The position numbers were made by a program, and so were the translations under genes. Source: Oscillospiraceae bacterium (GTDB lineage Bacteria > Bacillota > Clostridia > Oscillospirales > Ruminococcaceae). Taken from it: 64,000 nt of DNA. The notes under the pieces were generated by a model. It saw only the letters and a program-made list of their open reading frames with translations, did not search any database and was not told where the DNA came from. This document shows, piece after piece, positions 1 to 64,000 of this stretch. Numbering within the stretch: position 1 is the first letter of the stretch; each line of letters begins with the position of its first letter. The DNA lies in the NCBI GenBank assembly GCA_031260665.1, contig JAISLD010000007.1:30654-94653 (forward strand), written 5' to 3'.

Positions 1-2
1 TT

Positions 3-827
3 ACCGAGAACGTCGGCGACCTCACCGCTGACGAGAGAAGCGACATCACGCAAGACGCCGCGACTGCGTGGAACGAAGAGGCGACTCTGTCGGCAAACGG
101 CAAAAACTTCACTACGTGGAAATCTTATTATGAATACGCGGGAATCAGCGAAAACTCGTTCCGCCGTGTTTACACCGACTCGAAGAAAAAGATTTTGCTG
201 TTTAACAAACTTTACGGCGAAGGCGGCAAGTACGAGGTGGACGAAGCAATCTTGATGAATGAGTTTGAACTCACTTACGGTCGTTATCGTTCAATTGATA
301 TCAGCTTGCTTGACAACGAGAACACAATCGTGGGCGAAGAAGAGCAAGCGGTGCGTAAAGCGAAACTCGCGGAGTTCAAGAAACGCTTAGAGGCGGGAGA
401 ACCGTTCTCGGCGGTGATAAAAGACGTTGACAAGTATAACGCGGAGCTGAACGGCGGCACCTATGAAGAACCCGACCCCGATGAAGAAACAGAGGGCGGT
501 CGTGCGGCGACCAACGACGACGACCCCGAGAGCATAAACGACAGCTTTGTTTCAAGCGAGAACAAAGAAACAAGCTCGTTCACGAACGTCGTGTTTGACG
601 CGGAATACGACAAGCTCTACGACTATGAGGACGACTCGCGGATAGTTGTGTTTAAGCGTTACGATATCACGGAGCTGACTGATATCTTCGACACAATCAA
701 GCCGCAACTGCTTACCGACCTCATGTCCGATGAGTTTGAGGCGCTGATTGCCGCTAAGGTCGACACGCTTACCGCTGTGCTGAACGAAAAGGCACTCGCG
801 AAACTCGACAACAACAGACTTGACTGA
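3..827 (+). CDS. hypothetical protein, C-terminal part; the reading frame is open to the left window edge and the function is not recognisable
   Basis: Frame 3 has no stop codon from nt 3 onward. The ORF track reports it only from an internal TTG at 195. Its stop TGA (825-827) overlaps the larE ATG (827-829). It contains an acidic linker, DPDEETEGGRAATNDDDPE. Confidence 0.5.
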   Translation, partial: TENVGDLTADERSDITQDAATAWNEEATLSANGKNFTTWKSYYEYAGISENSFRRVYTDSKKKILLFNKLYGEGGKYEVDEAILMNEFELTYGRYRSIDISLLDNENTIVGEEEQAVRKAKLAEFKKRLEAGEPFSAVIKDVDKYNAELNGGTYEEPDPDEETEGGRAATNDDDPESINDSFVSSENKETSSFTNVVFDAEYDKLYDYEDDSRIVVFKRYDITELTDIFDTIKPQLLTDLMSDEFEALIAAKVDTLTAVLNEKALAKLDNNRLD

Positions 828-1612
828 TGACAAGCGTTGACAGGTTAACCGAAATACTACGTTCTTACGGCAAGATAGCCGTGGGATTTTCGGGTGGTGT
901 TGACTCTACGTTTCTTCTCAAGGCATCAAAGCAAGCGCTCGGCGGCAACCTGCTTGCCGTGACCGTGAAGTCGCGGACACTCCCTGCCACGGAGCTAAGC
1001 GAAGCGGTCGGCTTCTGCCTTGACGAGGGGATAACGCACGAGATTATCGAAACGGACGAGCTTGCAATCGCGGGATACGCCGACAACCCACCCGACAGGT
1101 GCTATCTTTGCAAGCGAAACACGTTCACACTCATCAAGGCGGCGGCGGAGAAGCACGGCATCACGACAATCGCCGACGGCTCCAACGCGGACGACGAGGG
1201 CGACTATCGGCCGGGGCTTCTTGCCCTTGCCGAACTCGGCGTCGTCAGCCCGCTTCGGCTTGCCCGTATGACAAAAGCGGAGATACGCGCCGCTTCAAGA
1301 GAACTCGGGCTGCCCACCTTTGACAAGCAGGCGTTCGCCTGTATGTCGTCGCGCTTTGTCTACGGCGAGCGTATCACGGCCGAGAAACTCGCGGCGGTTG
1401 AATCCTGCGAGGCTTTTCTGAAAGCAAACGGCTTCAAACGATATCGCGTCCGCGTTCACGGCGACTTGTGCCGAATAGAAGTAGGCGGGGACGAGTTGCC
1501 GCGGCTGTTCTCGCTTCGTGGTGAAGTGAGCGCCGCGTTTGCCGCTCACTTCAAGTTTGTCACCATGGATTTAGACGGGTTCAAGTCCGGTAGTATGAAC
1601 AAAACACTGTAA
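827..1612 (+). CDS. larE: ATP-dependent sacrificial sulfur transferase LarE (PP-loop ATP pyrophosphatase)
   Basis: PP-loop FSGGVDS near the N-terminus, DGSNADD, and a conserved Cys in FACMSSRF. Length 261 aa is typical of the LarE/TIGR00268 class. Confidence 0.8.
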   Translation: MTSVDRLTEILRSYGKIAVGFSGGVDSTFLLKASKQALGGNLLAVTVKSRTLPATELSEAVGFCLDEGITHEIIETDELAIAGYADNPPDRCYLCKRNTFTLIKAAAEKHGITTIADGSNADDEGDYRPGLLALAELGVVSPLRLARMTKAEIRAASRELGLPTFDKQAFACMSSRFVYGERITAEKLAAVESCEAFLKANGFKRYRVRVHGDLCRIEVGGDELPRLFSLRGEVSAAFAAHFKFVTMDLDGFKSGSMNKTL

Positions 1613-1618
1613 AGCAAC

Positions 1619-1650
1619 GCCGCTTCCTACTAAGAAGCGGCTTGTCTTTT
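1619..1650 (+). terminator. intrinsic terminator after larE
   Basis: Stem GCCGCTTC/GAAGCGGC (1619-1626 and 1634-1641), 7-nt loop, then TTGTCTTTT. Confidence 0.7.
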
Positions 1651-1652
1651 AA

Positions 1653-1681
1653 TTGACAGAGCGGTCTTGTTGTGGTATAAT
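1653..1681 (+). promoter_or_regulatory. sigma-A type promoter, TTGACA-17-TATAAT with upstream TGG
   Basis: TTGACA at 1653-1658 and TATAAT at 1676-1681, with a 17-nt spacer ending in GTGG. It lies 30 nt upstream of the kinase ATG. Confidence 0.7.
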
Positions 1682-1710
1682 TACGTTGAATATTTATAGA
1701 AACAATACTT

Positions 1711-4700
1711 ATGAAACACACTATTGCACGCAAAATGCTCTTGGCGTCTATTCCAATCCTGCTGATAACCACGGTGGCGTCCTCTATTCTGACGTACAAC
1801 ATCGTTGATTCACAGATTCGCGGTGAGTTTGACACAGAGATAGAAGAGCAAATGAACGTGGCTCTCGCTAACCTCACGCTTGAGCTTGACCGCACCGCTT
1901 CTGTCGCAAAGACGCTTGCCAACTACGCCTCCACGGTTCCCTACACGATGACGGGAGAGGAATCCGAGGCGTTTATCAGCACTGCGGTGAAGTATAACGA
2001 AACGACTGTCGGTTGCGGGATATTCTACGCGGAGGGTCAGTTCCCGGCGACTTACACCGACTTTGCGTCTTATGGGGTTTACGCCTACCGCAACGGCGAC
2101 GGCACGTTCGGTTTCACGGGGGATTACGCCGCTGACGCTCACTCGCGTGACCCTCGGCTTGGGGATTTCTACGTACACGATTGGTGGAAAGTCAGCGCGG
2201 AATCTAAAAACGGCGAGCTTGTCTGGTCGCCGCTCGTCTATGACCCTATGCCGAACGAGTATATGTTCTCGTCTGTTCAGCCGTTTTATAACGACGACGG
2301 CTCGCTTCGCGGCACAGGCACAGCGGACGCGCACCTGACACAAATCAGAGCGATTGCGGAACAGCTGACTGTCGGTGAAACAGGCTCCGCGTTTCTTTTC
2401 AGCGACAAAGGCCAGTTTATATACTCGCGCAACAACCAATACGACTTCAGCGACAACATAAACTCGACAGGCATTGCGGAGCTGTCTGGCTTCTGGCAGC
2501 TCGTGACCTCCTCGCCTAACGGCAACGTGAGCGAAAAGCTGACTATAAACGGCGAACAAAAGCTGCTTTGCTCACGGCTTGTGACCGGACCGAACTGGTA
2601 TCTCATTATTGAGGTCAGCGAAAGCGAGATAAGCGACTCGGTGCTCACCGCGTTTTTCAACATAATCATCGTGCCTATTATCGGCTTCGCTTTGATGTTC
2701 ATTTCGATATGCGTTCTCGCTTCTCGCTTCTCAAGCGTCGCTTCGTCTGTCAATCATTTTGCCCACGCGGTTCTGTCGGGCGACTTCTCGAAGCGGCTTG
2801 ACGTCACCGAGAACGACGAGTTCGGCACAATGCAAAAGCACTTGAACAGCATGGTGAACCACCTTGAGTTAAGTTACGAGCAGTTCACCGAGATGTTTCT
2901 GCAAACGCCGCTTATATGCACCCTCTGGACCGACAAAGGCGAGTTGATAGAGTGCAACGATGTGGCGGCGCGGTTCTTCGGCACCAAAACCACCGAAGAG
3001 TGTGTCGCGTTGTTTTACACCAAGCTAAACGACGACTATCAATCGGGCGTGCCGTTTCGTGAAATGCTTGCCGTTCACCTCAAAGAAGCGTCTGAAAACG
3101 GGTACGTCAGCTTTGAGTGGACCCACAAGAAACTTGACGGCACACTCGTGCCAACTGTCGTCAATCTTGTGCGTCTGCCGTGGAAGAACACGTTTCGGCT
3201 TGCGGGTTACGCGCAAGACAAGAGCAGCGAGATTGAAGCAAGGCGGCAGGTCGCCATTCAAGCGGCGTTTATCCGCCGTTCGCCCCGTGTGTCGGCTTGT
3301 ATGGACGAGAACGGCAACCTCGGGTATATGAACCAAGCCCTCGCCGATATCGCCGGCTATTCGCTTGAAGAATTAGAGGCAGGCGGCATACAAAAGTTTT
3401 TGCCGGCAAGCATACTTGAGGAACTGCGTACGATATTCTTCCCCGCGGTACGCCGCGGCGAGAACCCGGCGTTTGAGCTTGATATCACGCGCCCCGACGG
3501 CACATCGCGCACACTCGGCGGCATTATGTTTCCGCTTGACATTCTCGGCAACAACTATCCCGTGGCAGTCGCCGCGCAAGACGTGACCGACGACAAGAAG
3601 TTCAAACTCGAGATAGAAGAAGCGCGTGACCTCGCGGAACGCGGTATGGAAGAAGCACGGCAATATTCACGAGCGAAAAGCGACTTCTTGTCGCGTATGT
3701 CGCACGAAATGCGAACTCCGCTGAACGCAATCATCGGTATGAGCAACATCGCAAAGATGTCGCCCGACGACTTGGCAAAAATGAGCCACTGTATCGACCG
3801 TATCAGCGTGGCAAGCCAGCACCTGCTCGGTGTTATCAACGATGTGCTTGATATGTCGAAAATAGAAGCGGATAAACTTGAGTTGTCGCCTATTGACTTC
3901 AACTTTGAAAAAATGCTGTCAAAAATCGTCAACGTGATGTCGTTTAGGTTAGACGAGCGGCAACTCGAATTGAAAGTACGTACCGACGAAAATATCCCCG
4001 ACAAACTCTTTGCCGACGACCAGCGGCTCTCGCAGGTTATCGCCAATCTGCTGTCGAACGCCGTGAAGTTCACACCGGAGAAAGGCAAGATTACGATATC
4101 GGCAAGGCTGTTGTCCGACAGCGACGGCGTCGCCGAGGTAGAAGTGTCGTGCAAAGACAACGGCATCGGCATATCGCCCGAAGGCATTGCGAGGCTGTTC
4201 GGCTCGTTCAGCCAAGCAGACGAAACCACATCGCGCAAATACGGCGGCACAGGTCTTGGGCTTGCTATCAGCAAGCGAATTGTCGAGATGATGGGCGGCG
4301 AAATCCGCGTGGAGTCGTCAGTCGGCGAGGGGGCGAACTTTGTGTTCACGTTCCGTGCCGCTCACGGTGAGCAAGCCGCCGTGCCGCTTCTCGCACCGAA
4401 CATCAATCTTTCAAACGTACGTATCTTGACGGTTGACGACTCGCCCGATATACTTGAATACTTCGACAGTTGCTGCCGCAGCTTGCAGCTGAAGCACGAC
4501 ACGGCGCGTTCGGGTGAAGAAGCGTTGTCGCTTATCAAGCTGAACGGTCACTATGACGTCTACTTTTTAGACTGGAAGATGCCGGGAATGGACGGCATAA
4601 CACTGGCGCGGAATATCCACAAGATAACGGACAAAAACTGCGTGGTCATTATGATTTCTTCGTCTGAATGGGCGGCGATAAAAGACGACGCGAAAGACGC

Positions 4701-5199
4701 GGGCATCGACCGCTTCTTGCCGAAGCCGCTGTTCAAGTCGGCAATCGCCGATATAATCAACGAGTGCCTTGTCGACGGGGAAGCAGGCGGCGCCACGTTG
4801 TATGAGCAAGCGACATACGAGGGCAAGACGATTCTCCTTGCGGAAGATATCGATGTTAACCGCGAGGTAGTCGCCGCTCTGCTTGAGGACACCAAAATCA
4901 CGGTGGACTTCGCCGAGGACGGACTGCAAGCGTTTCAGATGTATGAAAACAATCCGCTTAAGTATTCGCTTATCTTTATGGATATCCACATGCCCGGCAC
5001 TGACGGCTACACCTCAACCAAGATGATACGCGCCTCCGCCTCACCGCGAGCAGGTTCAATCCCGATTATCGCGATGACGGCAAACGTATTCACCGAGGAC
5101 ATAGAGAAGTGTCTTGCCTGCGGTATGAACGGGCACATCGGCAAACCTGTCGAGCTGTCGTCAATGCTTCAGACACTACGCAAGTATATCGATACTTAA
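1711..5199 (+). CDS. hybrid sensor histidine kinase/response regulator (Cache-like extracytoplasmic domain, HAMP, 2 PAS, HisKA, HATPase, 2 receiver domains)
   Basis: Two TM segments bracket a ~290-aa sensor domain. H-box SHEMRTPLNAIIGM, N/G boxes NLLSNAVKFT and DNGIGI..GGTGLGLAIS. Two receiver domains carry DWKMPGMDG and MDIHMPGTDG. Confidence 0.9.
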   Translation: MKHTIARKMLLASIPILLITTVASSILTYNIVDSQIRGEFDTEIEEQMNVALANLTLELDRTASVAKTLANYASTVPYTMTGEESEAFISTAVKYNETTVGCGIFYAEGQFPATYTDFASYGVYAYRNGDGTFGFTGDYAADAHSRDPRLGDFYVHDWWKVSAESKNGELVWSPLVYDPMPNEYMFSSVQPFYNDDGSLRGTGTADAHLTQIRAIAEQLTVGETGSAFLFSDKGQFIYSRNNQYDFSDNINSTGIAELSGFWQLVTSSPNGNVSEKLTINGEQKLLCSRLVTGPNWYLIIEVSESEISDSVLTAFFNIIIVPIIGFALMFISICVLASRFSSVASSVNHFAHAVLSGDFSKRLDVTENDEFGTMQKHLNSMVNHLELSYEQFTEMFLQTPLICTLWTDKGELIECNDVAARFFGTKTTEECVALFYTKLNDDYQSGVPFREMLAVHLKEASENGYVSFEWTHKKLDGTLVPTVVNLVRLPWKNTFRLAGYAQDKSSEIEARRQVAIQAAFIRRSPRVSACMDENGNLGYMNQALADIAGYSLEELEAGGIQKFLPASILEELRTIFFPAVRRGENPAFELDITRPDGTSRTLGGIMFPLDILGNNYPVAVAAQDVTDDKKFKLEIEEARDLAERGMEEARQYSRAKSDFLSRMSHEMRTPLNAIIGMSNIAKMSPDDLAKMSHCIDRISVASQHLLGVINDVLDMSKIEADKLELSPIDFNFEKMLSKIVNVMSFRLDERQLELKVRTDENIPDKLFADDQRLSQVIANLLSNAVKFTPEKGKITISARLLSDSDGVAEVEVSCKDNGIGISPEGIARLFGSFSQADETTSRKYGGTGLGLAISKRIVEMMGGEIRVESSVGEGANFVFTFRAAHGEQAAVPLLAPNINLSNVRILTVDDSPDILEYFDSCCRSLQLKHDTARSGEEALSLIKLNGHYDVYFLDWKMPGMDGITLARNIHKITDKNCVVIMISSSEWAAIKDDAKDAGIDRFLPKPLFKSAIADIINECLVDGEAGGATLYEQATYEGKTILLAEDIDVNREVVAALLEDTKITVDFAEDGLQAFQMYENNPLKYSLIFMDIHMPGTDGYTSTKMIRASASPRAGSIPIIAMTANVFTEDIEKCLACGMNGHIGKPVELSSMLQTLRKYIDT

Positions 5200-5225
5200 G
5201 TCCGTGCCGGACCGGCAATAAGCTA
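5200..5225 (+). repeat. hairpin-TGC-GGCAATAAGCTA motif copy (module 1 of the intergenic repeat family)
   Basis: GTCCG-TGC-CGGAC followed by CGGCAATAAGCTA. It starts 1 nt after the kinase stop codon (5197-5199). Confidence 0.85.
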
Positions 5226-5365
5226 TACCGCGTAACCACATAAAAACTCACCGAGTTTTTATGTGCGGCACGAAGCGGCGGGTTACGCTTATGTGCGGAT
5301 TAACTTGGCGGCGTAGCTGTCAATTGCCGCGAAGCGGCAGCAGTTAAACTGCAAGTTTAGACCAA
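5226..5365 (+). repeat. ~140-nt hairpin-rich element (module 2), copy A
   Basis: Perfect 13-bp hairpin CACATAAAAACTC-ACC-GAGTTTTTATGTG (5237-5265), followed by GCGGATTAACTTGGCGGCG, the GAA-capped stem CCGCGAAGCGG, and GTTAAACTG. It aligns closely with the reverse complement of 57461-57620. Confidence 0.85.
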
Positions 5366-5370
5366 CGCCG

Positions 5371-5410
5371 ATAAAAAACTCCCCCCCTCTTCTATAAGAG
5401 GGGGTTTTGT
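5371..5410. terminator. bidirectional intrinsic terminator between the kinase (+) and spmB (-)
   Basis: Stem CCCCCTCTT/AAGAGGGGG (5383-5404), flanked by an A-run on the left and TTTTGTTT on the right. Confidence 0.75.
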
Positions 5411-5929
5411 TTATCCAAGCGTCATTCTTACGAACAGAACACCGAGAACAAACACAGCAAAGTCGCCACACAAAGCGGCAGGTAACGCATACCGCGTTTT
5501 CTTCACCTTTGTCGCCGCAAAGTAGACCGCCAATGTATAAAACGTCGTTTCACTGCTGCCGATTATCGCGGAAGCAACGCGTGAAGCGAAGCTGTCGGCG
5601 CCGTTGTCTTTTAGTATCCCTTCGTACACGGCAATCGAGCCGCTGCCCGAGAACGGGCGAAGCACGGCAAGCGGCAGCACTTCTTTCGGGAAACCGATGA
5701 GGTTTGTTATCGGGGCAAGCAAGTCGGCAAACATCGCCGCCGCCCCGCTTGACTTCACCACACCGACAGCTAACATAAGGCAAAACAAAGCGGGGAATAT
5801 TTCGGTTATCGTTTTCGCGCCGTCTTTCACGCCGTCAAGGAACACCGCGAATACATCGACTTTCTTTATAAGCCCTGCCGTGAACACGATAGCGATTATC
5901 GCGGGAATGACGTAATTTGAAAAGTTCAT
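5411..5929 (-). CDS. spmB: spore maturation protein B (nucleoside-recognition/Gate-domain membrane protein)
   Basis: 172-aa polytopic membrane protein immediately downstream of spmA. The pairing and size are typical of SpmA/SpmB. Confidence 0.75.
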   Translation of the reverse strand: MNFSNYVIPAIIAIVFTAGLIKKVDVFAVFLDGVKDGAKTITEIFPALFCLMLAVGVVKSSGAAAMFADLLAPITNLIGFPKEVLPLAVLRPFSGSGSIAVYEGILKDNGADSFASRVASAIIGSSETTFYTLAVYFAATKVKKTRYALPAALCGDFAVFVLGVLFVRMTLG

Positions 5930-5932
5930 AGG

Positions 5933-6529
5933 TCAAACAACCTTATCGGTTGGCTTCTTCAAACTTTGAAACAGCTTTGCCGCGAGAATCGCGACGGTCA
6001 AAGCGCCGATTGACGTCAGCCACACGGCAGGCAGAACGTCAAGCGGCGTGACCGAGCCGTGCTTTAATCTCAGCGCCGCCATTGTTGCGGGGAGAAGCTG
6101 AAGCGAAGCCGTGTTCATTATGACAAACAGAATCATATTCGGTGTGGCTGTGTCGCCTGAATGTTCTTCTTTTTCAAGTTCTTTCATCGCCATAAGTCCA
6201 AACGGCGTGGAAGCGTTGCCCATACCGAGCATATTTGATATGATATTCAGCGTGATATAGCCAAACGCCTTGCCTTTCACGTCCAGTCCCTTAAACAGCT
6301 TTGACAGCACAGGAGCGAACGCCTTTGACAGCAACCCGATTATCCCCGCTTCTTTCGCGACCGACATAACGCCGCTCCACAAGCAGATTATCCCCGCGAG
6401 AGTGATAGCGAGAGCAATCGTGTCCTCACCCGACGAGATAATCGAAGCCGACACCTCGGCCGCGCCGCCGTTTGCAAAACCGACCGCTATCCCGACAAGA
6501 AGCATAGCGGTTATCACATACTTCATCAT
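5933..6529 (-). CDS. spmA: spore maturation protein A
   Basis: Polytopic membrane protein. I place the start at the ATG at 6529 (MMKYVITAMLL...), which follows AGGAA by 7 nt. The track's start at 6550 is an upstream TTG with no SD. Confidence 0.75.
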   Translation of the reverse strand: MMKYVITAMLLVGIAVGFANGGAAEVSASIISSGEDTIALAITLAGIICLWSGVMSVAKEAGIIGLLSKAFAPVLSKLFKGLDVKGKAFGYITLNIISNMLGMGNASTPFGLMAMKELEKEEHSGDTATPNMILFVIMNTASLQLLPATMAALRLKHGSVTPLDVLPAVWLTSIGALTVAILAAKLFQSLKKPTDKVV

Positions 6530-6595
6530 ACTGTTGTTCCTGATTGACAAACATTTGGTTATTTGCTATAATCTAAAATACGCGAGTGTTTCCAA

Positions 6596-6745
6596 GCAAC
6601 CGGAGCGCATATCCGAAGGTCATATCCCTCGAGGCACAGGCGGGCGACCGCTCGTCGCTCGAGAGGCAATATAGCCGGTTAAACTTAAAACACTAAAATG
6701 TTTTGAGTTTTCGCCGCGAAGCGGCGGAAGTTAAAGAGCATAGTT
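6596..6745 (+). repeat. composite intergenic repeat (module 3A plus a partial module 2)
   Basis: CATATCCGAAGGTCATATCCCTCGAGGCACAGGCGGGCGACCG is shared with 26605, 27381, 27868 and 52052. It is followed by GGCAATATAGCC, GGTTAAACTT and CGCCGCGAAGCGGCGG. Confidence 0.8.
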
Positions 6746-6788
6746 CACTAATGTTTACTAACAACAATATACAAAAAGGAGCGCGTTT

Positions 6789-9482
6789 ATGTCACACAGC
6801 ACCCCACTCGACGACCTGCTTTTTTCTCTCGGCACCGACAGGGAATCGGGGCTGACCGAACAAAAAGCGGCGGAGCTTCTCCAAACTGTCGGCAGGAACA
6901 AACTAAGCGAAAAGAAACCGAAAACAATGCTTCAGCGGTTCTTCTCGCAGTTCAAAGACGTGATGATTATCATTCTGCTTGTCGCCGCTGTTATCTCCGC
7001 GGGGATAGCGATTTATGATTTCGGCGAGGAGGGAATCAAAGGGTTCTTTGAGCCGCTGCTTATTATCCTCATCGTGGTGCTTAACGCCGTTATGGGCGTG
7101 GTGCAGGAGAGCAAAGCCGAAAAGGCACTTGACGCACTCAAGAACCTGTCGTCGCCTAACGCCAAGGTCATTCGTGACAGTAAAGAGCGGATTATCCCGT
7201 CCGAAGAGCTCGTACCCGGCGACATCATTCACCTTGAAGCAGGCGACTTTGTGCCTGCAGACGCGCGGCTTATCAAGTCGTCAAGCCTCAAGGCGGAAGA
7301 GTCGGCGCTTACGGGCGAGTCGGTGCCGTCGGAGAAGAACGCGGCGACTGCCGTGGACGAAAAAGCGGGCATTGGCGACCGCACCAATATGGTGTTCTCG
7401 GGTTGCGGCATTTCTTACGGCACGGGTTACGCGGTGGTCGCAAGTACGGGAATGAAAACCGAAATGGGCAAGATAGCGGGTCTGCTTGAGAACGAGGACG
7501 AGGGAACGACGCCGCTTCAGCAAAAGCTTGCCGACCTTGGCAAGTATCTCGGCATTGTGGCGCTTGCCGCTTGCGCTATCATCTTCGGTATCGGTCTGCT
7601 TGACGGGCTTCCGATAATGAAGATGTTTATGACTTCCGTTTCGCTTGCGGTATCGGCAATCCCCGAGGGGCTGCCCGCGATTGTAACGATTGTGCTGTCG
7701 ATAGGCGTTCAGCGAATGGTGAAGAAGAACGCAATCATTCGCCGCTTGCCCGCGGTTGAAACACTTGGCAGCGCCTCGGTCATCTGCTCCGACAAAACGG
7801 GAACGCTGACAATGAACCAGATGACTCTCGTCAAAGCGTACATTGACGGCGGCGAGTTCTCCGACATAACCGAGAACAGCTCTGTTGACGTGAAGAAACT
7901 GCTGACCTATGGCACGCTTTGCAGTGAGGGCAACATTGAAATAGGAGAGAACGGCAAGGTCACGCACATCGGCGACCCAACCGAAACCTCAATCATACTT
8001 GCCGCCCACCAAAACGGCTTCACCAAAGCGGATTTATCGGGCAAGTATCCGCGACTCGGCAGTGTGCCGTTTGATTCTGACCGCAAACTGATGAGCGTGG
8101 TCGTCAGAGAGGGCGACAAACTGCTGGTTGTGGTTAAGGGCGCGTTTGATGAACTCGCAAAGCGTTGTATCAAAGGCGACCTGAAGAAAGCGGACGAGAA
8201 AAACATTGAGATGAGCAAGAACGCCTTGCGTGTTCTCGGTGTGGCGTATAAATATATAGACAGCGAACCTGCCGACTACACGAGCGAGCTGCTTGAGCAC
8301 GAGCTGTTGTTCGCGGGGCTTGTCGGTATGATTGACCCACCGCGCGCCGAAGCGAAAGACGCGGTTGCGGTCTGCCGACGCGCAGGAATAAAGCCCGTTA
8401 TGATAACAGGTGACCACGTCGTCACCGCTTCGGCAATAGCGAAAGAACTTGATATTCTTCGTGAGGGCGACTTGGCGTTCACGGGGGCGGAACTCGACGC
8501 AATGTCTGACGAAGAACTGACGAACAAAGTGGAGGACATCTCGGTTTACGCGCGTGTTTCTCCCGAAAACAAAATCAGAATCGTAAAAGCATGGCAGAAG
8601 AAAGACAAAGTGGTGTCAATGACAGGCGACGGCGTGAACGACGCGCCTGCCCTCAAAGCCGCCGACATTGGTTGTGCAATGGGCATAACGGGCACAGACG
8701 TGGCAAAAGGCGCCGCTGATATGACGCTGACTGACGACAACTTCTCAACAATAGTTCACGCGGTCAAAGAAGGGCGCGGCATTTACGCCAACATCAAGAA
8801 AGTCGTCGGCTATCTTCTCGGCACCAACGTGGGCGAAATCCTCGTTGTCTTTATCGCAATGATTATCGCGAGAAGAAACCCGCTTATCTCAATGCAGCTG
8901 CTCTGGATTAACCTTGTGACCGACAGCTTGCCCGCAATCGCTCTTGGAATGGAGCCCGTTGAGAAAAACATAATGGACCAACCGCCGAAACCAAAGTCCG
9001 AGGGGATTTTCGCAAACGGATTCGGTGCGAAGATTATCTTTCAAGGGGTGTTCTTCGCCTTGATTACCCTCTGCGCTTACTTCATCGGCGAGGTGTTCGC
9101 CGGTGTGACGGTGAGCGACTTGTTCGGCAAACACGCGATAACCGAAAAGCAGGAGTCGTGGGGGCAAACAATGGCGTTCTTCGTCCTTGCTCTTTGCCAA
9201 ATAATGCAGTCGTTCAATATGCGAAGCGAACGCTCGCTCTTCTCAATCGGTTTCTTCTCAAACAAAAGCCTCAACCTGTCAACGCTTGCCGCAGTCGGGC
9301 TTATGGCGTTCGTGCTGTTTGTCCCGGGTGTCAACGCCGCGTTTGGTCTGTCGTATCTCCCCGCAAACTGCTATCTCATCGCACTCGGTCTTGCCGTGTC
9401 GCCTCTCCCTGTTATGGAACTCGCCAAACTGATAGGTCGGCTGATAGCAAAGAAACCGCAGATTCAACAGACAAACAGTTGA
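6789..9482 (+). CDS. calcium-translocating P-type ATPase (P2A/PMCA-SERCA type)
   Basis: Phosphorylation motif CSDKTGTLT, TGES-like LTGES, hinge MTGDGVNDAPALK, and 10 predicted TM segments. SD AAGGAG lies 8 nt upstream of the ATG. Confidence 0.92.
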   Translation: MSHSTPLDDLLFSLGTDRESGLTEQKAAELLQTVGRNKLSEKKPKTMLQRFFSQFKDVMIIILLVAAVISAGIAIYDFGEEGIKGFFEPLLIILIVVLNAVMGVVQESKAEKALDALKNLSSPNAKVIRDSKERIIPSEELVPGDIIHLEAGDFVPADARLIKSSSLKAEESALTGESVPSEKNAATAVDEKAGIGDRTNMVFSGCGISYGTGYAVVASTGMKTEMGKIAGLLENEDEGTTPLQQKLADLGKYLGIVALAACAIIFGIGLLDGLPIMKMFMTSVSLAVSAIPEGLPAIVTIVLSIGVQRMVKKNAIIRRLPAVETLGSASVICSDKTGTLTMNQMTLVKAYIDGGEFSDITENSSVDVKKLLTYGTLCSEGNIEIGENGKVTHIGDPTETSIILAAHQNGFTKADLSGKYPRLGSVPFDSDRKLMSVVVREGDKLLVVVKGAFDELAKRCIKGDLKKADEKNIEMSKNALRVLGVAYKYIDSEPADYTSELLEHELLFAGLVGMIDPPRAEAKDAVAVCRRAGIKPVMITGDHVVTASAIAKELDILREGDLAFTGAELDAMSDEELTNKVEDISVYARVSPENKIRIVKAWQKKDKVVSMTGDGVNDAPALKAADIGCAMGITGTDVAKGAADMTLTDDNFSTIVHAVKEGRGIYANIKKVVGYLLGTNVGEILVVFIAMIIARRNPLISMQLLWINLVTDSLPAIALGMEPVEKNIMDQPPKPKSEGIFANGFGAKIIFQGVFFALITLCAYFIGEVFAGVTVSDLFGKHAITEKQESWGQTMAFFVLALCQIMQSFNMRSERSLFSIGFFSNKSLNLSTLAAVGLMAFVLFVPGVNAAFGLSYLPANCYLIALGLAVSPLPVMELAKLIGRLIAKKPQIQQTNS

Positions 9483-9509
9483 CAAATCACATTCGACAGT
9501 GTTATAATG
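9480..9509 (+). promoter_or_regulatory. sigma-A type promoter, TTGACA-18-TATAAT
   Basis: TTGACA at 9480-9485 overlaps the ATPase stop codon. TATAAT is at 9504-9509. Confidence 0.6.
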
Positions 9510-9548
9510 TGGTATGGATTTTTTCGTCAAAACACAGGAGGACTATCA

Positions 9549-10319
9549 ATGTCACTTAAGAAAACACTCGCTATCGTTCTCGCGGTAGCGACAACGGCGA
9601 CCTTTCCGCTTGGTGCAAGCGCACGCGACATTCGCGACACAGCCACAAAGCAAATCAACCTCGGTTCAACGAACTCGCTCGCGGTGTCTGACTCGGAGTT
9701 CACCGACCGCAAGATTGTCGTCCCGAAAAGTGGGAAGCTAACCATCAAGTACGAATCCACCGCGCTTAACCTCATGCTCCTGCTCTACAACTACGACGAG
9801 AAGTTGATTGCGCCGAAACTTCTTGAGTACACCTACGGCACACTTGAAACAGCGAACTACTTATCAGGCGACGCTGCCCTCGACACGTTGTTCCAATACA
9901 TCTACAGCGAAGGAAGCTATCCCTTTGGCTTCGCAATGGGTACACGGCAGAGCTCCACCAAGAAAAACTACGGCAAAATCACCTATGAATTAGGTCAAGG
10001 CACCTACTACTTACGTCTGGCGAGAAGCACCGTGGGTGGCGAAACCGCTAAAATCAGCCTTGCGCTCTGGGATTCAAACGACAACCCGATATCACAAGCA
10101 GGCAAGGTGACCACCTCCGTGAATCCGGGACAGACAATCAAGAAAGGCGCGTCTATTCAGCTGTTTGCCGACGCGGGAGCGAAGTACGAAGCATCAAGCA
10201 GCAAAGTGCTTAAAGTCGATTCAAAAGGCAAAGTCACAGCACTTGCCGCAGGTTCGGCGTATGTCACCGTGTCTTACGGCAACGACAAAACCTACAGAGT
10301 ATACTTCAAGGTGTCGTAG
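9549..10319 (+). CDS. secreted protein with a C-terminal Big_2-like Ig domain
   Basis: AGGAGG lies 7 nt before the ATG at 9549. Signal peptide MSLKKTLAIVLAVATTATFPLGASA. The C-terminal block SSKVLKVDSKGKVTALAAGSAYVTVSYG is typical of a bacterial Ig-like group 2 domain. Confidence 0.6.
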   Translation: MSLKKTLAIVLAVATTATFPLGASARDIRDTATKQINLGSTNSLAVSDSEFTDRKIVVPKSGKLTIKYESTALNLMLLLYNYDEKLIAPKLLEYTYGTLETANYLSGDAALDTLFQYIYSEGSYPFGFAMGTRQSSTKKNYGKITYELGQGTYYLRLARSTVGGETAKISLALWDSNDNPISQAGKVTTSVNPGQTIKKGASIQLFADAGAKYEASSSKVLKVDSKGKVTALAAGSAYVTVSYGNDKTYRVYFKVS

Positions 10320-10348
10320 TCGTAACAGCCAACCGAAATCAAACAAAA

Positions 10349-10373
10349 CACTCCCCGTTTTCGGGGAGTGTTT
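10349..10373 (+). terminator. intrinsic terminator (weak T-tract)
   Basis: Stem CACTCCCC/GGGGAGTG with loop GTTTTC, followed by TTTGAC. Confidence 0.5.
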
Positions 10374-10389
10374 GACAAAGGAGCGATTT

Positions 10390-10932
10390 ATGAATTTAGA
10401 AGAAACAACGGTCAACTCGGCGCTCGTTTATGACGGCAAGGTGGTCAAGCTCTTTCTCGATGATGTGCTGATTCAAAACGGCGAGAAAGTGAAGCGAGAG
10501 CGGATTATCCACCCCGGTGGCGTTGGGATTCTCGCGCTCACTGACGAAGGGGATATTCTCCTTGTCAAGCAGTTTCGTTATGGCGCGATGCAAGTGATTG
10601 ACGAAATCCCCGCGGGGAAACTCGAGCCGTTTGAGGACCCCGAGGAATGTGGTCGGCGTGAGTTGTATGAAGAAACGGGATACAAAGCGGCTTCGTTTGA
10701 AAAGCTGCTTGAGCTGTACCCCACGCCCGCTTATGACAGCGAAAAGATTTATGTCTACTTTGCCTCACAACTGACGAAAATTGACGACGAAACCCACTTG
10801 GACGACGACGAGTTCCTTGAAAACATTGCCGTACCCGCTGAAGAAGCGTTGCGGCGTATCATCAAAGGCGAGATAACCGACGCAAAAACTGTCGCCGCTG
10901 TGATGAAAGCAAAGCTGCTGGGCAAATTTTAA
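10390..10932 (+). CDS. NUDIX hydrolase, ADP-ribose pyrophosphatase type
   Basis: Nudix box GKLEPFEDPEECGRRELYEETGY. Start taken at MNLEETT, preceded by AAAGGAG. The track's upstream extension overlaps the preceding gene and terminator. Confidence 0.8.
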   Translation: MNLEETTVNSALVYDGKVVKLFLDDVLIQNGEKVKRERIIHPGGVGILALTDEGDILLVKQFRYGAMQVIDEIPAGKLEPFEDPEECGRRELYEETGYKAASFEKLLELYPTPAYDSEKIYVYFASQLTKIDDETHLDDDEFLENIAVPAEEALRRIIKGEITDAKTVAAVMKAKLLGKF

Positions 10933-10979
10933 GTGATATGTCGGCGATAATTACCGCCATATTGCCCACCCGGCACGGG

Positions 10980-11525
10980 TTAGCGTGATATGACGGCACG
11001 AATAACGGGGCGCAAGTCTTTCGGTGTTGCTTGCGGCAACGCCGCCGCCTGTGCTTGCTCTGCTGCTTTCTGCTTTTCTTTCGCTTCAAGTTGAATCTGC
11101 CGCCGCTTATTTCTTCGTGCCGACAACTTGCGCCACTGCTTCCCCAGAAACATGAGAAGCAGTTTTATCGGAAACGCGACTATCCTGTAAATAAAGCGCG
11201 CCACCCACTTGACGGTGCTGACAATCAGCCGAGAGCAAGCCGACACAAGTTGCCCCACCGTCAAAAAGTACACCGCGCCACCGACAAACTCGGCGGCGGC
11301 AAAGTACGGGCGAAACACGCCACCCGCAAACTCCATAACGTAAAGAAACGTCACCAAACCCGCAAACAAAGCGAACAAAAAGTCCTGTATGCCGACAAAC
11401 AGCGCACCCTGCGCCTTAAACATTCGTATTATCCTAAGCGGCTCGTAGAGAACGCCAAGCCCGAATCCCACTACCGCGAAATACGACAGCATACGAAGCA
11501 TATACGTTGCTGAAACATCAGTCAT
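10980..11525 (-). CDS. yabQ: spore cortex biosynthesis protein YabQ-like membrane protein
   Basis: Four or five TM helices followed by a basic Lys/Arg-rich tail. It sits directly downstream of yabP, as in other spore formers. Confidence 0.6.
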   Translation of the reverse strand: MTDVSATYMLRMLSYFAVVGFGLGVLYEPLRIIRMFKAQGALFVGIQDFLFALFAGLVTFLYVMEFAGGVFRPYFAAAEFVGGAVYFLTVGQLVSACSRLIVSTVKWVARFIYRIVAFPIKLLLMFLGKQWRKLSARRNKRRQIQLEAKEKQKAAEQAQAAALPQATPKDLRPVIRAVISR

Positions 11526-11529
11526 CTTG

Positions 11530-11799
11530 TCACCTGAACATCTGTGTGATTATGTTGTCGGGGTTGCTCGGTTGACCGTTGAAGAATATCGCCCCGTTTA
11601 TTCTGCCCTCAACGACAAACTCACCGCCGTCTGTGTCGGCTGACACCACGTGAAGCTCCTCGCCTGTTATCTTCACGCCGCATCCGTCAAAGAATACCTC
11701 GGCAAATTCCGTGCCGAGCCTGCCGACCGCGATTATCCCCGACAACGTGGCGCGTTCCCGCTTCTCGATAATAACGCTGAAGTTTCTGCTTCGTTTCAT
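11530..11799 (-). CDS. yabP: sporulation protein YabP
   Basis: 89 aa. RERATLSGI..V..F..E.....T..G.L.V.G..L pattern and pairing with yabQ. Confidence 0.7.
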   Translation of the reverse strand: MKRSRNFSVIIEKRERATLSGIIAVGRLGTEFAEVFFDGCGVKITGEELHVVSADTDGGEFVVEGRINGAIFFNGQPSNPDNIITQMFR

Positions 11800-11849
11800 A
11801 TATACACCCCGTAATAACTACATAAGTTTATTCAATCAGTACAAGGTAA

Positions 11850-12170
11850 ATGCCAATGTCTTTTACAATGTTGGACGAGAGCTTCGTCTGTGCTGTCTGC
11901 GGTGAGGAGAATCCGCCGCTCGGTTATTCGGCGCGCGACCACTGCCGCAAGTGCCTTTGCTCGCTTCACCTCGACATAGACCCCGGCGACCGCCTTTGCG
12001 ACTGCAAGGGCGTTTTGCGGCCCGTGGCGACAGAACAAGGGAAGAAAGGCACAAAGATAACCTACCGCTGTGACAAATGCGGCAAGTCAAAGCGAAACAT
12101 CGCGGCGACTGACGACGACTTCGACAAATTGCTCGATATAACACGCGCCAATGCCGAGAATTTGACTTGA
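11850..12170 (+). CDS. RNHCP domain-containing zinc-ribbon protein
   Basis: CAVCGE...ARDHCRKCLCSLHLD...CDC...YRCDKCGK matches the RNHCP-type Cys pattern. The start could instead be the second ATG at 11856. Confidence 0.6.
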   Translation: MPMSFTMLDESFVCAVCGEENPPLGYSARDHCRKCLCSLHLDIDPGDRLCDCKGVLRPVATEQGKKGTKITYRCDKCGKSKRNIAATDDDFDKLLDITRANAENLT

Positions 12171-12243
12171 CAGTTTCAATGTGTTATACTTAAACAGGTG
12201 TTCCCACAAGAGAACGCAGCTCAACTCAGAAAGATGTGCATAT

Positions 12244-12705
12244 ATGAAACTAAGCGTTACAATAGGACATAAACACGGAGTCAACGTGTCCGCTGTTATG
12301 ACAGCGGCGGTGAAGCAAAGCCTGTTCGCGGCACTTCGCTCTGACAACTTTGACGGCGACGCCGAGATATCGGTGCTGTTTACAGACGGGCTTGGTATCC
12401 GCAAGCTGAACCGCCGTCACCGCAAGATAGACAGCGAAACAGACGTGCTGTCGTTCCCCATCGGCGAAGTCAACCCCGAAAACGGCTTCAACAACTTAGG
12501 CGATATCGTCATAAACATTGACCGCGTGTATAAGCAAGCGGCGGAGTTTGGGCAAACGCCTGTGCGTGAAGCCGCGTTCTTGGCGGCACACTCGGCACTC
12601 CACCTCCTCGGGTATGACCACGAGGACAAAGACGACGAACTGATTATGCGAAACCAACAACGCGTCATTATGGCTCTGCTTGGTTTTGTAACCAACACAG
12701 ATTGA
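12244..12705 (+). CDS. ybeY: rRNA maturation endoribonuclease YbeY
   Basis: Metal site HSALHLLGYDHE and TDVLSFP. Precedes era, the conserved order. Start at the internal ATG (MKLSVTI...). Confidence 0.9.
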   Translation: MKLSVTIGHKHGVNVSAVMTAAVKQSLFAALRSDNFDGDAEISVLFTDGLGIRKLNRRHRKIDSETDVLSFPIGEVNPENGFNNLGDIVINIDRVYKQAAEFGQTPVREAAFLAAHSALHLLGYDHEDKDDELIMRNQQRVIMALLGFVTNTD

Positions 12706-12723
12706 ATTTAGGACATATAACTT

Positions 12724-13638
12724 ATGGAAAACAGCAAAAACCTGTTTGTGGCGGTCACGGGACGAGCAAACGCGGGCAAATCGTCACTTGTCAACAAACT
12801 AATCGGCACAAAGGTGGCGATAGTCAGCCCCAAACCTCAAACCACACGCACACGGATAAACGGCGTTATAACAAAAGGCGACACGCAGTACGTCTTTATC
12901 GACACGCCGGGTATGCACCGTGCCAACTCAAAGCTGTCGGGCAATATGCTGAAGCAGATATCGGCGGGTGTGTCCGACGTTGACGTCGCTTTGCTTTTGT
13001 TTGACTGCACAAAGCGTTTCTCCGAAGCGGAACGCCGATTACTTCAGTCAATGCAAAAAGAAAACGTACCATGTGTGCTGGTTATCAACAAAGCCGACTT
13101 GCTTCACGACAAAGGAGAGCTACTCCCTTTGATTGAACGGCTGAAGAACGAGTATGACTTTGCCGACATTATCCCTATGTCTGTCAGAACGGGCGCAAAC
13201 TTAAACGCGTTGCTCCCTGCGCTCGACAGGTTTGCCACCGAGGGAGAACACCCGTTCCCTGTTGACTTGGCGACCGACCAGTCCGAGAAATTCTTTTTGT
13301 CAGAGCTTGTGCGTGAGAAGCTGCTTTACGCAATGGACGAGGAAATCCCGCACGGTATCGCCGTGTTTGTTGAAACAATCGCCGACGCCGCGACAAACAA
13401 AGGCGAGCCGATTGTCGATATCGGGTTTGTCATTGTTTGCGACAAAGACTCGCACAAAGGAATGGTCATCGGCAAAAAGGGCGACAACCTGAAGAACGTC
13501 GGCACACGCGCGCGTGCCGATATTGAAAACTACTTCGGGTGTAAGGCGAATATCAAGCTGTTTGTTAAGGTGAAAGAGGACTGGCGAAACAACGACAAGT
13601 TTTTGACCGAACTCGGGTTGTCGGGCAACCAGTCATAA
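12724..13638 (+). CDS. era: GTPase Era
   Basis: G1 GRANAGKSS, G3 DTPG, G4 NKAD, and a C-terminal KH domain (KGMVIGKKG). Confidence 0.95.
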   Translation: MENSKNLFVAVTGRANAGKSSLVNKLIGTKVAIVSPKPQTTRTRINGVITKGDTQYVFIDTPGMHRANSKLSGNMLKQISAGVSDVDVALLLFDCTKRFSEAERRLLQSMQKENVPCVLVINKADLLHDKGELLPLIERLKNEYDFADIIPMSVRTGANLNALLPALDRFATEGEHPFPVDLATDQSEKFFLSELVREKLLYAMDEEIPHGIAVFVETIADAATNKGEPIVDIGFVIVCDKDSHKGMVIGKKGDNLKNVGTRARADIENYFGCKANIKLFVKVKEDWRNNDKFLTELGLSGNQS

Positions 13639-14369
13639 TGCACCCGCGTGAAACTGTCACAGTTCGCGGCATAGTCATCGGGCGACGCGACATTGGCGAG
13701 CAAAACCGCTTTCTCGACATACTGACCGACGAATACGGCGTGATTGAGGCAACGTGTTATGGCGCGCGCAAGGTCGGCGGCAAGAACTCATCTTGCGGCA
13801 ATCTGTTCTCCTTCTGCGACTATTCGCTGACCAAAACGGCACTTCGCTATAGTGTTGACTCCGCTGAAACAGTCTACGGATTCTTCGGTTTGGCAAAAGA
13901 CTTTGGGTCTTACGCACTCGCTTGTTATCTCGCCGAACTGACACGCGGGACTTCCGCTCCCGAACAACCGCACCTCGGGTTCACGCGGTTCTTCGCCGCG
14001 ACTTTGTATCAGATTGAAAAAGGAAGCATCTCGCGAAACGAGATAAAAGCATTGTTTGAGCTAAAGCTATCTCACCTCCTCGGCATACTGCCTGAGTTTG
14101 TGTTCTGCTCAAGCTGCGGCGAGTCGCCCGGCGTGCTGTATCTAAGCATTGCGGAGGGAGAGGCAATCTGCGACGACTGCGGGGGCAGAGGTTATTCGCT
14201 TCACGCCGAAAGCCTTGCCGTGTTGACGGCACTGCAAACAGGATACGAACCGTATAAGCTGCGCCCCTCAACGGGCGCACTCGCTGAACTCGCGCCTATG
14301 GCGGAAGCACACCTGCTTTATCACCTCGGACGCGGGTTTAAGACGTTGGATTACTACAAAAATCTATAA
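13638..14369 (+). CDS. recO: DNA repair protein RecO
   Basis: Located directly after era. Zn-finger-like CSSCGE...CDDCG. 243 aa. Confidence 0.85.
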   Translation: MHPRETVTVRGIVIGRRDIGEQNRFLDILTDEYGVIEATCYGARKVGGKNSSCGNLFSFCDYSLTKTALRYSVDSAETVYGFFGLAKDFGSYALACYLAELTRGTSAPEQPHLGFTRFFAATLYQIEKGSISRNEIKALFELKLSHLLGILPEFVFCSSCGESPGVLYLSIAEGEAICDDCGGRGYSLHAESLAVLTALQTGYEPYKLRPSTGALAELAPMAEAHLLYHLGRGFKTLDYYKNL

Positions 14370-14375
14370 ATATAT

Positions 14376-16751
14376 ATGAACCACTCACTAAAGAAACTCG
14401 AATACGACAAAGTTTTGCGGCTTCTTGCCGCTGAAGCGGCAGGTGAAACAGCCAAAGCCAAAATTCTTGAGCTTGTTCCCTCTGCAACCATTGACGAAGC
14501 GCGTGAAGAACTTGCCTTGACTGACGAAGCGTTCACGCTGTCGTCGCGGTTCGGCACGCCACGCTTTTCCGGCGCGAAAGACGTGCGGCTGTCTTTATCG
14601 CGGGCGCAAAGCGGCTCGTCGCTTCCGCTTCGCGACCTGCTTGATATAGCGGCGGCGCTTCGCCTTGTCGCCGCTCTCGACGGCTGGGCTGACCAATGCG
14701 GCAGTCTGCTTTACAAGCTGAAGCCTTATTTCAATGCGCTCATCACAAACAAGCCTCTTGAGAGCGAGATTACCTCGGCGATTCTATCCGAGGACGAGTT
14801 GTCCGACAACGCTTCGCCTCAGCTTCTGCAGATTCGCCGCGCCATTCTTCGTGAAGCCTCAAAGATTCGCGAAACACTCGACAGGTTCGTCCGTTCGGGC
14901 AGCAAGTTCTTGCAGGAAGCCGTGGTGACACAGCGTGACGGCAGGTACGTCATTCCTGTCAAGACCGAACACAAGTCGGAAGTCGGCGGCATTATTCACG
15001 ACACATCGGGCAGCGGAGCCACCGTGTTCATCGAACCGACAAGCGTCGTCGAGTCAAACAACGAGATTCGTATCCTGAAAGGGAAAGAGCAAGACGAGAT
15101 TGAGCGAATTATTGCGGAACTAAGCGCAAAGGTCGGTGAGTTTGCCCATACGCTTATCATCGGGTTCTCGGCGGCAGTTGAGATAGAAGTGCGTTTTGCA
15201 AAGGCAAACCTTGGGGCGAAGATGAAAGCGACTTCGCCTGAACTAACGGACACGCCGCTTCTTGACTTGCGGTCGGCACGTCACCCGCTTCTCCCTCGCG
15301 ACACCGCCGTGCCTGTTACCATTCAGCTTGGGATAAACTACGATACGCTTGTCATCACAGGACCGAACACCGGCGGCAAGACGGTCGCGCTTAAAACGGC
15401 GGGGCTTCTCGCTCTTATGGCACTCTCGGGGCTTATGCTCCCCGTCAAAGACGAAAGCAAAGTTGGTTTCTTCAGCGGCGTGTTCGCCGACATAGGCGAC
15501 GAGCAGAGCATTGAGCAGAGCTTGTCCACCTTTTCATCGCATATATCAAACATCGTGTCGATTCTCAGCAGCACAAGTGACAGCACACTTGTTTTGTTGG
15601 ACGAACTTGGTTCGGGTACCGACCCCGCGGAGGGCGCGGCACTCGCTGTGTCGATAATCGGCAGACTTCGCTCAAACGGCGCGAAAGTTATGGCGACGAC
15701 TCACTATCAAGAGGTCAAGCTGTTTGCGCTTGAAACAGCGGGAGTTGAAAACGCGGGTTGTGAGTTTGACATCAACACCTTACGCCCCACTTATCGCCTG
15801 CTGACGGGTATCCCCGGCAAATCAAACGCGTTTGCAATCGCGGGGCGGCTCGGCATTGACAAAGACATCATAGCCGGTGCGGAAAAACTCGTCAGCGGCG
15901 AGAATATCCGCTTTGAAAACATAATCGAGCAACTTGAAAAGACGCGGCGTGAGCTTGAACTGGCAAGAGCGTCCGCCACCGACAAAGAACGTGAGATAAA
16001 GGAAAACTCGGTGAAAACCGAGCGTATACTAAAAGAAACAGAAGAACTGAAAGAAAAAGAGTTGGCGGCGGCGCGAACAAAAGCGGCGGCGATAATCGCG
16101 GAGGTGCGGTTCTCCGCTGACAGAATGTTGGAAGATACTGAACGATTACGGAAAGAACGCAAGCCCGACACATCGGACAAAGCGCGCGACAAATTCCGCG
16201 AGATTGAAAAAAATCTTGAAAAGCTGAGCGACCAAGCAAACCCCGTTTCACAAAGGCGCACCGCCCCATACAAGCTCCCGCGACCGCTGAAGCTTTATGA
16301 CACGGTGCTGCTGTTTGACATCGACAAGAAAGGCACGCTGCTTTCTCTTGCCGACAAAAACGGCGTTTGCCTTGTTCAGGTCGGAATAATGAAAACGAAA
16401 ACAAACGTCGGCAACCTGCGCCTCCTTGAATCGGACGCGAAAGACCGCGTGAAGGTGAACGGACGCGACTCAAGCCTTATGGGGTTCACGCCGAATTCCG
16501 ACCGTGAGGTGTCGCTCTCGCTTGACCTGCGTGGCAAAACATCAGACGAAGCGTTGACTGAACTTGACCGCTATCTTGACTCGTGTGCGCTATCGGGGCT
16601 GAAAAGCGTCAGCGTGGTTCACGGCAAAGGCACGGGTGCGCTTCGCACCGCTGTCCGCGCTTTCCTCAAGCGGCGTGTCGGCATTGAGAGTTTCCGTGAG
16701 GGCGAATACGGCGAGGGCGACTCGGGCGTGACTGTCGTCACATTAAAGTAA
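14376..16751 (+). CDS. mutS2: endonuclease MutS2 (MutS domain V ATPase plus a C-terminal Smr domain)
   Basis: Walker A GPNTGGKT, Walker B LVLLDELGSGTD, a coiled-coil linker, and Smr motifs LDLRG and VVHGKGTGALR. Confidence 0.92.
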   Translation: MNHSLKKLEYDKVLRLLAAEAAGETAKAKILELVPSATIDEAREELALTDEAFTLSSRFGTPRFSGAKDVRLSLSRAQSGSSLPLRDLLDIAAALRLVAALDGWADQCGSLLYKLKPYFNALITNKPLESEITSAILSEDELSDNASPQLLQIRRAILREASKIRETLDRFVRSGSKFLQEAVVTQRDGRYVIPVKTEHKSEVGGIIHDTSGSGATVFIEPTSVVESNNEIRILKGKEQDEIERIIAELSAKVGEFAHTLIIGFSAAVEIEVRFAKANLGAKMKATSPELTDTPLLDLRSARHPLLPRDTAVPVTIQLGINYDTLVITGPNTGGKTVALKTAGLLALMALSGLMLPVKDESKVGFFSGVFADIGDEQSIEQSLSTFSSHISNIVSILSSTSDSTLVLLDELGSGTDPAEGAALAVSIIGRLRSNGAKVMATTHYQEVKLFALETAGVENAGCEFDINTLRPTYRLLTGIPGKSNAFAIAGRLGIDKDIIAGAEKLVSGENIRFENIIEQLEKTRRELELARASATDKEREIKENSVKTERILKETEELKEKELAAARTKAAAIIAEVRFSADRMLEDTERLRKERKPDTSDKARDKFREIEKNLEKLSDQANPVSQRRTAPYKLPRPLKLYDTVLLFDIDKKGTLLSLADKNGVCLVQVGIMKTKTNVGNLRLLESDAKDRVKVNGRDSSLMGFTPNSDREVSLSLDLRGKTSDEALTELDRYLDSCALSGLKSVSVVHGKGTGALRTAVRAFLKRRVGIESFREGEYGEGDSGVTVVTLK

Positions 16752-19550
<2,799 letters not shown>

Positions 19551-19576
<26 letters not shown>

Positions 19577-20132
19577 AGAAAGCCGTTTCCTGTGGGACTT
19601 CTTCGACCGCGACAGACTGAGCGACGTGGAACTGATAATCTCGGCAGGCGACCTCCACGTTGACTACCTGTCGTTTCTCGTCACGATGATGCCCGTGCCG
19701 CTTTTTTATGTGCGCGGCAACCACGACAAACGCTTTGCCAACCGACCGCCACTCGGTTGCGACTCGCTTGAGGACACGGTTCGTGTGTTCGGCGGGCTTC
19801 GTATCGGAGGGCTTGGCGGTTGTATGAGCGGCAATCCCGACGGTGAGTTTGAGTTTGACGAACGCGGTATGTCAAAGCGAGTCGACAAACTTCTGCGAAA
19901 ATCGCACGGAAAACTTGATATATTTGTAAGCCACGCCCCCGCTGAAGGTTTAGGCGATGGCGACGACTTCTTTCACAAAGGATTCGCCTGCTATCGAAGG
20001 CTTCTTGACAAAGCGAAACCACAGGCGCACGTTTACGGGCACGTCCACAAAAGCTATGGCGTTGAGCCACCTACATCATACAATGACACGCGGCTGTTCA
20101 ATGCCTGCGGATATAAAATAATTGAAATATAA
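19551..20132 (+). CDS. metallophosphoesterase (calcineurin-like)
   Basis: Signature residues SAGDLH, RGNHD and YGHVH. Confidence 0.7.
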
Positions 20133-20145
20133 GGAACACACATAT

Positions 20146-21897
20146 ATGCCTGAAGTAACTATTGACACACTCGAAGCCTATCGAGCCGCGCGAAAGCAAG
20201 GCCGCAAGTTCGCCGCCGAACGAAGAGGCAAGGAACGCGGCGGCTTTCTCCCTGTGCTTGAAGTCAGCCGACTTTACACCCTCGGTGAGGTAAAACTCGG
20301 CACCTACGAGATACCGCTCGGGAAAATCGCCGGCACCGCAACCGCGGGGAGAAGCGGCGCGTTCGCCGCGAATTTCTTGCCGCTCCTCCCCGAAACCACG
20401 GAGTTCTCGCAAAAGTGGCAAGCTGTATACCGATACAGCGCGGAGTCGGGGATAAACGACCCCGTTAAAGTCGTTGAATACCTCGGTTATTATTACGCGG
20501 TTGAGGGGAACAAACGTATCAGCGTGTCGGTGTTCAACGACGCTTACTCCGTCCCCGCTGAAGTCACACGCCTGCTCCCCGCAAAAGAGGAGGGCAACAC
20601 CGAAGTCGAGGTGTTCTTTGAGTTGCTTCAAGGCGACAACCGACGACCTATCGGGCACATGTGGTTCAGCAAAGAGGGACGTTACAGCGAGCTGCTTCAT
20701 TTGTCGGGCAAAGACGACAACGACAAGGCTATCGCTTATGTGAACGAGCAGTTCACCTCGTTTCGCAAGGCGTATCACTCCTGCGGCTTTGCTTCGCTTG
20801 GGATAACAACGGGCGACGCGTTCTTCGCTTACGTCACGGTTTACGGTTTCCCCGAAGATATGACCGCGAAAGACCTTGAGCAACAGGTCAAGACCTGCCG
20901 CCCCCGCTTCGAGTCGGCAGTCGCCCCCCCGCCCAAAACCGTGACGGACGACCCAAGCCGATTGATAACCAAGTCGTCGTTCTTCGACATATTCAACCGC
21001 ATACCGCACATTCTTTTCATCTACTGCGATATGGAAAAGCACAGGTGGTGGACCAACGGTCACAGGCGCGCCGAGTTGATTCTTCGTGAACGTGACAACG
21101 ACGTGGAAGTGCGTTCGCTGATACTGACAGGCGAGATGTCGGAACAAACCGAAACAGCGACAGCCTACGTCAAAACGGAGAAGCCCGATATCGTCTTTGT
21201 AACCGACCAAAAGCACAGCGCACTCGCAATGCGACTTGCAATGGACAACCCGAAAATCAGCGTGTTCCACTGCACACCCGAAACAAACAGCTCCCTCGTC
21301 CCGACTTATTACGGCAAGTCGGAGGACGCGGCGTTCCTTTGCGGACTTGTGGCAGGCGCGGTGACTCGGACCAACACGGTGGGATACTTAAACGGGCAGT
21401 TCTATCGCGGAATGTTGATGCGTGACCCCGAAGCGTTCGCACAAGGCGTCAAGACCGTGCGCCCCTCGGCTCGCGTCTGCTGGCTTGAGCCAAACAAGGG
21501 CGAGTACAACAAAGACGGCGTGCCAAAAGGGCTTGCCTCGCTTGCCGAAAAGCAATGCGATGTTGTGTTCACGCCTGTGTATGACGATGACTCGCGTGTT
21601 TACTGCGAGCTTCTCGCGATAGCGCCCGACGGCAGCTTAATCAACCGCTATGTCACCGCGACTTACGACTGGTGCGTGTTCTACACGCGGCTTCTCGGCG
21701 CTGTGGGCAAGGCCGACCTGCACAAAGTCGGTTCAACCTATCACTTCCGAATGGGCGTGGCTTCCGAACTGATAACGGTTCGCCCCGTCAATTTGGCGGA
21801 GGGAACGTCGCGGCTTCTCGCTAACTACAAGTACTTACTTGGTTCCGGCACAGTCGAGCCGCTTGACGAGAACTTCAACGCCGAAATCATCTGGTAG
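20146..21897 (+). CDS. cytoplasmic fusion protein: ParB/sulfiredoxin-like N-terminal domain plus a BMP/PnrA-like periplasmic-binding-fold domain
   Basis: N-terminal DPVKVVEYLGYYYAVEGNKRISV resembles the ParB/Srx core. The C-terminal half has the BMP-family block AAFLCGLVAGAVTRTNTVGYLNG. No signal peptide or lipobox. Start taken at MPEVTI. Confidence 0.5.
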   Translation: MPEVTIDTLEAYRAARKQGRKFAAERRGKERGGFLPVLEVSRLYTLGEVKLGTYEIPLGKIAGTATAGRSGAFAANFLPLLPETTEFSQKWQAVYRYSAESGINDPVKVVEYLGYYYAVEGNKRISVSVFNDAYSVPAEVTRLLPAKEEGNTEVEVFFELLQGDNRRPIGHMWFSKEGRYSELLHLSGKDDNDKAIAYVNEQFTSFRKAYHSCGFASLGITTGDAFFAYVTVYGFPEDMTAKDLEQQVKTCRPRFESAVAPPPKTVTDDPSRLITKSSFFDIFNRIPHILFIYCDMEKHRWWTNGHRRAELILRERDNDVEVRSLILTGEMSEQTETATAYVKTEKPDIVFVTDQKHSALAMRLAMDNPKISVFHCTPETNSSLVPTYYGKSEDAAFLCGLVAGAVTRTNTVGYLNGQFYRGMLMRDPEAFAQGVKTVRPSARVCWLEPNKGEYNKDGVPKGLASLAEKQCDVVFTPVYDDDSRVYCELLAIAPDGSLINRYVTATYDWCVFYTRLLGAVGKADLHKVGSTYHFRMGVASELITVRPVNLAEGTSRLLANYKYLLGSGTVEPLDENFNAEIIW

Positions 21898-21927
21898 CCC
21901 CGTGCCGGGGCGGACAATAAGCTAATG
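21898..21927 (+). repeat. hairpin-TGC-GGACAATAAGCTAATG motif copy (module 1)
   Basis: CCCCG-TGC-CGGGG followed by CGGACAATAAGCTAATG. It starts 1 nt after the stop codon TAG (21895-21897). Confidence 0.85.
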
Positions 21928-21936
21928 TGACACACA

Positions 21937-22230
21937 TTTTGGCTTTTTAATTCGCAGAGATTCCACTCCTGCGGAGCGGCAAGGGCTATTGCCTCTCGGA
22001 CACCGAACGCTCCCCGTTGTGGGGAGCGTTTTGGTTTTTTAATTCGCAGAGATTTCACTCCTGAGGGAGCGGCAAGGGCTATTGCCCCTCGGGCACCGAA
22101 CGCTCCCCGTTGTGGGGAGCGTTTTGGCTTTTTAATTTGCAGAGATTTCACTCCTGAGGGAGCGGCAAGGGCTATTGCCCCTCGGACACCGAACGCTCCC
22201 CGTTGTGGGGAGCGTTTTGGCTTTTATTTA
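21937..22230. repeat. tandem array, 3.2 copies of a 92-93-bp unit, each with an intrinsic terminator hairpin
   Basis: Units at 21937-22028, 22029-22121 and 22122-22214, plus a 16-bp partial copy. Each unit has CGCTCCCC-GTTGT-GGGGAGCG followed by TTTTGGCTTTTT, and the reverse complement of repeat module 3B (GGCAATAGCCCTTGCCGCTCCC..CAGGAGTGAAATCTCTGCGAATTAAAAA). Confidence 0.9.
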
Positions 22231-25149
22231 ACTGTTCAATGCGATGATAAGCGCGGCATTAAGTGCCGAGAGTTTGACCGACAACGTGCGTTCGTTGACC
22301 ACGATTGCTTCGTTTATCTCGGTTCTCTCGGTGAAGCTGAGTTTAAGCGGCAACTCGTTCTCGCTCTTAAGTCCGTTTGCTTTTACTTGCTCAAGCCACA
22401 CAAACGGGTCTTTGCCGCCGATTGTCAGCCCTATCGGATACCACGCCGCTGTTTCCTCGGCGATTGTTTGGCACATATAGAGGGCAATGCTGAAGCTCCG
22501 TTCTTTGTTGCCAAACGGCAACAACACGTCAAAGCCGCTGATTGTGAAGTGCTGAACAGAGCCGAGTTTCGCTCCACTGACAGGGCAGGTTGTGCCGTAA
22601 CCGGGATAGCGAGAGTCACTCGCTGTCGCAAACGCGTAAACCGCAGCCATCGCGTCGTCGCCGTCGTACAAGCGAACCGCCGTTTTACTAAGCTCGGTGA
22701 GCTTATCTGCCGGAACTGTCGTAAAAACAGGCTGCTTGGGCACGCCGTGGTTCAGTCCCTTTGCCGCGAACACAGTCTTTGACACCGCACCGTTCTTCTC
22801 GCCAAATGCCACAAGCTCTAACATTCCGCAGAACCCACGCTTCGTGTGTTCGTTCGTGAGGAGAACCAGCGTTTCGCAGGTTGGGATTTGCTGTGCGTCG
22901 CCGTTCACGATTTCGATTACCTTGCCGTCAGCGTCAAGCAGCGCGTACTTCTCGAAGCCGAAGTCAGCGAACGCGGTCTTTTCGATGACAGACGCGGGAT
23001 TCGTGATAACTCCCCCCAAGTCGCCGAGGTCAAACGTGTACGGGCACGCCTCAAGGTCAAGCCCAAGTTCACGCCCCTTGAACATACTGAACGCGTTTGC
23101 TCGGTTTTTCTCGGGGAGAATCTCCCAGACGATGTTGCAAGGGATATCGTCTGACAACGGAATCGGTATACCGAAAATGTTGAACGCTTTTCTTCTCTCG
23201 TCATAGTCGGCGGCAACACCTTGTTCACGCACATCGGAAATAAACTTTGTGAAAGTTTTTCCTCTCGCAAACTCTTTGGTCATACGGGCGACGGAGTTGT
23301 AGAACGCGTCGTCCCCCGTGAACCGCGCCTGTCTGTCACGAAGCGAGTCGGTCGCGGCTTTGAGGCTGTTAATCGCGATACCCGTGACGTCAATCATCTC
23401 GGTTTCACCGCCGCCCGTGAGGTAGAAGCGAAGGAGCTGATAGTCAATCTCGTATTTGTCCGTGTAGAGTTTGTCATACAACGTGAGGATTGTTTCAAGC
23501 GAAGTTTCGTCGGGGACTTTCGCGTTCTTGACAAAGCGAGAGGTAAGCCGCGTTGACATTTTGCGGAAACCGTTGTATAGCTCAAAATCCTCGTCGCCTG
23601 TTGACTCGCTGGTCACACGCCAGACGTGGCCGCCGTGACGGAACTCATAGAGGAAAACACGTTTGCTGACAATAAAGTCGTCATAAGAATACGAAACGTA
23701 AAAGCTGCTCTGCGTGATATCGGGCAGACGCGCTTTCAGCTTCTCGAGGGCACGGTCGATGTATTCTTTCTGTGCCTCACCGCTCTCGTGTTCGTCGTAA
23801 GATATCTTGCCCTCGTCTTTAAGGCAGGCGTCAACACGGATTTCAGCGTAAGGCACGGGCTTGGTGTCGGGGAACTTTAAGGTGAGATACGACATAAACG
23901 CGTCACACGGAGAGCCTTTCCACGGCGAACCGAACACTGCCTTGTGGATATAGCTGAACGCCTCAAACTCAGGTTCAAAACGAAGCCCGCCATCGGGGCT
24001 GTTCGCTTCAACGATGTTGAGGATTAAAAGCCACTTGTTCGCCTTGATAAACTCGGTCATTATGACACGGATTTGGTCCGCCGCCGCTTTCTCTTGCCCT
24101 TGTCGGATACCCGCGCGGCATACGTTGATGAAGCGTGTCGGCAAGCTGACCCACGCGGGCACTTTGCCTTCGTCGTCGCCACGAGTGATAAGCCCTGTCA
24201 GTTCGTATGTAGCGAACAGGTTGTTCTTTGCGCTCACCACGCCCTCGGCGGCTTTGTCGATAATGCGGTAGGGGAATATAACAGACATTCCGTCTTTTTC
24301 GTGGGAAATAAAGTCGGCTACAGGCTCGCGGTTCTTGAAGAACCTGATGAACGTGTGGTCGTCCTCAACGTGGTTCGCCACTGTATACACCATGTTCAGT
24401 TCTTCACCTGTGACAATGGCTATGTTGAGGGTGCGGCCTTTTATCTCCTCGGTCTGCGCTTTATCGTCGGGGATTTTCTTTTTGAGAAAAGCGAACACAA
24501 CCTCGGGCATATTGAGGAAGTCGCCTTTTTTGCTGTCCATTGTGAGGAAGTTGTCGTGTATGCGGGCATAGACTTCGGGCGGCACTTGGAACGTGACTTC
24601 GGTGCCGAGGAAGAGCGGGCGGTCAACCGAGATATCGGTGACCTCGAGCATTCCGTCCCGGTTCTTGATGTTGAAGCGGAATATGTTTGAACGCATTGTC
24701 AGTTCCTGCACGTTCATAAACACGGACTTTGCACCGACGCCGAAGTGACCCTCGCGGTTCGGGTTGTCGGACACGTTGCGCCCGAAACTCATATAATAGA
24801 TAAACTGCTCAAGCGAGAAGCCCCGTTCGTTGTAAGCGAACGAAATATATCCGTTGTCTTTGAACGTAACGGCAAGCTTATAGTCGCTTTCCGCATACTG
24901 GCAGTCGAAAGCGTTTTGGAAAAGCTCACGAACTACGGATTCTATGGGGTAGTCTTCTACGTTTATCATTGTGTTGTAAAACGAGCGCCCCGAATATATC
25001 TCAGCGAAGTATCCGGCGAATGATTCGCGCACGTCTTTGCTTCGTTCAAGGTTAACCTCAAGCTCTTTTAGAGTTGAAGCCATTCTTTCACGGTTGTTCT
25101 GCGCGTTTGACTCGAAGAAATCTCCAAGTAACTTTTGCACGGTAGCCAT
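22228..25149 (-). CDS. GHKL-superfamily ATPase (sacsin/MORC/HATPase_c_3-like N-terminal domain) with a ~750-aa uncharacterised C-terminal region
   Basis: N-box VVRELFQNAFD (ExxxNxxD), DNGYISF..NERGF, and G2-box GHFGVGAKSVFM. No TM segment or signal peptide. It has its own perfect promoter and SD AAAGGAAA. Confidence 0.6.
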   Translation of the reverse strand: MATVQKLLGDFFESNAQNNRERMASTLKELEVNLERSKDVRESFAGYFAEIYSGRSFYNTMINVEDYPIESVVRELFQNAFDCQYAESDYKLAVTFKDNGYISFAYNERGFSLEQFIYYMSFGRNVSDNPNREGHFGVGAKSVFMNVQELTMRSNIFRFNIKNRDGMLEVTDISVDRPLFLGTEVTFQVPPEVYARIHDNFLTMDSKKGDFLNMPEVVFAFLKKKIPDDKAQTEEIKGRTLNIAIVTGEELNMVYTVANHVEDDHTFIRFFKNREPVADFISHEKDGMSVIFPYRIIDKAAEGVVSAKNNLFATYELTGLITRGDDEGKVPAWVSLPTRFINVCRAGIRQGQEKAAADQIRVIMTEFIKANKWLLILNIVEANSPDGGLRFEPEFEAFSYIHKAVFGSPWKGSPCDAFMSYLTLKFPDTKPVPYAEIRVDACLKDEGKISYDEHESGEAQKEYIDRALEKLKARLPDITQSSFYVSYSYDDFIVSKRVFLYEFRHGGHVWRVTSESTGDEDFELYNGFRKMSTRLTSRFVKNAKVPDETSLETILTLYDKLYTDKYEIDYQLLRFYLTGGGETEMIDVTGIAINSLKAATDSLRDRQARFTGDDAFYNSVARMTKEFARGKTFTKFISDVREQGVAADYDERRKAFNIFGIPIPLSDDIPCNIVWEILPEKNRANAFSMFKGRELGLDLEACPYTFDLGDLGGVITNPASVIEKTAFADFGFEKYALLDADGKVIEIVNGDAQQIPTCETLVLLTNEHTKRGFCGMLELVAFGEKNGAVSKTVFAAKGLNHGVPKQPVFTTVPADKLTELSKTAVRLYDGDDAMAAVYAFATASDSRYPGYGTTCPVSGAKLGSVQHFTISGFDVLLPFGNKERSFSIALYMCQTIAEETAAWYPIGLTIGGKDPFVWLEQVKANGLKSENELPLKLSFTERTEINEAIVVNERTLSVKLSALNAALIIALNS

Positions 25150-25185
25150 AGATTCGTTTCCTTTCTGTCAACTGTATACTTTTTT

Positions 25186-25214
25186 ATTATAACAGATTGT
25201 TAAGTCCTTGTCAA
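25186..25214 (-). promoter_or_regulatory. sigma-A promoter of the GHKL gene, perfect TTGACA-17-TATAAT
   Basis: On the minus strand, TTGACA is at 25214-25209 and TATAAT at 25191-25186, with an exact 17-nt spacer. Confidence 0.7.
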
Positions 25215-25307
25215 CAGGATTTTATAAATTGTAGTAATAGTGTAACCCAAATAATTCGCAAAGCAAACTGTTTAATTCGCTTCGATTTAATAATTTTTGT
25301 TTTGCTC

Positions 25308-25336
25308 TTGACAAACAAAGCGAAACGTGGTATAAT
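25308..25336 (+). promoter_or_regulatory. sigma-A promoter of pyrE, perfect TTGACA-17-TATAAT with TGG
   Basis: TTGACA at 25308-25313 and TATAAT at 25331-25336, with a spacer ending in CGTGG. Confidence 0.7.
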
Positions 25337-25377
25337 CACTTCGTTGTGTCGCTACAATCCCGCAAAGGAGAACGTCC

Positions 25378-26034
25378 ATGGACAGCAAATCGGAGTTTAT
25401 AAAATTTCTGTCTGACAACGGCGTGCTTCGTTTCGGCGACTTCACGCTGAAAAGCGGGCGCAAATCGCCATACTTCCTCAATATGGGCAGCATTTGCGGC
25501 GGTGCGGCACTGGCGGAACTCGGCAGGCACTACGCCGAATGTGTGAAGCAAAACGATATCCGCTTTGACGTGCTGTTCGGACCCGCGTACAAGGGCATAC
25601 CCCTTGTTGTCACGGCTTCAGCGGCGTTGTCAAAAAGCGAAAACTACGCGAACATCACCTACTGTTTCGACCGCAAAGAAGAAAAAGACCACGGCGAGGG
25701 CGGCGGCTTTGTGGGCAAGAAACTTGTCGGCGGCGACCGCGTGCTTCTTGTTGACGACGTTATCACATCTGGCAAAGCAATCGGCGAGGTTCTGCCTAAG
25801 CTTCGTGCTGCGGCAGACGTCAGCATTGTGGGGCTTGTCATCGCGGTTGACCGTATGGAAAAGGCGCTTGACGGCGGTTTGTCGGCAACCGAGTTCGTGA
25901 AAAGCGAGTACGGCATCAACGTCTATTCGTGCGCGGACTTGAACGATGTGGTGTCGGCACTGAAGAACGACGTTATCCCCGGTAAAGAGTATCTCTCCGC
26001 TATGGAAGAATACAAAGCGAAATACGGCGCGTAA
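25378..26034 (+). CDS. pyrE: orotate phosphoribosyltransferase
   Basis: PRPP-binding loop VLLVDDVITSGKA and FGPAYKGIPL. 218 aa. Confidence 0.92.
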   Translation: MDSKSEFIKFLSDNGVLRFGDFTLKSGRKSPYFLNMGSICGGAALAELGRHYAECVKQNDIRFDVLFGPAYKGIPLVVTASAALSKSENYANITYCFDRKEEKDHGEGGGFVGKKLVGGDRVLLVDDVITSGKAIGEVLPKLRAAADVSIVGLVIAVDRMEKALDGGLSATEFVKSEYGINVYSCADLNDVVSALKNDVIPGKEYLSAMEEYKAKYGA

Positions 26035-26042
26035 TCCGTAAT

Positions 26043-26119
26043 CGAGGTGTGGCTCAGTTTGGTAGAGCGCTGCGTTCGGGACGCAGAGGCCGCAGGTTCA
26101 ACTCCTGTCACCTCGACCA
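26043..26119 (+). tRNA. tRNA-Pro (anticodon CGG), with encoded CCA
   Basis: I folded the cloverleaf by hand. Acceptor CGAGGTG/CACCTCG, D-arm GCTC..GAGC, anticodon stem CTGCG/CGCAG with loop TTCGGGA, T-arm with TTCAACT, and 3' ACCA. Confidence 0.88.
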
Positions 26120-26170
26120 CAATGTATGGCTTGTCTACATTTTTACTATACACAAAAGGAGGTGAAACAA

Positions 26171-26416
26171 TTGCCGAATATCAAGTCCGCAAAAAAGCGC
26201 GTACTTGTCTCCGCCGCACGCAATGAGCGTAACAAGGCGAACCGCACCCTCCTCAAGACTCTCATAAAGAGAGCGCGTGCAGAGGGAGCAACCGCTGACG
26301 ACACCAAAACCGTGTCAATCAAGCTCGACAAAGCGGCAGGCAAGGGGCTGATTCATAAAAACAAGGCAGCAAGACTGAAAAGCCGTCTTGCAAAAGCACA
26401 AAAAGCCTCGGCTTGA
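26171..26416 (+). CDS. rpsT: 30S ribosomal protein S20
   Basis: TTG start preceded by AAAGGAGGTG. N-terminus PNIKSAKKRV...RNERNKA is the S20 signature. Confidence 0.92.
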   Translation: MPNIKSAKKRVLVSAARNERNKANRTLLKTLIKRARAEGATADDTKTVSIKLDKAAGKGLIHKNKAARLKSRLAKAQKASA

Positions 26417-26422
26417 CCAAAG

Positions 26423-26449
26423 GCCCCCACCTCGGGGGCTTTTGCTTTT
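26423..26449 (+). terminator. intrinsic terminator after rpsT
   Basis: Stem GCCCCC/GGGGGC with a 5-nt loop, followed by TTTTGCTTTT. Confidence 0.8.
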
Positions 26450-26474
26450 CCACAAAACGGATTGCAAACTACTG

Positions 26475-26503
26475 TTGCATTTTGGTGACACTTATGGTAT
26501 AAT
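26475..26503 (+). promoter_or_regulatory. sigma-A type promoter, TTGCAT-17-TATAAT with TGG
   Basis: TTGCAT at 26475-26480 and TATAAT at 26498-26503. This gives a ~240-nt leader, containing a repeat element, before the cheC-like gene. Confidence 0.6.
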
Positions 26504-26571
26504 AATTATTACTTGTTACTGTAGTTTGCGCCATCGCGTACCGCGTTGCGGTTTCATACAACGCCAACACC

Positions 26572-26722
26572 GGCAACTACAAAACTTAAATACGAACAAC
26601 GTGGCGTATATGCCGAAAGTCATACCCCTCGGGGGCACAGGCGGGCGACCGGAAAGCCCTTGCCGCTCCCGCAGGTGCGGAAGTTTCGCTAATCAGCAAC
26701 TACAAAACTTAAATACGAACAA
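26572..26722 (+). repeat. 95-bp module 3 element flanked by a perfect 28-bp direct repeat
   Basis: GCAACTACAAAACTTAAATACGAACAAC occurs at 26572-26599 and again at 26695-26722. The segment between them carries TATGCCGAAAGTCATACCCCTCGGGGGCACAGGCGGGCGACCGGAAAGCCCTTGCCGCTCCCGCAGGTGCGG. Confidence 0.9.
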
Positions 26723-26744
26723 CTTACATATAAAGGATTAACCA

Positions 26745-27365
26745 ATGTCGTCACCTGAATTTGAAAAGCTGTTGCTCGACAACCTTGATATCCTCAAAGA
26801 AATCGGCAACATTGGTATGGGGCACACGTCCACCGCGCTTTCACAAATGCTAAGTATGAAAGTGACGATGACTATCCCCGAAGTCTATATCCTCGGTGAA
26901 ACCGAGGCGGCGAAGTTCGCCGAGGACGTGAGCCGTGAGAGCTTCGGCGTAACACTTGGGCTTCAAGGCGATGCCACGGGCAAGATTATCCTACTCCTCA
27001 GCAAGAAGTTTGCCGTCAAGGTTCTCAATTTCTTCTTCGGCTTTGGCCTTGAAACCGTTGACGAGCTGGACGAGATGTCGCTTTCTGTCATACAGGAAAT
27101 GGGGAACATCACGTCGGGTGCTTACTGCAACTCTATTGCCTCAATGACGGGACTTTTCATTGATATATCAACGCCGACACATTGCCCCGATATCCCTGCC
27201 GCTGTCGTCAACTCGGTCAAAGACAACGGCAAACTTATGCTGATTCGCAACAGCTTCTTTATCGACAACGAAGAAATAAACAGTAACTTCCTCTTTCTCC
27301 CCGACCGAGAAACCATAGCTATGATTCTGCAAAAGCTGAAAGAATACTACGGCTTTTCTTCGTGA
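26745..27365 (+). CDS. CheC-like chemotaxis phosphatase (CheC/CheX/FliY family)
   Basis: Two E-x2-N sites, LKEIGNIGMGHTSTALSQM and IQEMGNITSGAY. 206 aa. No other che or fla genes in the window. Confidence 0.72.
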   Translation: MSSPEFEKLLLDNLDILKEIGNIGMGHTSTALSQMLSMKVTMTIPEVYILGETEAAKFAEDVSRESFGVTLGLQGDATGKIILLLSKKFAVKVLNFFFGFGLETVDELDEMSLSVIQEMGNITSGAYCNSIASMTGLFIDISTPTHCPDIPAAVVNSVKDNGKLMLIRNSFFIDNEEINSNFLFLPDRETIAMILQKLKEYYGFSS

Positions 27366-27373
27366 TTCAACGT

Positions 27374-27510
27374 CAATGTCAACTACCGAAGGCCATATAC
27401 TCCTCGGGGCACAGGCGGGCGACCGAGAGGCGCAAACCTAACAGGCGACGCGTTATTGCCCGTCCGGCACAGACTGCTTCCGCAGAAGCGGAATCTCTGC
27501 GAATAAGAAC
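27374..27510 (+). repeat. module 3 intergenic element (A plus B parts)
   Basis: CCGAAGGCCATATACTCCTCGGGGCACAGGCGGGCGACCG ... TTATTGCCCGTCCGGCACAG..CTTCCGCAGAAGCGGAATCTCTGCGAATAAGAAC. Confidence 0.85.
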
Positions 27511-27566
27511 ATAAAATAGTTATAGTAGGTTAAATCAATCAACGATTAACAACAAAAAGGATAAAT

Positions 27567-27836
27567 ATGCGTGCGGTAATTACGGTTATCGGCAAAGACA
27601 CGGTGGGTATCCTCGCGAAAGTCACCGGTATCTGCGCCAAATACAACGTCAATGTGACAGATGTTTCACAAACTATTATGCAAGAACTGTTCGCGATGAA
27701 TATGCTCGCCGATATCGACGGGCTGACCGCGCCATACGGCGCGTTCGCTGACGAAATGGGCGCGTTGGGTGATGAATTGGGGCTGAAAGTCCACGTTATG
27801 CACGAGGATATCTTTAACTCTATGCACCGAATATAA
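27567..27836 (+). CDS. ACT domain protein (UPF0237 family)
   Basis: MRAVITVIGKDTVGILAKVT... is an ACT fold, 89 aa. It forms the canonical pair with the downstream UPF0210 gene. Confidence 0.8.
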   Translation: MRAVITVIGKDTVGILAKVTGICAKYNVNVTDVSQTIMQELFAMNMLADIDGLTAPYGAFADEMGALGDELGLKVHVMHEDIFNSMHRI

Positions 27837-27851
27837 GCACCGCGTTATAAT

Positions 27852-27920
27852 CAATGTCAACGACCGGAACATATAGCCGAAGGTCATACCCCTCGGGTCT
27901 GTGCCAAACGAGCAATAGGA
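27852..27920 (+). repeat. module 3A plus degenerate module 1 element, inside the ACT/UPF0210 gene pair
   Basis: CATATAGCCGAAGGTCATACCCCTCGGG followed by TCTGTGCCAAACGAGCAATAGG. Compare GTCTGTGCCGAACGCGCAATAAGC at 60117. Confidence 0.8.
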
Positions 27921-27948
27921 TTGACAGGATACGTTAATCAGAAAGAAT

Positions 27949-29307
27949 ATGTTAAACACACACGATATATTAGAAACAATCAAGATGATTTCCGAGGAGA
28001 ACCTCGACATTCGCACCGTCACAATGGGGATATCCCTGCTTGACTGTGCGGGCGACGACGTGTCCTCGGTCTGCGGGAAAATCCACGCCAAAATATCACG
28101 AAGCGCCGAGCATCTTGTGTCTGCTTCAGCTGAGATAGAAAAGCGATACGGTATCCCGATAATCAACAAGCGAATAAGCGTCACGCCGATTTCGCTTCTC
28201 ACCGCCGGTCTGACGAAGAAAGACCCGATTCTTCTTGCCGAAACCCTCGACCGTGCCGCCGCTGACACAGGCGTCAACTTTATCGGCGGATACTCGGCTT
28301 TAGTTCACAAAGGCTACGCCGCAGGTGATAAAGAGCTGATTGACTCGATTCCCGAGGCACTTGCGAGAACAAAGCGCGTCTGCTCGTCCGTCAACATCGG
28401 CTCAACACGCGCAGGTATCAACCTCGACGCGGCTTATCACGCGGCAAAGGTCATAAAACAGGCGGCAATACTTACGAAAGACGACAGCTTCTTCGGCGCG
28501 GCAAAAATCGTGGTGTTCTGCAACGCGGTCGAGGACAACCCGTTTATGGCAGGTGCGTTTCATGGAATCGGCGAACCCGACACCGTTATCAACGTCGGTG
28601 TCAGCGGACCCGGCGCGGTGCGCGCCGCCGTTGCAAAGCACCCCGACGCCACTATCAATGAACTCGCTGAAGTTATCAAAAAGACAGCGTTCAAGGTCAC
28701 ACGAATGGGGCAGTTAGTCGGCGGCGAAGTCAGCCGTTCACTCGGCGTGCAGTTCGGCATTGTCGATTTGTCGCTTGCTCCCACACCGGCGGTCGGCGAC
28801 AGCGTGGCGCGAATTTTAGAAACAATGGGGCTGTCTGTCTGTGGTTGCTATGGCACCACTGCCGCTCTCGCTTTGCTGAACGACGCGGTGAAGAAAGGCG
28901 GCGTTATGGCGGCACAAAACGTCGGCGGCTTGTCGGGGGCGTTTATCCCCGTGTCAGAGGACGAGGGAATGATTGCCGCTGTTCGTCAAGGTTGCCTTAC
29001 TCTCGAGAAGCTCGAGGCAATGACTGCGGTTTGCTCGGTCGGGCTTGATATGGTCGCGGTCCCCGGCGACACAAGCGACGAAGTTATCGCCGCTATGCTT
29101 GCCGACGAAGCCGCTATCGGAATGATAAACAACAAAACCACGGCTGTCCGCGTTATCCCCGCTATCGGAATGAAAGCGGGCGATGAGATAAACTTCGGCG
29201 GCTTGTTCGGCAGTGCGCCTATTATGAACATCAACACGTTCTCACCCGAGAAGTTTATCCAAAGAGGCGGTCGTATACCTGCGCCCCTGCAAAGTCTACG
29301 AAACTGA
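27949..29307 (+). CDS. UPF0210 (DUF711, PFL-like) family protein
   Basis: N-terminus [27 protein letters not shown]. 452 aa, paired with the ACT/UPF0237 gene. Confidence 0.85.
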
Positions 29308-29336
29308 TACTATACTAACTAAAAGCTAACATTATT

Positions 29337-30638
29337 ATGGAAAAGAACTACCTGCTTAGCGTAACCCTCGACTCGGAGAACTGCACGGGTTGCACCAACT
29401 GCCTAAAGCGATGTCCGACTGAAGCCATTCGTGTGCGTGGCGGCAAAGCGAAAATCAAAAAGATGTACTGCATTGATTGCGGCGAGTGCATACGCATTTG
29501 TCCTCACCACGCAAAACGCGCCGCTTACGACTCGCTTGACACTCTTGCCGACTTTGAATACAAAATCGCTCTCCCTCCGCCGTCGTTATACGCGCAGTTC
29601 AACAACCTTGACGACAAAAGCCTTGTCCTTGACGCGCTTATTCAGTTTGGTTTTGACGAAGTGTTTGAGGTTGCGGCGGCGGCTGAGATTATCTCGGCGG
29701 CGACACGGCAAGAGCTTCGACGCGAAGGTGTGCGACTGCCTCTCATCTCGTCCGCTTGCCCGTCCACGGTGCGGCTTATCCGCGTAAGATTCCCAAATTT
29801 AATAGACAACATCTCGCGGCTTGCCGCCCCGATTGACTTGGCGGCCGACTTGGCGGTGAAAGCCGCAATCACAAAGACGGGGCTTCCCCGCGAGAAAATC
29901 GGCGTGTTCTTCATCACGCCCTGCCCCGCAAAGGTCACGTCGGTCTACTCGCCGCTTGGGATAGGCAAATCAAACGTCGACCGAGTTATTGCGGTCAGCG
30001 ACATCTACCCGAAACTTCTTTCAGCAATGAAGAAAGTTTACGAGAAGTATGACGACGACGACTTCTCTCACACCAACACCATCGCGGGGAAAATCGGCGT
30101 AAGTTGGGGGAACCGCGGCGGTGAAGCGGCGGGGCTGATTATCGACCGCTATCTCGCGGCTGACGGCATTGAAAACGTAATCCGCGTGCTTAACGACCTT
30201 GAGGACAACAAGATTCACAATGTCGATTTCATTGAGCTGAACGCCTGTGCGGGCGGCTGTGTCGGCGGCGTGCTGACCGTTGAAAACCCTTTCATCGCGA
30301 ACGTGAAGCTGAACAAGCTCCGCAAATATCTCCCCGTGTCGGGCACTCACACCGAGGACGGATTCCCCGAGAGTATTCGGCTGACCAAACCGATTGAATA
30401 CCTGCCGCTGTTTGAATACGGCGGAAGCGTCGCCGAATCTATCGCTATGATGCAAAAGATTGACGCACAGTTTGCACGACTGCCCGGGCTTGACTGCGGT
30501 TGTTGCGGCGCACCCTCGTGCCGTGCCCACGCCGAAGATATAATAAAAGGCAAAACCACCGAGAACGAGTGTATCCACCTGCTGAAGAAGAACCTTCAGG
30601 CACTCGCGGGAGTTTCAACAGGAATATCCGGAGATTAA
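29337..30638 (+). CDS. [FeFe]-hydrogenase-like protein (2x4Fe-4S ferredoxin domain, hydrogenase large-subunit-like domain, C-terminal Cys-rich Fe-S domain)
   Basis: CxxCxxCxxxCP occurs twice near the N-terminus. H-cluster-like blocks SSACPSTV, ITPCPAKV and ELNACAGGCVGG. C-terminal LDCGCCGAPSCRAHAE. Confidence 0.7.
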   Translation: MEKNYLLSVTLDSENCTGCTNCLKRCPTEAIRVRGGKAKIKKMYCIDCGECIRICPHHAKRAAYDSLDTLADFEYKIALPPPSLYAQFNNLDDKSLVLDALIQFGFDEVFEVAAAAEIISAATRQELRREGVRLPLISSACPSTVRLIRVRFPNLIDNISRLAAPIDLAADLAVKAAITKTGLPREKIGVFFITPCPAKVTSVYSPLGIGKSNVDRVIAVSDIYPKLLSAMKKVYEKYDDDDFSHTNTIAGKIGVSWGNRGGEAAGLIIDRYLAADGIENVIRVLNDLEDNKIHNVDFIELNACAGGCVGGVLTVENPFIANVKLNKLRKYLPVSGTHTEDGFPESIRLTKPIEYLPLFEYGGSVAESIAMMQKIDAQFARLPGLDCGCCGAPSCRAHAEDIIKGKTTENECIHLLKKNLQALAGVSTGISGD

Positions 30639-30639
30639 A

Positions 30640-30975
30640 ATGACAGTAAAAGAGCTACTTGAACGTACCGACAAGTTCGTCATAGAAGTAGGCGGCGACT
30701 TCACGAGAGAGATTAGCCGCGTCTATGTCTGCGATTTGCTCAGCTTCGCTATGGGCAAAGCACCGGCAGACGGCGCGTGGGTCACGGTTATGGGCAACGT
30801 CAACGCTGTGGCTGTCGCTTCACTGACCGACACCGCGGTAATTGTTCTCGCTGAAAACGTCCATATCGACAACATCGGGCGAGTGAAAGCCGAGATGGGC
30901 AACATCAATGTGCTTCGGACAGAGCTTGGCGCGTTTGAGGCGTCGCTTCTGATTCATACGCTCATCACATCATAA
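30640..30975 (+). CDS. DRTGG domain protein
   Basis: 111 aa with CDLLSFAMG...VTVMGNVNAVAVA. It starts 2 nt after the hydrogenase-like gene, a recurrent pairing in Firmicutes. Confidence 0.65.
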   Translation: MTVKELLERTDKFVIEVGGDFTREISRVYVCDLLSFAMGKAPADGAWVTVMGNVNAVAVASLTDTAVIVLAENVHIDNIGRVKAEMGNINVLRTELGAFEASLLIHTLITS

Positions 30976-30976
30976 A

Positions 30977-32518
30977 ATGTACAAAAAAGTAAACAGTGTT
31001 GGGCTATACGGCTTGAACGCCTTTCCCGTGGCGGCTGAAATCGACGCGGCGAAGGGCGTTCCGTCTTTTGAGATAAGCGGCTTGGGCGACCAATCCGTGC
31101 AGGAGAGCCGCACCCGAATCAAAACAGCTTTGCAAAACTGCGGCGTTCTGCTGAAGGGACAGCGCATTGTCGTCAACCTTGCGCCCGCTTCAATCAAGAA
31201 AACAGGCTCGGTGTTCGACCTTGCCGTGCTTGTCGCCGTCCTTTCGGTGTCGGGTCTTGTCAAAACCGATATCGACAACGCCGCGTTCTTCGGCGAAGTA
31301 TCGCTCGGCGGCGACATCGCGCCGGTCAGTGGTGCGCTTACTATGGCAATCGCGGCGGCAAAAAACGGCGTTGACGAGATATTTCTGCCGATACAAAACG
31401 CCAAAGAAGCAAGCGTGGTTGACGGCGTGGCGGTCTACGGCGTGAAAGACGTGAACAGCCTCATTCTCCACCTGTCAGGCGGTCGAAGAATCACGGCTGA
31501 ACCGCGTTACGTTCCCACCGTGAGCGAGCTGCTGACGGAACTTGACTTTCGCGACGTAAAGGGGCAAAAGACCGCGAAAGAAGCGCTTGAAACAGCGGCG
31601 GCAGGGTTTCACAACATATTGCTGATAGGAACGCCCGGTACAGGCAAGAGTATGCTGGCGAAGCGATTGCCGACGATTTTGCCCGCGATGTTGTTCGACG
31701 AAAGCCTTGAAACCACGCAGATTCACTCAGTCGCGGGGATACTGAGCGGTGAAAACCCGCTTGTCACCACGCGGCCGTTTCGCCCGATTATCCACACGGC
31801 GTCAGCGGCAGGGCTTGTGGGTGGCGGCAGTGTGCCGAAACCCGGTGAGATATCCCTCGCGCACAACGGCGTGCTGTTCTTGGACGAACTCCCCGAATTT
31901 GAACGCCGCACCCTCGAAACGCTTCGTCAGCCACTTGAGGACGGTGAAGTGAACATATCGCGTGCGGGAGGAAAAGCAACCTATCCTTGCTCGGTTATGC
32001 TGGTCGCGGCAATGAACCCGTGTCCTTGCGGCAACTTCGGCCACCCAACCAAAGCCTGCACTTGTTCAAACAAAGCGGCGGCGGCGTATCTCGGGCGGAT
32101 AAGCCAGCCTGTTCTCGACAGGATAGACATACAGGTGGAAGTGGCGCACGTTCCCTATGAGGATATCTCCTCACGCGGAGGCGACGGCGACTTGTCAAAG
32201 CAAATAAGAGAGCGAGTGGAGCGTGCGCGTGAGATTCAACGCGAGAGATTCAAAGGGACTGATATCCGCGTAAACGCCCGTATTCCAGCGGGGAAAATCC
32301 ACGAATACTGTGTGGTTGAGCCAAAGGCAGGCGAACTGCTGAAGTCGGCGTTTGACAAACTCGGCTTGTCGGCACGTGCGTACGACAAAATCTTGAAAGT
32401 CGCCCTCACTGCCGCCGACCTCTCGGGGAAAAGCACAATCGGTACGGCACAGATATCGCGCGCCATTATGTATCGCAGTCTTGACAAGAAATACTGGTGT
32501 CCGAGCCGGACCGGCTAA
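30977..32518 (+). CDS. comM: Mg-chelatase-like AAA+ protein YifB/ComM
   Basis: N-terminal Lon-protease-like domain, Walker A GTPGTGKSM, Walker B VLFLDELPEF, and the C-terminal ChlI-type region. Confidence 0.9.
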   Translation: MYKKVNSVGLYGLNAFPVAAEIDAAKGVPSFEISGLGDQSVQESRTRIKTALQNCGVLLKGQRIVVNLAPASIKKTGSVFDLAVLVAVLSVSGLVKTDIDNAAFFGEVSLGGDIAPVSGALTMAIAAAKNGVDEIFLPIQNAKEASVVDGVAVYGVKDVNSLILHLSGGRRITAEPRYVPTVSELLTELDFRDVKGQKTAKEALETAAAGFHNILLIGTPGTGKSMLAKRLPTILPAMLFDESLETTQIHSVAGILSGENPLVTTRPFRPIIHTASAAGLVGGGSVPKPGEISLAHNGVLFLDELPEFERRTLETLRQPLEDGEVNISRAGGKATYPCSVMLVAAMNPCPCGNFGHPTKACTCSNKAAAAYLGRISQPVLDRIDIQVEVAHVPYEDISSRGGDGDLSKQIRERVERAREIQRERFKGTDIRVNARIPAGKIHEYCVVEPKAGELLKSAFDKLGLSARAYDKILKVALTAADLSGKSTIGTAQISRAIMYRSLDKKYWCPSRTG

Positions 32519-32656
32519 TAAGCTGATAGATTAAGTTGTTTGTTTAGCAATGTCAGCAATCGAAATTCATATGCCGTGCGACACCTTATTTGTTACGCTT
32601 GTGTGCGGATTAACTTGGCGGCGGAGGTTAAACTGAAAGGTTAACCGGTTAAAGAG
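32499..32656 (+). repeat. module 1 plus partial module 2 composite; module 1 overlaps the last 6 codons of comM
   Basis: GTCCG-AGC-CGGAC followed by CGGCTAATAAGCTGA; the comM stop TAA (32516-32518) lies inside the motif. Then GTTACGCTTGTGTGCGGATTAACTTGGCGGCGGAGGTTAAACTGAAAGGTTAACCGG. Confidence 0.85.
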
Positions 32657-32687
32657 TATAGCAAACATTGATGTAACAAAAACAAAA

Positions 32688-32714
32688 ACTCTCCCATATC
32701 GGGAGAGTTTTTTC
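32688..32714. terminator. bidirectional intrinsic terminator (comM + / 3D-domain gene -)
   Basis: Stem ACTCTCCC/GGGAGAGT with loop ATATC, between an A-run and TTTTTTC. Confidence 0.8.
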
Positions 32715-32719
32715 TTAAG

Positions 32720-34165
32720 TCAATGATTCTGATTGATGACGTAGATATCGACGTACTTCATTCCGAAGTTGCACGCCGCGTCATACCCGACGTCGTGCGT
32801 CCCCATATACAAATCGGCGACGCAATCGGTGAGATAACCCGTGTCAGCTGCGACAGCCGCGCCATAGACATAGCTACCGTCTTGCGACACGATGTAGACA
32901 AGCGTGCCATACGGGATAACCTTCGGGTCAACGGCAATCGTGCCGATTTGCAGCTTGCGCCCACTCGCTGTGCTTGAGCCGTAGTTGCCTGTATAGGCGT
33001 ACGCTTTGCCCGATATCACCTTGGTGTAGTTCTTCGGCAAGCCGTTCTCAAGCTCAATCTCGTCAAACTGACGTTTGCTGTAGGGAGTTTTCAGTGCCGT
33101 GCCGACTGTCAAGACCTCGGTCACAGGTTCGTTGAGGATTTCTTCGCTGATGGTTTCAATCTGCTGCACTTCCCCGTTGATAACCGTTTCGCGGGTTACG
33201 GCCTTGCGTGACCCGTTCACACCGACTGTCGTGACTTCGCTGAACCAAAGCGAATGAAGCGTTGACGCTATCAGCTCTGATTCGTGCTCAATCGGTTCGA
33301 TAATCTCGCGTTCAACATAACTGATACGCTGAACGATTATCTCGGTGAACGGTGTCAGCTTGGTGTTCAGCGGCGGCGACACCACGTCGTCATAATCAGG
33401 AAGAACACCCGACGACTTGAGCGCGTCCCATACCGTGCCGCCTGTCAGTTCGGCGGACAAAAGTTTGCCGCCGAAGTTTATCGGTACGGTGTACGGGTGT
33501 TCAAGGATAACTTCCTCGCCGTTTGTCACAAGCGAGTCGGCGGGGACCGATATAAAGTCAAGCTCCCCGTGAACAATGTTCTCTCTGTCGAGAACATCGG
33601 CGATAGTGTCGCCCGGCTTCGCCTCAAACTGCTGCTTCTTGCCGTCTATCGACACCGTGACTGTCACGGCTTTCTTTACGGTAAGATAAACGGTTTCGCC
33701 TTGCCAACCCGTGAAGTGATAGTCGTCGAGTTCACCGAGTTCCACGCCCGCAGTATCAAGCAACTGTTCGGGTGCGACAGGCGCGGCGGTTACCACCGCG
33801 AGGTGTTCGCCTTGTTCATCTCTGATTACGACTTCGCTTCTCTCACTCGGCGGCGCATACAACGCGGAGGTCGCGCCCATTGCCGCTATCGAGATGACAA
33901 GAGCGGCGAACAGCGACCCGAAACGTCTTTTCGGCAGCCAGTTTTTATACGAATGTATGTCCTCGGCGAGATGTTTGAGCGCAAAAGCGCAGACGTTCGC
34001 GTTGAACAGCGATACATTCGCTACGATTTCGGATATTTTGAGTACGGCTTTCAGCAGTGGCACAAGCACGCCTCTCGCCGCTGTGTCGCCGAAACTCTCG
34101 GCTTCGCTTGACGTGTCAGTCAAGCGGGGGGTGTCGTCTTGACGTACGATTGTTTTTCGTAACAA
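32720..34165 (-). CDS. YabE/RpfB-like cell-wall protein (membrane anchor, DUF348-type repeats, G5, C-terminal 3D domain)
   Basis: C-terminus GKAYAYTGNYGSSTASGRKLQIGTIAVDPKVIPYGTLVYI...AADTG is a 3D-domain signature. Repeated ~45-aa beta modules and a TM anchor LFAALVISIAAMGATSALYA. TTG start with SD GAGGA. Confidence 0.72.
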   Translation of the reverse strand: MLRKTIVRQDDTPRLTDTSSEAESFGDTAARGVLVPLLKAVLKISEIVANVSLFNANVCAFALKHLAEDIHSYKNWLPKRRFGSLFAALVISIAAMGATSALYAPPSERSEVVIRDEQGEHLAVVTAAPVAPEQLLDTAGVELGELDDYHFTGWQGETVYLTVKKAVTVTVSIDGKKQQFEAKPGDTIADVLDRENIVHGELDFISVPADSLVTNGEEVILEHPYTVPINFGGKLLSAELTGGTVWDALKSSGVLPDYDDVVSPPLNTKLTPFTEIIVQRISYVEREIIEPIEHESELIASTLHSLWFSEVTTVGVNGSRKAVTRETVINGEVQQIETISEEILNEPVTEVLTVGTALKTPYSKRQFDEIELENGLPKNYTKVISGKAYAYTGNYGSSTASGRKLQIGTIAVDPKVIPYGTLVYIVSQDGSYVYGAAVAADTGYLTDCVADLYMGTHDVGYDAACNFGMKYVDIYVINQNH

Positions 34166-34235
34166 AATTATCCTCGCGGTAAGTCGATGTAGGCAGTTTA
34201 GCCTAACGCAACAGCCTTTTCAGGCGATTTCCTCA

Positions 34236-34264
34236 AGTATAACCGCTTCTCCCGTATTTGTCAA
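34236..34264 (-). promoter_or_regulatory. sigma-A type promoter, TTGACA-17-TATACT, for the 3D-domain gene
   Basis: On the minus strand, TTGACA is at 34264-34259 and TATACT at 34241-34236. Confidence 0.6.
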
Positions 34265-34407
34265 CCAAAAATGTATGTTGAAAGTTGTGCAAGTTGCACA
34301 ACACATCTAAACATATTCACCAACAAATTACACGATAAAACGGGCATTTTGGAAGCGTTGTCGGCTTTTTTGTCGAATTGTTTGGGAGTTGTCACAAAGT
34401 TGCAACC

Positions 34408-35646
34408 TTACACTTGGTTCAGATAAGCGACCTGTTCAGGCGACAACGTATCTATCTTGATTCCCCAGTTGACGAGTTGGCGCTTCGCCACGTCTTGGTC
34501 AACCTCTTTCGGCACGTTGATGATGTTCTTGCCGAGTTTGCCTTGATTCTTCACGAGATATTCAGCGGAGAGCGCCTGTATCGCAAACGACATATCCATT
34601 ATTTCAGCCGGGTGTCCGTCGCCTGCCGCAAGGTTCACCAGCCTGCCGTCGGCAATTACATAGACACGTTTGCCGTTTGGCAAGAGATAGCCGTCTATCT
34701 TGTCGCGGGCAACCCACGTTTCTTTCGCCAACTTCTTCAGCTTCGCGACCGCGACTTCTACGTCGAAATGACCCGCGTTGCACATTATCGCGCCGTTTTT
34801 CATGTTGAGGAACGAATCCTCGGTGATAACATCGGCGCACCCCGTGACCGTGACAAAAAAGTCGCCTGTTTTCGCCGCTTCAACCATTGGCATAACCTTG
34901 AAGCCGTCCATCACGGCTTCCATTGCCTTGATTGGGTCAACTTCCGTGACGATAACGCTTGCACCAAGCCCTTTCGCCCGCATTGCCACGCCTTTGCCGC
35001 ACCAGCCGTAACCGGCGACCACAACGTCTTTTCCCGCGACAATGAGGTTGGTAGTACGGTTTATCCCGTCCCAAACCGATTGCCCCGTGCCGTACCTGTT
35101 GTCGAACAAGTGCTTGCAGTCGGCATCGTTCACCAGTGCCATAGGAAACTTCAGCTTTCCTGCCTTGTCCATTGCGATAAGCCGAATGATTCCCGTCGTT
35201 GTTTCTTCACAACCACCGATTACGTTTGCGATAAGTTCCGGATATTCGTTGTGAATGAGGTTCACCACATCGCCGCCATCGTCTATGATGACGTTTGGCC
35301 CTATCTTGACCGCTTCTCTCAAGTGTTCGTTGTACTCGTCCTCGGTTGCTCCGTGCCACGCAAAGACATTCAGCCCACCTTTGACGAGAGCCGCGGCAAT
35401 GTCGTCTTGTGTTGACAGCGGATTGCTTCCTGTGATATACATATCCGCCCCGCCTGCGGCAAGCACGCGGCAGAGAAACGCGGTCTTTGCCTCTAAGTGA
35501 ACCGACAGCGTGACTTTCAGCCCCTTGAACGGCTGCGTCTTTTCAAAATCGCTGCGTATGCCGCAAAGGAGGGGGCAATGCGCCTCAACCCACTTGATTT
35601 TCTGTTCGCCGTGGTCGGCAAGTGCTATATCCCGTATAATGCTCAT
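34408..35646 (-). CDS. ahcY: adenosylhomocysteinase
   Basis: NAD site VAGYGWCGKGVA, plus IIDDGGD and GHFDVE motifs. 412 aa. Confidence 0.95.
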   Translation of the reverse strand: MSIIRDIALADHGEQKIKWVEAHCPLLCGIRSDFEKTQPFKGLKVTLSVHLEAKTAFLCRVLAAGGADMYITGSNPLSTQDDIAAALVKGGLNVFAWHGATEDEYNEHLREAVKIGPNVIIDDGGDVVNLIHNEYPELIANVIGGCEETTTGIIRLIAMDKAGKLKFPMALVNDADCKHLFDNRYGTGQSVWDGINRTTNLIVAGKDVVVAGYGWCGKGVAMRAKGLGASVIVTEVDPIKAMEAVMDGFKVMPMVEAAKTGDFFVTVTGCADVITEDSFLNMKNGAIMCNAGHFDVEVAVAKLKKLAKETWVARDKIDGYLLPNGKRVYVIADGRLVNLAAGDGHPAEIMDMSFAIQALSAEYLVKNQGKLGKNIINVPKEVDQDVAKRQLVNWGIKIDTLSPEQVAYLNQV

Positions 35647-35673
35647 ATTTGTTTCTCCTCTTGTTGTTTTGTT

Positions 35674-36966
35674 TTACAGTTTCGCTTTGATTCTGGTCGC
35701 CGCTTCTTCCGCTTTCGCCTTGACTTCCTCTTCGTCCACTTTGGTCAGCTTGCCGCCCTCAAGCACGACCTCACCGCCGACAATTACGGTTTCAACCTCC
35801 GTGCCTGTTGCGCTGTAGCATAACGCGCTGATTAGGTTGTTGCTGTTTGGGATAAGGTTTGTGCGGTTCAAGTCAAGAATCGTGATGTCGGCCTTTCTTC
35901 CCGGTTCAAGAAGCCCCGAGTTCAGCCCAAGTGCCCTCGCTCCGTTCTCTGTCGCCATCTTGAATACGTCGAGCGCCGACAAAGCGAGCGGGTCAAGCGT
36001 TGCGCCTTTATGGAGCAGTGCCGCAAAGTTCATCTCGCTGAACATATTGAGCTGATTGTTTGACGCGGCTCCGTCGGTACCAAGGCAGACGTTAAGCCCT
36101 GCCGCCACGAGTTTCGGCACGGGAGCGATACCGCTTGCAAGTTTCAGGTTGCTTTTGGGATTGTGCGCAATATTGACGCCTTTGTCTGAAAGAATCGCGA
36201 TGTCCTCGTCACTGAGGTGAACGCAATGCGCCGCGATACAGCTGCGGTCAAACAAACCTGTTTCAGCGATATACTCGACAGGCGACTTGCCGTTGTCACG
36301 CTTGCAGTTCTCCACTTCGGCGACTGTTTCGCTGACGTGGATATGAACAGAGAGCGAAAGTTCCTCGGCTACTTCGGCACAGTATTCAAGATAGTCGCGA
36401 CCCGTGGTGTAAACCGCGTGCGGACCTATCGCGAAAGTGATTTTGTTGTTGTGCTTGAACTGCGACAGACAATCACGGACCACGTTTAAGCGTTTGATAC
36501 CCGCTTCATCGTTTCGGTCTTTGCCGACAAGCCCGCGGCTGAACACGCCGCGTATGCCGATGTCGGCGGCGGCACGGCAAGACGGTTCGCCGAAGATATC
36601 CATATCAAGAAACGCGCCTGTCCCCGTCTTAAGCATTTCAGCGTAACCGAGCAACGCCCCCCAGTAACCATCGTCAGGTGTGGTAGCGTCCTCGAGAGGG
36701 AACATATTGTTGAACAGCCACTCTTGAAGCGTCACATCATCGGCGTAACCGCGATAGAGCGACATATATCCGTGGGTGTGAGCGTTGACAAGGGCGGGGA
36801 TAGCGAGTTTGCCTGTACCGTCGATTACTTTGTCCGCCTTGAACTCGTCGGGTTCTTCGCCCATACCCGCGATTATGCCGTCTTTGATGTAGATGTCCGT
36901 GACTTCAACGTCTGTCATCTCCTCAAGGGGGACGACAGCGGTTACGTTTTTAACAAGAATATCCAT
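35674..36966 (-). CDS. mtaD: amidohydrolase, 5-methylthioadenosine/S-adenosylhomocysteine deaminase type
   Basis: Metal ligands NAHTH, HVSET, HCVH and GTDGAASNN. 430 aa, upstream of ahcY in the same operon. Confidence 0.85.
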   Translation of the reverse strand: MDILVKNVTAVVPLEEMTDVEVTDIYIKDGIIAGMGEEPDEFKADKVIDGTGKLAIPALVNAHTHGYMSLYRGYADDVTLQEWLFNNMFPLEDATTPDDGYWGALLGYAEMLKTGTGAFLDMDIFGEPSCRAAADIGIRGVFSRGLVGKDRNDEAGIKRLNVVRDCLSQFKHNNKITFAIGPHAVYTTGRDYLEYCAEVAEELSLSVHIHVSETVAEVENCKRDNGKSPVEYIAETGLFDRSCIAAHCVHLSDEDIAILSDKGVNIAHNPKSNLKLASGIAPVPKLVAAGLNVCLGTDGAASNNQLNMFSEMNFAALLHKGATLDPLALSALDVFKMATENGARALGLNSGLLEPGRKADITILDLNRTNLIPNSNNLISALCYSATGTEVETVIVGGEVVLEGGKLTKVDEEEVKAKAEEAATRIKAKL

Positions 36967-37014
36967 AAAACTCCCTCATTGTTGATGTGTTTACCCGTCG
37001 TTATACCTATCTAT

Positions 37015-37043
37015 ATTATACCACGCAGATGTATGCCTGTCAA
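37015..37043 (-). promoter_or_regulatory. sigma-A promoter of mtaD-ahcY, perfect TTGACA-17-TATAAT with TGG
   Basis: On the minus strand, TTGACA is at 37043-37038 and TATAAT at 37020-37015. Confidence 0.7.
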
Positions 37044-37102
37044 TATCGCCGCTGCACCTCAAATGAACGTGTCGCCTTAGCTTATTGCGTGTTGCGCCGG
37101 AC

Positions 37103-37131
37103 TTGACTTAATGCGGGTGAGGTGATATAAT
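37103..37131 (+). promoter_or_regulatory. sigma-A type promoter, TTGACT-17-TATAAT, for the three-gene operon
   Basis: TTGACT at 37103-37108 and TATAAT at 37126-37131. SD AAGGTGA lies before the ATG at 37174. Confidence 0.65.
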
Positions 37132-37173
37132 AACGTATATTCTGCGTTTTCAGTCAAACCAAGGTGAAACTTT

Positions 37174-38091
37174 ATGGAAAAGAATCGTTTTTCACGAAAC
37201 AAATATTATGACGGCAAAGAATTGACTGCCGACTTGTTTGAGGGGATAGACAGCTATCACGGCGGTCGGTTGAAAATACTGCTGCGTGTGCTGTTCGGTC
37301 GCGCTGTTATGTGTGGCTGCAACATCAGCGAGCTTTATCCCGACGTCATTCAGGTCAGCGGAGGCGCGGCTGTTGACGGCAGCGGCAACCTCATATACAT
37401 ACCGAAGAACGAGCCGATTCCGCTGAAAGGTCTGCTGAAGAACGGACTGCCGCAGAACCGCGTGCTGAATGTTTGGCTGTCGTTCAACGAGCAAGAGGAC
37501 GACGACGTGACAGCGGAGAAGTACGCTTTCTCGTCGGACGAGCCGACAGGCGGCGTGCTTTTGGCGGCGGTTCGGCTGAACGAGAACGGCACGATTGCCG
37601 CGATTGAGAATCGACGTTTGGCGTTTGATTCGTTTTATCTTCGTGATATACGCCGCGCAATCAGCGCGGACATCGAGGACAAACTGGCGCAAACTCAAAA
37701 AGAGTTTGAAGAGAACAAGCGTCAACTGATAAACAGCATTGAAGCCGAAGCGGAAAACCTGCGCGATGTACCCGCAGTAAGAAGCGGCACGTTTACCATA
37801 AACGCGAGAACACGCTCAAAGAAGTTTTTGTCTGAGGAAATAAAGCTCGACTTAATTGGCAACCCGCAAATCAGCGTCGGTTTTGTCGGCGAATACTCGG
37901 GAAGCACCGAGGTGATTTACGGGGACACAGGTCTGTTCAAAAGAAAAGGCAGGCTTGAGATACAAAGCCAAGCAATCCGTGTTATCAAGCCAAACAATTC
38001 GTTTGTGTTTTGCGTTCAGTTCACCAAGGCGGTGAAAGGCAAGTCGTTTCAGTTTGAGTGGTCGGCAATCGGCGAAACAGAATCAGAGTAA
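37174..38091 (+). CDS. hypothetical protein whose N-terminus resembles baseplate-associated proteins of phage-tail-like clusters
   Basis: RNKYYDGKELTADLFEGIDSYHGGRLKILLRVLFGRAVMCGC fits the RNxYFxGxxLTAxDFxxEQxY...GxGVVCGL pattern. This is recognised from memory only. It has a central coiled coil and a beta-rich C-terminal half. No TM segment or signal peptide. Confidence 0.4.
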   Translation: MEKNRFSRNKYYDGKELTADLFEGIDSYHGGRLKILLRVLFGRAVMCGCNISELYPDVIQVSGGAAVDGSGNLIYIPKNEPIPLKGLLKNGLPQNRVLNVWLSFNEQEDDDVTAEKYAFSSDEPTGGVLLAAVRLNENGTIAAIENRRLAFDSFYLRDIRRAISADIEDKLAQTQKEFEENKRQLINSIEAEAENLRDVPAVRSGTFTINARTRSKKFLSEEIKLDLIGNPQISVGFVGEYSGSTEVIYGDTGLFKRKGRLEIQSQAIRVIKPNNSFVFCVQFTKAVKGKSFQFEWSAIGETESE

Positions 38092-38094
38092 CCA

Positions 38095-40248
38095 ATGGAA
38101 ATAAACTTCGGTTTGACAAAAAACAAGGGCATTTGGGATAAGATGGGCAGTTTTCTCCCCGAGGAGCGCTATCACCCCGAAAAAAGCGAGCCACAAGCAC
38201 AAACGCCCGACACCACACACGAAGAACCTGCCGTGGAAACAGCGGCGGACTTCTTTGCTGTGCCCGAAGCCGCGATAACAGACGAACCCGACGCGCCGAC
38301 CGCACCGACACGCTATCAGTTTTACGCTGATTTCCCCGACAACGGCGGCACGCTTGCCCCGGGCGGTGAGATTGCGGGTCACGAAGACGTGGTAGCTGTG
38401 TCTGAAGTAATAACAGGCAATAATCTGCTGAAAGACGCGTATATAACTTCACCCGAAACCCAGTGCCGCGCCTACTTCAGCGGCGGCAAACCCGTGGCTG
38501 AGGATTTCTCTGTCGGCATAAGTTTTGCTTTAGGCGACACGTTGTTTGACACGGTGCGCCTGACCCTTGACATAAACCTCAAAACGCTGACCGAAACAGG
38601 CGCGTTTGTCTGGGGGCTGCTTGTTGACAATGAACAGCGAAAGATAACCTCGCTGTTTGACGGCGGCGTCCTCACAGTCACAGCGGACACGCCCGTGTTC
38701 GGCAGAACCTGCCTTGTCGCCGCGTTGTCCGACCCCGCTCTCCTCAAGGACAGCGTGGGCTTCGCCTACAAGCCGCCCGTGTTTGATTTCGGTGCCGAAC
38801 GACTTCGCCCCGACCTCGTGTTCCGCGGCGGTGTGAGAGAGCGCGGCGCGTTCTATCCGTTCGGCAAGTCACTTGAAGATAACGCCGAGTTCTACCTCAA
38901 GTGTGACTCTGCGTTCTCGCTAAAATGGTCTGAAATACGTTTGGCGTTTCGCACCGAGATAGAACAACGCGACTTCTCGCTTCGCGCACTCCTCGGTGAA
39001 GAATACGCCGAGGCAATCGACGGGCTTGTCGCCCCAAGCAAACCCAAAAAGCTGAAGCCGAAACGCCGCCCCCCTCAAGTGAAAGTGGAGGACTTTGCCG
39101 CCGAATACTGGAACGGCGCGTTCTTCACGGAGTTTGAGCGCGTGAGATACGACAAAGATATCTTCGCCGAAGAAACCGACCGTCGCCGCGATATCTTGTT
39201 TGAAATACCGTCGGACTTCTCGGAATGTGAAGTGAACGGCGTGCGTGGCTTTTGGGTGCGGTTTCGTCGCACGAACAGCGACATAAAGCCGTTTATCCGC
39301 ACAGAACATTGCCCCAAAATCTCACAGCTTACACTCGGCAGGGCAAAAGTGACAAGCAAAGTCCCCGCGAGTTACATAGTCGGCGAAAACATAACGGAGC
39401 TTAAGCAAGGCGACACGATACTAAGCAAATTGGTTGACAGGGGCACGCTGACCCTCGTGTTTCAGCAGCGTCTGCCGTCTGATATCACCGCGTATTTCAC
39501 CGAGGGTTTGGGTATAACCGCGGTTGATTTCTCCGCTGTCGCCGAGTTTGACCACACAAGCGGGCTCGCAAACGCCGGTGCTGTCCGCGTGAAGAAAGAC
39601 GCGTTGGTTCGTGAAAACGGGCTTGCTTTCGTGACCGTGCCGCTGCTTCAAAACCTTGACAGATTGCCGAAAGCGACCTTCAACGCCGCAATCTGTGAAA
39701 CCGCCGAGGACATTCGCGGCTGCAGCATAACGCCGCTGTCTGTGCCTGTCAGCGCTGCAAATGAAACAGAAACATCAGTATCACTCGGCGTTGACCCCGA
39801 CAGCCTTTGCCGTATGCTTGCGGCGCAGTTCCCGAGTGTGAAAGTGACGGAAGCAAAGCAAGACAGCGAGGGAATGAACATCTTCGCCGATGTGCCGTAT
39901 TCGCGGCTTGATGAGTTGACAAACGGTATCGGCGGCTTTGTCGCGGACACGCTGACCGGTGCGGACTGCCAAGTGTTGCCGCAAACAGTATCAATTGAGA
40001 TTTCCCTCAAACCGGCTCAGCCGGTTCAGCCGGTTCACTCTGTACCATTGCCGCAAGTAGTTGTTGCTCCTGTTGAACCTGAAACTGTTGCTCCCGTTAA
40101 ATCGGAACCTGTTGCTCCCGTTGAGCCTGAACCTGTGATTCAAGAACCGATTAAACTAACTAAGTTAGTTAGACGAAACACCACGTCGCCCGTCATCGGT
40201 GCGGCTCGGCTTGGTACAGGCGCGACAATGGGAGGCGGTGCAGCTTGA
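38095..40248 (+). CDS. hypothetical protein with gp6/baseplate-J-like ('putative baseplate assembly protein', TIGR02243-type) sequence blocks and a Pro/Val/Glu-rich repeat tail
   Basis: Blocks FYPFGKSLEDNAEFYLKCDSAFS, AAEYWNGAFFTEF and EVNGVRGFWVRFRR. C-terminal PAQPVQPV...VAPVEPETVAPVKSEPVAPVEPEPV. It starts 3 nt after the preceding gene. Confidence 0.4.
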   Translation: MEINFGLTKNKGIWDKMGSFLPEERYHPEKSEPQAQTPDTTHEEPAVETAADFFAVPEAAITDEPDAPTAPTRYQFYADFPDNGGTLAPGGEIAGHEDVVAVSEVITGNNLLKDAYITSPETQCRAYFSGGKPVAEDFSVGISFALGDTLFDTVRLTLDINLKTLTETGAFVWGLLVDNEQRKITSLFDGGVLTVTADTPVFGRTCLVAALSDPALLKDSVGFAYKPPVFDFGAERLRPDLVFRGGVRERGAFYPFGKSLEDNAEFYLKCDSAFSLKWSEIRLAFRTEIEQRDFSLRALLGEEYAEAIDGLVAPSKPKKLKPKRRPPQVKVEDFAAEYWNGAFFTEFERVRYDKDIFAEETDRRRDILFEIPSDFSECEVNGVRGFWVRFRRTNSDIKPFIRTEHCPKISQLTLGRAKVTSKVPASYIVGENITELKQGDTILSKLVDRGTLTLVFQQRLPSDITAYFTEGLGITAVDFSAVAEFDHTSGLANAGAVRVKKDALVRENGLAFVTVPLLQNLDRLPKATFNAAICETAEDIRGCSITPLSVPVSAANETETSVSLGVDPDSLCRMLAAQFPSVKVTEAKQDSEGMNIFADVPYSRLDELTNGIGGFVADTLTGADCQVLPQTVSIEISLKPAQPVQPVHSVPLPQVVVAPVEPETVAPVKSEPVAPVEPEPVIQEPIKLTKLVRRNTTSPVIGAARLGTGATMGGGAA

Positions 40249-41261
40249 AGAATCCGCGACACTATGAGTTTGCGGAAGCACAGTTGTCGGCTCGCCGCAA
40301 AAAGAACGCCGCCTTGACCGAATCACGCCGCGAAGAAGTTCGCCGTTCTATTCCCGAAGCAAACAGACTTCTCGACAACATTGCCGACACAGGCACCAAG
40401 ATAGTGCGGCTTATCGGAAGCAAAGGCGACATTCGTGCCGAAGTGGCGAAGATAGAGAAAACCAACAACGAATTACGCAAACAGCTGAAAGACCTGCTTC
40501 GCTCTAACGGCAAGCCCACCGATTATCTCGAGCCGATTTACGACTGCGGCGTTTGCCGCGACAGCGGAGTGGCAAACGGACAGCGCTGCGGCTGCTTCAA
40601 TCTGTTGGTGCGGCAATGTGCCACGAACGAACTGAACGAGCGTTCTCCGCTGAAACTCGCAACGTTTGACACATTCAGCTCCGAGGAATTCAAGGGGGAC
40701 GACCGCCGTTATATTGAAGGGCTGAAGTCTGAGTGTGAACTCTTTGCCGATGAATTCAACCCCGACCCAAACCGACAAACCAACACGGGGCTTCTGTTCA
40801 CAGGGCCACCGGGCACGGGGAAAACCCACCTTGCTCTCGCTATTGCCAACCGCGTCGTTGAACGTGGTCGCGGGTACGGCGTCGTCTATGGTTCGGTGCC
40901 CGACCTGCTTATTCAAGCGGAACACGAGCATTTCCGTAAGTGGGACGACTCACAGGTTGACACGCTCCAGCTTCTTCGTGAGTGTTCGCTGCTGATTCTC
41001 GACGACCTCGGCGTTGAAACACGGACGCCGTTCTACAGTATGACGCTTTACGGCATAATGAACGCGCGTATATGCCGCGGCTTGTCAACAATTGTCAGCA
41101 CCAACCTGAAACTCGAAGAACTGCAAGTGAGATACGACCAGCGGCTGAACTCGCGGCTCGGTGCGTTAAAGCTGATAAGAACACGCGGCAGAGATATGCG
41201 GCTGAAGAAAACCACGGCAAAGCCACCCTACAACGACCACTTGAATGATGTGTGGAATTAA
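40245..41261 (+). CDS. DnaC/DnaI-type AAA+ ATPase (helicase-loader family) with an N-terminal coiled coil and a Zn-ribbon-like motif
   Basis: Walker A LLFTGPPGTGKTHLALAIAN, Walker B LLILDDLGVE, STNL sensor, and CGVCRDSGVANGQRCGC. The TTG start overlaps the upstream TGA (GCTTGAAG), and GGGAGG lies 9 nt upstream. Confidence 0.8.
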   Translation: MKNPRHYEFAEAQLSARRKKNAALTESRREEVRRSIPEANRLLDNIADTGTKIVRLIGSKGDIRAEVAKIEKTNNELRKQLKDLLRSNGKPTDYLEPIYDCGVCRDSGVANGQRCGCFNLLVRQCATNELNERSPLKLATFDTFSSEEFKGDDRRYIEGLKSECELFADEFNPDPNRQTNTGLLFTGPPGTGKTHLALAIANRVVERGRGYGVVYGSVPDLLIQAEHEHFRKWDDSQVDTLQLLRECSLLILDDLGVETRTPFYSMTLYGIMNARICRGLSTIVSTNLKLEELQVRYDQRLNSRLGALKLIRTRGRDMRLKKTTAKPPYNDHLNDVWN

Positions 41262-41268
41262 ACAAAAG

Positions 41269-41303
41269 CCTCTCCCAAACGGGAGAGGTTCTTGTTTTGT
41301 TTT
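41269..41303. terminator. bidirectional intrinsic terminator
   Basis: Stem CCTCTCCC/GGGAGAGG with loop AAAC, preceded by AACAAAAG and followed by TTCTTGTTTTGTTTT. Confidence 0.85.
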
Positions 41304-44300
41304 AGTTCTTAGAACACGCTTCAAGCAGCGCGAGATACCACCCTGCGCTACCTGTGTAGATGCTCCAGCCACCTCGTCCGTACATACTCGGGTTGGTATA
41401 GATGTCGGCCGCGAGATAATACGGTTCGGTCTTATAGTTTTCGTTTCTGCCAAAAGGCGCAATCGCTTTTGCCACGCGTTTCGCGTCTGTCATTCGGTCG
41501 GCTTTCACGAGGGCAAGCCCCAGCCAGACTGCCGCGTGGGTGTACTGACCGCCGTTTTCACGCACACCCGAGGGGTAACTCGCCACATACCCGGGTCGTT
41601 CGTCCGTGTTCTCTCGTGAAAACGGCGGCGAAAACAGGCGCACCACACCGCCGTTTTCGTCAAATAATTCGCGAAGCGCTGTATCAAGCGCAATGTTTAC
41701 GCGGTCTTTGTCGGGCATTGAACAAAGCGAAGCGAACACTTGCGGCAACAAGTCAAGCTTGCAAGAGCGGCTTGCCACACTGCCGAGTTTGCTGCCATCG
41801 TCATAAAACCCTCTGATATATCGGTCTTTCTCCCACGCTTCAGTGTCGAGGTTTTGCTTAAGCCGCACCGAACGGTTAATCAGCGTGTCGCGGTAATCTG
41901 TGTCGCCGCGATACGCCGAGATGAGAGCGAACCGCTCCGCCGCGAGTGCGTAGAACATTGAGCCCCAGACGCTTTCACCCTTGCCGCCTATCCCAACTTC
42001 ATTATAGCCGTCGCACCAATCGCCCCCTCCCATAAGAATCAGCCCGTGTTCCCCCGTCTTGAAGCCGTGTTCAAGCGCACGTTTCGCGTGTTCATAGATA
42101 TCCGCGGTTTCCTCGCTCTCGTTCACTTCAAAGTAACGCTCGTGTTCGTTTGGCCGGAGCGGCGGCGCGTCTAAAAAGCGCGTCTTTATGCCGAGGATAT
42201 CCGCGTCGCCTGTCGTCGCGACGTATTCGGCGAGAACATACGGCAGCCAAAGCAAGTCGTCACAGTATCGGGTGCGAACCCCACGTTTGCCGCCCATTAT
42301 GTCGTGCCACCAATGAAGCACGTCCCCCTCGCGAAACTGCGCCGCCGAATGTCGCACGATTTGCCGACGCGCCGCGTCTTTGTCAAAGCGGCAGACAGCG
42401 AGTGCGTCTTGCAGTTGGTCACGAAAGCCAAACGCCCCCGAGTTTTGATAAAACCCCGTTCGCGCATAAATCCTTGCGCCGAGTGCCTGCCACGGAAGCC
42501 AGTGCGTCGCCATTTCAGCAAAGCGAAAGTCCTTGAACTCGCAGTCTGTCTTGTATCGCGGCGCGTCCGCATAAGGCGTGTTCACCACGGCGCGGCAAAG
42601 CGAGAGCGGGTCGGTCATGTTCTTCGTGAATGAAAGAATAAACTTGATTTTGTCGGTGTGTTTAGGCGGCAACTTCAGCGGCACAGTCGCCGCCGCGATA
42701 AGTCCGCCGCGATTGTCCGCCGTGTTATCTCTCGTGAAGAACGCGTCGCGGCCAAACGTGAAGCCGCACTCGCGGTTCACGGCAAGGCACATCGCACCCG
42801 ACAACGCGCCGTTCCCGTATTGCCGAAGCAGAGCCGCGTGCTTGCTCACCACTTCAGGCGACACAAACCGTGAAGCGGTGCGTTCCACTCCAAGCACAGG
42901 CTCGGTGTAAAACGCAAGCGATGTGTTCACTTCTTTTGCTGATTTGTTTGTGACGGTGACTGTTATCTCTTTCGCCGCGCCTTTCTTATACACGTTCACC
43001 TCGGTCGTAAAAGCCAAGTCCTCATAAGCGGAGCGATATGCCGCCCTGTTTGGGCTGAACAGCGTTACCGCACCGTCAACAATGTCAACAAACGCGTGTT
43101 CCGCGCTTAGAAGCAACATCTCGCCTTTGTTGTCGGCGCAGAGGTCGTTTTGCCACGGTGTCAGCTTGTTTTCCCTTGAGTTGAACGCCCAGCTGAAGCC
43201 AAGCGACCTCTCGGACACCAAGCACCCGAACGACGAGTTGGCAAGCACATTGCACCACGGCGTGTCAGTCGGTTCTTCGATGATAAACAAGCCGTTTTCC
43301 TCAAACCTGTTGCCGTTTCCCGTCAAGCCGAGAGGTTCGCACGGGATAACGGGGAATCGCCGCCTTGTGTCGGTCTGTTCGCTTTGAAGTTCAAGCGACT
43401 TGATTTCGTACCGCGAAAACGCGTGGATTAGCGACAGGGTTTCTTTGTCGGTGTTTTCCTCGTCAATGACAAAGATTTCCGTGCCCGCTTCACCGCGTGT
43501 CGCCTGCGCTTCTCTCACCGCTTCGCTGTTTTTGCAAATTGCCGCCACATCAAACTGCACGCCACACGCTGAGAGCGACTTTTTCAGTTCAGCGGCATAC
43601 GCAAGCGTGTCGCCCCCGCCGCTGACCGTGATGAGCGGAACGTCCCCCGATATGCCGAACCGCCACAACCCCGACAACGACAATCTGTTGTCACGCACTG
43701 CGGTTTCATCACGAAGCGGCGTCCAAAGAAGATACGGCAGCACTGTTTCAGAGAGTCTGCCTCTCACGGTTTCGGGCGGAAGCGGCGACGTCACTTCTGG
43801 CCCGGGTGCGTAGTCCTCCATGTCGCGGATTTCCTCCGCTGTTTCTATCACGTCTGCTTCCGTGTCGCCAAAGCAAGCGAACATCACAGCTTCGACCTGT
43901 GAATGTGGGTTTATCTCAAGTTCATAACCAAGGAGAGCGCAAGGCGACACGGCCTCGCCTCCGTCGCCACCGTCAAGGCAGTGGAACGCCGAGAATATGC
44001 CGCCGTTTCGTTCTTCCACGCGTTCGCGGTCAAACGAAAACGTGTACGGTTGTTCTACATCAACAAAGCCAACAGCCGCGAATATCTCTTTGTCGCCCGT
44101 CCGTTCTTTCCGCGAGAATATGACGAGATTCTCGGCTTTCAGCCACTTTGCCTTGAGAAACATATCGGAGAAAGCAGGGTGGGCGGTGAAGTCGCGAGGG
44201 GAGGAAAGCATAGGCTCGAGATACGCGGCAAGCGTGAGGATTCGTTTTGTGCCGCCCGTGTTCTCCACAGCAAAGCGGCGGATTTCCGCAGGAATATTCG

Positions 44301-47300
44301 GCAAAGCAAAGACCTGCATACCTGCCCGTATTCCGCGAAAGTTGCGGTAATACTCGGCGCAGTTTGATAAAAACTGCACGGAATACTCGTTCTTCTTCGT
44401 GTTCGTGCTTTCGTCAGCGAAGAAGAGCGCGGCTCTGTCGTTCTCACACAAGGCAAAGAGGTTGCCGCGTGGGTGATACAAGTCGTCGGTTCGCTTCCAA
44501 ACGGAAACGCCGCCAAAGTAGCAGTCATAGACGCCCGTGTCGGTCATAATCAGCGATACCGCCCCGTTTGACACGACGCGCGCCCTCGGCGTGTATCGCG
44601 AGATATCGCCGACATAAGTCGCCGCTCCGTCATAAAGCGGGTCGTCGCCGCCGCCTTTCGGTGAGTCAAGCACAGTTTCACCGATGATTATTTCTTCTTC
44701 AAGGAACTCCGAAGCCGCCGCCATTCGCTCGTCCGACATAAACAGCCGCCTGATTCTCCCGTCAAGAAGCGCGTTTGTCGCACCGGCAATCGACATACCG
44801 ACGTGATGTGCCATGTGGCTTTTGACTAAAGCGTAACCGCCGCCTGTTCTTCGCTTGGTGAAGTCCGCCGCTTCGTAGAACCCGTATCTCTCGTGGAACA
44901 ATCCGAGTTTCTGCAGTTTCGCGAGATTGTTGAACGCGCCAATCGGGTCAAGCGAGAGCGTGAGGTAGGTTGAATACGGCGAGATGACGCGTTCACGGTT
45001 CATTCCCGCTTTCAGCGCCGCCGCGTCTGTGCCGTGCGCCTTGTACTGATAGTTCAGCATACGGTCAAAGGCATAGTATCCACTCTCTGACACGCCGTAC
45101 GGCAGCCCCGTTTCTTCGGCGCGTTTCTTCTGTACATAGAGAGAATAGCGTATCGCCTCATATCCCGCGCCGCCTTCTTTTGACGACAGGAATATCTCAG
45201 GCATAAAGTATTCAAAGCAGGTGCCTGTCCACGCGACAGGCGCGGCAAACCTGCCGCACTTGCCCATTGTCCGACCGAGTGCCTGCCAATGTTCTCTGCC
45301 TGCCGCGCCGAGTGCCACCGCCACATAAGACGTGAGCCTTGCTTCCGACATCAGCAGGTCATACTTGTGCCGTGAGAACGCCTGCTCATCGGTGTCATAG
45401 CCGATACTGAAGAGCTTTCGCTTCTTGTCGTAGAACGCGCCGATATCAGTTGACGATATCAGCTTTTCCACACGAAAAACCAAATCGTCGGGCGACTTGA
45501 CCGACAACAGCGACTGCTTCAGCACAATAAGGCAAGCGAGAAAGTTGCCGCTGTCAACACTTGAAACAAACGGCGAGATGACCTTCAGCGTTTTTGTGTC
45601 GTACCAGTTGAAGAGATTGCCGCGCCACTTCTCCAGTTTCTCGATTGTAGAAATTGTTTTCGCGGCACGTTCGGTCATTCCTCGCGGCGTGATATACCCA
45701 AGTGCCTGCGCCGACACGATTGCAAGCAGATACATTCCGATGTTGGTTGGTGAGGTGTTGAAGCAAACGCGGTATACAGGCGAGTACTGCACGTTGTCGG
45801 GGGGCAAGAACCGCGTTTCTGCGTTCACGTAGTCTTCGTAGAACTCAAACATCATCTCGGCTTGCTGTTCCAGCTCAAACCTTGCGCCGTCACTCAGCTT
45901 CGCGTGTTCGCTTTGACGCGTGCCGTCAGCCCACGCCATTATCGGAAGCACCGACGAAAAGAACAGACCAATCACTATCGCCGACATATCTCCGCGATAC
46001 GCCGACAACGCCAAGAACGCCACACCAAGTGCTTCCGCAGTCAGCAAATGTGAAAAGCCGCCGCGTTTCTTCTCAAAAGCCGACGACACCGTCCAGTCCA
46101 GCAAACCTCGCTTTGACAGAAGCATACGCCACATCGTGCCGACTGCCGCGTCCAGTGACACGAGAGCGGCTTTCGGCGCAAGCACAAGCTCTAACGCGCA
46201 TTGCCGCAGAAGCGTGGTCACTTGTGTGGCGACAGGCGAGTAGAACCGGCGTTTAAGCGCGTAACGCCCACCACGTGCCAATCCCGGCACAAATCCCGTG
46301 AAGAACGGCGTGATAAGAGCAAGAAACCCTGTGAGAACAAACAGCGGTTCAGCAAACCAGACACCGTAAAACAAACAAAGCATAACGATAAACGGCGTAG
46401 CCGCACGTCTCGCGTTGTCAAAAAGTTTCCACCTTGTCAGTCCGCTGAATCTCCCGTCAAACACATACGAAAAGTTTTGCAGGTCGCCGCGATACCAGCG
46501 GTGCTGTCGGGCAAAGTACGCCGCGCTGTTTGGAGGAAACCCGTCAGAGAACTCCACACCACCGGCAAAGAGAACGCCGCACGCTCCCCCCTCGAGTATA
46601 TCGTGTGACAACACGCGTTCCCTCGCAAAAGCGTTCTCGCCGCATTTGTCAAGGAACAAGTCCACGTTGATTAAGCCTTTCCCCGTGAACGTGCCCTCAC
46701 CGAAGCAGTCTTGATATAACTCCGACGAAAAGCAGTCGTAGCTTGACGCGCCGGCACTGCCGCCACACCCCGCCATAACCCGCGAGAACCCCGTACGGAG
46801 GTATGCCGACAACTGCACGGTTATCCGCGGTGAGATTATCCCAAAGCGGCGGTTAGCGGGGTGAAGCGCCACCGCAACCAAATCTTTCACGCCGCCGAGT
46901 GTCGGCACCGTATCAAAGTCAAGCGCACAGACAAACCGCACGCCATCAAGCGCCGTCAAGTCGCCCGCTATCAGTGAAAAACCGCGTTCTTTCGGTTTGC
47001 CGTCAGGCCGAAGCAGCCGCATAAGCGACAAAAGCGCGCCGCGTTTGCGCTCCTCGCCTTGCCACTTGCGCTGTGTCTTTGAAAAACTGCGTTTGCGAAT
47101 AAGCACAACAAAGCCGTCCTCTTTGTCGCACACCGCTTTCTCCGCAAACGACAGCAGTGTTTCGTCTGTTTCCGATGTTTCGTGCTTAGACGGCGGCAAA
47201 TCACACAGCAAACAAAAGCCGATGTTCTCGCCGCGATTCTTGATTTTTGCGGCGCGCAGCTTCGCCACACCCTCGGCTATGTCCTCCTCAGAGGATACAA

Positions 47301-48327
47301 GCGTCGATATGGCGACCAGCGTCTTTGCCGCGTCGGGTATTTCTTTCAAGTCAACGGCGTAGTCTCGCCGCTTGAACTTTGTGGTTTTGATAGTCACGAT
47401 GTCGGCAATCGGCTTGACCACCGCCGCTATCGCAAAATAGCTGACGACAGCACCCCACGCGCCCGTGCCCGTCACCCACGAGAGCGCCGCCGACAGCGCG
47501 CCGATAAGCAGAAGCAGCGACATTATATATCGTCTTAGGTTTCGATAAGGAAACACCAAGCGGAAATCGCCGCCGATTATCTCGCCGACGTCACGCGGTT
47601 GCTTTGGCAGCGGCACAACCTTTGAACCGCCGTCTGTGCCGGTGACGGCAAAGACTTCGCCGTATTCGGCACGACCGACAGAACGGCGCACGTATTCACC
47701 CGCAAGCCGCGATTCGTCAATGCCTATTTCCTCCGCGACTTCCGCCGTCATTGTCCGATAAAGCGCACGCGTTCTCTCGTCGGCAAGCGTGTAACCCTCG
47801 GCTTGCCGCAAAACACGCTCAATCGGGTTTATCCGCAAGAACTCCGCGCCGTCTATGTCGGACAACGCAAAGATTTTGGCGGCGGCACTTGTGTCGGATT
47901 CGGCGTGCTTCAGCACCGAGAACTTTGTCTGCCACAGCAACGTGTCTATATCGGCACCACGGAGAGCAAACCGTGCCGCCGCCCCGTTTGCCGCCGTCAA
48001 CAGTCCGTCCGCTGTCATCTCGTCGGCCGACAATGAGGCGAGAGCGCCGCCGAGAAGCGGCTCGGCGTTCTCGTCAATCGTCACGCGTATGTTCTTGTTT
48101 GCTTTCAGCATCGCCGATATTTCTTTATCGAGCAGGCGGCGGTCGCTTGCGCCGACACTTTGAAGAAAACGGCGGCGATAGGTGCGAAGCCGCGGGAATA
48201 ACGAGCGAAGTTTGACGCGCTTTGTTTCGGTGTTCAAAGTGAAACTCCTGTTTAATGTTAGACTAATCGGCTTTATTATCGGCGAAGTTGGGGATTTTAT
48301 ACAGAAGTTTTCACTCAAACGCACCAT
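41302..48327 (-). CDS. cyclic beta-1,2-glucan synthase-like multidomain protein (membrane GT84-like glycosyltransferase, alpha/alpha-barrel middle domain, C-terminal GH94 phosphorylase-like domain)
   Basis: GT region LSHDILEGG and QHRWYRGDLQN, with multiple TM helices. Middle region RFLPPDNVQYSPVYRVCFNTSPTNIGMYLL. GH94-like blocks FGFRDQLQDALA, HWWHD..GVRTRYCDDLLWLPY, GGGDWCDGYN and YTHAAVW. The N-terminal start is uncertain because there is no clear SD at 48327. Confidence 0.78.
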   Translation of the reverse strand: MVRLSENFCIKSPTSPIIKPISLTLNRSFTLNTETKRVKLRSLFPRLRTYRRRFLQSVGASDRRLLDKEISAMLKANKNIRVTIDENAEPLLGGALASLSADEMTADGLLTAANGAAARFALRGADIDTLLWQTKFSVLKHAESDTSAAAKIFALSDIDGAEFLRINPIERVLRQAEGYTLADERTRALYRTMTAEVAEEIGIDESRLAGEYVRRSVGRAEYGEVFAVTGTDGGSKVVPLPKQPRDVGEIIGGDFRLVFPYRNLRRYIMSLLLLIGALSAALSWVTGTGAWGAVVSYFAIAAVVKPIADIVTIKTTKFKRRDYAVDLKEIPDAAKTLVAISTLVSSEEDIAEGVAKLRAAKIKNRGENIGFCLLCDLPPSKHETSETDETLLSFAEKAVCDKEDGFVVLIRKRSFSKTQRKWQGEERKRGALLSLMRLLRPDGKPKERGFSLIAGDLTALDGVRFVCALDFDTVPTLGGVKDLVAVALHPANRRFGIISPRITVQLSAYLRTGFSRVMAGCGGSAGASSYDCFSSELYQDCFGEGTFTGKGLINVDLFLDKCGENAFARERVLSHDILEGGACGVLFAGGVEFSDGFPPNSAAYFARQHRWYRGDLQNFSYVFDGRFSGLTRWKLFDNARRAATPFIVMLCLFYGVWFAEPLFVLTGFLALITPFFTGFVPGLARGGRYALKRRFYSPVATQVTTLLRQCALELVLAPKAALVSLDAAVGTMWRMLLSKRGLLDWTVSSAFEKKRGGFSHLLTAEALGVAFLALSAYRGDMSAIVIGLFFSSVLPIMAWADGTRQSEHAKLSDGARFELEQQAEMMFEFYEDYVNAETRFLPPDNVQYSPVYRVCFNTSPTNIGMYLLAIVSAQALGYITPRGMTERAAKTISTIEKLEKWRGNLFNWYDTKTLKVISPFVSSVDSGNFLACLIVLKQSLLSVKSPDDLVFRVEKLISSTDIGAFYDKKRKLFSIGYDTDEQAFSRHKYDLLMSEARLTSYVAVALGAAGREHWQALGRTMGKCGRFAAPVAWTGTCFEYFMPEIFLSSKEGGAGYEAIRYSLYVQKKRAEETGLPYGVSESGYYAFDRMLNYQYKAHGTDAAALKAGMNRERVISPYSTYLTLSLDPIGAFNNLAKLQKLGLFHERYGFYEAADFTKRRTGGGYALVKSHMAHHVGMSIAGATNALLDGRIRRLFMSDERMAAASEFLEEEIIIGETVLDSPKGGGDDPLYDGAATYVGDISRYTPRARVVSNGAVSLIMTDTGVYDCYFGGVSVWKRTDDLYHPRGNLFALCENDRAALFFADESTNTKKNEYSVQFLSNCAEYYRNFRGIRAGMQVFALPNIPAEIRRFAVENTGGTKRILTLAAYLEPMLSSPRDFTAHPAFSDMFLKAKWLKAENLVIFSRKERTGDKEIFAAVGFVDVEQPYTFSFDRERVEERNGGIFSAFHCLDGGDGGEAVSPCALLGYELEINPHSQVEAVMFACFGDTEADVIETAEEIRDMEDYAPGPEVTSPLPPETVRGRLSETVLPYLLWTPLRDETAVRDNRLSLSGLWRFGISGDVPLITVSGGGDTLAYAAELKKSLSACGVQFDVAAICKNSEAVREAQATRGEAGTEIFVIDEENTDKETLSLIHAFSRYEIKSLELQSEQTDTRRRFPVIPCEPLGLTGNGNRFEENGLFIIEEPTDTPWCNVLANSSFGCLVSERSLGFSWAFNSRENKLTPWQNDLCADNKGEMLLLSAEHAFVDIVDGAVTLFSPNRAAYRSAYEDLAFTTEVNVYKKGAAKEITVTVTNKSAKEVNTSLAFYTEPVLGVERTASRFVSPEVVSKHAALLRQYGNGALSGAMCLAVNRECGFTFGRDAFFTRDNTADNRGGLIAAATVPLKLPPKHTDKIKFILSFTKNMTDPLSLCRAVVNTPYADAPRYKTDCEFKDFRFAEMATHWLPWQALGARIYARTGFYQNSGAFGFRDQLQDALAVCRFDKDAARRQIVRHSAAQFREGDVLHWWHDIMGGKRGVRTRYCDDLLWLPYVLAEYVATTGDADILGIKTRFLDAPPLRPNEHERYFEVNESEETADIYEHAKRALEHGFKTGEHGLILMGGGDWCDGYNEVGIGGKGESVWGSMFYALAAERFALISAYRGDTDYRDTLINRSVRLKQNLDTEAWEKDRYIRGFYDDGSKLGSVASRSCKLDLLPQVFASLCSMPDKDRVNIALDTALRELFDENGGVVRLFSPPFSRENTDERPGYVASYPSGVRENGGQYTHAAVWLGLALVKADRMTDAKRVAKAIAPFGRNENYKTEPYYLAADIYTNPSMYGRGGWSIYTGSAGWYLALLEACSKN

Positions 48328-48355
48328 TGCTTGTTGAAAAGTTAGTGTGAAGCAC

Positions 48356-48384
48356 TTGCGTTTTAACGCAACGTATGGTATAAT
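48356..48384 (+). promoter_or_regulatory. sigma-A type promoter, TTGCGT-17-TATAAT with TGG
   Basis: TTGCGT at 48356-48361 and TATAAT at 48379-48384, ~75 nt upstream of the ATG at 48460. Confidence 0.55.
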
Positions 48385-48459
48385 AGCTGTATTATCTTAC
48401 GAAAATGTTACCCAATTGCAACCCACACAACATATAGAACAAGTCTGACGGACAGGTAT

Positions 48460-49074
48460 ATGAACAAAAATCGTTCAACCACAATCATCACGGCGGCAGT
48501 GGCGCTGCTTGCTGTCGCGGCAGTCGTCTTTGCTGTAATAAAAGTGTCGCAAAGCGAGAGAATCCGACAAGAGTTCGAGGACGAAAAAGAACAGACGTTT
48601 ATCCCAAGCGCGGAACTTCTGGTTGAGATGCAGGACAACGCCGAACGACTTGTCGCCGCCGACTATGAAATCGTCAAGCTGTTCTACACCAAAGGGCTTG
48701 ACCACGAGCCCGAACCTTACGGCAACCTACCCGAGGACGGGTACTTCTTTGCCGTGAGCGACAAGTACAAGACACTCGACAGTATCTATGAGCTTCTGTT
48801 CAACACATTCACGAAAGAAACGGCTGACGCGATAAAGGCGAGCGACAAAACCTACGCCGACCGTGAAGGCAGGCTCGGCATAAGCGAGAAGTTCGCGCCG
48901 AACACAGGCTACGATATCGACTGGACTGAGCCGTCTTATGTGATAACGGCGGAAGCTGAAGATAAGTGTACCCTCGGTCTTACCCTCAAGCACGCGGGTG
49001 AACCGCTGAACATCACCGTCGGAATGACAAAGCAAGGCGGCATTTGGCTCCTTGACGAGTTGATATATGAATAA
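48460..49074 (+). CDS. membrane-anchored hypothetical protein
   Basis: N-terminal TM anchor TTIITAAVALLAVAAVVFAVI followed by a soluble ~170-aa domain. Its end overlaps the atpZ start by 8 nt, so it is probably co-transcribed with the atp operon. Confidence 0.55.
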   Translation: MNKNRSTTIITAAVALLAVAAVVFAVIKVSQSERIRQEFEDEKEQTFIPSAELLVEMQDNAERLVAADYEIVKLFYTKGLDHEPEPYGNLPEDGYFFAVSDKYKTLDSIYELLFNTFTKETADAIKASDKTYADREGRLGISEKFAPNTGYDIDWTEPSYVITAEAEDKCTLGLTLKHAGEPLNITVGMTKQGGIWLLDELIYE

Positions 49075-49381
49075 ATCGAAAAGCAAGTCGCTAATCAGCG
49101 CACTAAACGTCTACTCGGTCGCGGGGCAGTTCGGCTTTGCCGTTCTTGTGCCGCTTCTTCTGTTCATTTGGGGCGGCGTTTCCCTTGCCCGATACCTCGC
49201 GCTTCCTCAATGGACGACCACGCTTTGCGTGATACTCGGGATTCTCTCGATGATATGCGGGCTTTGCAACTTCATTGCTATGCTGATTCACCGCTATGGG
49301 CAAGACAAAGTTTGCTCGGTAGAAGCGAAGCCGACTCCGCGGTTTAATCGCCGCGACAACGATTATAGCAGGTTAAATTAA
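49067..49381 (+). CDS. atpZ: AtpZ/AtpR-like small membrane protein of F-ATPase operons
   Basis: 104 aa with two TM helices (VAGQFGFAVLVPLLLFIWGG...). It sits directly upstream of atpI. Confidence 0.6.
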   Translation: MNKSKSKSLISALNVYSVAGQFGFAVLVPLLLFIWGGVSLARYLALPQWTTTLCVILGILSMICGLCNFIAMLIHRYGQDKVCSVEAKPTPRFNRRDNDYSRLN

Positions 49382-49393
49382 AAAGAAGTATTT

Positions 49394-49819
49394 GTGAACA
49401 CATATCGACTTGAACGCCGTCACCCCGGCTTTGTTATCGCGGCAAGAGAGCTTGCGGCAATGGTGCCTTTCTTTATCGGGGCAAACGGTGCTTTGCTGAT
49501 ACTGACGGGCGTTTATGGGCTGCTTGTCAAAGGAATCGGCGTTGACGTGCCGCTTGGGCTGCTCGTCGGCAACATAGTTATGCTTGGGCATTACCTGCTG
49601 ATAGGCGTTGGCGCGGACGAAACCCTCAAAACACGAAAGACCGACAAAGCAAAGTTCCGTTCAAACACTTGGTTCTTTATTCGATACTTCGGTGTGTTTA
49701 TTATCTACGCGGTTCTCCTCACGTTTGGGCTGATATCCATTGCCACGTCGCTTCCGCCGCTTTTCTTCCCAAAGATTTATTACTTCGCCTCGGCGTTTAC
49801 CACAAGACACACGGAGTAG
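49394..49819 (+). CDS. atpI: ATP synthase protein I
   Basis: 141 aa, four TM helices, GTG start, between atpZ and atpB. Confidence 0.65.
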   Translation: MNTYRLERRHPGFVIAARELAAMVPFFIGANGALLILTGVYGLLVKGIGVDVPLGLLVGNIVMLGHYLLIGVGADETLKTRKTDKAKFRSNTWFFIRYFGVFIIYAVLLTFGLISIATSLPPLFFPKIYYFASAFTTRHTE

Positions 49820-49824
49820 AGTTT

Positions 49825-50547
49825 ATGACGCCACAACTGCTTGCGCGCGAGTTCAACCCACAAGGTCCGCTCTATCACAAGATTGCCGATATAGGCGGCT
49901 TTCAGTTTATTATATCCGAAACGATTATCGTTCAGTGGCTTGTCGTGTTGGCTTGGGGAATCATCTTCTTCATTCTCGGTCGCAACCTGAAAGAACGCCC
50001 CGAGTCACGCCGACAAGTAGCCGCGGAGTTCCTCGTCACGTTTTTCATCACCACGGTTGTTGAAAATATGGGCGAGAATTACCGCAAGCTGACCGTCTAC
50101 ATCGGGCCGCTCCTTTGCTTCTCGCTTCTTTCCAATCTTATGGGACTGCTTGGGTTTCGCAGTCCTACGTCAGACGTGTCGATGATAGCGGCGTGGGGCA
50201 TCATCACGTTCTTCATGGTTCAGATAAACAAATTCAGAACAGGCGGCATTGGCGGTTTAGGCAGCTCGCTGCTTCAGCCGGTCTTCTTTATGCTTCCGTT
50301 CAACATAGTCAGCGAGTTTTCAAACCCTCTGTCGCAAACGCTTCGTCATTTCGCCAACATTCTCGCGGGTGGTGTTATAGGCGGGCTGGTTTACTTCGCT
50401 TTGTCGGGGATTGTGCCCGGTGGCTGGACCGCAATCGGTATCCCTGCGGCTCTCTCGCTTTACTTTGACATATTCTCGGGAGTGATACAGGCGTATATCT
50501 TCGCAATGCTGACTATATCGTACGTGGCAAGCGCCGACATGGCTTAA
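49825..50547 (+). CDS. atpB: F0F1 ATP synthase subunit a
   Basis: Conserved PLSQTLRHFANILAGG (essential Arg). Start at the internal ATG 49825 after GGAG. The track's 5' extension overlaps atpI. Confidence 0.92.
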   Translation: MTPQLLAREFNPQGPLYHKIADIGGFQFIISETIIVQWLVVLAWGIIFFILGRNLKERPESRRQVAAEFLVTFFITTVVENMGENYRKLTVYIGPLLCFSLLSNLMGLLGFRSPTSDVSMIAAWGIITFFMVQINKFRTGGIGGLGSSLLQPVFFMLPFNIVSEFSNPLSQTLRHFANILAGGVIGGLVYFALSGIVPGGWTAIGIPAALSLYFDIFSGVIQAYIFAMLTISYVASADMA

Positions 50548-50588
50548 TTAAAAAACGCGAAGTATTAACTATTCAACAAACACCATAA

Positions 50589-50891
<303 letters not shown>

Positions 50892-50922
50892 CCACCTACC
50901 CAATCCCTGAAAGGAACCACCT

Positions 50923-51438
50923 ATGGGAATAACACTGCTTGCGGATTACTTTCCGTTAGTTTCTATAGACCCGTCAACCATTCTGCTGACACTCGCGAAC
51001 ACGGCAATCATTATGTTGCTGTATTTCAAGTTTCTGCACCAGCCTGTATGCAGAGTGCTTGACAAACGAAAAGCCGCAACCTTGAAAGAAATCGAGGACG
51101 CACGTATCGCGAAAGAGAAAGCCGAAGCGACAGAGCGTGAGTATCTCGAGCGGCTGGCACAGTCGAAAGAAGAAGCGCAGTCGCTTCTTGCCGAGGCGAC
51201 GCGTCGGGCACAGAAACGCGAAGAAGAGATTATCGCAAAAGCGGAGAAGTCGGCGGCGAATCTGCTTGAACGTGAGCGCGAGAACATAGAGCGAGAAAGA
51301 AAACGTGCCGTCAACGAGATAAAAGACCAGTTCGCGGGGCTTGTTGTGCTTGCGGCAAGCGCGGTCGCCGAGAAAGAAATCAACGAATCGGCAAACAGCC
51401 GGCTGATTGACGGCTTCCTCGCTAATCTGTCTAACTGA
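50923..51438 (+). CDS. atpF: F0F1 ATP synthase subunit b
   Basis: Single N-terminal TM helix followed by a long charged helix (KEKAEATEREY...). Confidence 0.88.
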   Translation: MGITLLADYFPLVSIDPSTILLTLANTAIIMLLYFKFLHQPVCRVLDKRKAATLKEIEDARIAKEKAEATEREYLERLAQSKEEAQSLLAEATRRAQKREEEIIAKAEKSAANLLERERENIERERKRAVNEIKDQFAGLVVLAASAVAEKEINESANSRLIDGFLANLSN

Positions 51439-51457
51439 ACCCAATAAGGGAGCAACA

Positions 51458-52015
51458 ATGCCTTCAACCGTAGAGAAACTCTATTCAGGCGCACTGTTTT
51501 CGCTGATAACCGAGGAGAAAGGCGACACTTCGCCGGTTCTCCAAGAAACCGAAACGGAGCTGTCGGCAGTAGCGGAGATAATCGAGCAGAACCCCGCGTT
51601 CTCTCGCACCCTGAATGCGCCGACACTTGCCGCTGACGAGAAACTTGCGGCGATTGACAACGTGTTCAAGGGCAGAGTCGGCGATTATACCTACAACCTG
51701 CTTCGTGTGATGACAAGCAAAGGCAGGCTGTCGTATCTTCCACGCACAGCACGTGCGTTCAAGTCGCTTTGCAACGAAAGGCTCGGCATTGCCGAAGTTG
51801 TTGTGTCGTCGCGTTACGCGCTCACTGCGGAGCAGAAGTCGCGGCTTGTGGCAAAACTTGCCGCGGTTATCGGCAAAGAAATTCGACTGAAAGAACGCGT
51901 GGACACAAGTTTAATCGGCGGCATTGTCGTTGATTATGGCACAACGCGGTTCGACGGCAGCGTCAAAACGCGGCTTGAAACACTGCGGCAAACTATCGCG
52001 GGCACAATCGCGTAA
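51458..52015 (+). CDS. atpH: F0F1 ATP synthase subunit delta (OSCP)
   Basis: Start at ATG 51458 after AAGGGAG. C-terminal LIGGIVVDYGTTRFDGSVKTRL. Confidence 0.88.
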   Translation: MPSTVEKLYSGALFSLITEEKGDTSPVLQETETELSAVAEIIEQNPAFSRTLNAPTLAADEKLAAIDNVFKGRVGDYTYNLLRVMTSKGRLSYLPRTARAFKSLCNERLGIAEVVVSSRYALTAEQKSRLVAKLAAVIGKEIRLKERVDTSLIGGIVVDYGTTRFDGSVKTRLETLRQTIAGTIA

Positions 52016-52031
52016 GTCACGGCACAAGCTA

Positions 52032-52171
52032 AATGTCAACAACTGCGGCACATATCCGAAGGTCATATCCCTCGGGGCACAGGCGGGCGACCGGAACGAC
52101 TCAGTCGACGCCCTTGCCACTCCCACAGAAGCGGAATCTCCGTGAAGCGAATTGTTAAGTTTGTTGACATT
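52032..52171 (+). repeat. 140-bp module 3 element with 11-bp terminal inverted repeats, inserted between atpH and atpA
   Basis: AATGTCAACAA (52032-52042) pairs with TTGTTGACATT (52161-52171). Interior: CATATCCGAAGGTCATATCCCTCGGGGCACAGGCGGGCGACCGG...GCCCTTGCCACTCCCACAGAAGCGGAATCTCCG. Confidence 0.9.
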
Positions 52172-52199
52172 AGATAGAAACCTACTAAAAGGTGAATAA

Positions 52200-53714
52200 A
52201 TGGAACTTCGTCCCGATGAAATAACAGCCCTCATCAAAGAACAGATAAGAGGATTTGACACAAAGATTCGCCGTGACGACACAGGCTCGGTCGTTACAGT
52301 CGGCGATGGTATCGTACGTATCCACGGGTTAGAGCAGTGTATGCTGAACGAGCTGCTCGAGTTCGACAACGGTGTGCGCTGTATGGCGCTGAACCTTGAG
52401 CAAGACTTTGTGGGTGCGGTTATGCTTGGGTCTGACGCCGACATAAAAGAAGGCGCGGCTGTTCGCCGAACAGGTCAAATCGTGTCTGTCCCTGTTGGCG
52501 AGGAGCTCCTCGGCCGTGTGGTCGGCTCGCTTGGCAACCCGATTGACGGCAAAGGCGCGGTCCTCACGACCGAAACCCGCCCGATTGAGAAAATTGCGCC
52601 CGGCATCATCACGCGTGAACACGTCAAGGTGCCGCTTCAAACGGGAATCAAAGCGATTGATTCTATGATTCCTATCGGTCGCGGTCAGCGTGAGCTGATT
52701 ATCGGCGACCGTCAAACAGGTAAAACCACCATCGCTCTCGACACTATCATCAACCAAAAGGGCGGCGACGTTATCTGTATCTACGTCGCAATCGGACAAA
52801 AAAGCTCTACCGTGGCTTCCGTTGTGCAGCAGCTCAGTGCCTCCGGCGCAATGGATTACACAATCGTCGTCGCCGCAAACGCGTCTGAACTCGCTCCTAT
52901 CCAGTATATCGCGCCCTACGCGGGTGCGGCAATGGGCGAGTACTTCGTCGAAAAAGGCAAAGACGTTTTGATTATCTATGACGACTTGTCGAAGCACGCC
53001 GTGGCTTACCGCGCACTCTCGCTGCTCCTCAAACGACCGCCGGGACGTGAAGCGTATCCGGGAGATGTGTTTTATCTTCATTCTCGTTTGCTTGAACGCG
53101 CCGCCAACTTGAACGAGAACTACGGCGGCGGTTCACTCACCGCTCTGCCTATCATTGAAACACAGGCGGGCGATATCTCCGCCTATATCCCGACCAACGT
53201 CATATCAATCACCGACGGGCAAATCTTCCTTGAAAGCGAGCTGTTCAACAGCGGCGTAAGACCCGCGGTCAACCCCGGCATATCTGTATCCCGTGTCGGC
53301 GGCGACGCGCAAATCAAGGCGATGAAGAAGGTCGCGGGTTCGCTGAAACTCGAGTACTCGCAGTACCGCGAGCTTCAGGCGTTTGCACAGTTTGGCTCTG
53401 ACCTCGACAAAGACACCAAAGAGCGACTTGATAAAGGCGAGCGTATCGTTGAGATACTGAAGCAAGGCAAGTCGGCTCCGCTTTCGGTTGCGAATCAAAT
53501 CTACATCATCTTCGCGGTAATCAACAACTACCTCAAAGACATCGCGGTTGACCAAATCGGCGAGTATGAGGAGCAGTTGTTCTCGTTTATGGAAGAAACG
53601 CACTCAGAGCTGACCGCAATCATCACCAAAGAAAAAGTTCTCACGTCGTCAGACGAGCAGAACTTGAACGCGATTATCGGCGAATTCACCGACAAATACA
53701 TCAAATCACATTGA
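52200..53714 (+). CDS. atpA: F0F1 ATP synthase subunit alpha
   Basis: Walker A GDRQTGKT, plus [11 protein letters not shown] and [21 protein letters not shown]. Confidence 0.97.
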
Positions 53715-53732
53715 CACCAAAGGAGAACAACT

Positions 53733-53849
53733 GTGGCAAGAGCGTCATTTATACTCAGCATTATAGCGATTGTGCTGTCGGCAGCATCGGCCGGGATACT
53801 CGCGGCAGGGCTTTTCTTGAAGAAGCAGACCTACTTTGAAGCGAACTGA
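53733..53849 (+). CDS. putative 38-aa single-TM peptide between atpA and atpG (not in the ORF track)
   Basis: GTG start 7 nt after AAGGAG. Sequence VARASFILSIIAIVLSAASAGILAAGLFLKKQTYFEAN. It fills most of the otherwise unexplained 170-nt atpA-atpG gap. Confidence 0.4.
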   Translation: MARASFILSIIAIVLSAASAGILAAGLFLKKQTYFEAN

Positions 53850-53884
53850 CTAATACATTCTGATTCACAACAGGGGCGTGGGCA

Positions 53885-56166
<2,282 letters not shown>

Positions 56167-56168
56167 CT

Positions 56169-56573
56169 ATGGCGGAATTTCAGCTGCAAATTCTCTCTCC
56201 CGACAAGGTGCTGTTTGACGGCAAGGCGGAGAACCTCATTGTTCGCACAACGGTGGGCGACAAAGGATTCCTCGCGAACCACGAGCCTTATGTCGCGGCA
56301 CTCGGCGTCGGTCGGCTGAAGGTGAAGCAAGACGGCGAGTTCCGCAGCGCTGCGGTGTCGAGCGGCATTGTGCGTTTCCGCGACAACAAGGCGCAAATTC
56401 TTGCGCAAAGTGTCGAGTGGAAAGACGAGATTGATGTCACACGTGCCGAAGCGGCAAAGGAGCGAGCAGAACAAGAGCTTCAGCAAGAACTCAGCGATAA
56501 AGAGCTTGATATGACCGAGTTTGACTTGAAACGCGCACTTAATCGGATAAATGTTGTGAAGTTTGATTATTAA
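56169..56573 (+). CDS. atpC: F0F1 ATP synthase subunit epsilon
   Basis: 134 aa with a beta-sandwich N-terminus (LQILSPDKVLFDG) and a helical C-terminus. It is the last gene of the operon and a hairpin follows. Confidence 0.9.
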   Translation: MAEFQLQILSPDKVLFDGKAENLIVRTTVGDKGFLANHEPYVAALGVGRLKVKQDGEFRSAAVSSGIVRFRDNKAQILAQSVEWKDEIDVTRAEAAKERAEQELQQELSDKELDMTEFDLKRALNRINVVKFDY

Positions 56574-56618
56574 GATATAAACAAAGCCCCCTCTTACTAA
56601 AGAAGGGGCTTTTTATAT

Positions 56619-57443
56619 TTATTTATCCCGTTTGCCAATCAAAAACGTCAGCATAAACCCGGCGATAAACATCGCGACACAGACAGCGACCCCAAAGCCG
56701 CTTGGTATCCCCGGGAACAACTCAAACACCGACGCAAGCACAAATCCGCCTATGATGAGATACGTTTGCCGCGTGAACTTCTCCATCGCTTTCTCAAGCA
56801 GCGCCGCACAGGCGAATGTCCCGACCAGCACACCAAACGCAAGTGGAAACAAAAATACTATGTCAAGGTTTGCGATAGCCGACAAGGTTCTCTCATAAAT
56901 GCCGAGAATCAGCAGAGTGAACGACACGGATATCCCCGGAAGCACGAGAGCCACAGCAATCGCGATGCCCGCGACAAATAATATCGCGACTTCTCGAAGT
57001 CCAATGCCGTCGGGGAACTGGAACAGCGTGGTGTTCTGCACAAAAGCCATAGGCATAAGAAGCAGAACGCCAAGGAGAAGCAGCAAAGCGTCAGTCCACT
57101 TGAAGTCACGCTTGCCGTCAACCTTTGGGATTGCCTTTCGGTACAGCATAGGTATCGTGCCGACTATCGCGCCGAGAAAGAGATACCTCATCGACACGTC
57201 AAACGTGATGAGCAGCTTTTCAATCAGCTTGGCAAACAGCAAAAACCCGACAAGCGCACCCATTGCAAACTGAAACAGATACAAAAAATTTTTCTTGAAC
57301 TCCTTGAATATGCCGCTTACCGCACCAATCAGCTTGTCGTAACAACCGAGGATTATCGCGGTGGTTCCGCCCGACACACCGGGCAAAAGCATAGCCGAGC
57401 CGACTATCAGCCCACTCAGCATTGTTTTTAATATTTTCTTCAT
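56619..57443 (-). CDS. DUF368 family polytopic membrane protein
   Basis: LLPGVSGGTTAIILG and a second half LPGISVSFTLLILG, which is the internal repeat of DUF368. 274 aa. Confidence 0.8.
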   Translation of the reverse strand: MKKILKTMLSGLIVGSAMLLPGVSGGTTAIILGCYDKLIGAVSGIFKEFKKNFLYLFQFAMGALVGFLLFAKLIEKLLITFDVSMRYLFLGAIVGTIPMLYRKAIPKVDGKRDFKWTDALLLLLGVLLLMPMAFVQNTTLFQFPDGIGLREVAILFVAGIAIAVALVLPGISVSFTLLILGIYERTLSAIANLDIVFLFPLAFGVLVGTFACAALLEKAMEKFTRQTYLIIGGFVLASVFELFPGIPSGFGVAVCVAMFIAGFMLTFLIGKRDK

Positions 57444-57460
57444 CGTTTCCTATTATACTC

Positions 57461-57620
57461 CTTAACCGGTTAAACTTTCAGTTTAACCTCTGCCGCTTCG
57501 CGGCAATTGGCGGCTACGCCGCCAAGTTAATCTGCACACAAGCGTAACACGCCGCTTCGCGGCGTTGGCACTTCGTGCCACACATAAAAACTCGGTGAGT
57601 TTTTATGTGGTTACGCAGTA
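57461..57620 (-). repeat. ~150-nt hairpin-rich element (module 2), copy B, inverted relative to copy A
   Basis: The reverse complement aligns along its length with 5226-5365. It includes the hairpin CACATAAAAACTC-GGT-GAGTTTTTATGTG (57581-57609), CCGCTTCGCGG twice, and GGTTAAACTTTCAGTTTAACC. Confidence 0.88.
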
Positions 57621-57655
57621 TAGTATGGCTCGTGTATCTTCGTGTTAAAAACCAA

Positions 57656-57740
57656 TTTCAACAACTGCGGCTGATATCCTGAAGGTCAGGGGCTGTCCGC
57701 TCCCACAGAAGCGGAATCTCCGCAAAAAGAATTGTTGAAA
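57656..57740 (+). repeat. 85-bp module 3 element with 9-bp terminal inverted repeats
   Basis: TTTCAACAA (57656-57664) pairs with TTGTTGAAA (57732-57740). Interior: CTGCGGCTGATATCCTGAAGGTCAGG..CCGCTCCCACAGAAGCGGAATCTCCGC. Confidence 0.85.
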
Positions 57741-57778
57741 CGGGGAGAGAACACAGAATAATTAGTTAATCAGACCGG

Positions 57779-58366
57779 TCACTCGTCTGTATAGAGGTAA
57801 TAAATCTTCTCCTCTTTATCCCACAGCGACACACGCTTTTCGGGTGCGCCGCCGATATCTCCCGACTGAAACTTGACGCAAAAAGCATACCTGTCACACT
57901 CGGCGGCGATAAACCAGTCGTGGCTCATCGCGTGGGGAGTGAGGGGCAAGGTGATATCCGCTTCTGTCACACCAAGTGAAAACGCAACCCGTTCAGAAGC
58001 CAGCTGAAGCACGCCGCGCTTTATCGTCGCGCCGTCATTAAAGCTGATACGCACACGGTTTGAACCGTCTTGCTTCTCCAGCGAGAACGCCGCCGCCTTG
58101 TCTATCGCCTCGCGGTTTGCCGCAAGAAGTTCTCTGTCGCGAAACGTGCCGAGTCGCACATCGTTGTCCCGCTTAAACGCTTTCATCGCGGCGGAACAAG
58201 CGTTGCCGATTACCGCGTCAGGGATAACCGCAAGGTTTGCCTGCTTTGCCAGCACCGCGTAAATTGCGGCACGATAGTCGATAATCTCCGCGAATTCTGT
58301 CGGAATCAAGTGGTTGATGAACCGCGCCGCGTTCTCAAACGCAACACTCGCCTCTGTACCTATCAC
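57779..58366 (-). CDS. hypothetical protein (195 aa, soluble)
   Basis: GTG start 8 nt after GGAG. It lies directly downstream of the ylbJ-like gene on the same strand. No motif recognised. Confidence 0.5.
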   Translation of the reverse strand: MIGTEASVAFENAARFINHLIPTEFAEIIDYRAAIYAVLAKQANLAVIPDAVIGNACSAAMKAFKRDNDVRLGTFRDRELLAANREAIDKAAAFSLEKQDGSNRVRISFNDGATIKRGVLQLASERVAFSLGVTEADITLPLTPHAMSHDWFIAAECDRYAFCVKFQSGDIGGAPEKRVSLWDKEEKIYYLYTDE

Positions 58367-58404
58367 GTTGTTACTCCAAACTTACCCATTATACTGAAAT
58401 TATA

Positions 58405-59457
58405 TCACTTATTCGCCTGCTTGTCAATCTTGCTCGGTGAGAAATCCGCGACAAGTATCCCGCACATCAGCACAAGAAACAGCGAAGCCATTATGTTGTG
58501 CGAGCTAAACGACACGGGTTCAACACGGGCAATCGCCGCCACGGTGGGTGAACCGAGGAGTTTCATAAGAAGCAGCGTGTAGACCGCCGACAATGCGGCG
58601 GCGGGTATCCGCATAAGCAGGAAACGCGTCAGCGAGAACTTCCCTTCACACAACGCCGCGACTTGCGCCACGATACAAACACCGCCGAACGACGACACCG
58701 CAGCGGCGACAGGCAGCGACATAGCGGCGTTCTTGATGTTGCTTATTTCCATTAAAGAATATAAAAGCGGGCTGTCAACACCGATGAATCGCGTAAGTTC
58801 GATGAACGAATTAAACGCCAATATCATAAAGCAAACAGGAAACAAAGCGTACCCCGCGGACGTAACCGACGAAGCGAAAACTCTTATACTTATATCATAC
58901 TTGTCTTTATGCTTTGGCTTTGTTTCTTGCTCAGACTCTTTATAGAACAGAGCGAGTGTAAAGCAAGCGGCGACATTCGCGGCATAGGCGTAGAGTCCAA
59001 AGCGTGTGTCGCCGAATAACGAAGCGCCGATTATCCCCGACAAAAACAGCGGACCGCCGCAATAGCAAAAGCCGAGCATCTTCTCGCTTGTTTTCTTCGG
59101 ATAATCCCGTTCCGATAAGAGCTTTACCCCCACGGGATACCCACCGACGACACTGAGCAGAAACACAGCTATCTGCTCGTCCGACATTTTGAGCATTGGT
59201 CGAAGCAGAAAGCAAAACGGCTTCAGCACTATGCGATACGCGCCGCTGTTCAGCAAGAACGTGGAGATAAACATAAACCCAAACAGCGACGGCACTATCG
59301 TGTCAAGACAGACGTAAGCGGCGTTCTTGACCGAGGTGATGACGCCGCTGCCGTCAATCACGGTAAGCACGGCAAGCGAGGCGCAGACGACAGAGATGAG
59401 GATATTTTTTATCATATCCAAGTATATTGCAGGGAACGGCAAAACTTGCTGATACAT
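58405..59457 (-). CDS. ylbJ: sporulation integral membrane protein YlbJ-like (nucleoside-recognition/Gate domains)
   Basis: 350 aa, ~10 TM helices, and a duplicated Gate-like architecture related to SpmA/SpmB. Confidence 0.6.
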   Translation of the reverse strand: MYQQVLPFPAIYLDMIKNILISVVCASLAVLTVIDGSGVITSVKNAAYVCLDTIVPSLFGFMFISTFLLNSGAYRIVLKPFCFLLRPMLKMSDEQIAVFLLSVVGGYPVGVKLLSERDYPKKTSEKMLGFCYCGGPLFLSGIIGASLFGDTRFGLYAYAANVAACFTLALFYKESEQETKPKHKDKYDISIRVFASSVTSAGYALFPVCFMILAFNSFIELTRFIGVDSPLLYSLMEISNIKNAAMSLPVAAAVSSFGGVCIVAQVAALCEGKFSLTRFLLMRIPAAALSAVYTLLLMKLLGSPTVAAIARVEPVSFSSHNIMASLFLVLMCGILVADFSPSKIDKQANK

Positions 59458-59718
59458 TTTAGTAATCGCCGATTATTTAGTGTTATAGTCAATTAACTTA
59501 AGAAATAGCAAGCTATTTCTTCGGGCGGCAAGCCGCCCATGCGCCGCTTCGCCCGGCGGTTCGCTACGCTCACAACTTAAAAACTTTTCAAGTTTTTAAG
59601 TTAAACGACTATATCTCGCTCATCGGCAAAGCAAAGTTTGCTTTGTTGTCACTATGACGTTTTATCGCATATTATGTCATACCGCCAAGCGGAATATCAA
59701 AACAAAGGAGTGTAAACT

Positions 59719-59880
59719 ATGAGTTGCCTGTTCCCGTTTCTGGCAGGAGCGCTAAGCAGCAGATGCAACACGAGTTGTTCCAATTCGTGCACACCAAGTT
59801 GCCCAACACCGTGTCCCACACCGTGCCCGACTCCCTGCCCCGACCCCTGCGCTACTTCCCAGTGCGGCACAAGATGCTAA
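59719..59880 (+). CDS. putative 53-aa cysteine-rich peptide with a (C-x3)n repeat (not in the ORF track)
   Basis: ATG 8 nt after AAAGGAG. Sequence MSCLFPFLAGALSSRCNTSCSNSCTPSCPTPCPTPCPTPCPDPCATSQCGTRC, with 11 Cys of which 8 are consecutive at period 4. Stop TAA at 59878-59880. Confidence 0.55.
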   Translation: MSCLFPFLAGALSSRCNTSCSNSCTPSCPTPCPTPCPTPCPDPCATSQCGTRC

Positions 59881-60275
59881 GGTTCGTGCCGAACGCGCAA
59901 TAAGCTAACGCGATAACTTTCGAGTGTCGTTAAGCTTATCTGTGCCAAATCCCCGGCAAAAGCAGACCGCCCCAATCGGGGCGGTTTCGCTGTTCGTGCC
60001 GAACGCGCAATAAGCTAACGCGACACGTTGCTATTTATATTCAATATCAACAACTTCGGGCACCAACCCGAAGGACAAGGGCGACCGGAAAGCCCTTGCC
60101 GCTCCCGCAGGAGCGGGTCTGTGCCGAACGCGCAATAAGCTAATGCGACACGTTGCTATTTATATTCAATATCAACAACTTCGGGCACCAACCCGAAGGT
60201 CAAGGGCGACCGGAAAGCCCTTGCCGCTCCCGCAGGAGCGGGTTCGTGCCGAACGCGCAATAAGCTAATGCAAAA
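59881..60275 (+). repeat. repeat array: four copies of module 1, two of them within a 125-bp tandem unit that also contains module 3
   Basis: GTGCCGAACGCGCAATAAGCTAA starts at 59886, 59996, 60121 and 60246 (spacings 110, 125 and 125 bp). The 125-bp unit includes ATATCAACAACTTCGGGCACCAACCCGAAGG.CAAGGGCGACCGGAAAGCCCTTGCCGCTCCCGCAGGAGCGGG. Confidence 0.9.
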
Positions 60276-60283
60276 AGTATCTG

Positions 60284-62029
60284 TTATAGATTCAGCTCTT
60301 TCCTTGCGCTTTCAGGCACATCAGCGGGGCAACCGCTCATTGGTTCGCTTGCGTCTTTCACTTTCGGGAACGCGATGACGTCTCGCAGGCTGTCAGCACC
60401 GCAAAGCACCATTGCAAGACGGTCAAGCCCGATACCGGCGCCACCGTGAGGAGGCGCGGCATAACGATACGCCTCAACCAAGAAGCCAAACTTCGCGGCA
60501 ATCTCCTCGTCAGAAAGCCCAAGCAAGCCGAACATTCTCTTTTGAAGCACAGGGTCGTTGATACGTATAGAACCGGAGCATAGCTCCGTGCCGTTAAGCA
60601 CAAGGTCATACGCTTTAGCGAACACTTTGTCGGGCGCCGTGTCAAGAAACGCTATGCTGTCGTCATTCGGCATAGTGAACGGGTGGTGCGCCGCTTCCCA
60701 CGTCTTGGCGTCCTCGTTATATTCAAAGAACGGCATATCCGTGACCCACACAAAGTTAAACAGCCCGTCGGGGATAACACCGAGTTGCTTTGCCAAGTTT
60801 AGCCGAAGTGCGCCAAGCACCGACAAGGTCAGCGGCTTCTTGTCCGCCATAATAAACGCCGTGTCGCCGCGTTTAAGCTGAAGTGACGACACCAGCGAGT
60901 CAAGCTCACCGTCTTTCAAGAACTTGCCGAACGAGCAGGTCGGCGTTTCGTCAGCCCATCGAATGTAGGCAAGCCCTTTTGCGCCTATTCCCTTTGCAAA
61001 ATCGATGTGCTTGTCTATTTCTTTTCGCGTGAGTGTCGCCGCCGAGTTTTCCGCAACGACCGCACGCACCGTGCCGCCACTCTCAATCGCTCCGCTAAAC
61101 ACGGGGAACTCTATGTCTTTCACCGTGTCGTCAAGTGAGGTGATAAGCATAGCAAAGCGAGTGTCGGGCTTGTCGCTGCCGTATTTGTTCTGCGCCTCGG
61201 TGAACGTCAGTCTATGGAGAGGAGCGGTTATGTCAAGGCCTTTCACGTCTTTCATCACTTTTGCGACGAAACCCTCGAGAGTTTCAAGGATATCGTCAAC
61301 GTCAACGTAAGCCATCTCAAGGTCAATCTGCGTGAACTCGGGCTGCCTGTCGGCGCGCAAGTCCTCGTCACGGAAGCACCGCGCAAGCTGAATGTACTTA
61401 TCAAAGCCCGCAATCATCAGCAACTGCTTGTATATCTGCGGCGACTGCGGCAGCGCGTAGAACTTGCCTTTATGAACCCGTGACGGCACCAGATAATCGC
61501 GCGCACCCTCGGGTGTCGACTTCATAAGGTCGGGGGTTTCTATCTCAATGAATCCGTTGTCGTAGAAATACTCGCGTGCCGACTTTGCAATCTTGTGCCT
61601 TGTCAGCAGGTTGTTGTGCAGCTTTTCTTTTCGCAAGTCGAGATAGCGGAACTTCAGCCGCAACTCCTCGCCTACTTTCATATCGTTTATTTCAAACGGC
61701 AGAGTTTCCGCTTTCGAGAGAATCTGCAAACTTGTGACAAGTATCTCGATGTTTCCTGTCGGGATATCGGGGTTCTTCGCGGTGCGTTCGCGCACCTGCC
61801 CGCTCACAAGCAGCACGCTTTCTGTTTTGACTTCTTTTGCCGTTTCAAACACCGACTTCTCTGTCACGCTGTCGTCAAAAACAAGCTGCACTATCCCCGT
61901 GCCGTCGCGCAGGTCAATGAATATCAGCCCGCCTTTATCACGAATTTTCGCGGCAAAGCCACCGACTGTCACGGTGTCGCCTTGTTCTTTTATCTCACCG
62001 CAATAAGCGGTGCGTCTGTATTTGCTCAT
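60284..62029 (-). CDS. aspS: aspartate--tRNA ligase
   Basis: Class II motifs FRDEDLRADRQPEFTQID and GGAGIGLDRL, an N-terminal OB fold, and the bacterial insertion domain. 581 aa. Confidence 0.97.
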   Translation of the reverse strand: MSKYRRTAYCGEIKEQGDTVTVGGFAAKIRDKGGLIFIDLRDGTGIVQLVFDDSVTEKSVFETAKEVKTESVLLVSGQVRERTAKNPDIPTGNIEILVTSLQILSKAETLPFEINDMKVGEELRLKFRYLDLRKEKLHNNLLTRHKIAKSAREYFYDNGFIEIETPDLMKSTPEGARDYLVPSRVHKGKFYALPQSPQIYKQLLMIAGFDKYIQLARCFRDEDLRADRQPEFTQIDLEMAYVDVDDILETLEGFVAKVMKDVKGLDITAPLHRLTFTEAQNKYGSDKPDTRFAMLITSLDDTVKDIEFPVFSGAIESGGTVRAVVAENSAATLTRKEIDKHIDFAKGIGAKGLAYIRWADETPTCSFGKFLKDGELDSLVSSLQLKRGDTAFIMADKKPLTLSVLGALRLNLAKQLGVIPDGLFNFVWVTDMPFFEYNEDAKTWEAAHHPFTMPNDDSIAFLDTAPDKVFAKAYDLVLNGTELCSGSIRINDPVLQKRMFGLLGLSDEEIAAKFGFLVEAYRYAAPPHGGAGIGLDRLAMVLCGADSLRDVIAFPKVKDASEPMSGCPADVPESARKELNL

Positions 62030-62039
62030 AGTAGACTTC

Positions 62040-63302
62040 CTATATAATTATACTTTTAGTTATATCACTTGCCGTTAGCGTCACGTCCATTGTCGTGCCA
62101 TCGCTCATTCGCTTCAGCTTTGCTTTTCCGCTTTCAATCTCGTTTGAACCGACGACAAGTGTGTGAAGCGAGCGTATCTTGTCGGCGTGTTTCATCTGTG
62201 CCTTGAGGGAGCGACCGCTGATGTCACACTCGGCGATTATGCCAAGCCGGCGTATCTCATTGGTTAACTTTGCTGCAACAATTGCCGCTTCGCTGTCTGT
62301 GCTGACGAGATAGACGCTCGGTCGATACGGCTCGCCCGGTGGCGTGCCTTTGCGCTCAAGTTCGGCAAGCAGGCGTTCTATCCCCATACCAAAGCCCACG
62401 CCCCCCGTTGGTTCGCCGCCTATCTGTTCAACCAATCCGTTGTATCGGCCGCCGCCGCAGAGTGTCGCGCCGCCGCCGATTGGAATAAACTCGAACACCG
62501 TGTTCGTGTAGTAATCCAGCCCGCGGACAATGCGAAGATTGATTTTATAGTCAATCCCGAACGCCGTGAGCAGGGTTTTCACGCCGTCAAAGTGGGTTTG
62601 GCAGTCGTCGCAAAGGCAGTCAAGCATAACAGGCGCGTTCTCACCGAGCCGCTTGCATTCGTCAACCTTGCAGTCAAGCAACCTCATCGGGTTGCGGTGC
62701 AGTCTGTCGCGGCAGACACCGCACAGCTTGTCGACAAGCGGCGTGTAATACTTGATGAGTGTCTTGAGATAACTCTCGCGGCATTTGGGGCAGCCGATAG
62801 AGTTGATGAACAGCTCGGCGTCGTCAATTCCGGCCTTTTGAAGCACAGTCTTAGCGAGAAGAATCACCTCGGCATCGGCATTCGGCGCGTATGTGCCAAA
62901 GACTTCCGCGCCAAACTGGTGGTGCTCACGAAGCCTGCCGCTGTCGGGTGCTTCATAGCGGAAGCACGGCGTGAAGTAAAACGCTTTCAGCGGCAACGGA
63001 AACCGACCGCTTAGAAGTCCGTGTTCAAGCACAGCACGAACCACGCCGCTTGTGCCCTCGGGCTTCAGCGTCACGCTTCTGCACTTCTTATCCTCAAACG
63101 TGTACATTTCTTTTTGAACCACGTCGGTTGTGCCGCCCACTCCACGCAGAAAAAGCCCCGTATGTTCAAATGACGGAGTACGTATTTCATTGAAGCCGAA
63201 CACTTTTGCCGTGTCTTTCGCGATGTTTTCAGCCGCGTGCCAACGGTAAGATTCGCTTGGCAGAACATCTGCTGTGCCTTTTGGCGCGTTTGTAATTATC
63301 AT
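62040..63302 (-). CDS. hisS: histidine--tRNA ligase
   Basis: Motifs FRYEAPDSGRLREHHQFG, GGGRYNGL and GFGMGIERL. Upstream of aspS, the conserved hisS-aspS pair. Confidence 0.95.
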   Translation of the reverse strand: MIITNAPKGTADVLPSESYRWHAAENIAKDTAKVFGFNEIRTPSFEHTGLFLRGVGGTTDVVQKEMYTFEDKKCRSVTLKPEGTSGVVRAVLEHGLLSGRFPLPLKAFYFTPCFRYEAPDSGRLREHHQFGAEVFGTYAPNADAEVILLAKTVLQKAGIDDAELFINSIGCPKCRESYLKTLIKYYTPLVDKLCGVCRDRLHRNPMRLLDCKVDECKRLGENAPVMLDCLCDDCQTHFDGVKTLLTAFGIDYKINLRIVRGLDYYTNTVFEFIPIGGGATLCGGGRYNGLVEQIGGEPTGGVGFGMGIERLLAELERKGTPPGEPYRPSVYLVSTDSEAAIVAAKLTNEIRRLGIIAECDISGRSLKAQMKHADKIRSLHTLVVGSNEIESGKAKLKRMSDGTTMDVTLTASDITKSIII

Positions 63303-63316
63303 ATAATGTCAGTTGT

Positions 63317-63706
63317 TTAGTTGTTTATCCAGTCGAGGTCGCCGCGTTCAATCGCGTGGATAAGCGCCTCGCCTGTACCGATGTTCGTTGCGACGGGAAT
63401 GTTGTGCATATCGCAGACACGAAGTATCGCGATGTCGCTTGGCTCGCTTGACTTTGCGGTTATGGGGTCGCGGAAAAAGAACAGCACGTCGATTTCGCCG
63501 CAAGATATGCTCGACTGTAACTGCTGCCCACCGCCTAAAGACCCATTAAGGAACCGATTGACCATTAACCCCGTGGCTTCGCCCACAAGTTTGCCTGTCA
63601 TTCCTGTTGCGCGAAGTTTATGTTTTGCCAAGATTCCGCTGTACGCAATGCAAAACTGAACCATCAGTTCTTTTTTCTTGTCGTGCGCGATAAGTGCTAT
63701 ATTCAC
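63317..63706 (-). CDS. methylglyoxal synthase-like (MGS fold) protein with non-canonical active-site residues
   Basis: IALIAHDKKK, ATGMTG, DVLFFFRDP and IPVATN are conserved. However, GGDQQ is GGGQQ here, and PHEPD/PHDPD is SSEPSD. Confidence 0.7.
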   Translation of the reverse strand: MNIALIAHDKKKELMVQFCIAYSGILAKHKLRATGMTGKLVGEATGLMVNRFLNGSLGGGQQLQSSISCGEIDVLFFFRDPITAKSSEPSDIAILRVCDMHNIPVATNIGTGEALIHAIERGDLDWINN

Positions 63707-63723
63707 AGCAACTCCGTTCTGCC

Positions 63724-63805
63724 GACCCGTGCAGGGCGGGCAATAACTCTAATGCGACCCGTGCCGGGTAAGCAAGCCCCTTGCAGGGACGGGCAATAAA
63801 ATAAT
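63724..63805 (+). repeat. three diverged module 1 copies
   Basis: CCC-GTGCA-GGG followed by CGGGCAATAACTCTAATG; ACCCG-TGC-CGGGT followed by AAGCAAGC; CCCT-TGC-AGGG followed by ACGGGCAATAAAATAATGC. Confidence 0.7.
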
Positions 63806-63877
63806 GCAAAACCAAGCGGGGCGGCGCCCACCCATGGGGTGCCTGTGTGTTTAAGCAAGCGTTAATGTTACGTGACA

Positions 63878-64000
63878 CTATTATACCATATCCGCAGATA
63901 TGGTATAAGTGCGCATCAGAGGGCGGTTGCCCCGTAGGGGCGAGCCCGTGCGCAAAATATATCTGATTGCGTGTGTCTATTATACCATATCCGCAGATAT
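63878..64000. repeat. direct repeat (period 99 bp) of a palindromic, promoter-like sequence, truncated by the window edge
   Basis: CTATTATACCATATCCGCAGATAT occurs at 63878-63901 and 63977-64000. The first copy completes a 12-bp palindrome, TTATACCATATC-CGCA-GATATGGTATAA, which reads TGGTATAAT on the minus strand. Confidence 0.8.

What the first reader, a model, noticed from the sequence alone, without database searches (positions are those of the whole stretch)
37103..41303. Three-gene operon: two baseplate-wedge-like proteins translationally coupled to a DnaC/DnaI-type AAA+ loader, with no other tail or injection-system genes nearby
What the sequence shows: a near-consensus promoter (TTGACT-17-TATAAT, 37103-37131) and SD AAGGTGA lead into three packed ORFs. 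These are 37174-38091 (305 aa), 38095-40248 (717 aa, 3-nt gap) and 40245-41261 (338 aa). The third starts at a TTG that overlaps the upstream TGA, with GGGAGG inside the upstream gene. A strong bidirectional terminator follows at 41269-41303.

ORF1 opens with RNKYYDGKELTADLFEGIDSYHGGRLKILLRVLFGRAVMCGC. ORF2 contains FYPFGKSLEDNAEFYLKCDSAFS, AAEYWNGAFFTEF and EVNGVRGFWVRFRR. From memory, these match blocks of proteins encoded in phage-tail-like and contractile-injection loci: the RNxYFxGxxLTxxDF N-termini, and the FxPFG..FY / WEYWNG..W / xWxRxR blocks of gp6/baseplate-J-like 'putative baseplate assembly protein'. ORF3 is a clear DnaC/DnaI-family ATPase, with GPPGTGKTH, LLILDDLG and a CxxC...CxC ribbon.

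I see no sheath, tube, spike, gp25, tape-measure, lysis or integrase gene anywhere in the 64 kb. The neighbours are housekeeping (mtaD-ahcY) and a glucan synthase. Composition looks native.

Inference: this is either a domesticated baseplate-derived module driven by a loader-type ATPase, which I do not know as a described system, or an unusual replacement for the DnaB/DnaD partner that normally precedes dnaI in Firmicutes. Either would be new.
Basis: partly seen in the sequence, partly recalled or inferred. Interest (0 to 1): 0.75.

Follow-up and report, generated by a model that had tools for sequence, protein, structure and literature searches.

The report
Orphan injection-system baseplate genes beside helicase loader
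Two intact genes derived from a phage-tail-like injection machine (a short fibre-like protein and a baseplate wedge protein) sit, alone and far from any other such gene, in the operon slot where related bacteria keep the DnaD/DnaB-type partner of the DNA helicase loader; it is a real and odd gene arrangement, but it is seen only once and nothing yet shows that the parts work together.

Summary

- **ORF1** is a full-length relative of a 299-aa protein encoded in a complete contractile-injection-system (CIS) cluster. It has the Cis13/Cis19-type baseplate-docking N-domain.
- **ORF2** is a Cis11-class (gp6-like) baseplate protein. 40 of its 46 distant relatives match TIGR02243, and its model matches solved Cis11 structures (E about 1e-12). 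Both of its termini are replaced by disordered, repeat-containing tails.
- **ORF3** is an intact DnaC/DnaI-type helicase loader. In 8 of 8 related genomes its homologue directly follows a DnaB_2 (DnaD/DnaB-type) gene. Here ORF1 and ORF2 occupy that slot and show no DnaB_2 similarity.

The other ~40 genes I checked in the 64 kb are housekeeping or have no family match. None is a CIS, phage, integrase or transposase gene. The operon's composition is native.

My best reading is that a rearrangement placed an orphan Cis13-Cis11 pair upstream of an ordinary helicase-loader gene. A functional link between the pair and ORF3 is neither shown nor excluded. No close relative of this lineage is sequenced, so co-conservation could not be tested. 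Interest is moderate.

The parts
37103..37131 (+). Sigma-70-type promoter TTGACT-17-TATAAT with TG extension, serving ORF1-ORF3
   Evidence: 11/12 match. It lies in the 208-bp divergent intergenic region.
37161..37167 (+). Shine-Dalgarno AAGGTGA, 6 nt before the ORF1 ATG
   Evidence: Sequence read.
37174..38091 (+). ORF1, 305 aa: short Cis13/Cis19-type fibre-like protein, full length relative to its family
   Evidence: It aligns end to end (28% identity; phmmer 92.8 bits) with the 299-aa first gene of the complete CIS cluster L091. No Pfam, PHROG or PADLOC match.
37183..37509 (+). ORF1 N-terminal baseplate-docking domain (aa 4-112) with the invariant RNxYYxGK motif
   Evidence: NCBIfam NF053767 CIS13_fam, E 1.3e-9, 37.8 bits, profile positions 2-108. 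All 11 invariant residues of 16 family N-domains are kept. Weak profile matches to the N-termini of Cis19 (7b5h_AA, E 0.008) and 9wt0_a (E 0.0035).
37630..37767 (+). ORF1 long predicted helix (aa 153-198), a possible coiled-coil stalk, followed by a beta-rich C-domain (aa 200-301)
   Evidence: Secondary structure of the single-sequence AF2 model. This is the only part with pLDDT near 80; the model is poor overall. The coiled-coil reading is inference.
38095..40248 (+). ORF2, 717 aa: Cis11-class (gp6-like) baseplate wedge protein, starting 3 nt after the ORF1 stop and in the same frame
   Evidence: Exhaustive phmmer gave 47 relatives, and 40 of 46 match TIGR02243. The closest relatives lie directly after gp25 in CIS clusters, or are fused to it. 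Foldseek top three hits are Cis11-type chains: 7b5h_AH, 7aeb_G and 9qgl_A, E about 1e-12.
38314..39654 (+). ORF2 conserved core (aa 74-520). The best-conserved domain is aa ~235-415 (38797-39339), carrying FYPFG, EYWNG and GFWVRFR
   Evidence: 26% identity over 400 aa to P0123. pLDDT is 85-96 for aa 240-420. All near-invariant family residues are kept. The subfamily HMM scores 128 bits over aa 221-471.
38095..38313 (+). ORF2 N-terminal acidic, Pro-rich disordered segment (aa 1-73), replacing the helical N-terminal region of relatives
   Evidence: pLDDT below 50 for aa 24-71; alignment A3; composition.
40012..40136 (+). Tandem DNA repeats (9 bp x 2.9 and 24 bp x 3.1) encoding the Pro/Val-rich linker of the ORF2 C-terminal tail (aa ~636-717, disordered)
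   Evidence: Tandem Repeats Finder; pLDDT below 50 for aa 580-717.
40230..40235 (+). Shine-Dalgarno GGGAGG for ORF3, inside ORF2
   Evidence: Sequence read.
40245..41261 (+). ORF3, 338 aa: DnaC/DnaI-type AAA+ replicative helicase loader (PRK06835 family). Its TTG start overlaps the ORF2 TGA (TTGA)
   Evidence: NF005304 scores 219.6 bits against a 215-bit cutoff. It has 259 homologues, the best about 40% identical. All 34 invariant family residues are present, including C101, C104, C115 and C117, Walker A G187-T194 and Walker B D253/D254.
41267..41300 (.). Two-way intrinsic-terminator-like hairpin shared with the convergent 2341-aa GH94 gene
   Evidence: 10-pair stem with 6 G-C pairs and T-rich tails on both strands.

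Best explanation
The three genes form one transcription unit in the core chromosome of a deep-branching, spore-forming clostridial lineage (Oscillospiraceae/Ruminococcaceae-like).

ORF3 is the lineage's ordinary DnaC/DnaI-type replicative helicase loader.

ORF1 and ORF2 are an orphan pair from a contractile injection system. ORF1 is a short fibre-like protein whose N-domain is the module that docks trimeric peripheral proteins (Cis13, Cis19) onto the baseplate. ORF2 is a Cis11-class wedge protein, the component those fibres dock onto.

Most likely a rearrangement placed this pair between the promoter and the loader gene, in the slot where relatives keep the DnaB_2 (DnaD/DnaB-type) gene. The DnaB_2 gene would then lie elsewhere in the unseen part of the genome.

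ORF3 keeps its normal replication role and is expressed from the operon promoter through the TTGA stop/start overlap. ORF1 and ORF2 probably still bind each other. They are kept intact by selection, either as accessory or alternative baseplate-periphery parts for an injection system encoded elsewhere, or for a stand-alone role.

Shown: the homologies, the operon anatomy, the displaced slot and the native composition. Inferred: the rearrangement history, the ORF1-ORF2 interaction, the role of ORF3, and the lack of a functional link between the pair and ORF3.
For: - ORF1 and ORF2 each have a homologue in one and the same complete CIS cluster, L091. That cluster runs cap, PAAR-like, sheath, tubes, spike, gp25, ORF2-like, J-like, Cis12-like, Cis15 AAA.
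- ORF1-type N-domain proteins lie beside Cis15, cap, Cis12, PAAR or sheath genes in metagenome loci, and never beside DnaC or DnaB_2.
- The ORF2 model matches solved Cis11 chains. Cis13 docks on Cis11 in the Anabaena structure (PMC8894136).
- ORF3 passes its equivalog cutoff and keeps all 34 invariant residues.
- Its homologues in 8 of 8 distinct genomes directly follow a DnaB_2 gene in varied chromosomal contexts.
- ORF1 and ORF2 are long intact ORFs that keep the family-invariant residues, with no frameshifted remnants.
- GC3, codon usage and tetranucleotide signature are native.
- The whole window is otherwise housekeeping, with no integrase or transposase.
Against: - This is a single occurrence, so selection on the arrangement cannot be measured.
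- An orphan Cis11-class gene away from its cluster is not a described pattern.
- The tight packing (3-nt gap, then a stop/start overlap) is what one expects of proteins made together for a common purpose. In relatives the DnaB_2-loader gap is 9-18 nt.
- ORF2 has lost the conserved N-terminal helical region and the last C-terminal subdomain of its relatives, so it may not fit a canonical baseplate.
- Whether the genome has any injection system or any DnaB_2 gene is unknown.
Confidence: 0.5

Rival explanations
1. Decaying relic. ORF1 and ORF2 are the last surviving pieces of an injection-system cluster that has otherwise been deleted. They have no current function and are transcribed only because they lie upstream of an essential loader gene.
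For: No other CIS gene lies within 37 kb upstream or 23 kb downstream. ORF2 has lost the family's N-terminal helical region and its last C-terminal subdomain, which are replaced by disordered, low-complexity, tandem-repeat sequence. ORF2 reaches no curated baseplate model.
Against: Both ORFs are uninterrupted (305 and 717 codons) and keep every invariant or near-invariant family residue. No frameshifted fragments are present. The native codon usage suggests long residence, over which an unselected 2.1-kb ORF would be expected to break.
Confidence: 0.22
2. Exapted functional module. The baseplate-derived pair works together with the loader ATPase. It either takes over the adaptor role of the missing DnaD/DnaB-type protein in helicase loading, or forms a new machine that uses a DnaC-type AAA+ in place of the usual Cis15 ATPase.
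For: The pair sits in exactly the DnaB_2 slot (8 of 8 relatives have DnaB_2 there). Its stop overlaps the ORF3 start. Normal CIS clusters also pair these baseplate genes with an AAA+ ATPase. In B. subtilis a short helix at the end of the disordered DnaB tail binds the DnaI AAA+ domain (PMC13326638). ORF2 likewise ends in a long disordered tail with one short predicted helix, aa 686-695.
Against: ORF1 and ORF2 have no DnaD/DnaB similarity and no YxxxIxxxW motif. ORF3 resembles Cis15 only at the P-loop. DnaC-clade AAA+ proteins are not known to act on protein assemblies (established knowledge). The tail-helix parallel is too short to test. There is no second occurrence.
Confidence: 0.08
3. Assembly artefact. 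The junction between the injection-system genes and the loader gene is a chimeric join in a metagenome assembly.
For: The source appears to be a metagenome-type contig that is not retrievable here. ORF1 and ORF2 have no orthologues.
Against: GC3, codon usage and tetranucleotide signature are uniform across the region. A functional-looking junction (SD inside ORF2, TTGA overlap, correct ORF3 N-terminus aligning from residue 5 with homologues) is very unlikely to arise from a misjoin. The promoter and terminator neatly bracket the unit.
Confidence: 0.03
4. Ordinary dnaB-dnaI operon. ORF1 or ORF2 is just a very divergent DnaD/DnaB-type primosomal protein.
For: Position only: it is directly upstream of, and coupled to, the loader gene.
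Against: No PF07261 match at E up to 1. hhalign against a six-genome DnaB_2 profile gives probabilities of 0.07% (ORF2) and 0.15% (ORF1). The two YxxxIxxxW motifs present in every partner are absent. There is positive evidence for CIS homology instead.
Confidence: 0.01

Closest known systems
Cis11-Cis13 baseplate periphery of contractile injection systems (Anabaena tCIS, PDB 7b5h; AlgoCIS 7aeb; Photorhabdus PVC 9qgl; Afp 6rao)
   Same: ORF2 shares fold and sequence blocks with Cis11. ORF1 shares the N-terminal docking domain of Cis13/Cis19-type trimeric fibre-like proteins. In the solved Anabaena structure Cis13 docks on Cis11 (PMC8894136).
   Different: No sheath, tube, spike, gp25, Cis12, tape measure, cap or Cis15 gene accompanies them within 64 kb. 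ORF2 lacks a detectable Baseplate_J domain and has new disordered termini. ORF1 is only 305 aa with no membrane helix. In the window ORF1 lies directly before ORF2, whereas in L091 the two homologues are about 8 kb apart.
The split Cis11-like subfamily represented by P0123, P0124, P0126 and P0134 (707-776 aa) in uncultured-bacterium CIS clusters L007, L008, L089 and L091
   Same: These are ORF2's nearest relatives: 24-26% identity over 400-440 aa, with similar length and domain order.
   Different: They always lie directly after gp25, or are fused to it. Where the contig extends further, a J-like gene, a Cis12-like gene and a classic AAA ATPase follow.
dnaB-dnaI operon of Bacillus subtilis and the DnaB_2 (PF07261) plus PRK06835 loader pair of Clostridia (e.g. 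C. difficile CD3653-CD3654)
   Same: ORF3 is a full member of the loader family and is the last gene of a short operon. In relatives the upstream gene is the loader's adaptor (PMC13326638, PMC7561715).
   Different: Here the upstream genes are injection-system proteins with no DnaD/DnaB domain.
Cis15/Afp15/Pvc15 AAA+ ATPase of injection-system clusters
   Same: It is an AAA+ ATPase encoded just downstream of the baseplate genes.
   Different: Cis15 is a classic-clade AAA (PF00004, CDC48-like). ORF3 is an initiator-clade DnaC/IstB-type protein with a zinc-ribbon helicase-binding N-domain, and similarity is limited to the P-loop.

Membership tests
CIS13 family (NCBIfam NF053767), fibre-like baseplate-attached protein | N-terminal baseplate-docking domain with the RNxYYxGK motif | tested here: met
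   E 1.3e-9 over aa 4-112. All 11 invariant residues of 16 N-domains are present.
CIS13 family (NCBIfam NF053767), fibre-like baseplate-attached protein | Whole-protein score above the curated cutoff (370 bits) | tested here: not met
   37.8 bits, with only the first 108 of 392 profile positions matched. ORF1 belongs to a shorter (~300 aa) relative family, together with the L091 299-aa protein.
CIS13 family (NCBIfam NF053767), fibre-like baseplate-attached protein | Encoded within a contractile-injection gene cluster | tested here: not met
   ORF2 is the only other CIS gene in the 64 kb. The rest of the genome is not visible.
CIS13 family (NCBIfam NF053767), fibre-like baseplate-attached protein | Forms trimers that dock on Cis11 | not testable with these tools
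   No complex prediction is available, and the single-sequence model is poor (pLDDT 40.5).
Cis11 / gp6 / TIGR02243 'putative baseplate assembly protein' | Significant sequence homology to family members | tested here: met
   47 phmmer hits with E up to 1e-3 among 1.84 billion proteins, and 40 of 46 are TIGR02243 proteins.
Cis11 / gp6 / TIGR02243 'putative baseplate assembly protein' | Fold match to solved Cis11 structures | tested here: met
   Foldseek E about 1e-12, probability 1.00, to 7b5h_AH, 7aeb_G and 9qgl_A. TM-scores are low (0.21-0.24) because this is a multidomain model with disordered ends.
Cis11 / gp6 / TIGR02243 'putative baseplate assembly protein' | Scores above the curated TIGR02243 cutoff, or has the Baseplate_J (PF04865) domain | tested here: not met
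   ORF2 gives no hit at E up to 1 in NCBIfam or Pfam. The same is true of its closest relative in a bona fide cluster, P0134.
Cis11 / gp6 / TIGR02243 'putative baseplate assembly protein' | Gene lies next to gp25 and Cis12-type genes | tested here: not met
   Neither is present in the window.
DnaC/DnaI-type helicase loader (NCBIfam NF005304, PRK06835) | Score above the curated cutoff | tested here: met
   219.6 against 215 bits, covering 12-325 of 338 aa.
DnaC/DnaI-type helicase loader (NCBIfam NF005304, PRK06835) | Intact AAA+ motifs and the four-Cys zinc module of the N-domain | tested here: met
   All 34 invariant columns of a 33-sequence alignment are kept.
DnaC/DnaI-type helicase loader (NCBIfam NF005304, PRK06835) | Directly preceded by a DnaB_2 (PF07261) gene | tested here: not met
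   Relatives have it in 8 of 8 cases. The window has no DnaB_2 anywhere.
DnaC/DnaI-type helicase loader (NCBIfam NF005304, PRK06835) | Binds and loads the replicative helicase | not testable with these tools
   This needs biochemistry or genetics.
DnaD/DnaB primosomal proteins (PF07261, DDBH2) | DDBH2 domain with the YxxxIxxxW motif, in ORF1 or ORF2 | tested here: not met
   No Pfam hit; hhalign probability 0.07% and 0.15%; motif absent.
Known anti-phage defence systems (PADLOC-DB) | Any component model matches ORF1 or ORF2 | tested here: not met
   ORF1 and ORF2 have no match. ORF3 has only P-loop-level hits.

The most novel reading that the evidence does not exclude
In this lineage the DnaD/DnaB-type adaptor of the helicase loader has been replaced by two exapted injection-system baseplate proteins. 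ORF2 would hold ORF3 through the short helix at the end of its new disordered C-terminal tail, as the B. subtilis DnaB tail holds DnaI. The ORF1-ORF2 complex would supply the scaffold or anchoring function.
Probability: 0.06. Interest if true: 0.85.

Novelty: new variant of a known kind. Interest (0 to 1): 0.4.

Why it matters
If the pair turns out to be functional on its own, it would be an example of phage-tail-like baseplate parts being kept and reused outside any injection machine. That would bear on how such machines are dismantled and exapted.

If it also proved to be linked to the helicase loader, it would show that the poorly conserved adaptor step of Firmicute helicase loading can be filled by an unrelated protein.

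As things stand, its practical value is threefold:
- It adds two very divergent, well-delimited members to the Cis13-like and Cis11-like families.
- It documents that the DnaB_2-loader gene pair, otherwise constant in these clostridia, can be broken.
- It flags a lineage worth sequencing completely.

Tried and rejected
- **Source contig.** Looking up the source contig through ORF1 found nothing on record.
- **Genome scan with ORF3 alone.** It found no relative.
- **Genome scan with the five-sequence ORF2 alignment.** No stretch was conserved enough to search with.
- **Word-indexed searches.** ORF1 and ORF2 returned only themselves.
- **Single-sequence PDB searches.** ORF1 and ORF2 found nothing.
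- **ORF1 structure.** The single-sequence model was too poor (pLDDT 40.5) to use for a fold search, so none was run.
- **Phage, plasmid and viral collections.** No ORF1 or ORF2 relatives among phage genomes, no ORF2 relative among plasmids, and no ORF1-family relative among viral contigs. BFVD gave no credible fold match for ORF2. A prophage or tailocin origin is therefore not supported.
- **Gene-fusion remnant.** An 8-residue resemblance between the ORF2 N-terminus and the DnaB_2 partners (NKGIWDKM against NSGIWGTM) was considered. I rejected it because hhalign gives 0.07% and the same segment aligns with the SYxPE start of baseplate relatives.
- **Synteny through AhcY.** The 80 loci showed only mtaD-ahcY conserved, so an insertion-site comparison was not possible.
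- **DnaA boxes.** None lies near the promoter.
Full report
**1. The observation**

All three ORFs are present at the stated coordinates: 37174-38091 (305 aa), 38095-40248 (717 aa) and 40245-41261 (338 aa, TTG start). ORF1 and ORF2 are in the same frame, separated by TAA plus one codon. The ORF3 TTG overlaps the ORF2 TGA, with GGGAGG nine bases upstream.

The intergenic region holds two divergent, near-perfect sigma-70 promoters. The one at 37103-37131 on the + strand scores 11/12. The one at 37043-37015 on the - strand scores 12/12 and serves mtaD-ahcY. A 10-pair hairpin at 41267-41290 has T-rich tails on both strands. The anatomy of a compact three-gene unit is therefore confirmed.

**2. What ORF1 is**

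Pfam, PHROGs and PADLOC give nothing. NCBIfam matches residues 4-112 to the first 108 positions of the CIS13 family model (E 1.3e-9, 37.8 bits against a 370-bit cutoff). A word-indexed search of 5.8 billion protein clusters returned only ORF1 itself.

A full-length homologue turned up indirectly. It is the 299-aa first gene of locus L091, a complete contractile-injection cluster. It matches ORF1 at 92.8 bits and aligns end to end at 28% identity, C-terminal domain included. It carries the same CIS13-type N-domain.

A metagenome scan with this pair found 16 more loci. In five of them (L093, L097, L098, L100, L105) the N-domain protein (usually 435-650 aa) lies beside Cis15-type AAA, Pvc16 cap, Cis12-like, PAAR-like or sheath genes. 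It never lies beside a DnaC-like or DnaB_2 gene. R8, N9, Y11, Y12, G14, K15, G48, G64, A66, D68 and G71 are invariant across the 16 sequences, and ORF1 has all of them.

A profile of the family weakly matches the N-termini of two proteins from solved injection-system structures: Cis19 (All3314; 18 chains, meaning trimers at six positions) and a PKD-domain protein, 9wt0. In the Anabaena system the N-domains of the fibre-like Cis13 bind the baseplate through the C-terminal extension of Cis11, and Cis19 forms six trimers around the baseplate (PMC8894136).

The single-sequence AF2 model of ORF1 is poor (pLDDT 40.5). I use only its secondary structure: a beta-rich N-domain, one helix at 153-198, and a beta-rich C-domain.

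Conclusion: ORF1 is an intact, short member of the fibre-like, baseplate-docking class. It is not a wedge protein.

**3. What ORF2 is**

No curated model matches ORF2, and the word-indexed search found only ORF2 itself. The exhaustive phmmer scan of 1.84 billion representatives found 47 relatives. Forty of the 46 others match TIGR02243, 'putative baseplate assembly protein'.

The closest relatives (P0123, P0124, P0126, P0134; 707-776 aa) share 24-26% identity with ORF2 over 400-440 residues. P0123 is fused to a gp25 domain and follows a spike gene. The other three lie directly after gp25. Where the contig extends, a J-like gene, a Cis12-like gene and a classic AAA ATPase follow.

An AF2 model built on 44 sequences is confident for residues ~240-420 (pLDDT 85-96) and moderate for 74-230 and 450-540. 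It is disordered at 1-71 and 580-717. Its only significant Foldseek matches in the PDB are the Cis11-type chains of the Anabaena, Algoriphagus and Photorhabdus systems (E about 1e-12, probability 1.00). The viral structure library gives nothing credible.

A profile of full-length relatives hits Cis11, Afp11, Pvc11 and T4 gp6 strongly, but mostly through the C-terminal Baseplate_J part. A profile trimmed to the ORF2 region hits only Anabaena Cis11 residues 531-609 (E 9e-4). ORF2's core therefore probably corresponds to the middle domains of long Cis11 proteins; this mapping is inference.

ORF2 keeps every near-invariant family residue. It lacks the helical N-terminal segment and the last C-terminal subdomain of its relatives. 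These are replaced by acidic/Pro-rich and Pro/Val-rich disordered sequence, the latter partly encoded by 9-bp and 24-bp tandem repeats.

**4. What ORF3 is**

ORF3 passes the PRK06835 equivalog cutoff (219.6 against 215 bits). It has 259 homologues, at best about 40% identical, from Ruminococcus and Oscillospiraceae MAGs. It keeps all 34 invariant residues of a 33-sequence alignment, including the four zinc-module cysteines and Walker A and B. Its similarity to the Cis15-type AAA of injection clusters is limited to the P-loop.

**5. The anomaly**

In eight distinct genomes the ORF3 homologue directly follows a 317-341-aa PF07261 (DnaB_2) gene, with a gap of 9-18 nt or a short overlap. The surrounding chromosomal contexts vary. 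The genomes are L001/2, L003/4, L005/6, L065, L078, L082, L109/110 and L111/112.

In the window that slot holds ORF1 and ORF2. These have no DnaB_2 similarity: no Pfam hit, hhalign probabilities of 0.07% and 0.15%, and no YxxxIxxxW motif. No DnaB_2 gene or remnant exists anywhere in the 64 kb, and no frameshifted fragments lie in or around the operon.

**6. Context**

Every other gene I checked in the window is housekeeping or has no family match. The housekeeping genes include a hybrid sensor kinase, P-type ATPase, YabQ, YbeY, Era, RecO, MutS2, LigA, ComM-like, AhcY, MtaD, a GH94 giant protein, the F-ATPase operon, AspRS and HisRS. Six-frame searches with sheath, tube, spike, gp25, cap, Cis12 and Cis15 proteins hit only ORF1 and ORF2.

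GC3 is 0.60-0.63 against 0.63 +/- 0.03 for the window. Codon-usage distance and tetranucleotide signature (|z| below 1.5) are also native.

The lineage is deep and unsampled. The best AhcY match in 185,579 species genomes is 78% identical, MtaD 53% and LigA 51%. Only mtaD-ahcY is syntenic. The lack of ORF1/ORF2 orthologues is therefore partly a sampling effect, and co-conservation cannot be tested.

**7. Interpretation**

The data do not show any functional tie between the baseplate pair and the loader.

The simplest account is a rearrangement. It would have put an orphan Cis13-like/Cis11-like pair into the loader operon and displaced the DnaB_2 gene to an unseen part of the genome. ORF3 would still act as the helicase loader, and ORF1-ORF2 would be maintained for a baseplate-type or exapted role (confidence about 0.5).

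A decaying relic is the main rival (0.22). Loss of ORF2's terminal domains favours it. The intact ORFs, conserved residues and native codon usage count against it.

A true functional module with ORF3 remains possible but is unsupported (0.08). Its most concrete form is that ORF2's new disordered tail, with a short helix at 686-695, mimics the DnaI-binding tail of B. subtilis DnaB (PMC13326638). That can be tested by complex prediction and two-hybrid assay.

No paper in the library links baseplate proteins with helicase loaders.

**8. Verdict**

This is a real, unusual, single-copy gene arrangement made of divergent members of known families. It is a new variant of a known kind, of moderate interest.

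Noticed in passing
window 22228-25149 (- strand): A 973-aa ORF with native codon usage has no Pfam family at E up to 1e-5. It also has no match in any of the 88 loci held at that point (L001-L088).
   Followed up: no
window 41302-48327 (- strand): A giant 2341-aa protein has recognisable Pfam domains (GH94 supersandwich and catalytic) only in the last ~650 residues. The first ~1650 residues have no Pfam match at E up to 1e-5. It resembles cyclic beta-1,2-glucan synthase-type proteins and converges on the same terminator as ORF3.
   Followed up: no
window 37015-37043 (- strand): A perfect 12/12 sigma-70 promoter (TTGACA-17-TATAAT with TG extension) faces mtaD-ahcY. It lies back to back with the ORF1 promoter, only ~60 bp away.
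   Followed up: partly
window, whole 64 kb: DnaA-box-like 9-mers (TTATCCACA with up to 1 mismatch) number 21 against 7.8 +/- 2.6 expected, and 16 of them are on the + strand. They are scattered, not clustered, and none lies near the ORF1 promoter.
   Followed up: no
L003 3833-5900 versus L004 5217-5900: Two contigs share an identical DnaB_2-loader pair but differ upstream. L004 has an intact 227-aa sigma factor. L003 has only its C-terminal 117 aa, preceded by a large serine recombinase and small genes. This looks like a skin-like element interrupting a sigK-type gene. L001 shows the same pattern.
   Followed up: no
L065, L078, L082 (about 6820-11230): In three Lachnospiraceae MAGs the DnaB_2-loader pair lies about 1.2 kb upstream of ahcY, with one ~396-399-aa gene between. 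In the window the loader operon is also next to mtaD-ahcY, but divergently oriented. This could be an old linkage or a coincidence.
   Followed up: partly
L091 10001-13848; L008 599-4040; L089 923-4419: In this group of uncultured-bacterium injection clusters the Cis11 role appears split or duplicated. A 707-776-aa protein carries the N-terminal and middle domains (the ORF2-like protein). It is followed by a separate 371-477-aa protein whose N-terminus matches the TIGR02243 N-terminus (tested for the L091 477-aa protein only).
   Followed up: partly
L008 6689-8668: The last gene of one injection cluster (659 aa) has a ComEC/Rec2-type metallo-beta-lactamase region (E 4e-12). That is an unusual neighbour for a Cis15 ATPase and may be a cargo or effector.
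   Followed up: no
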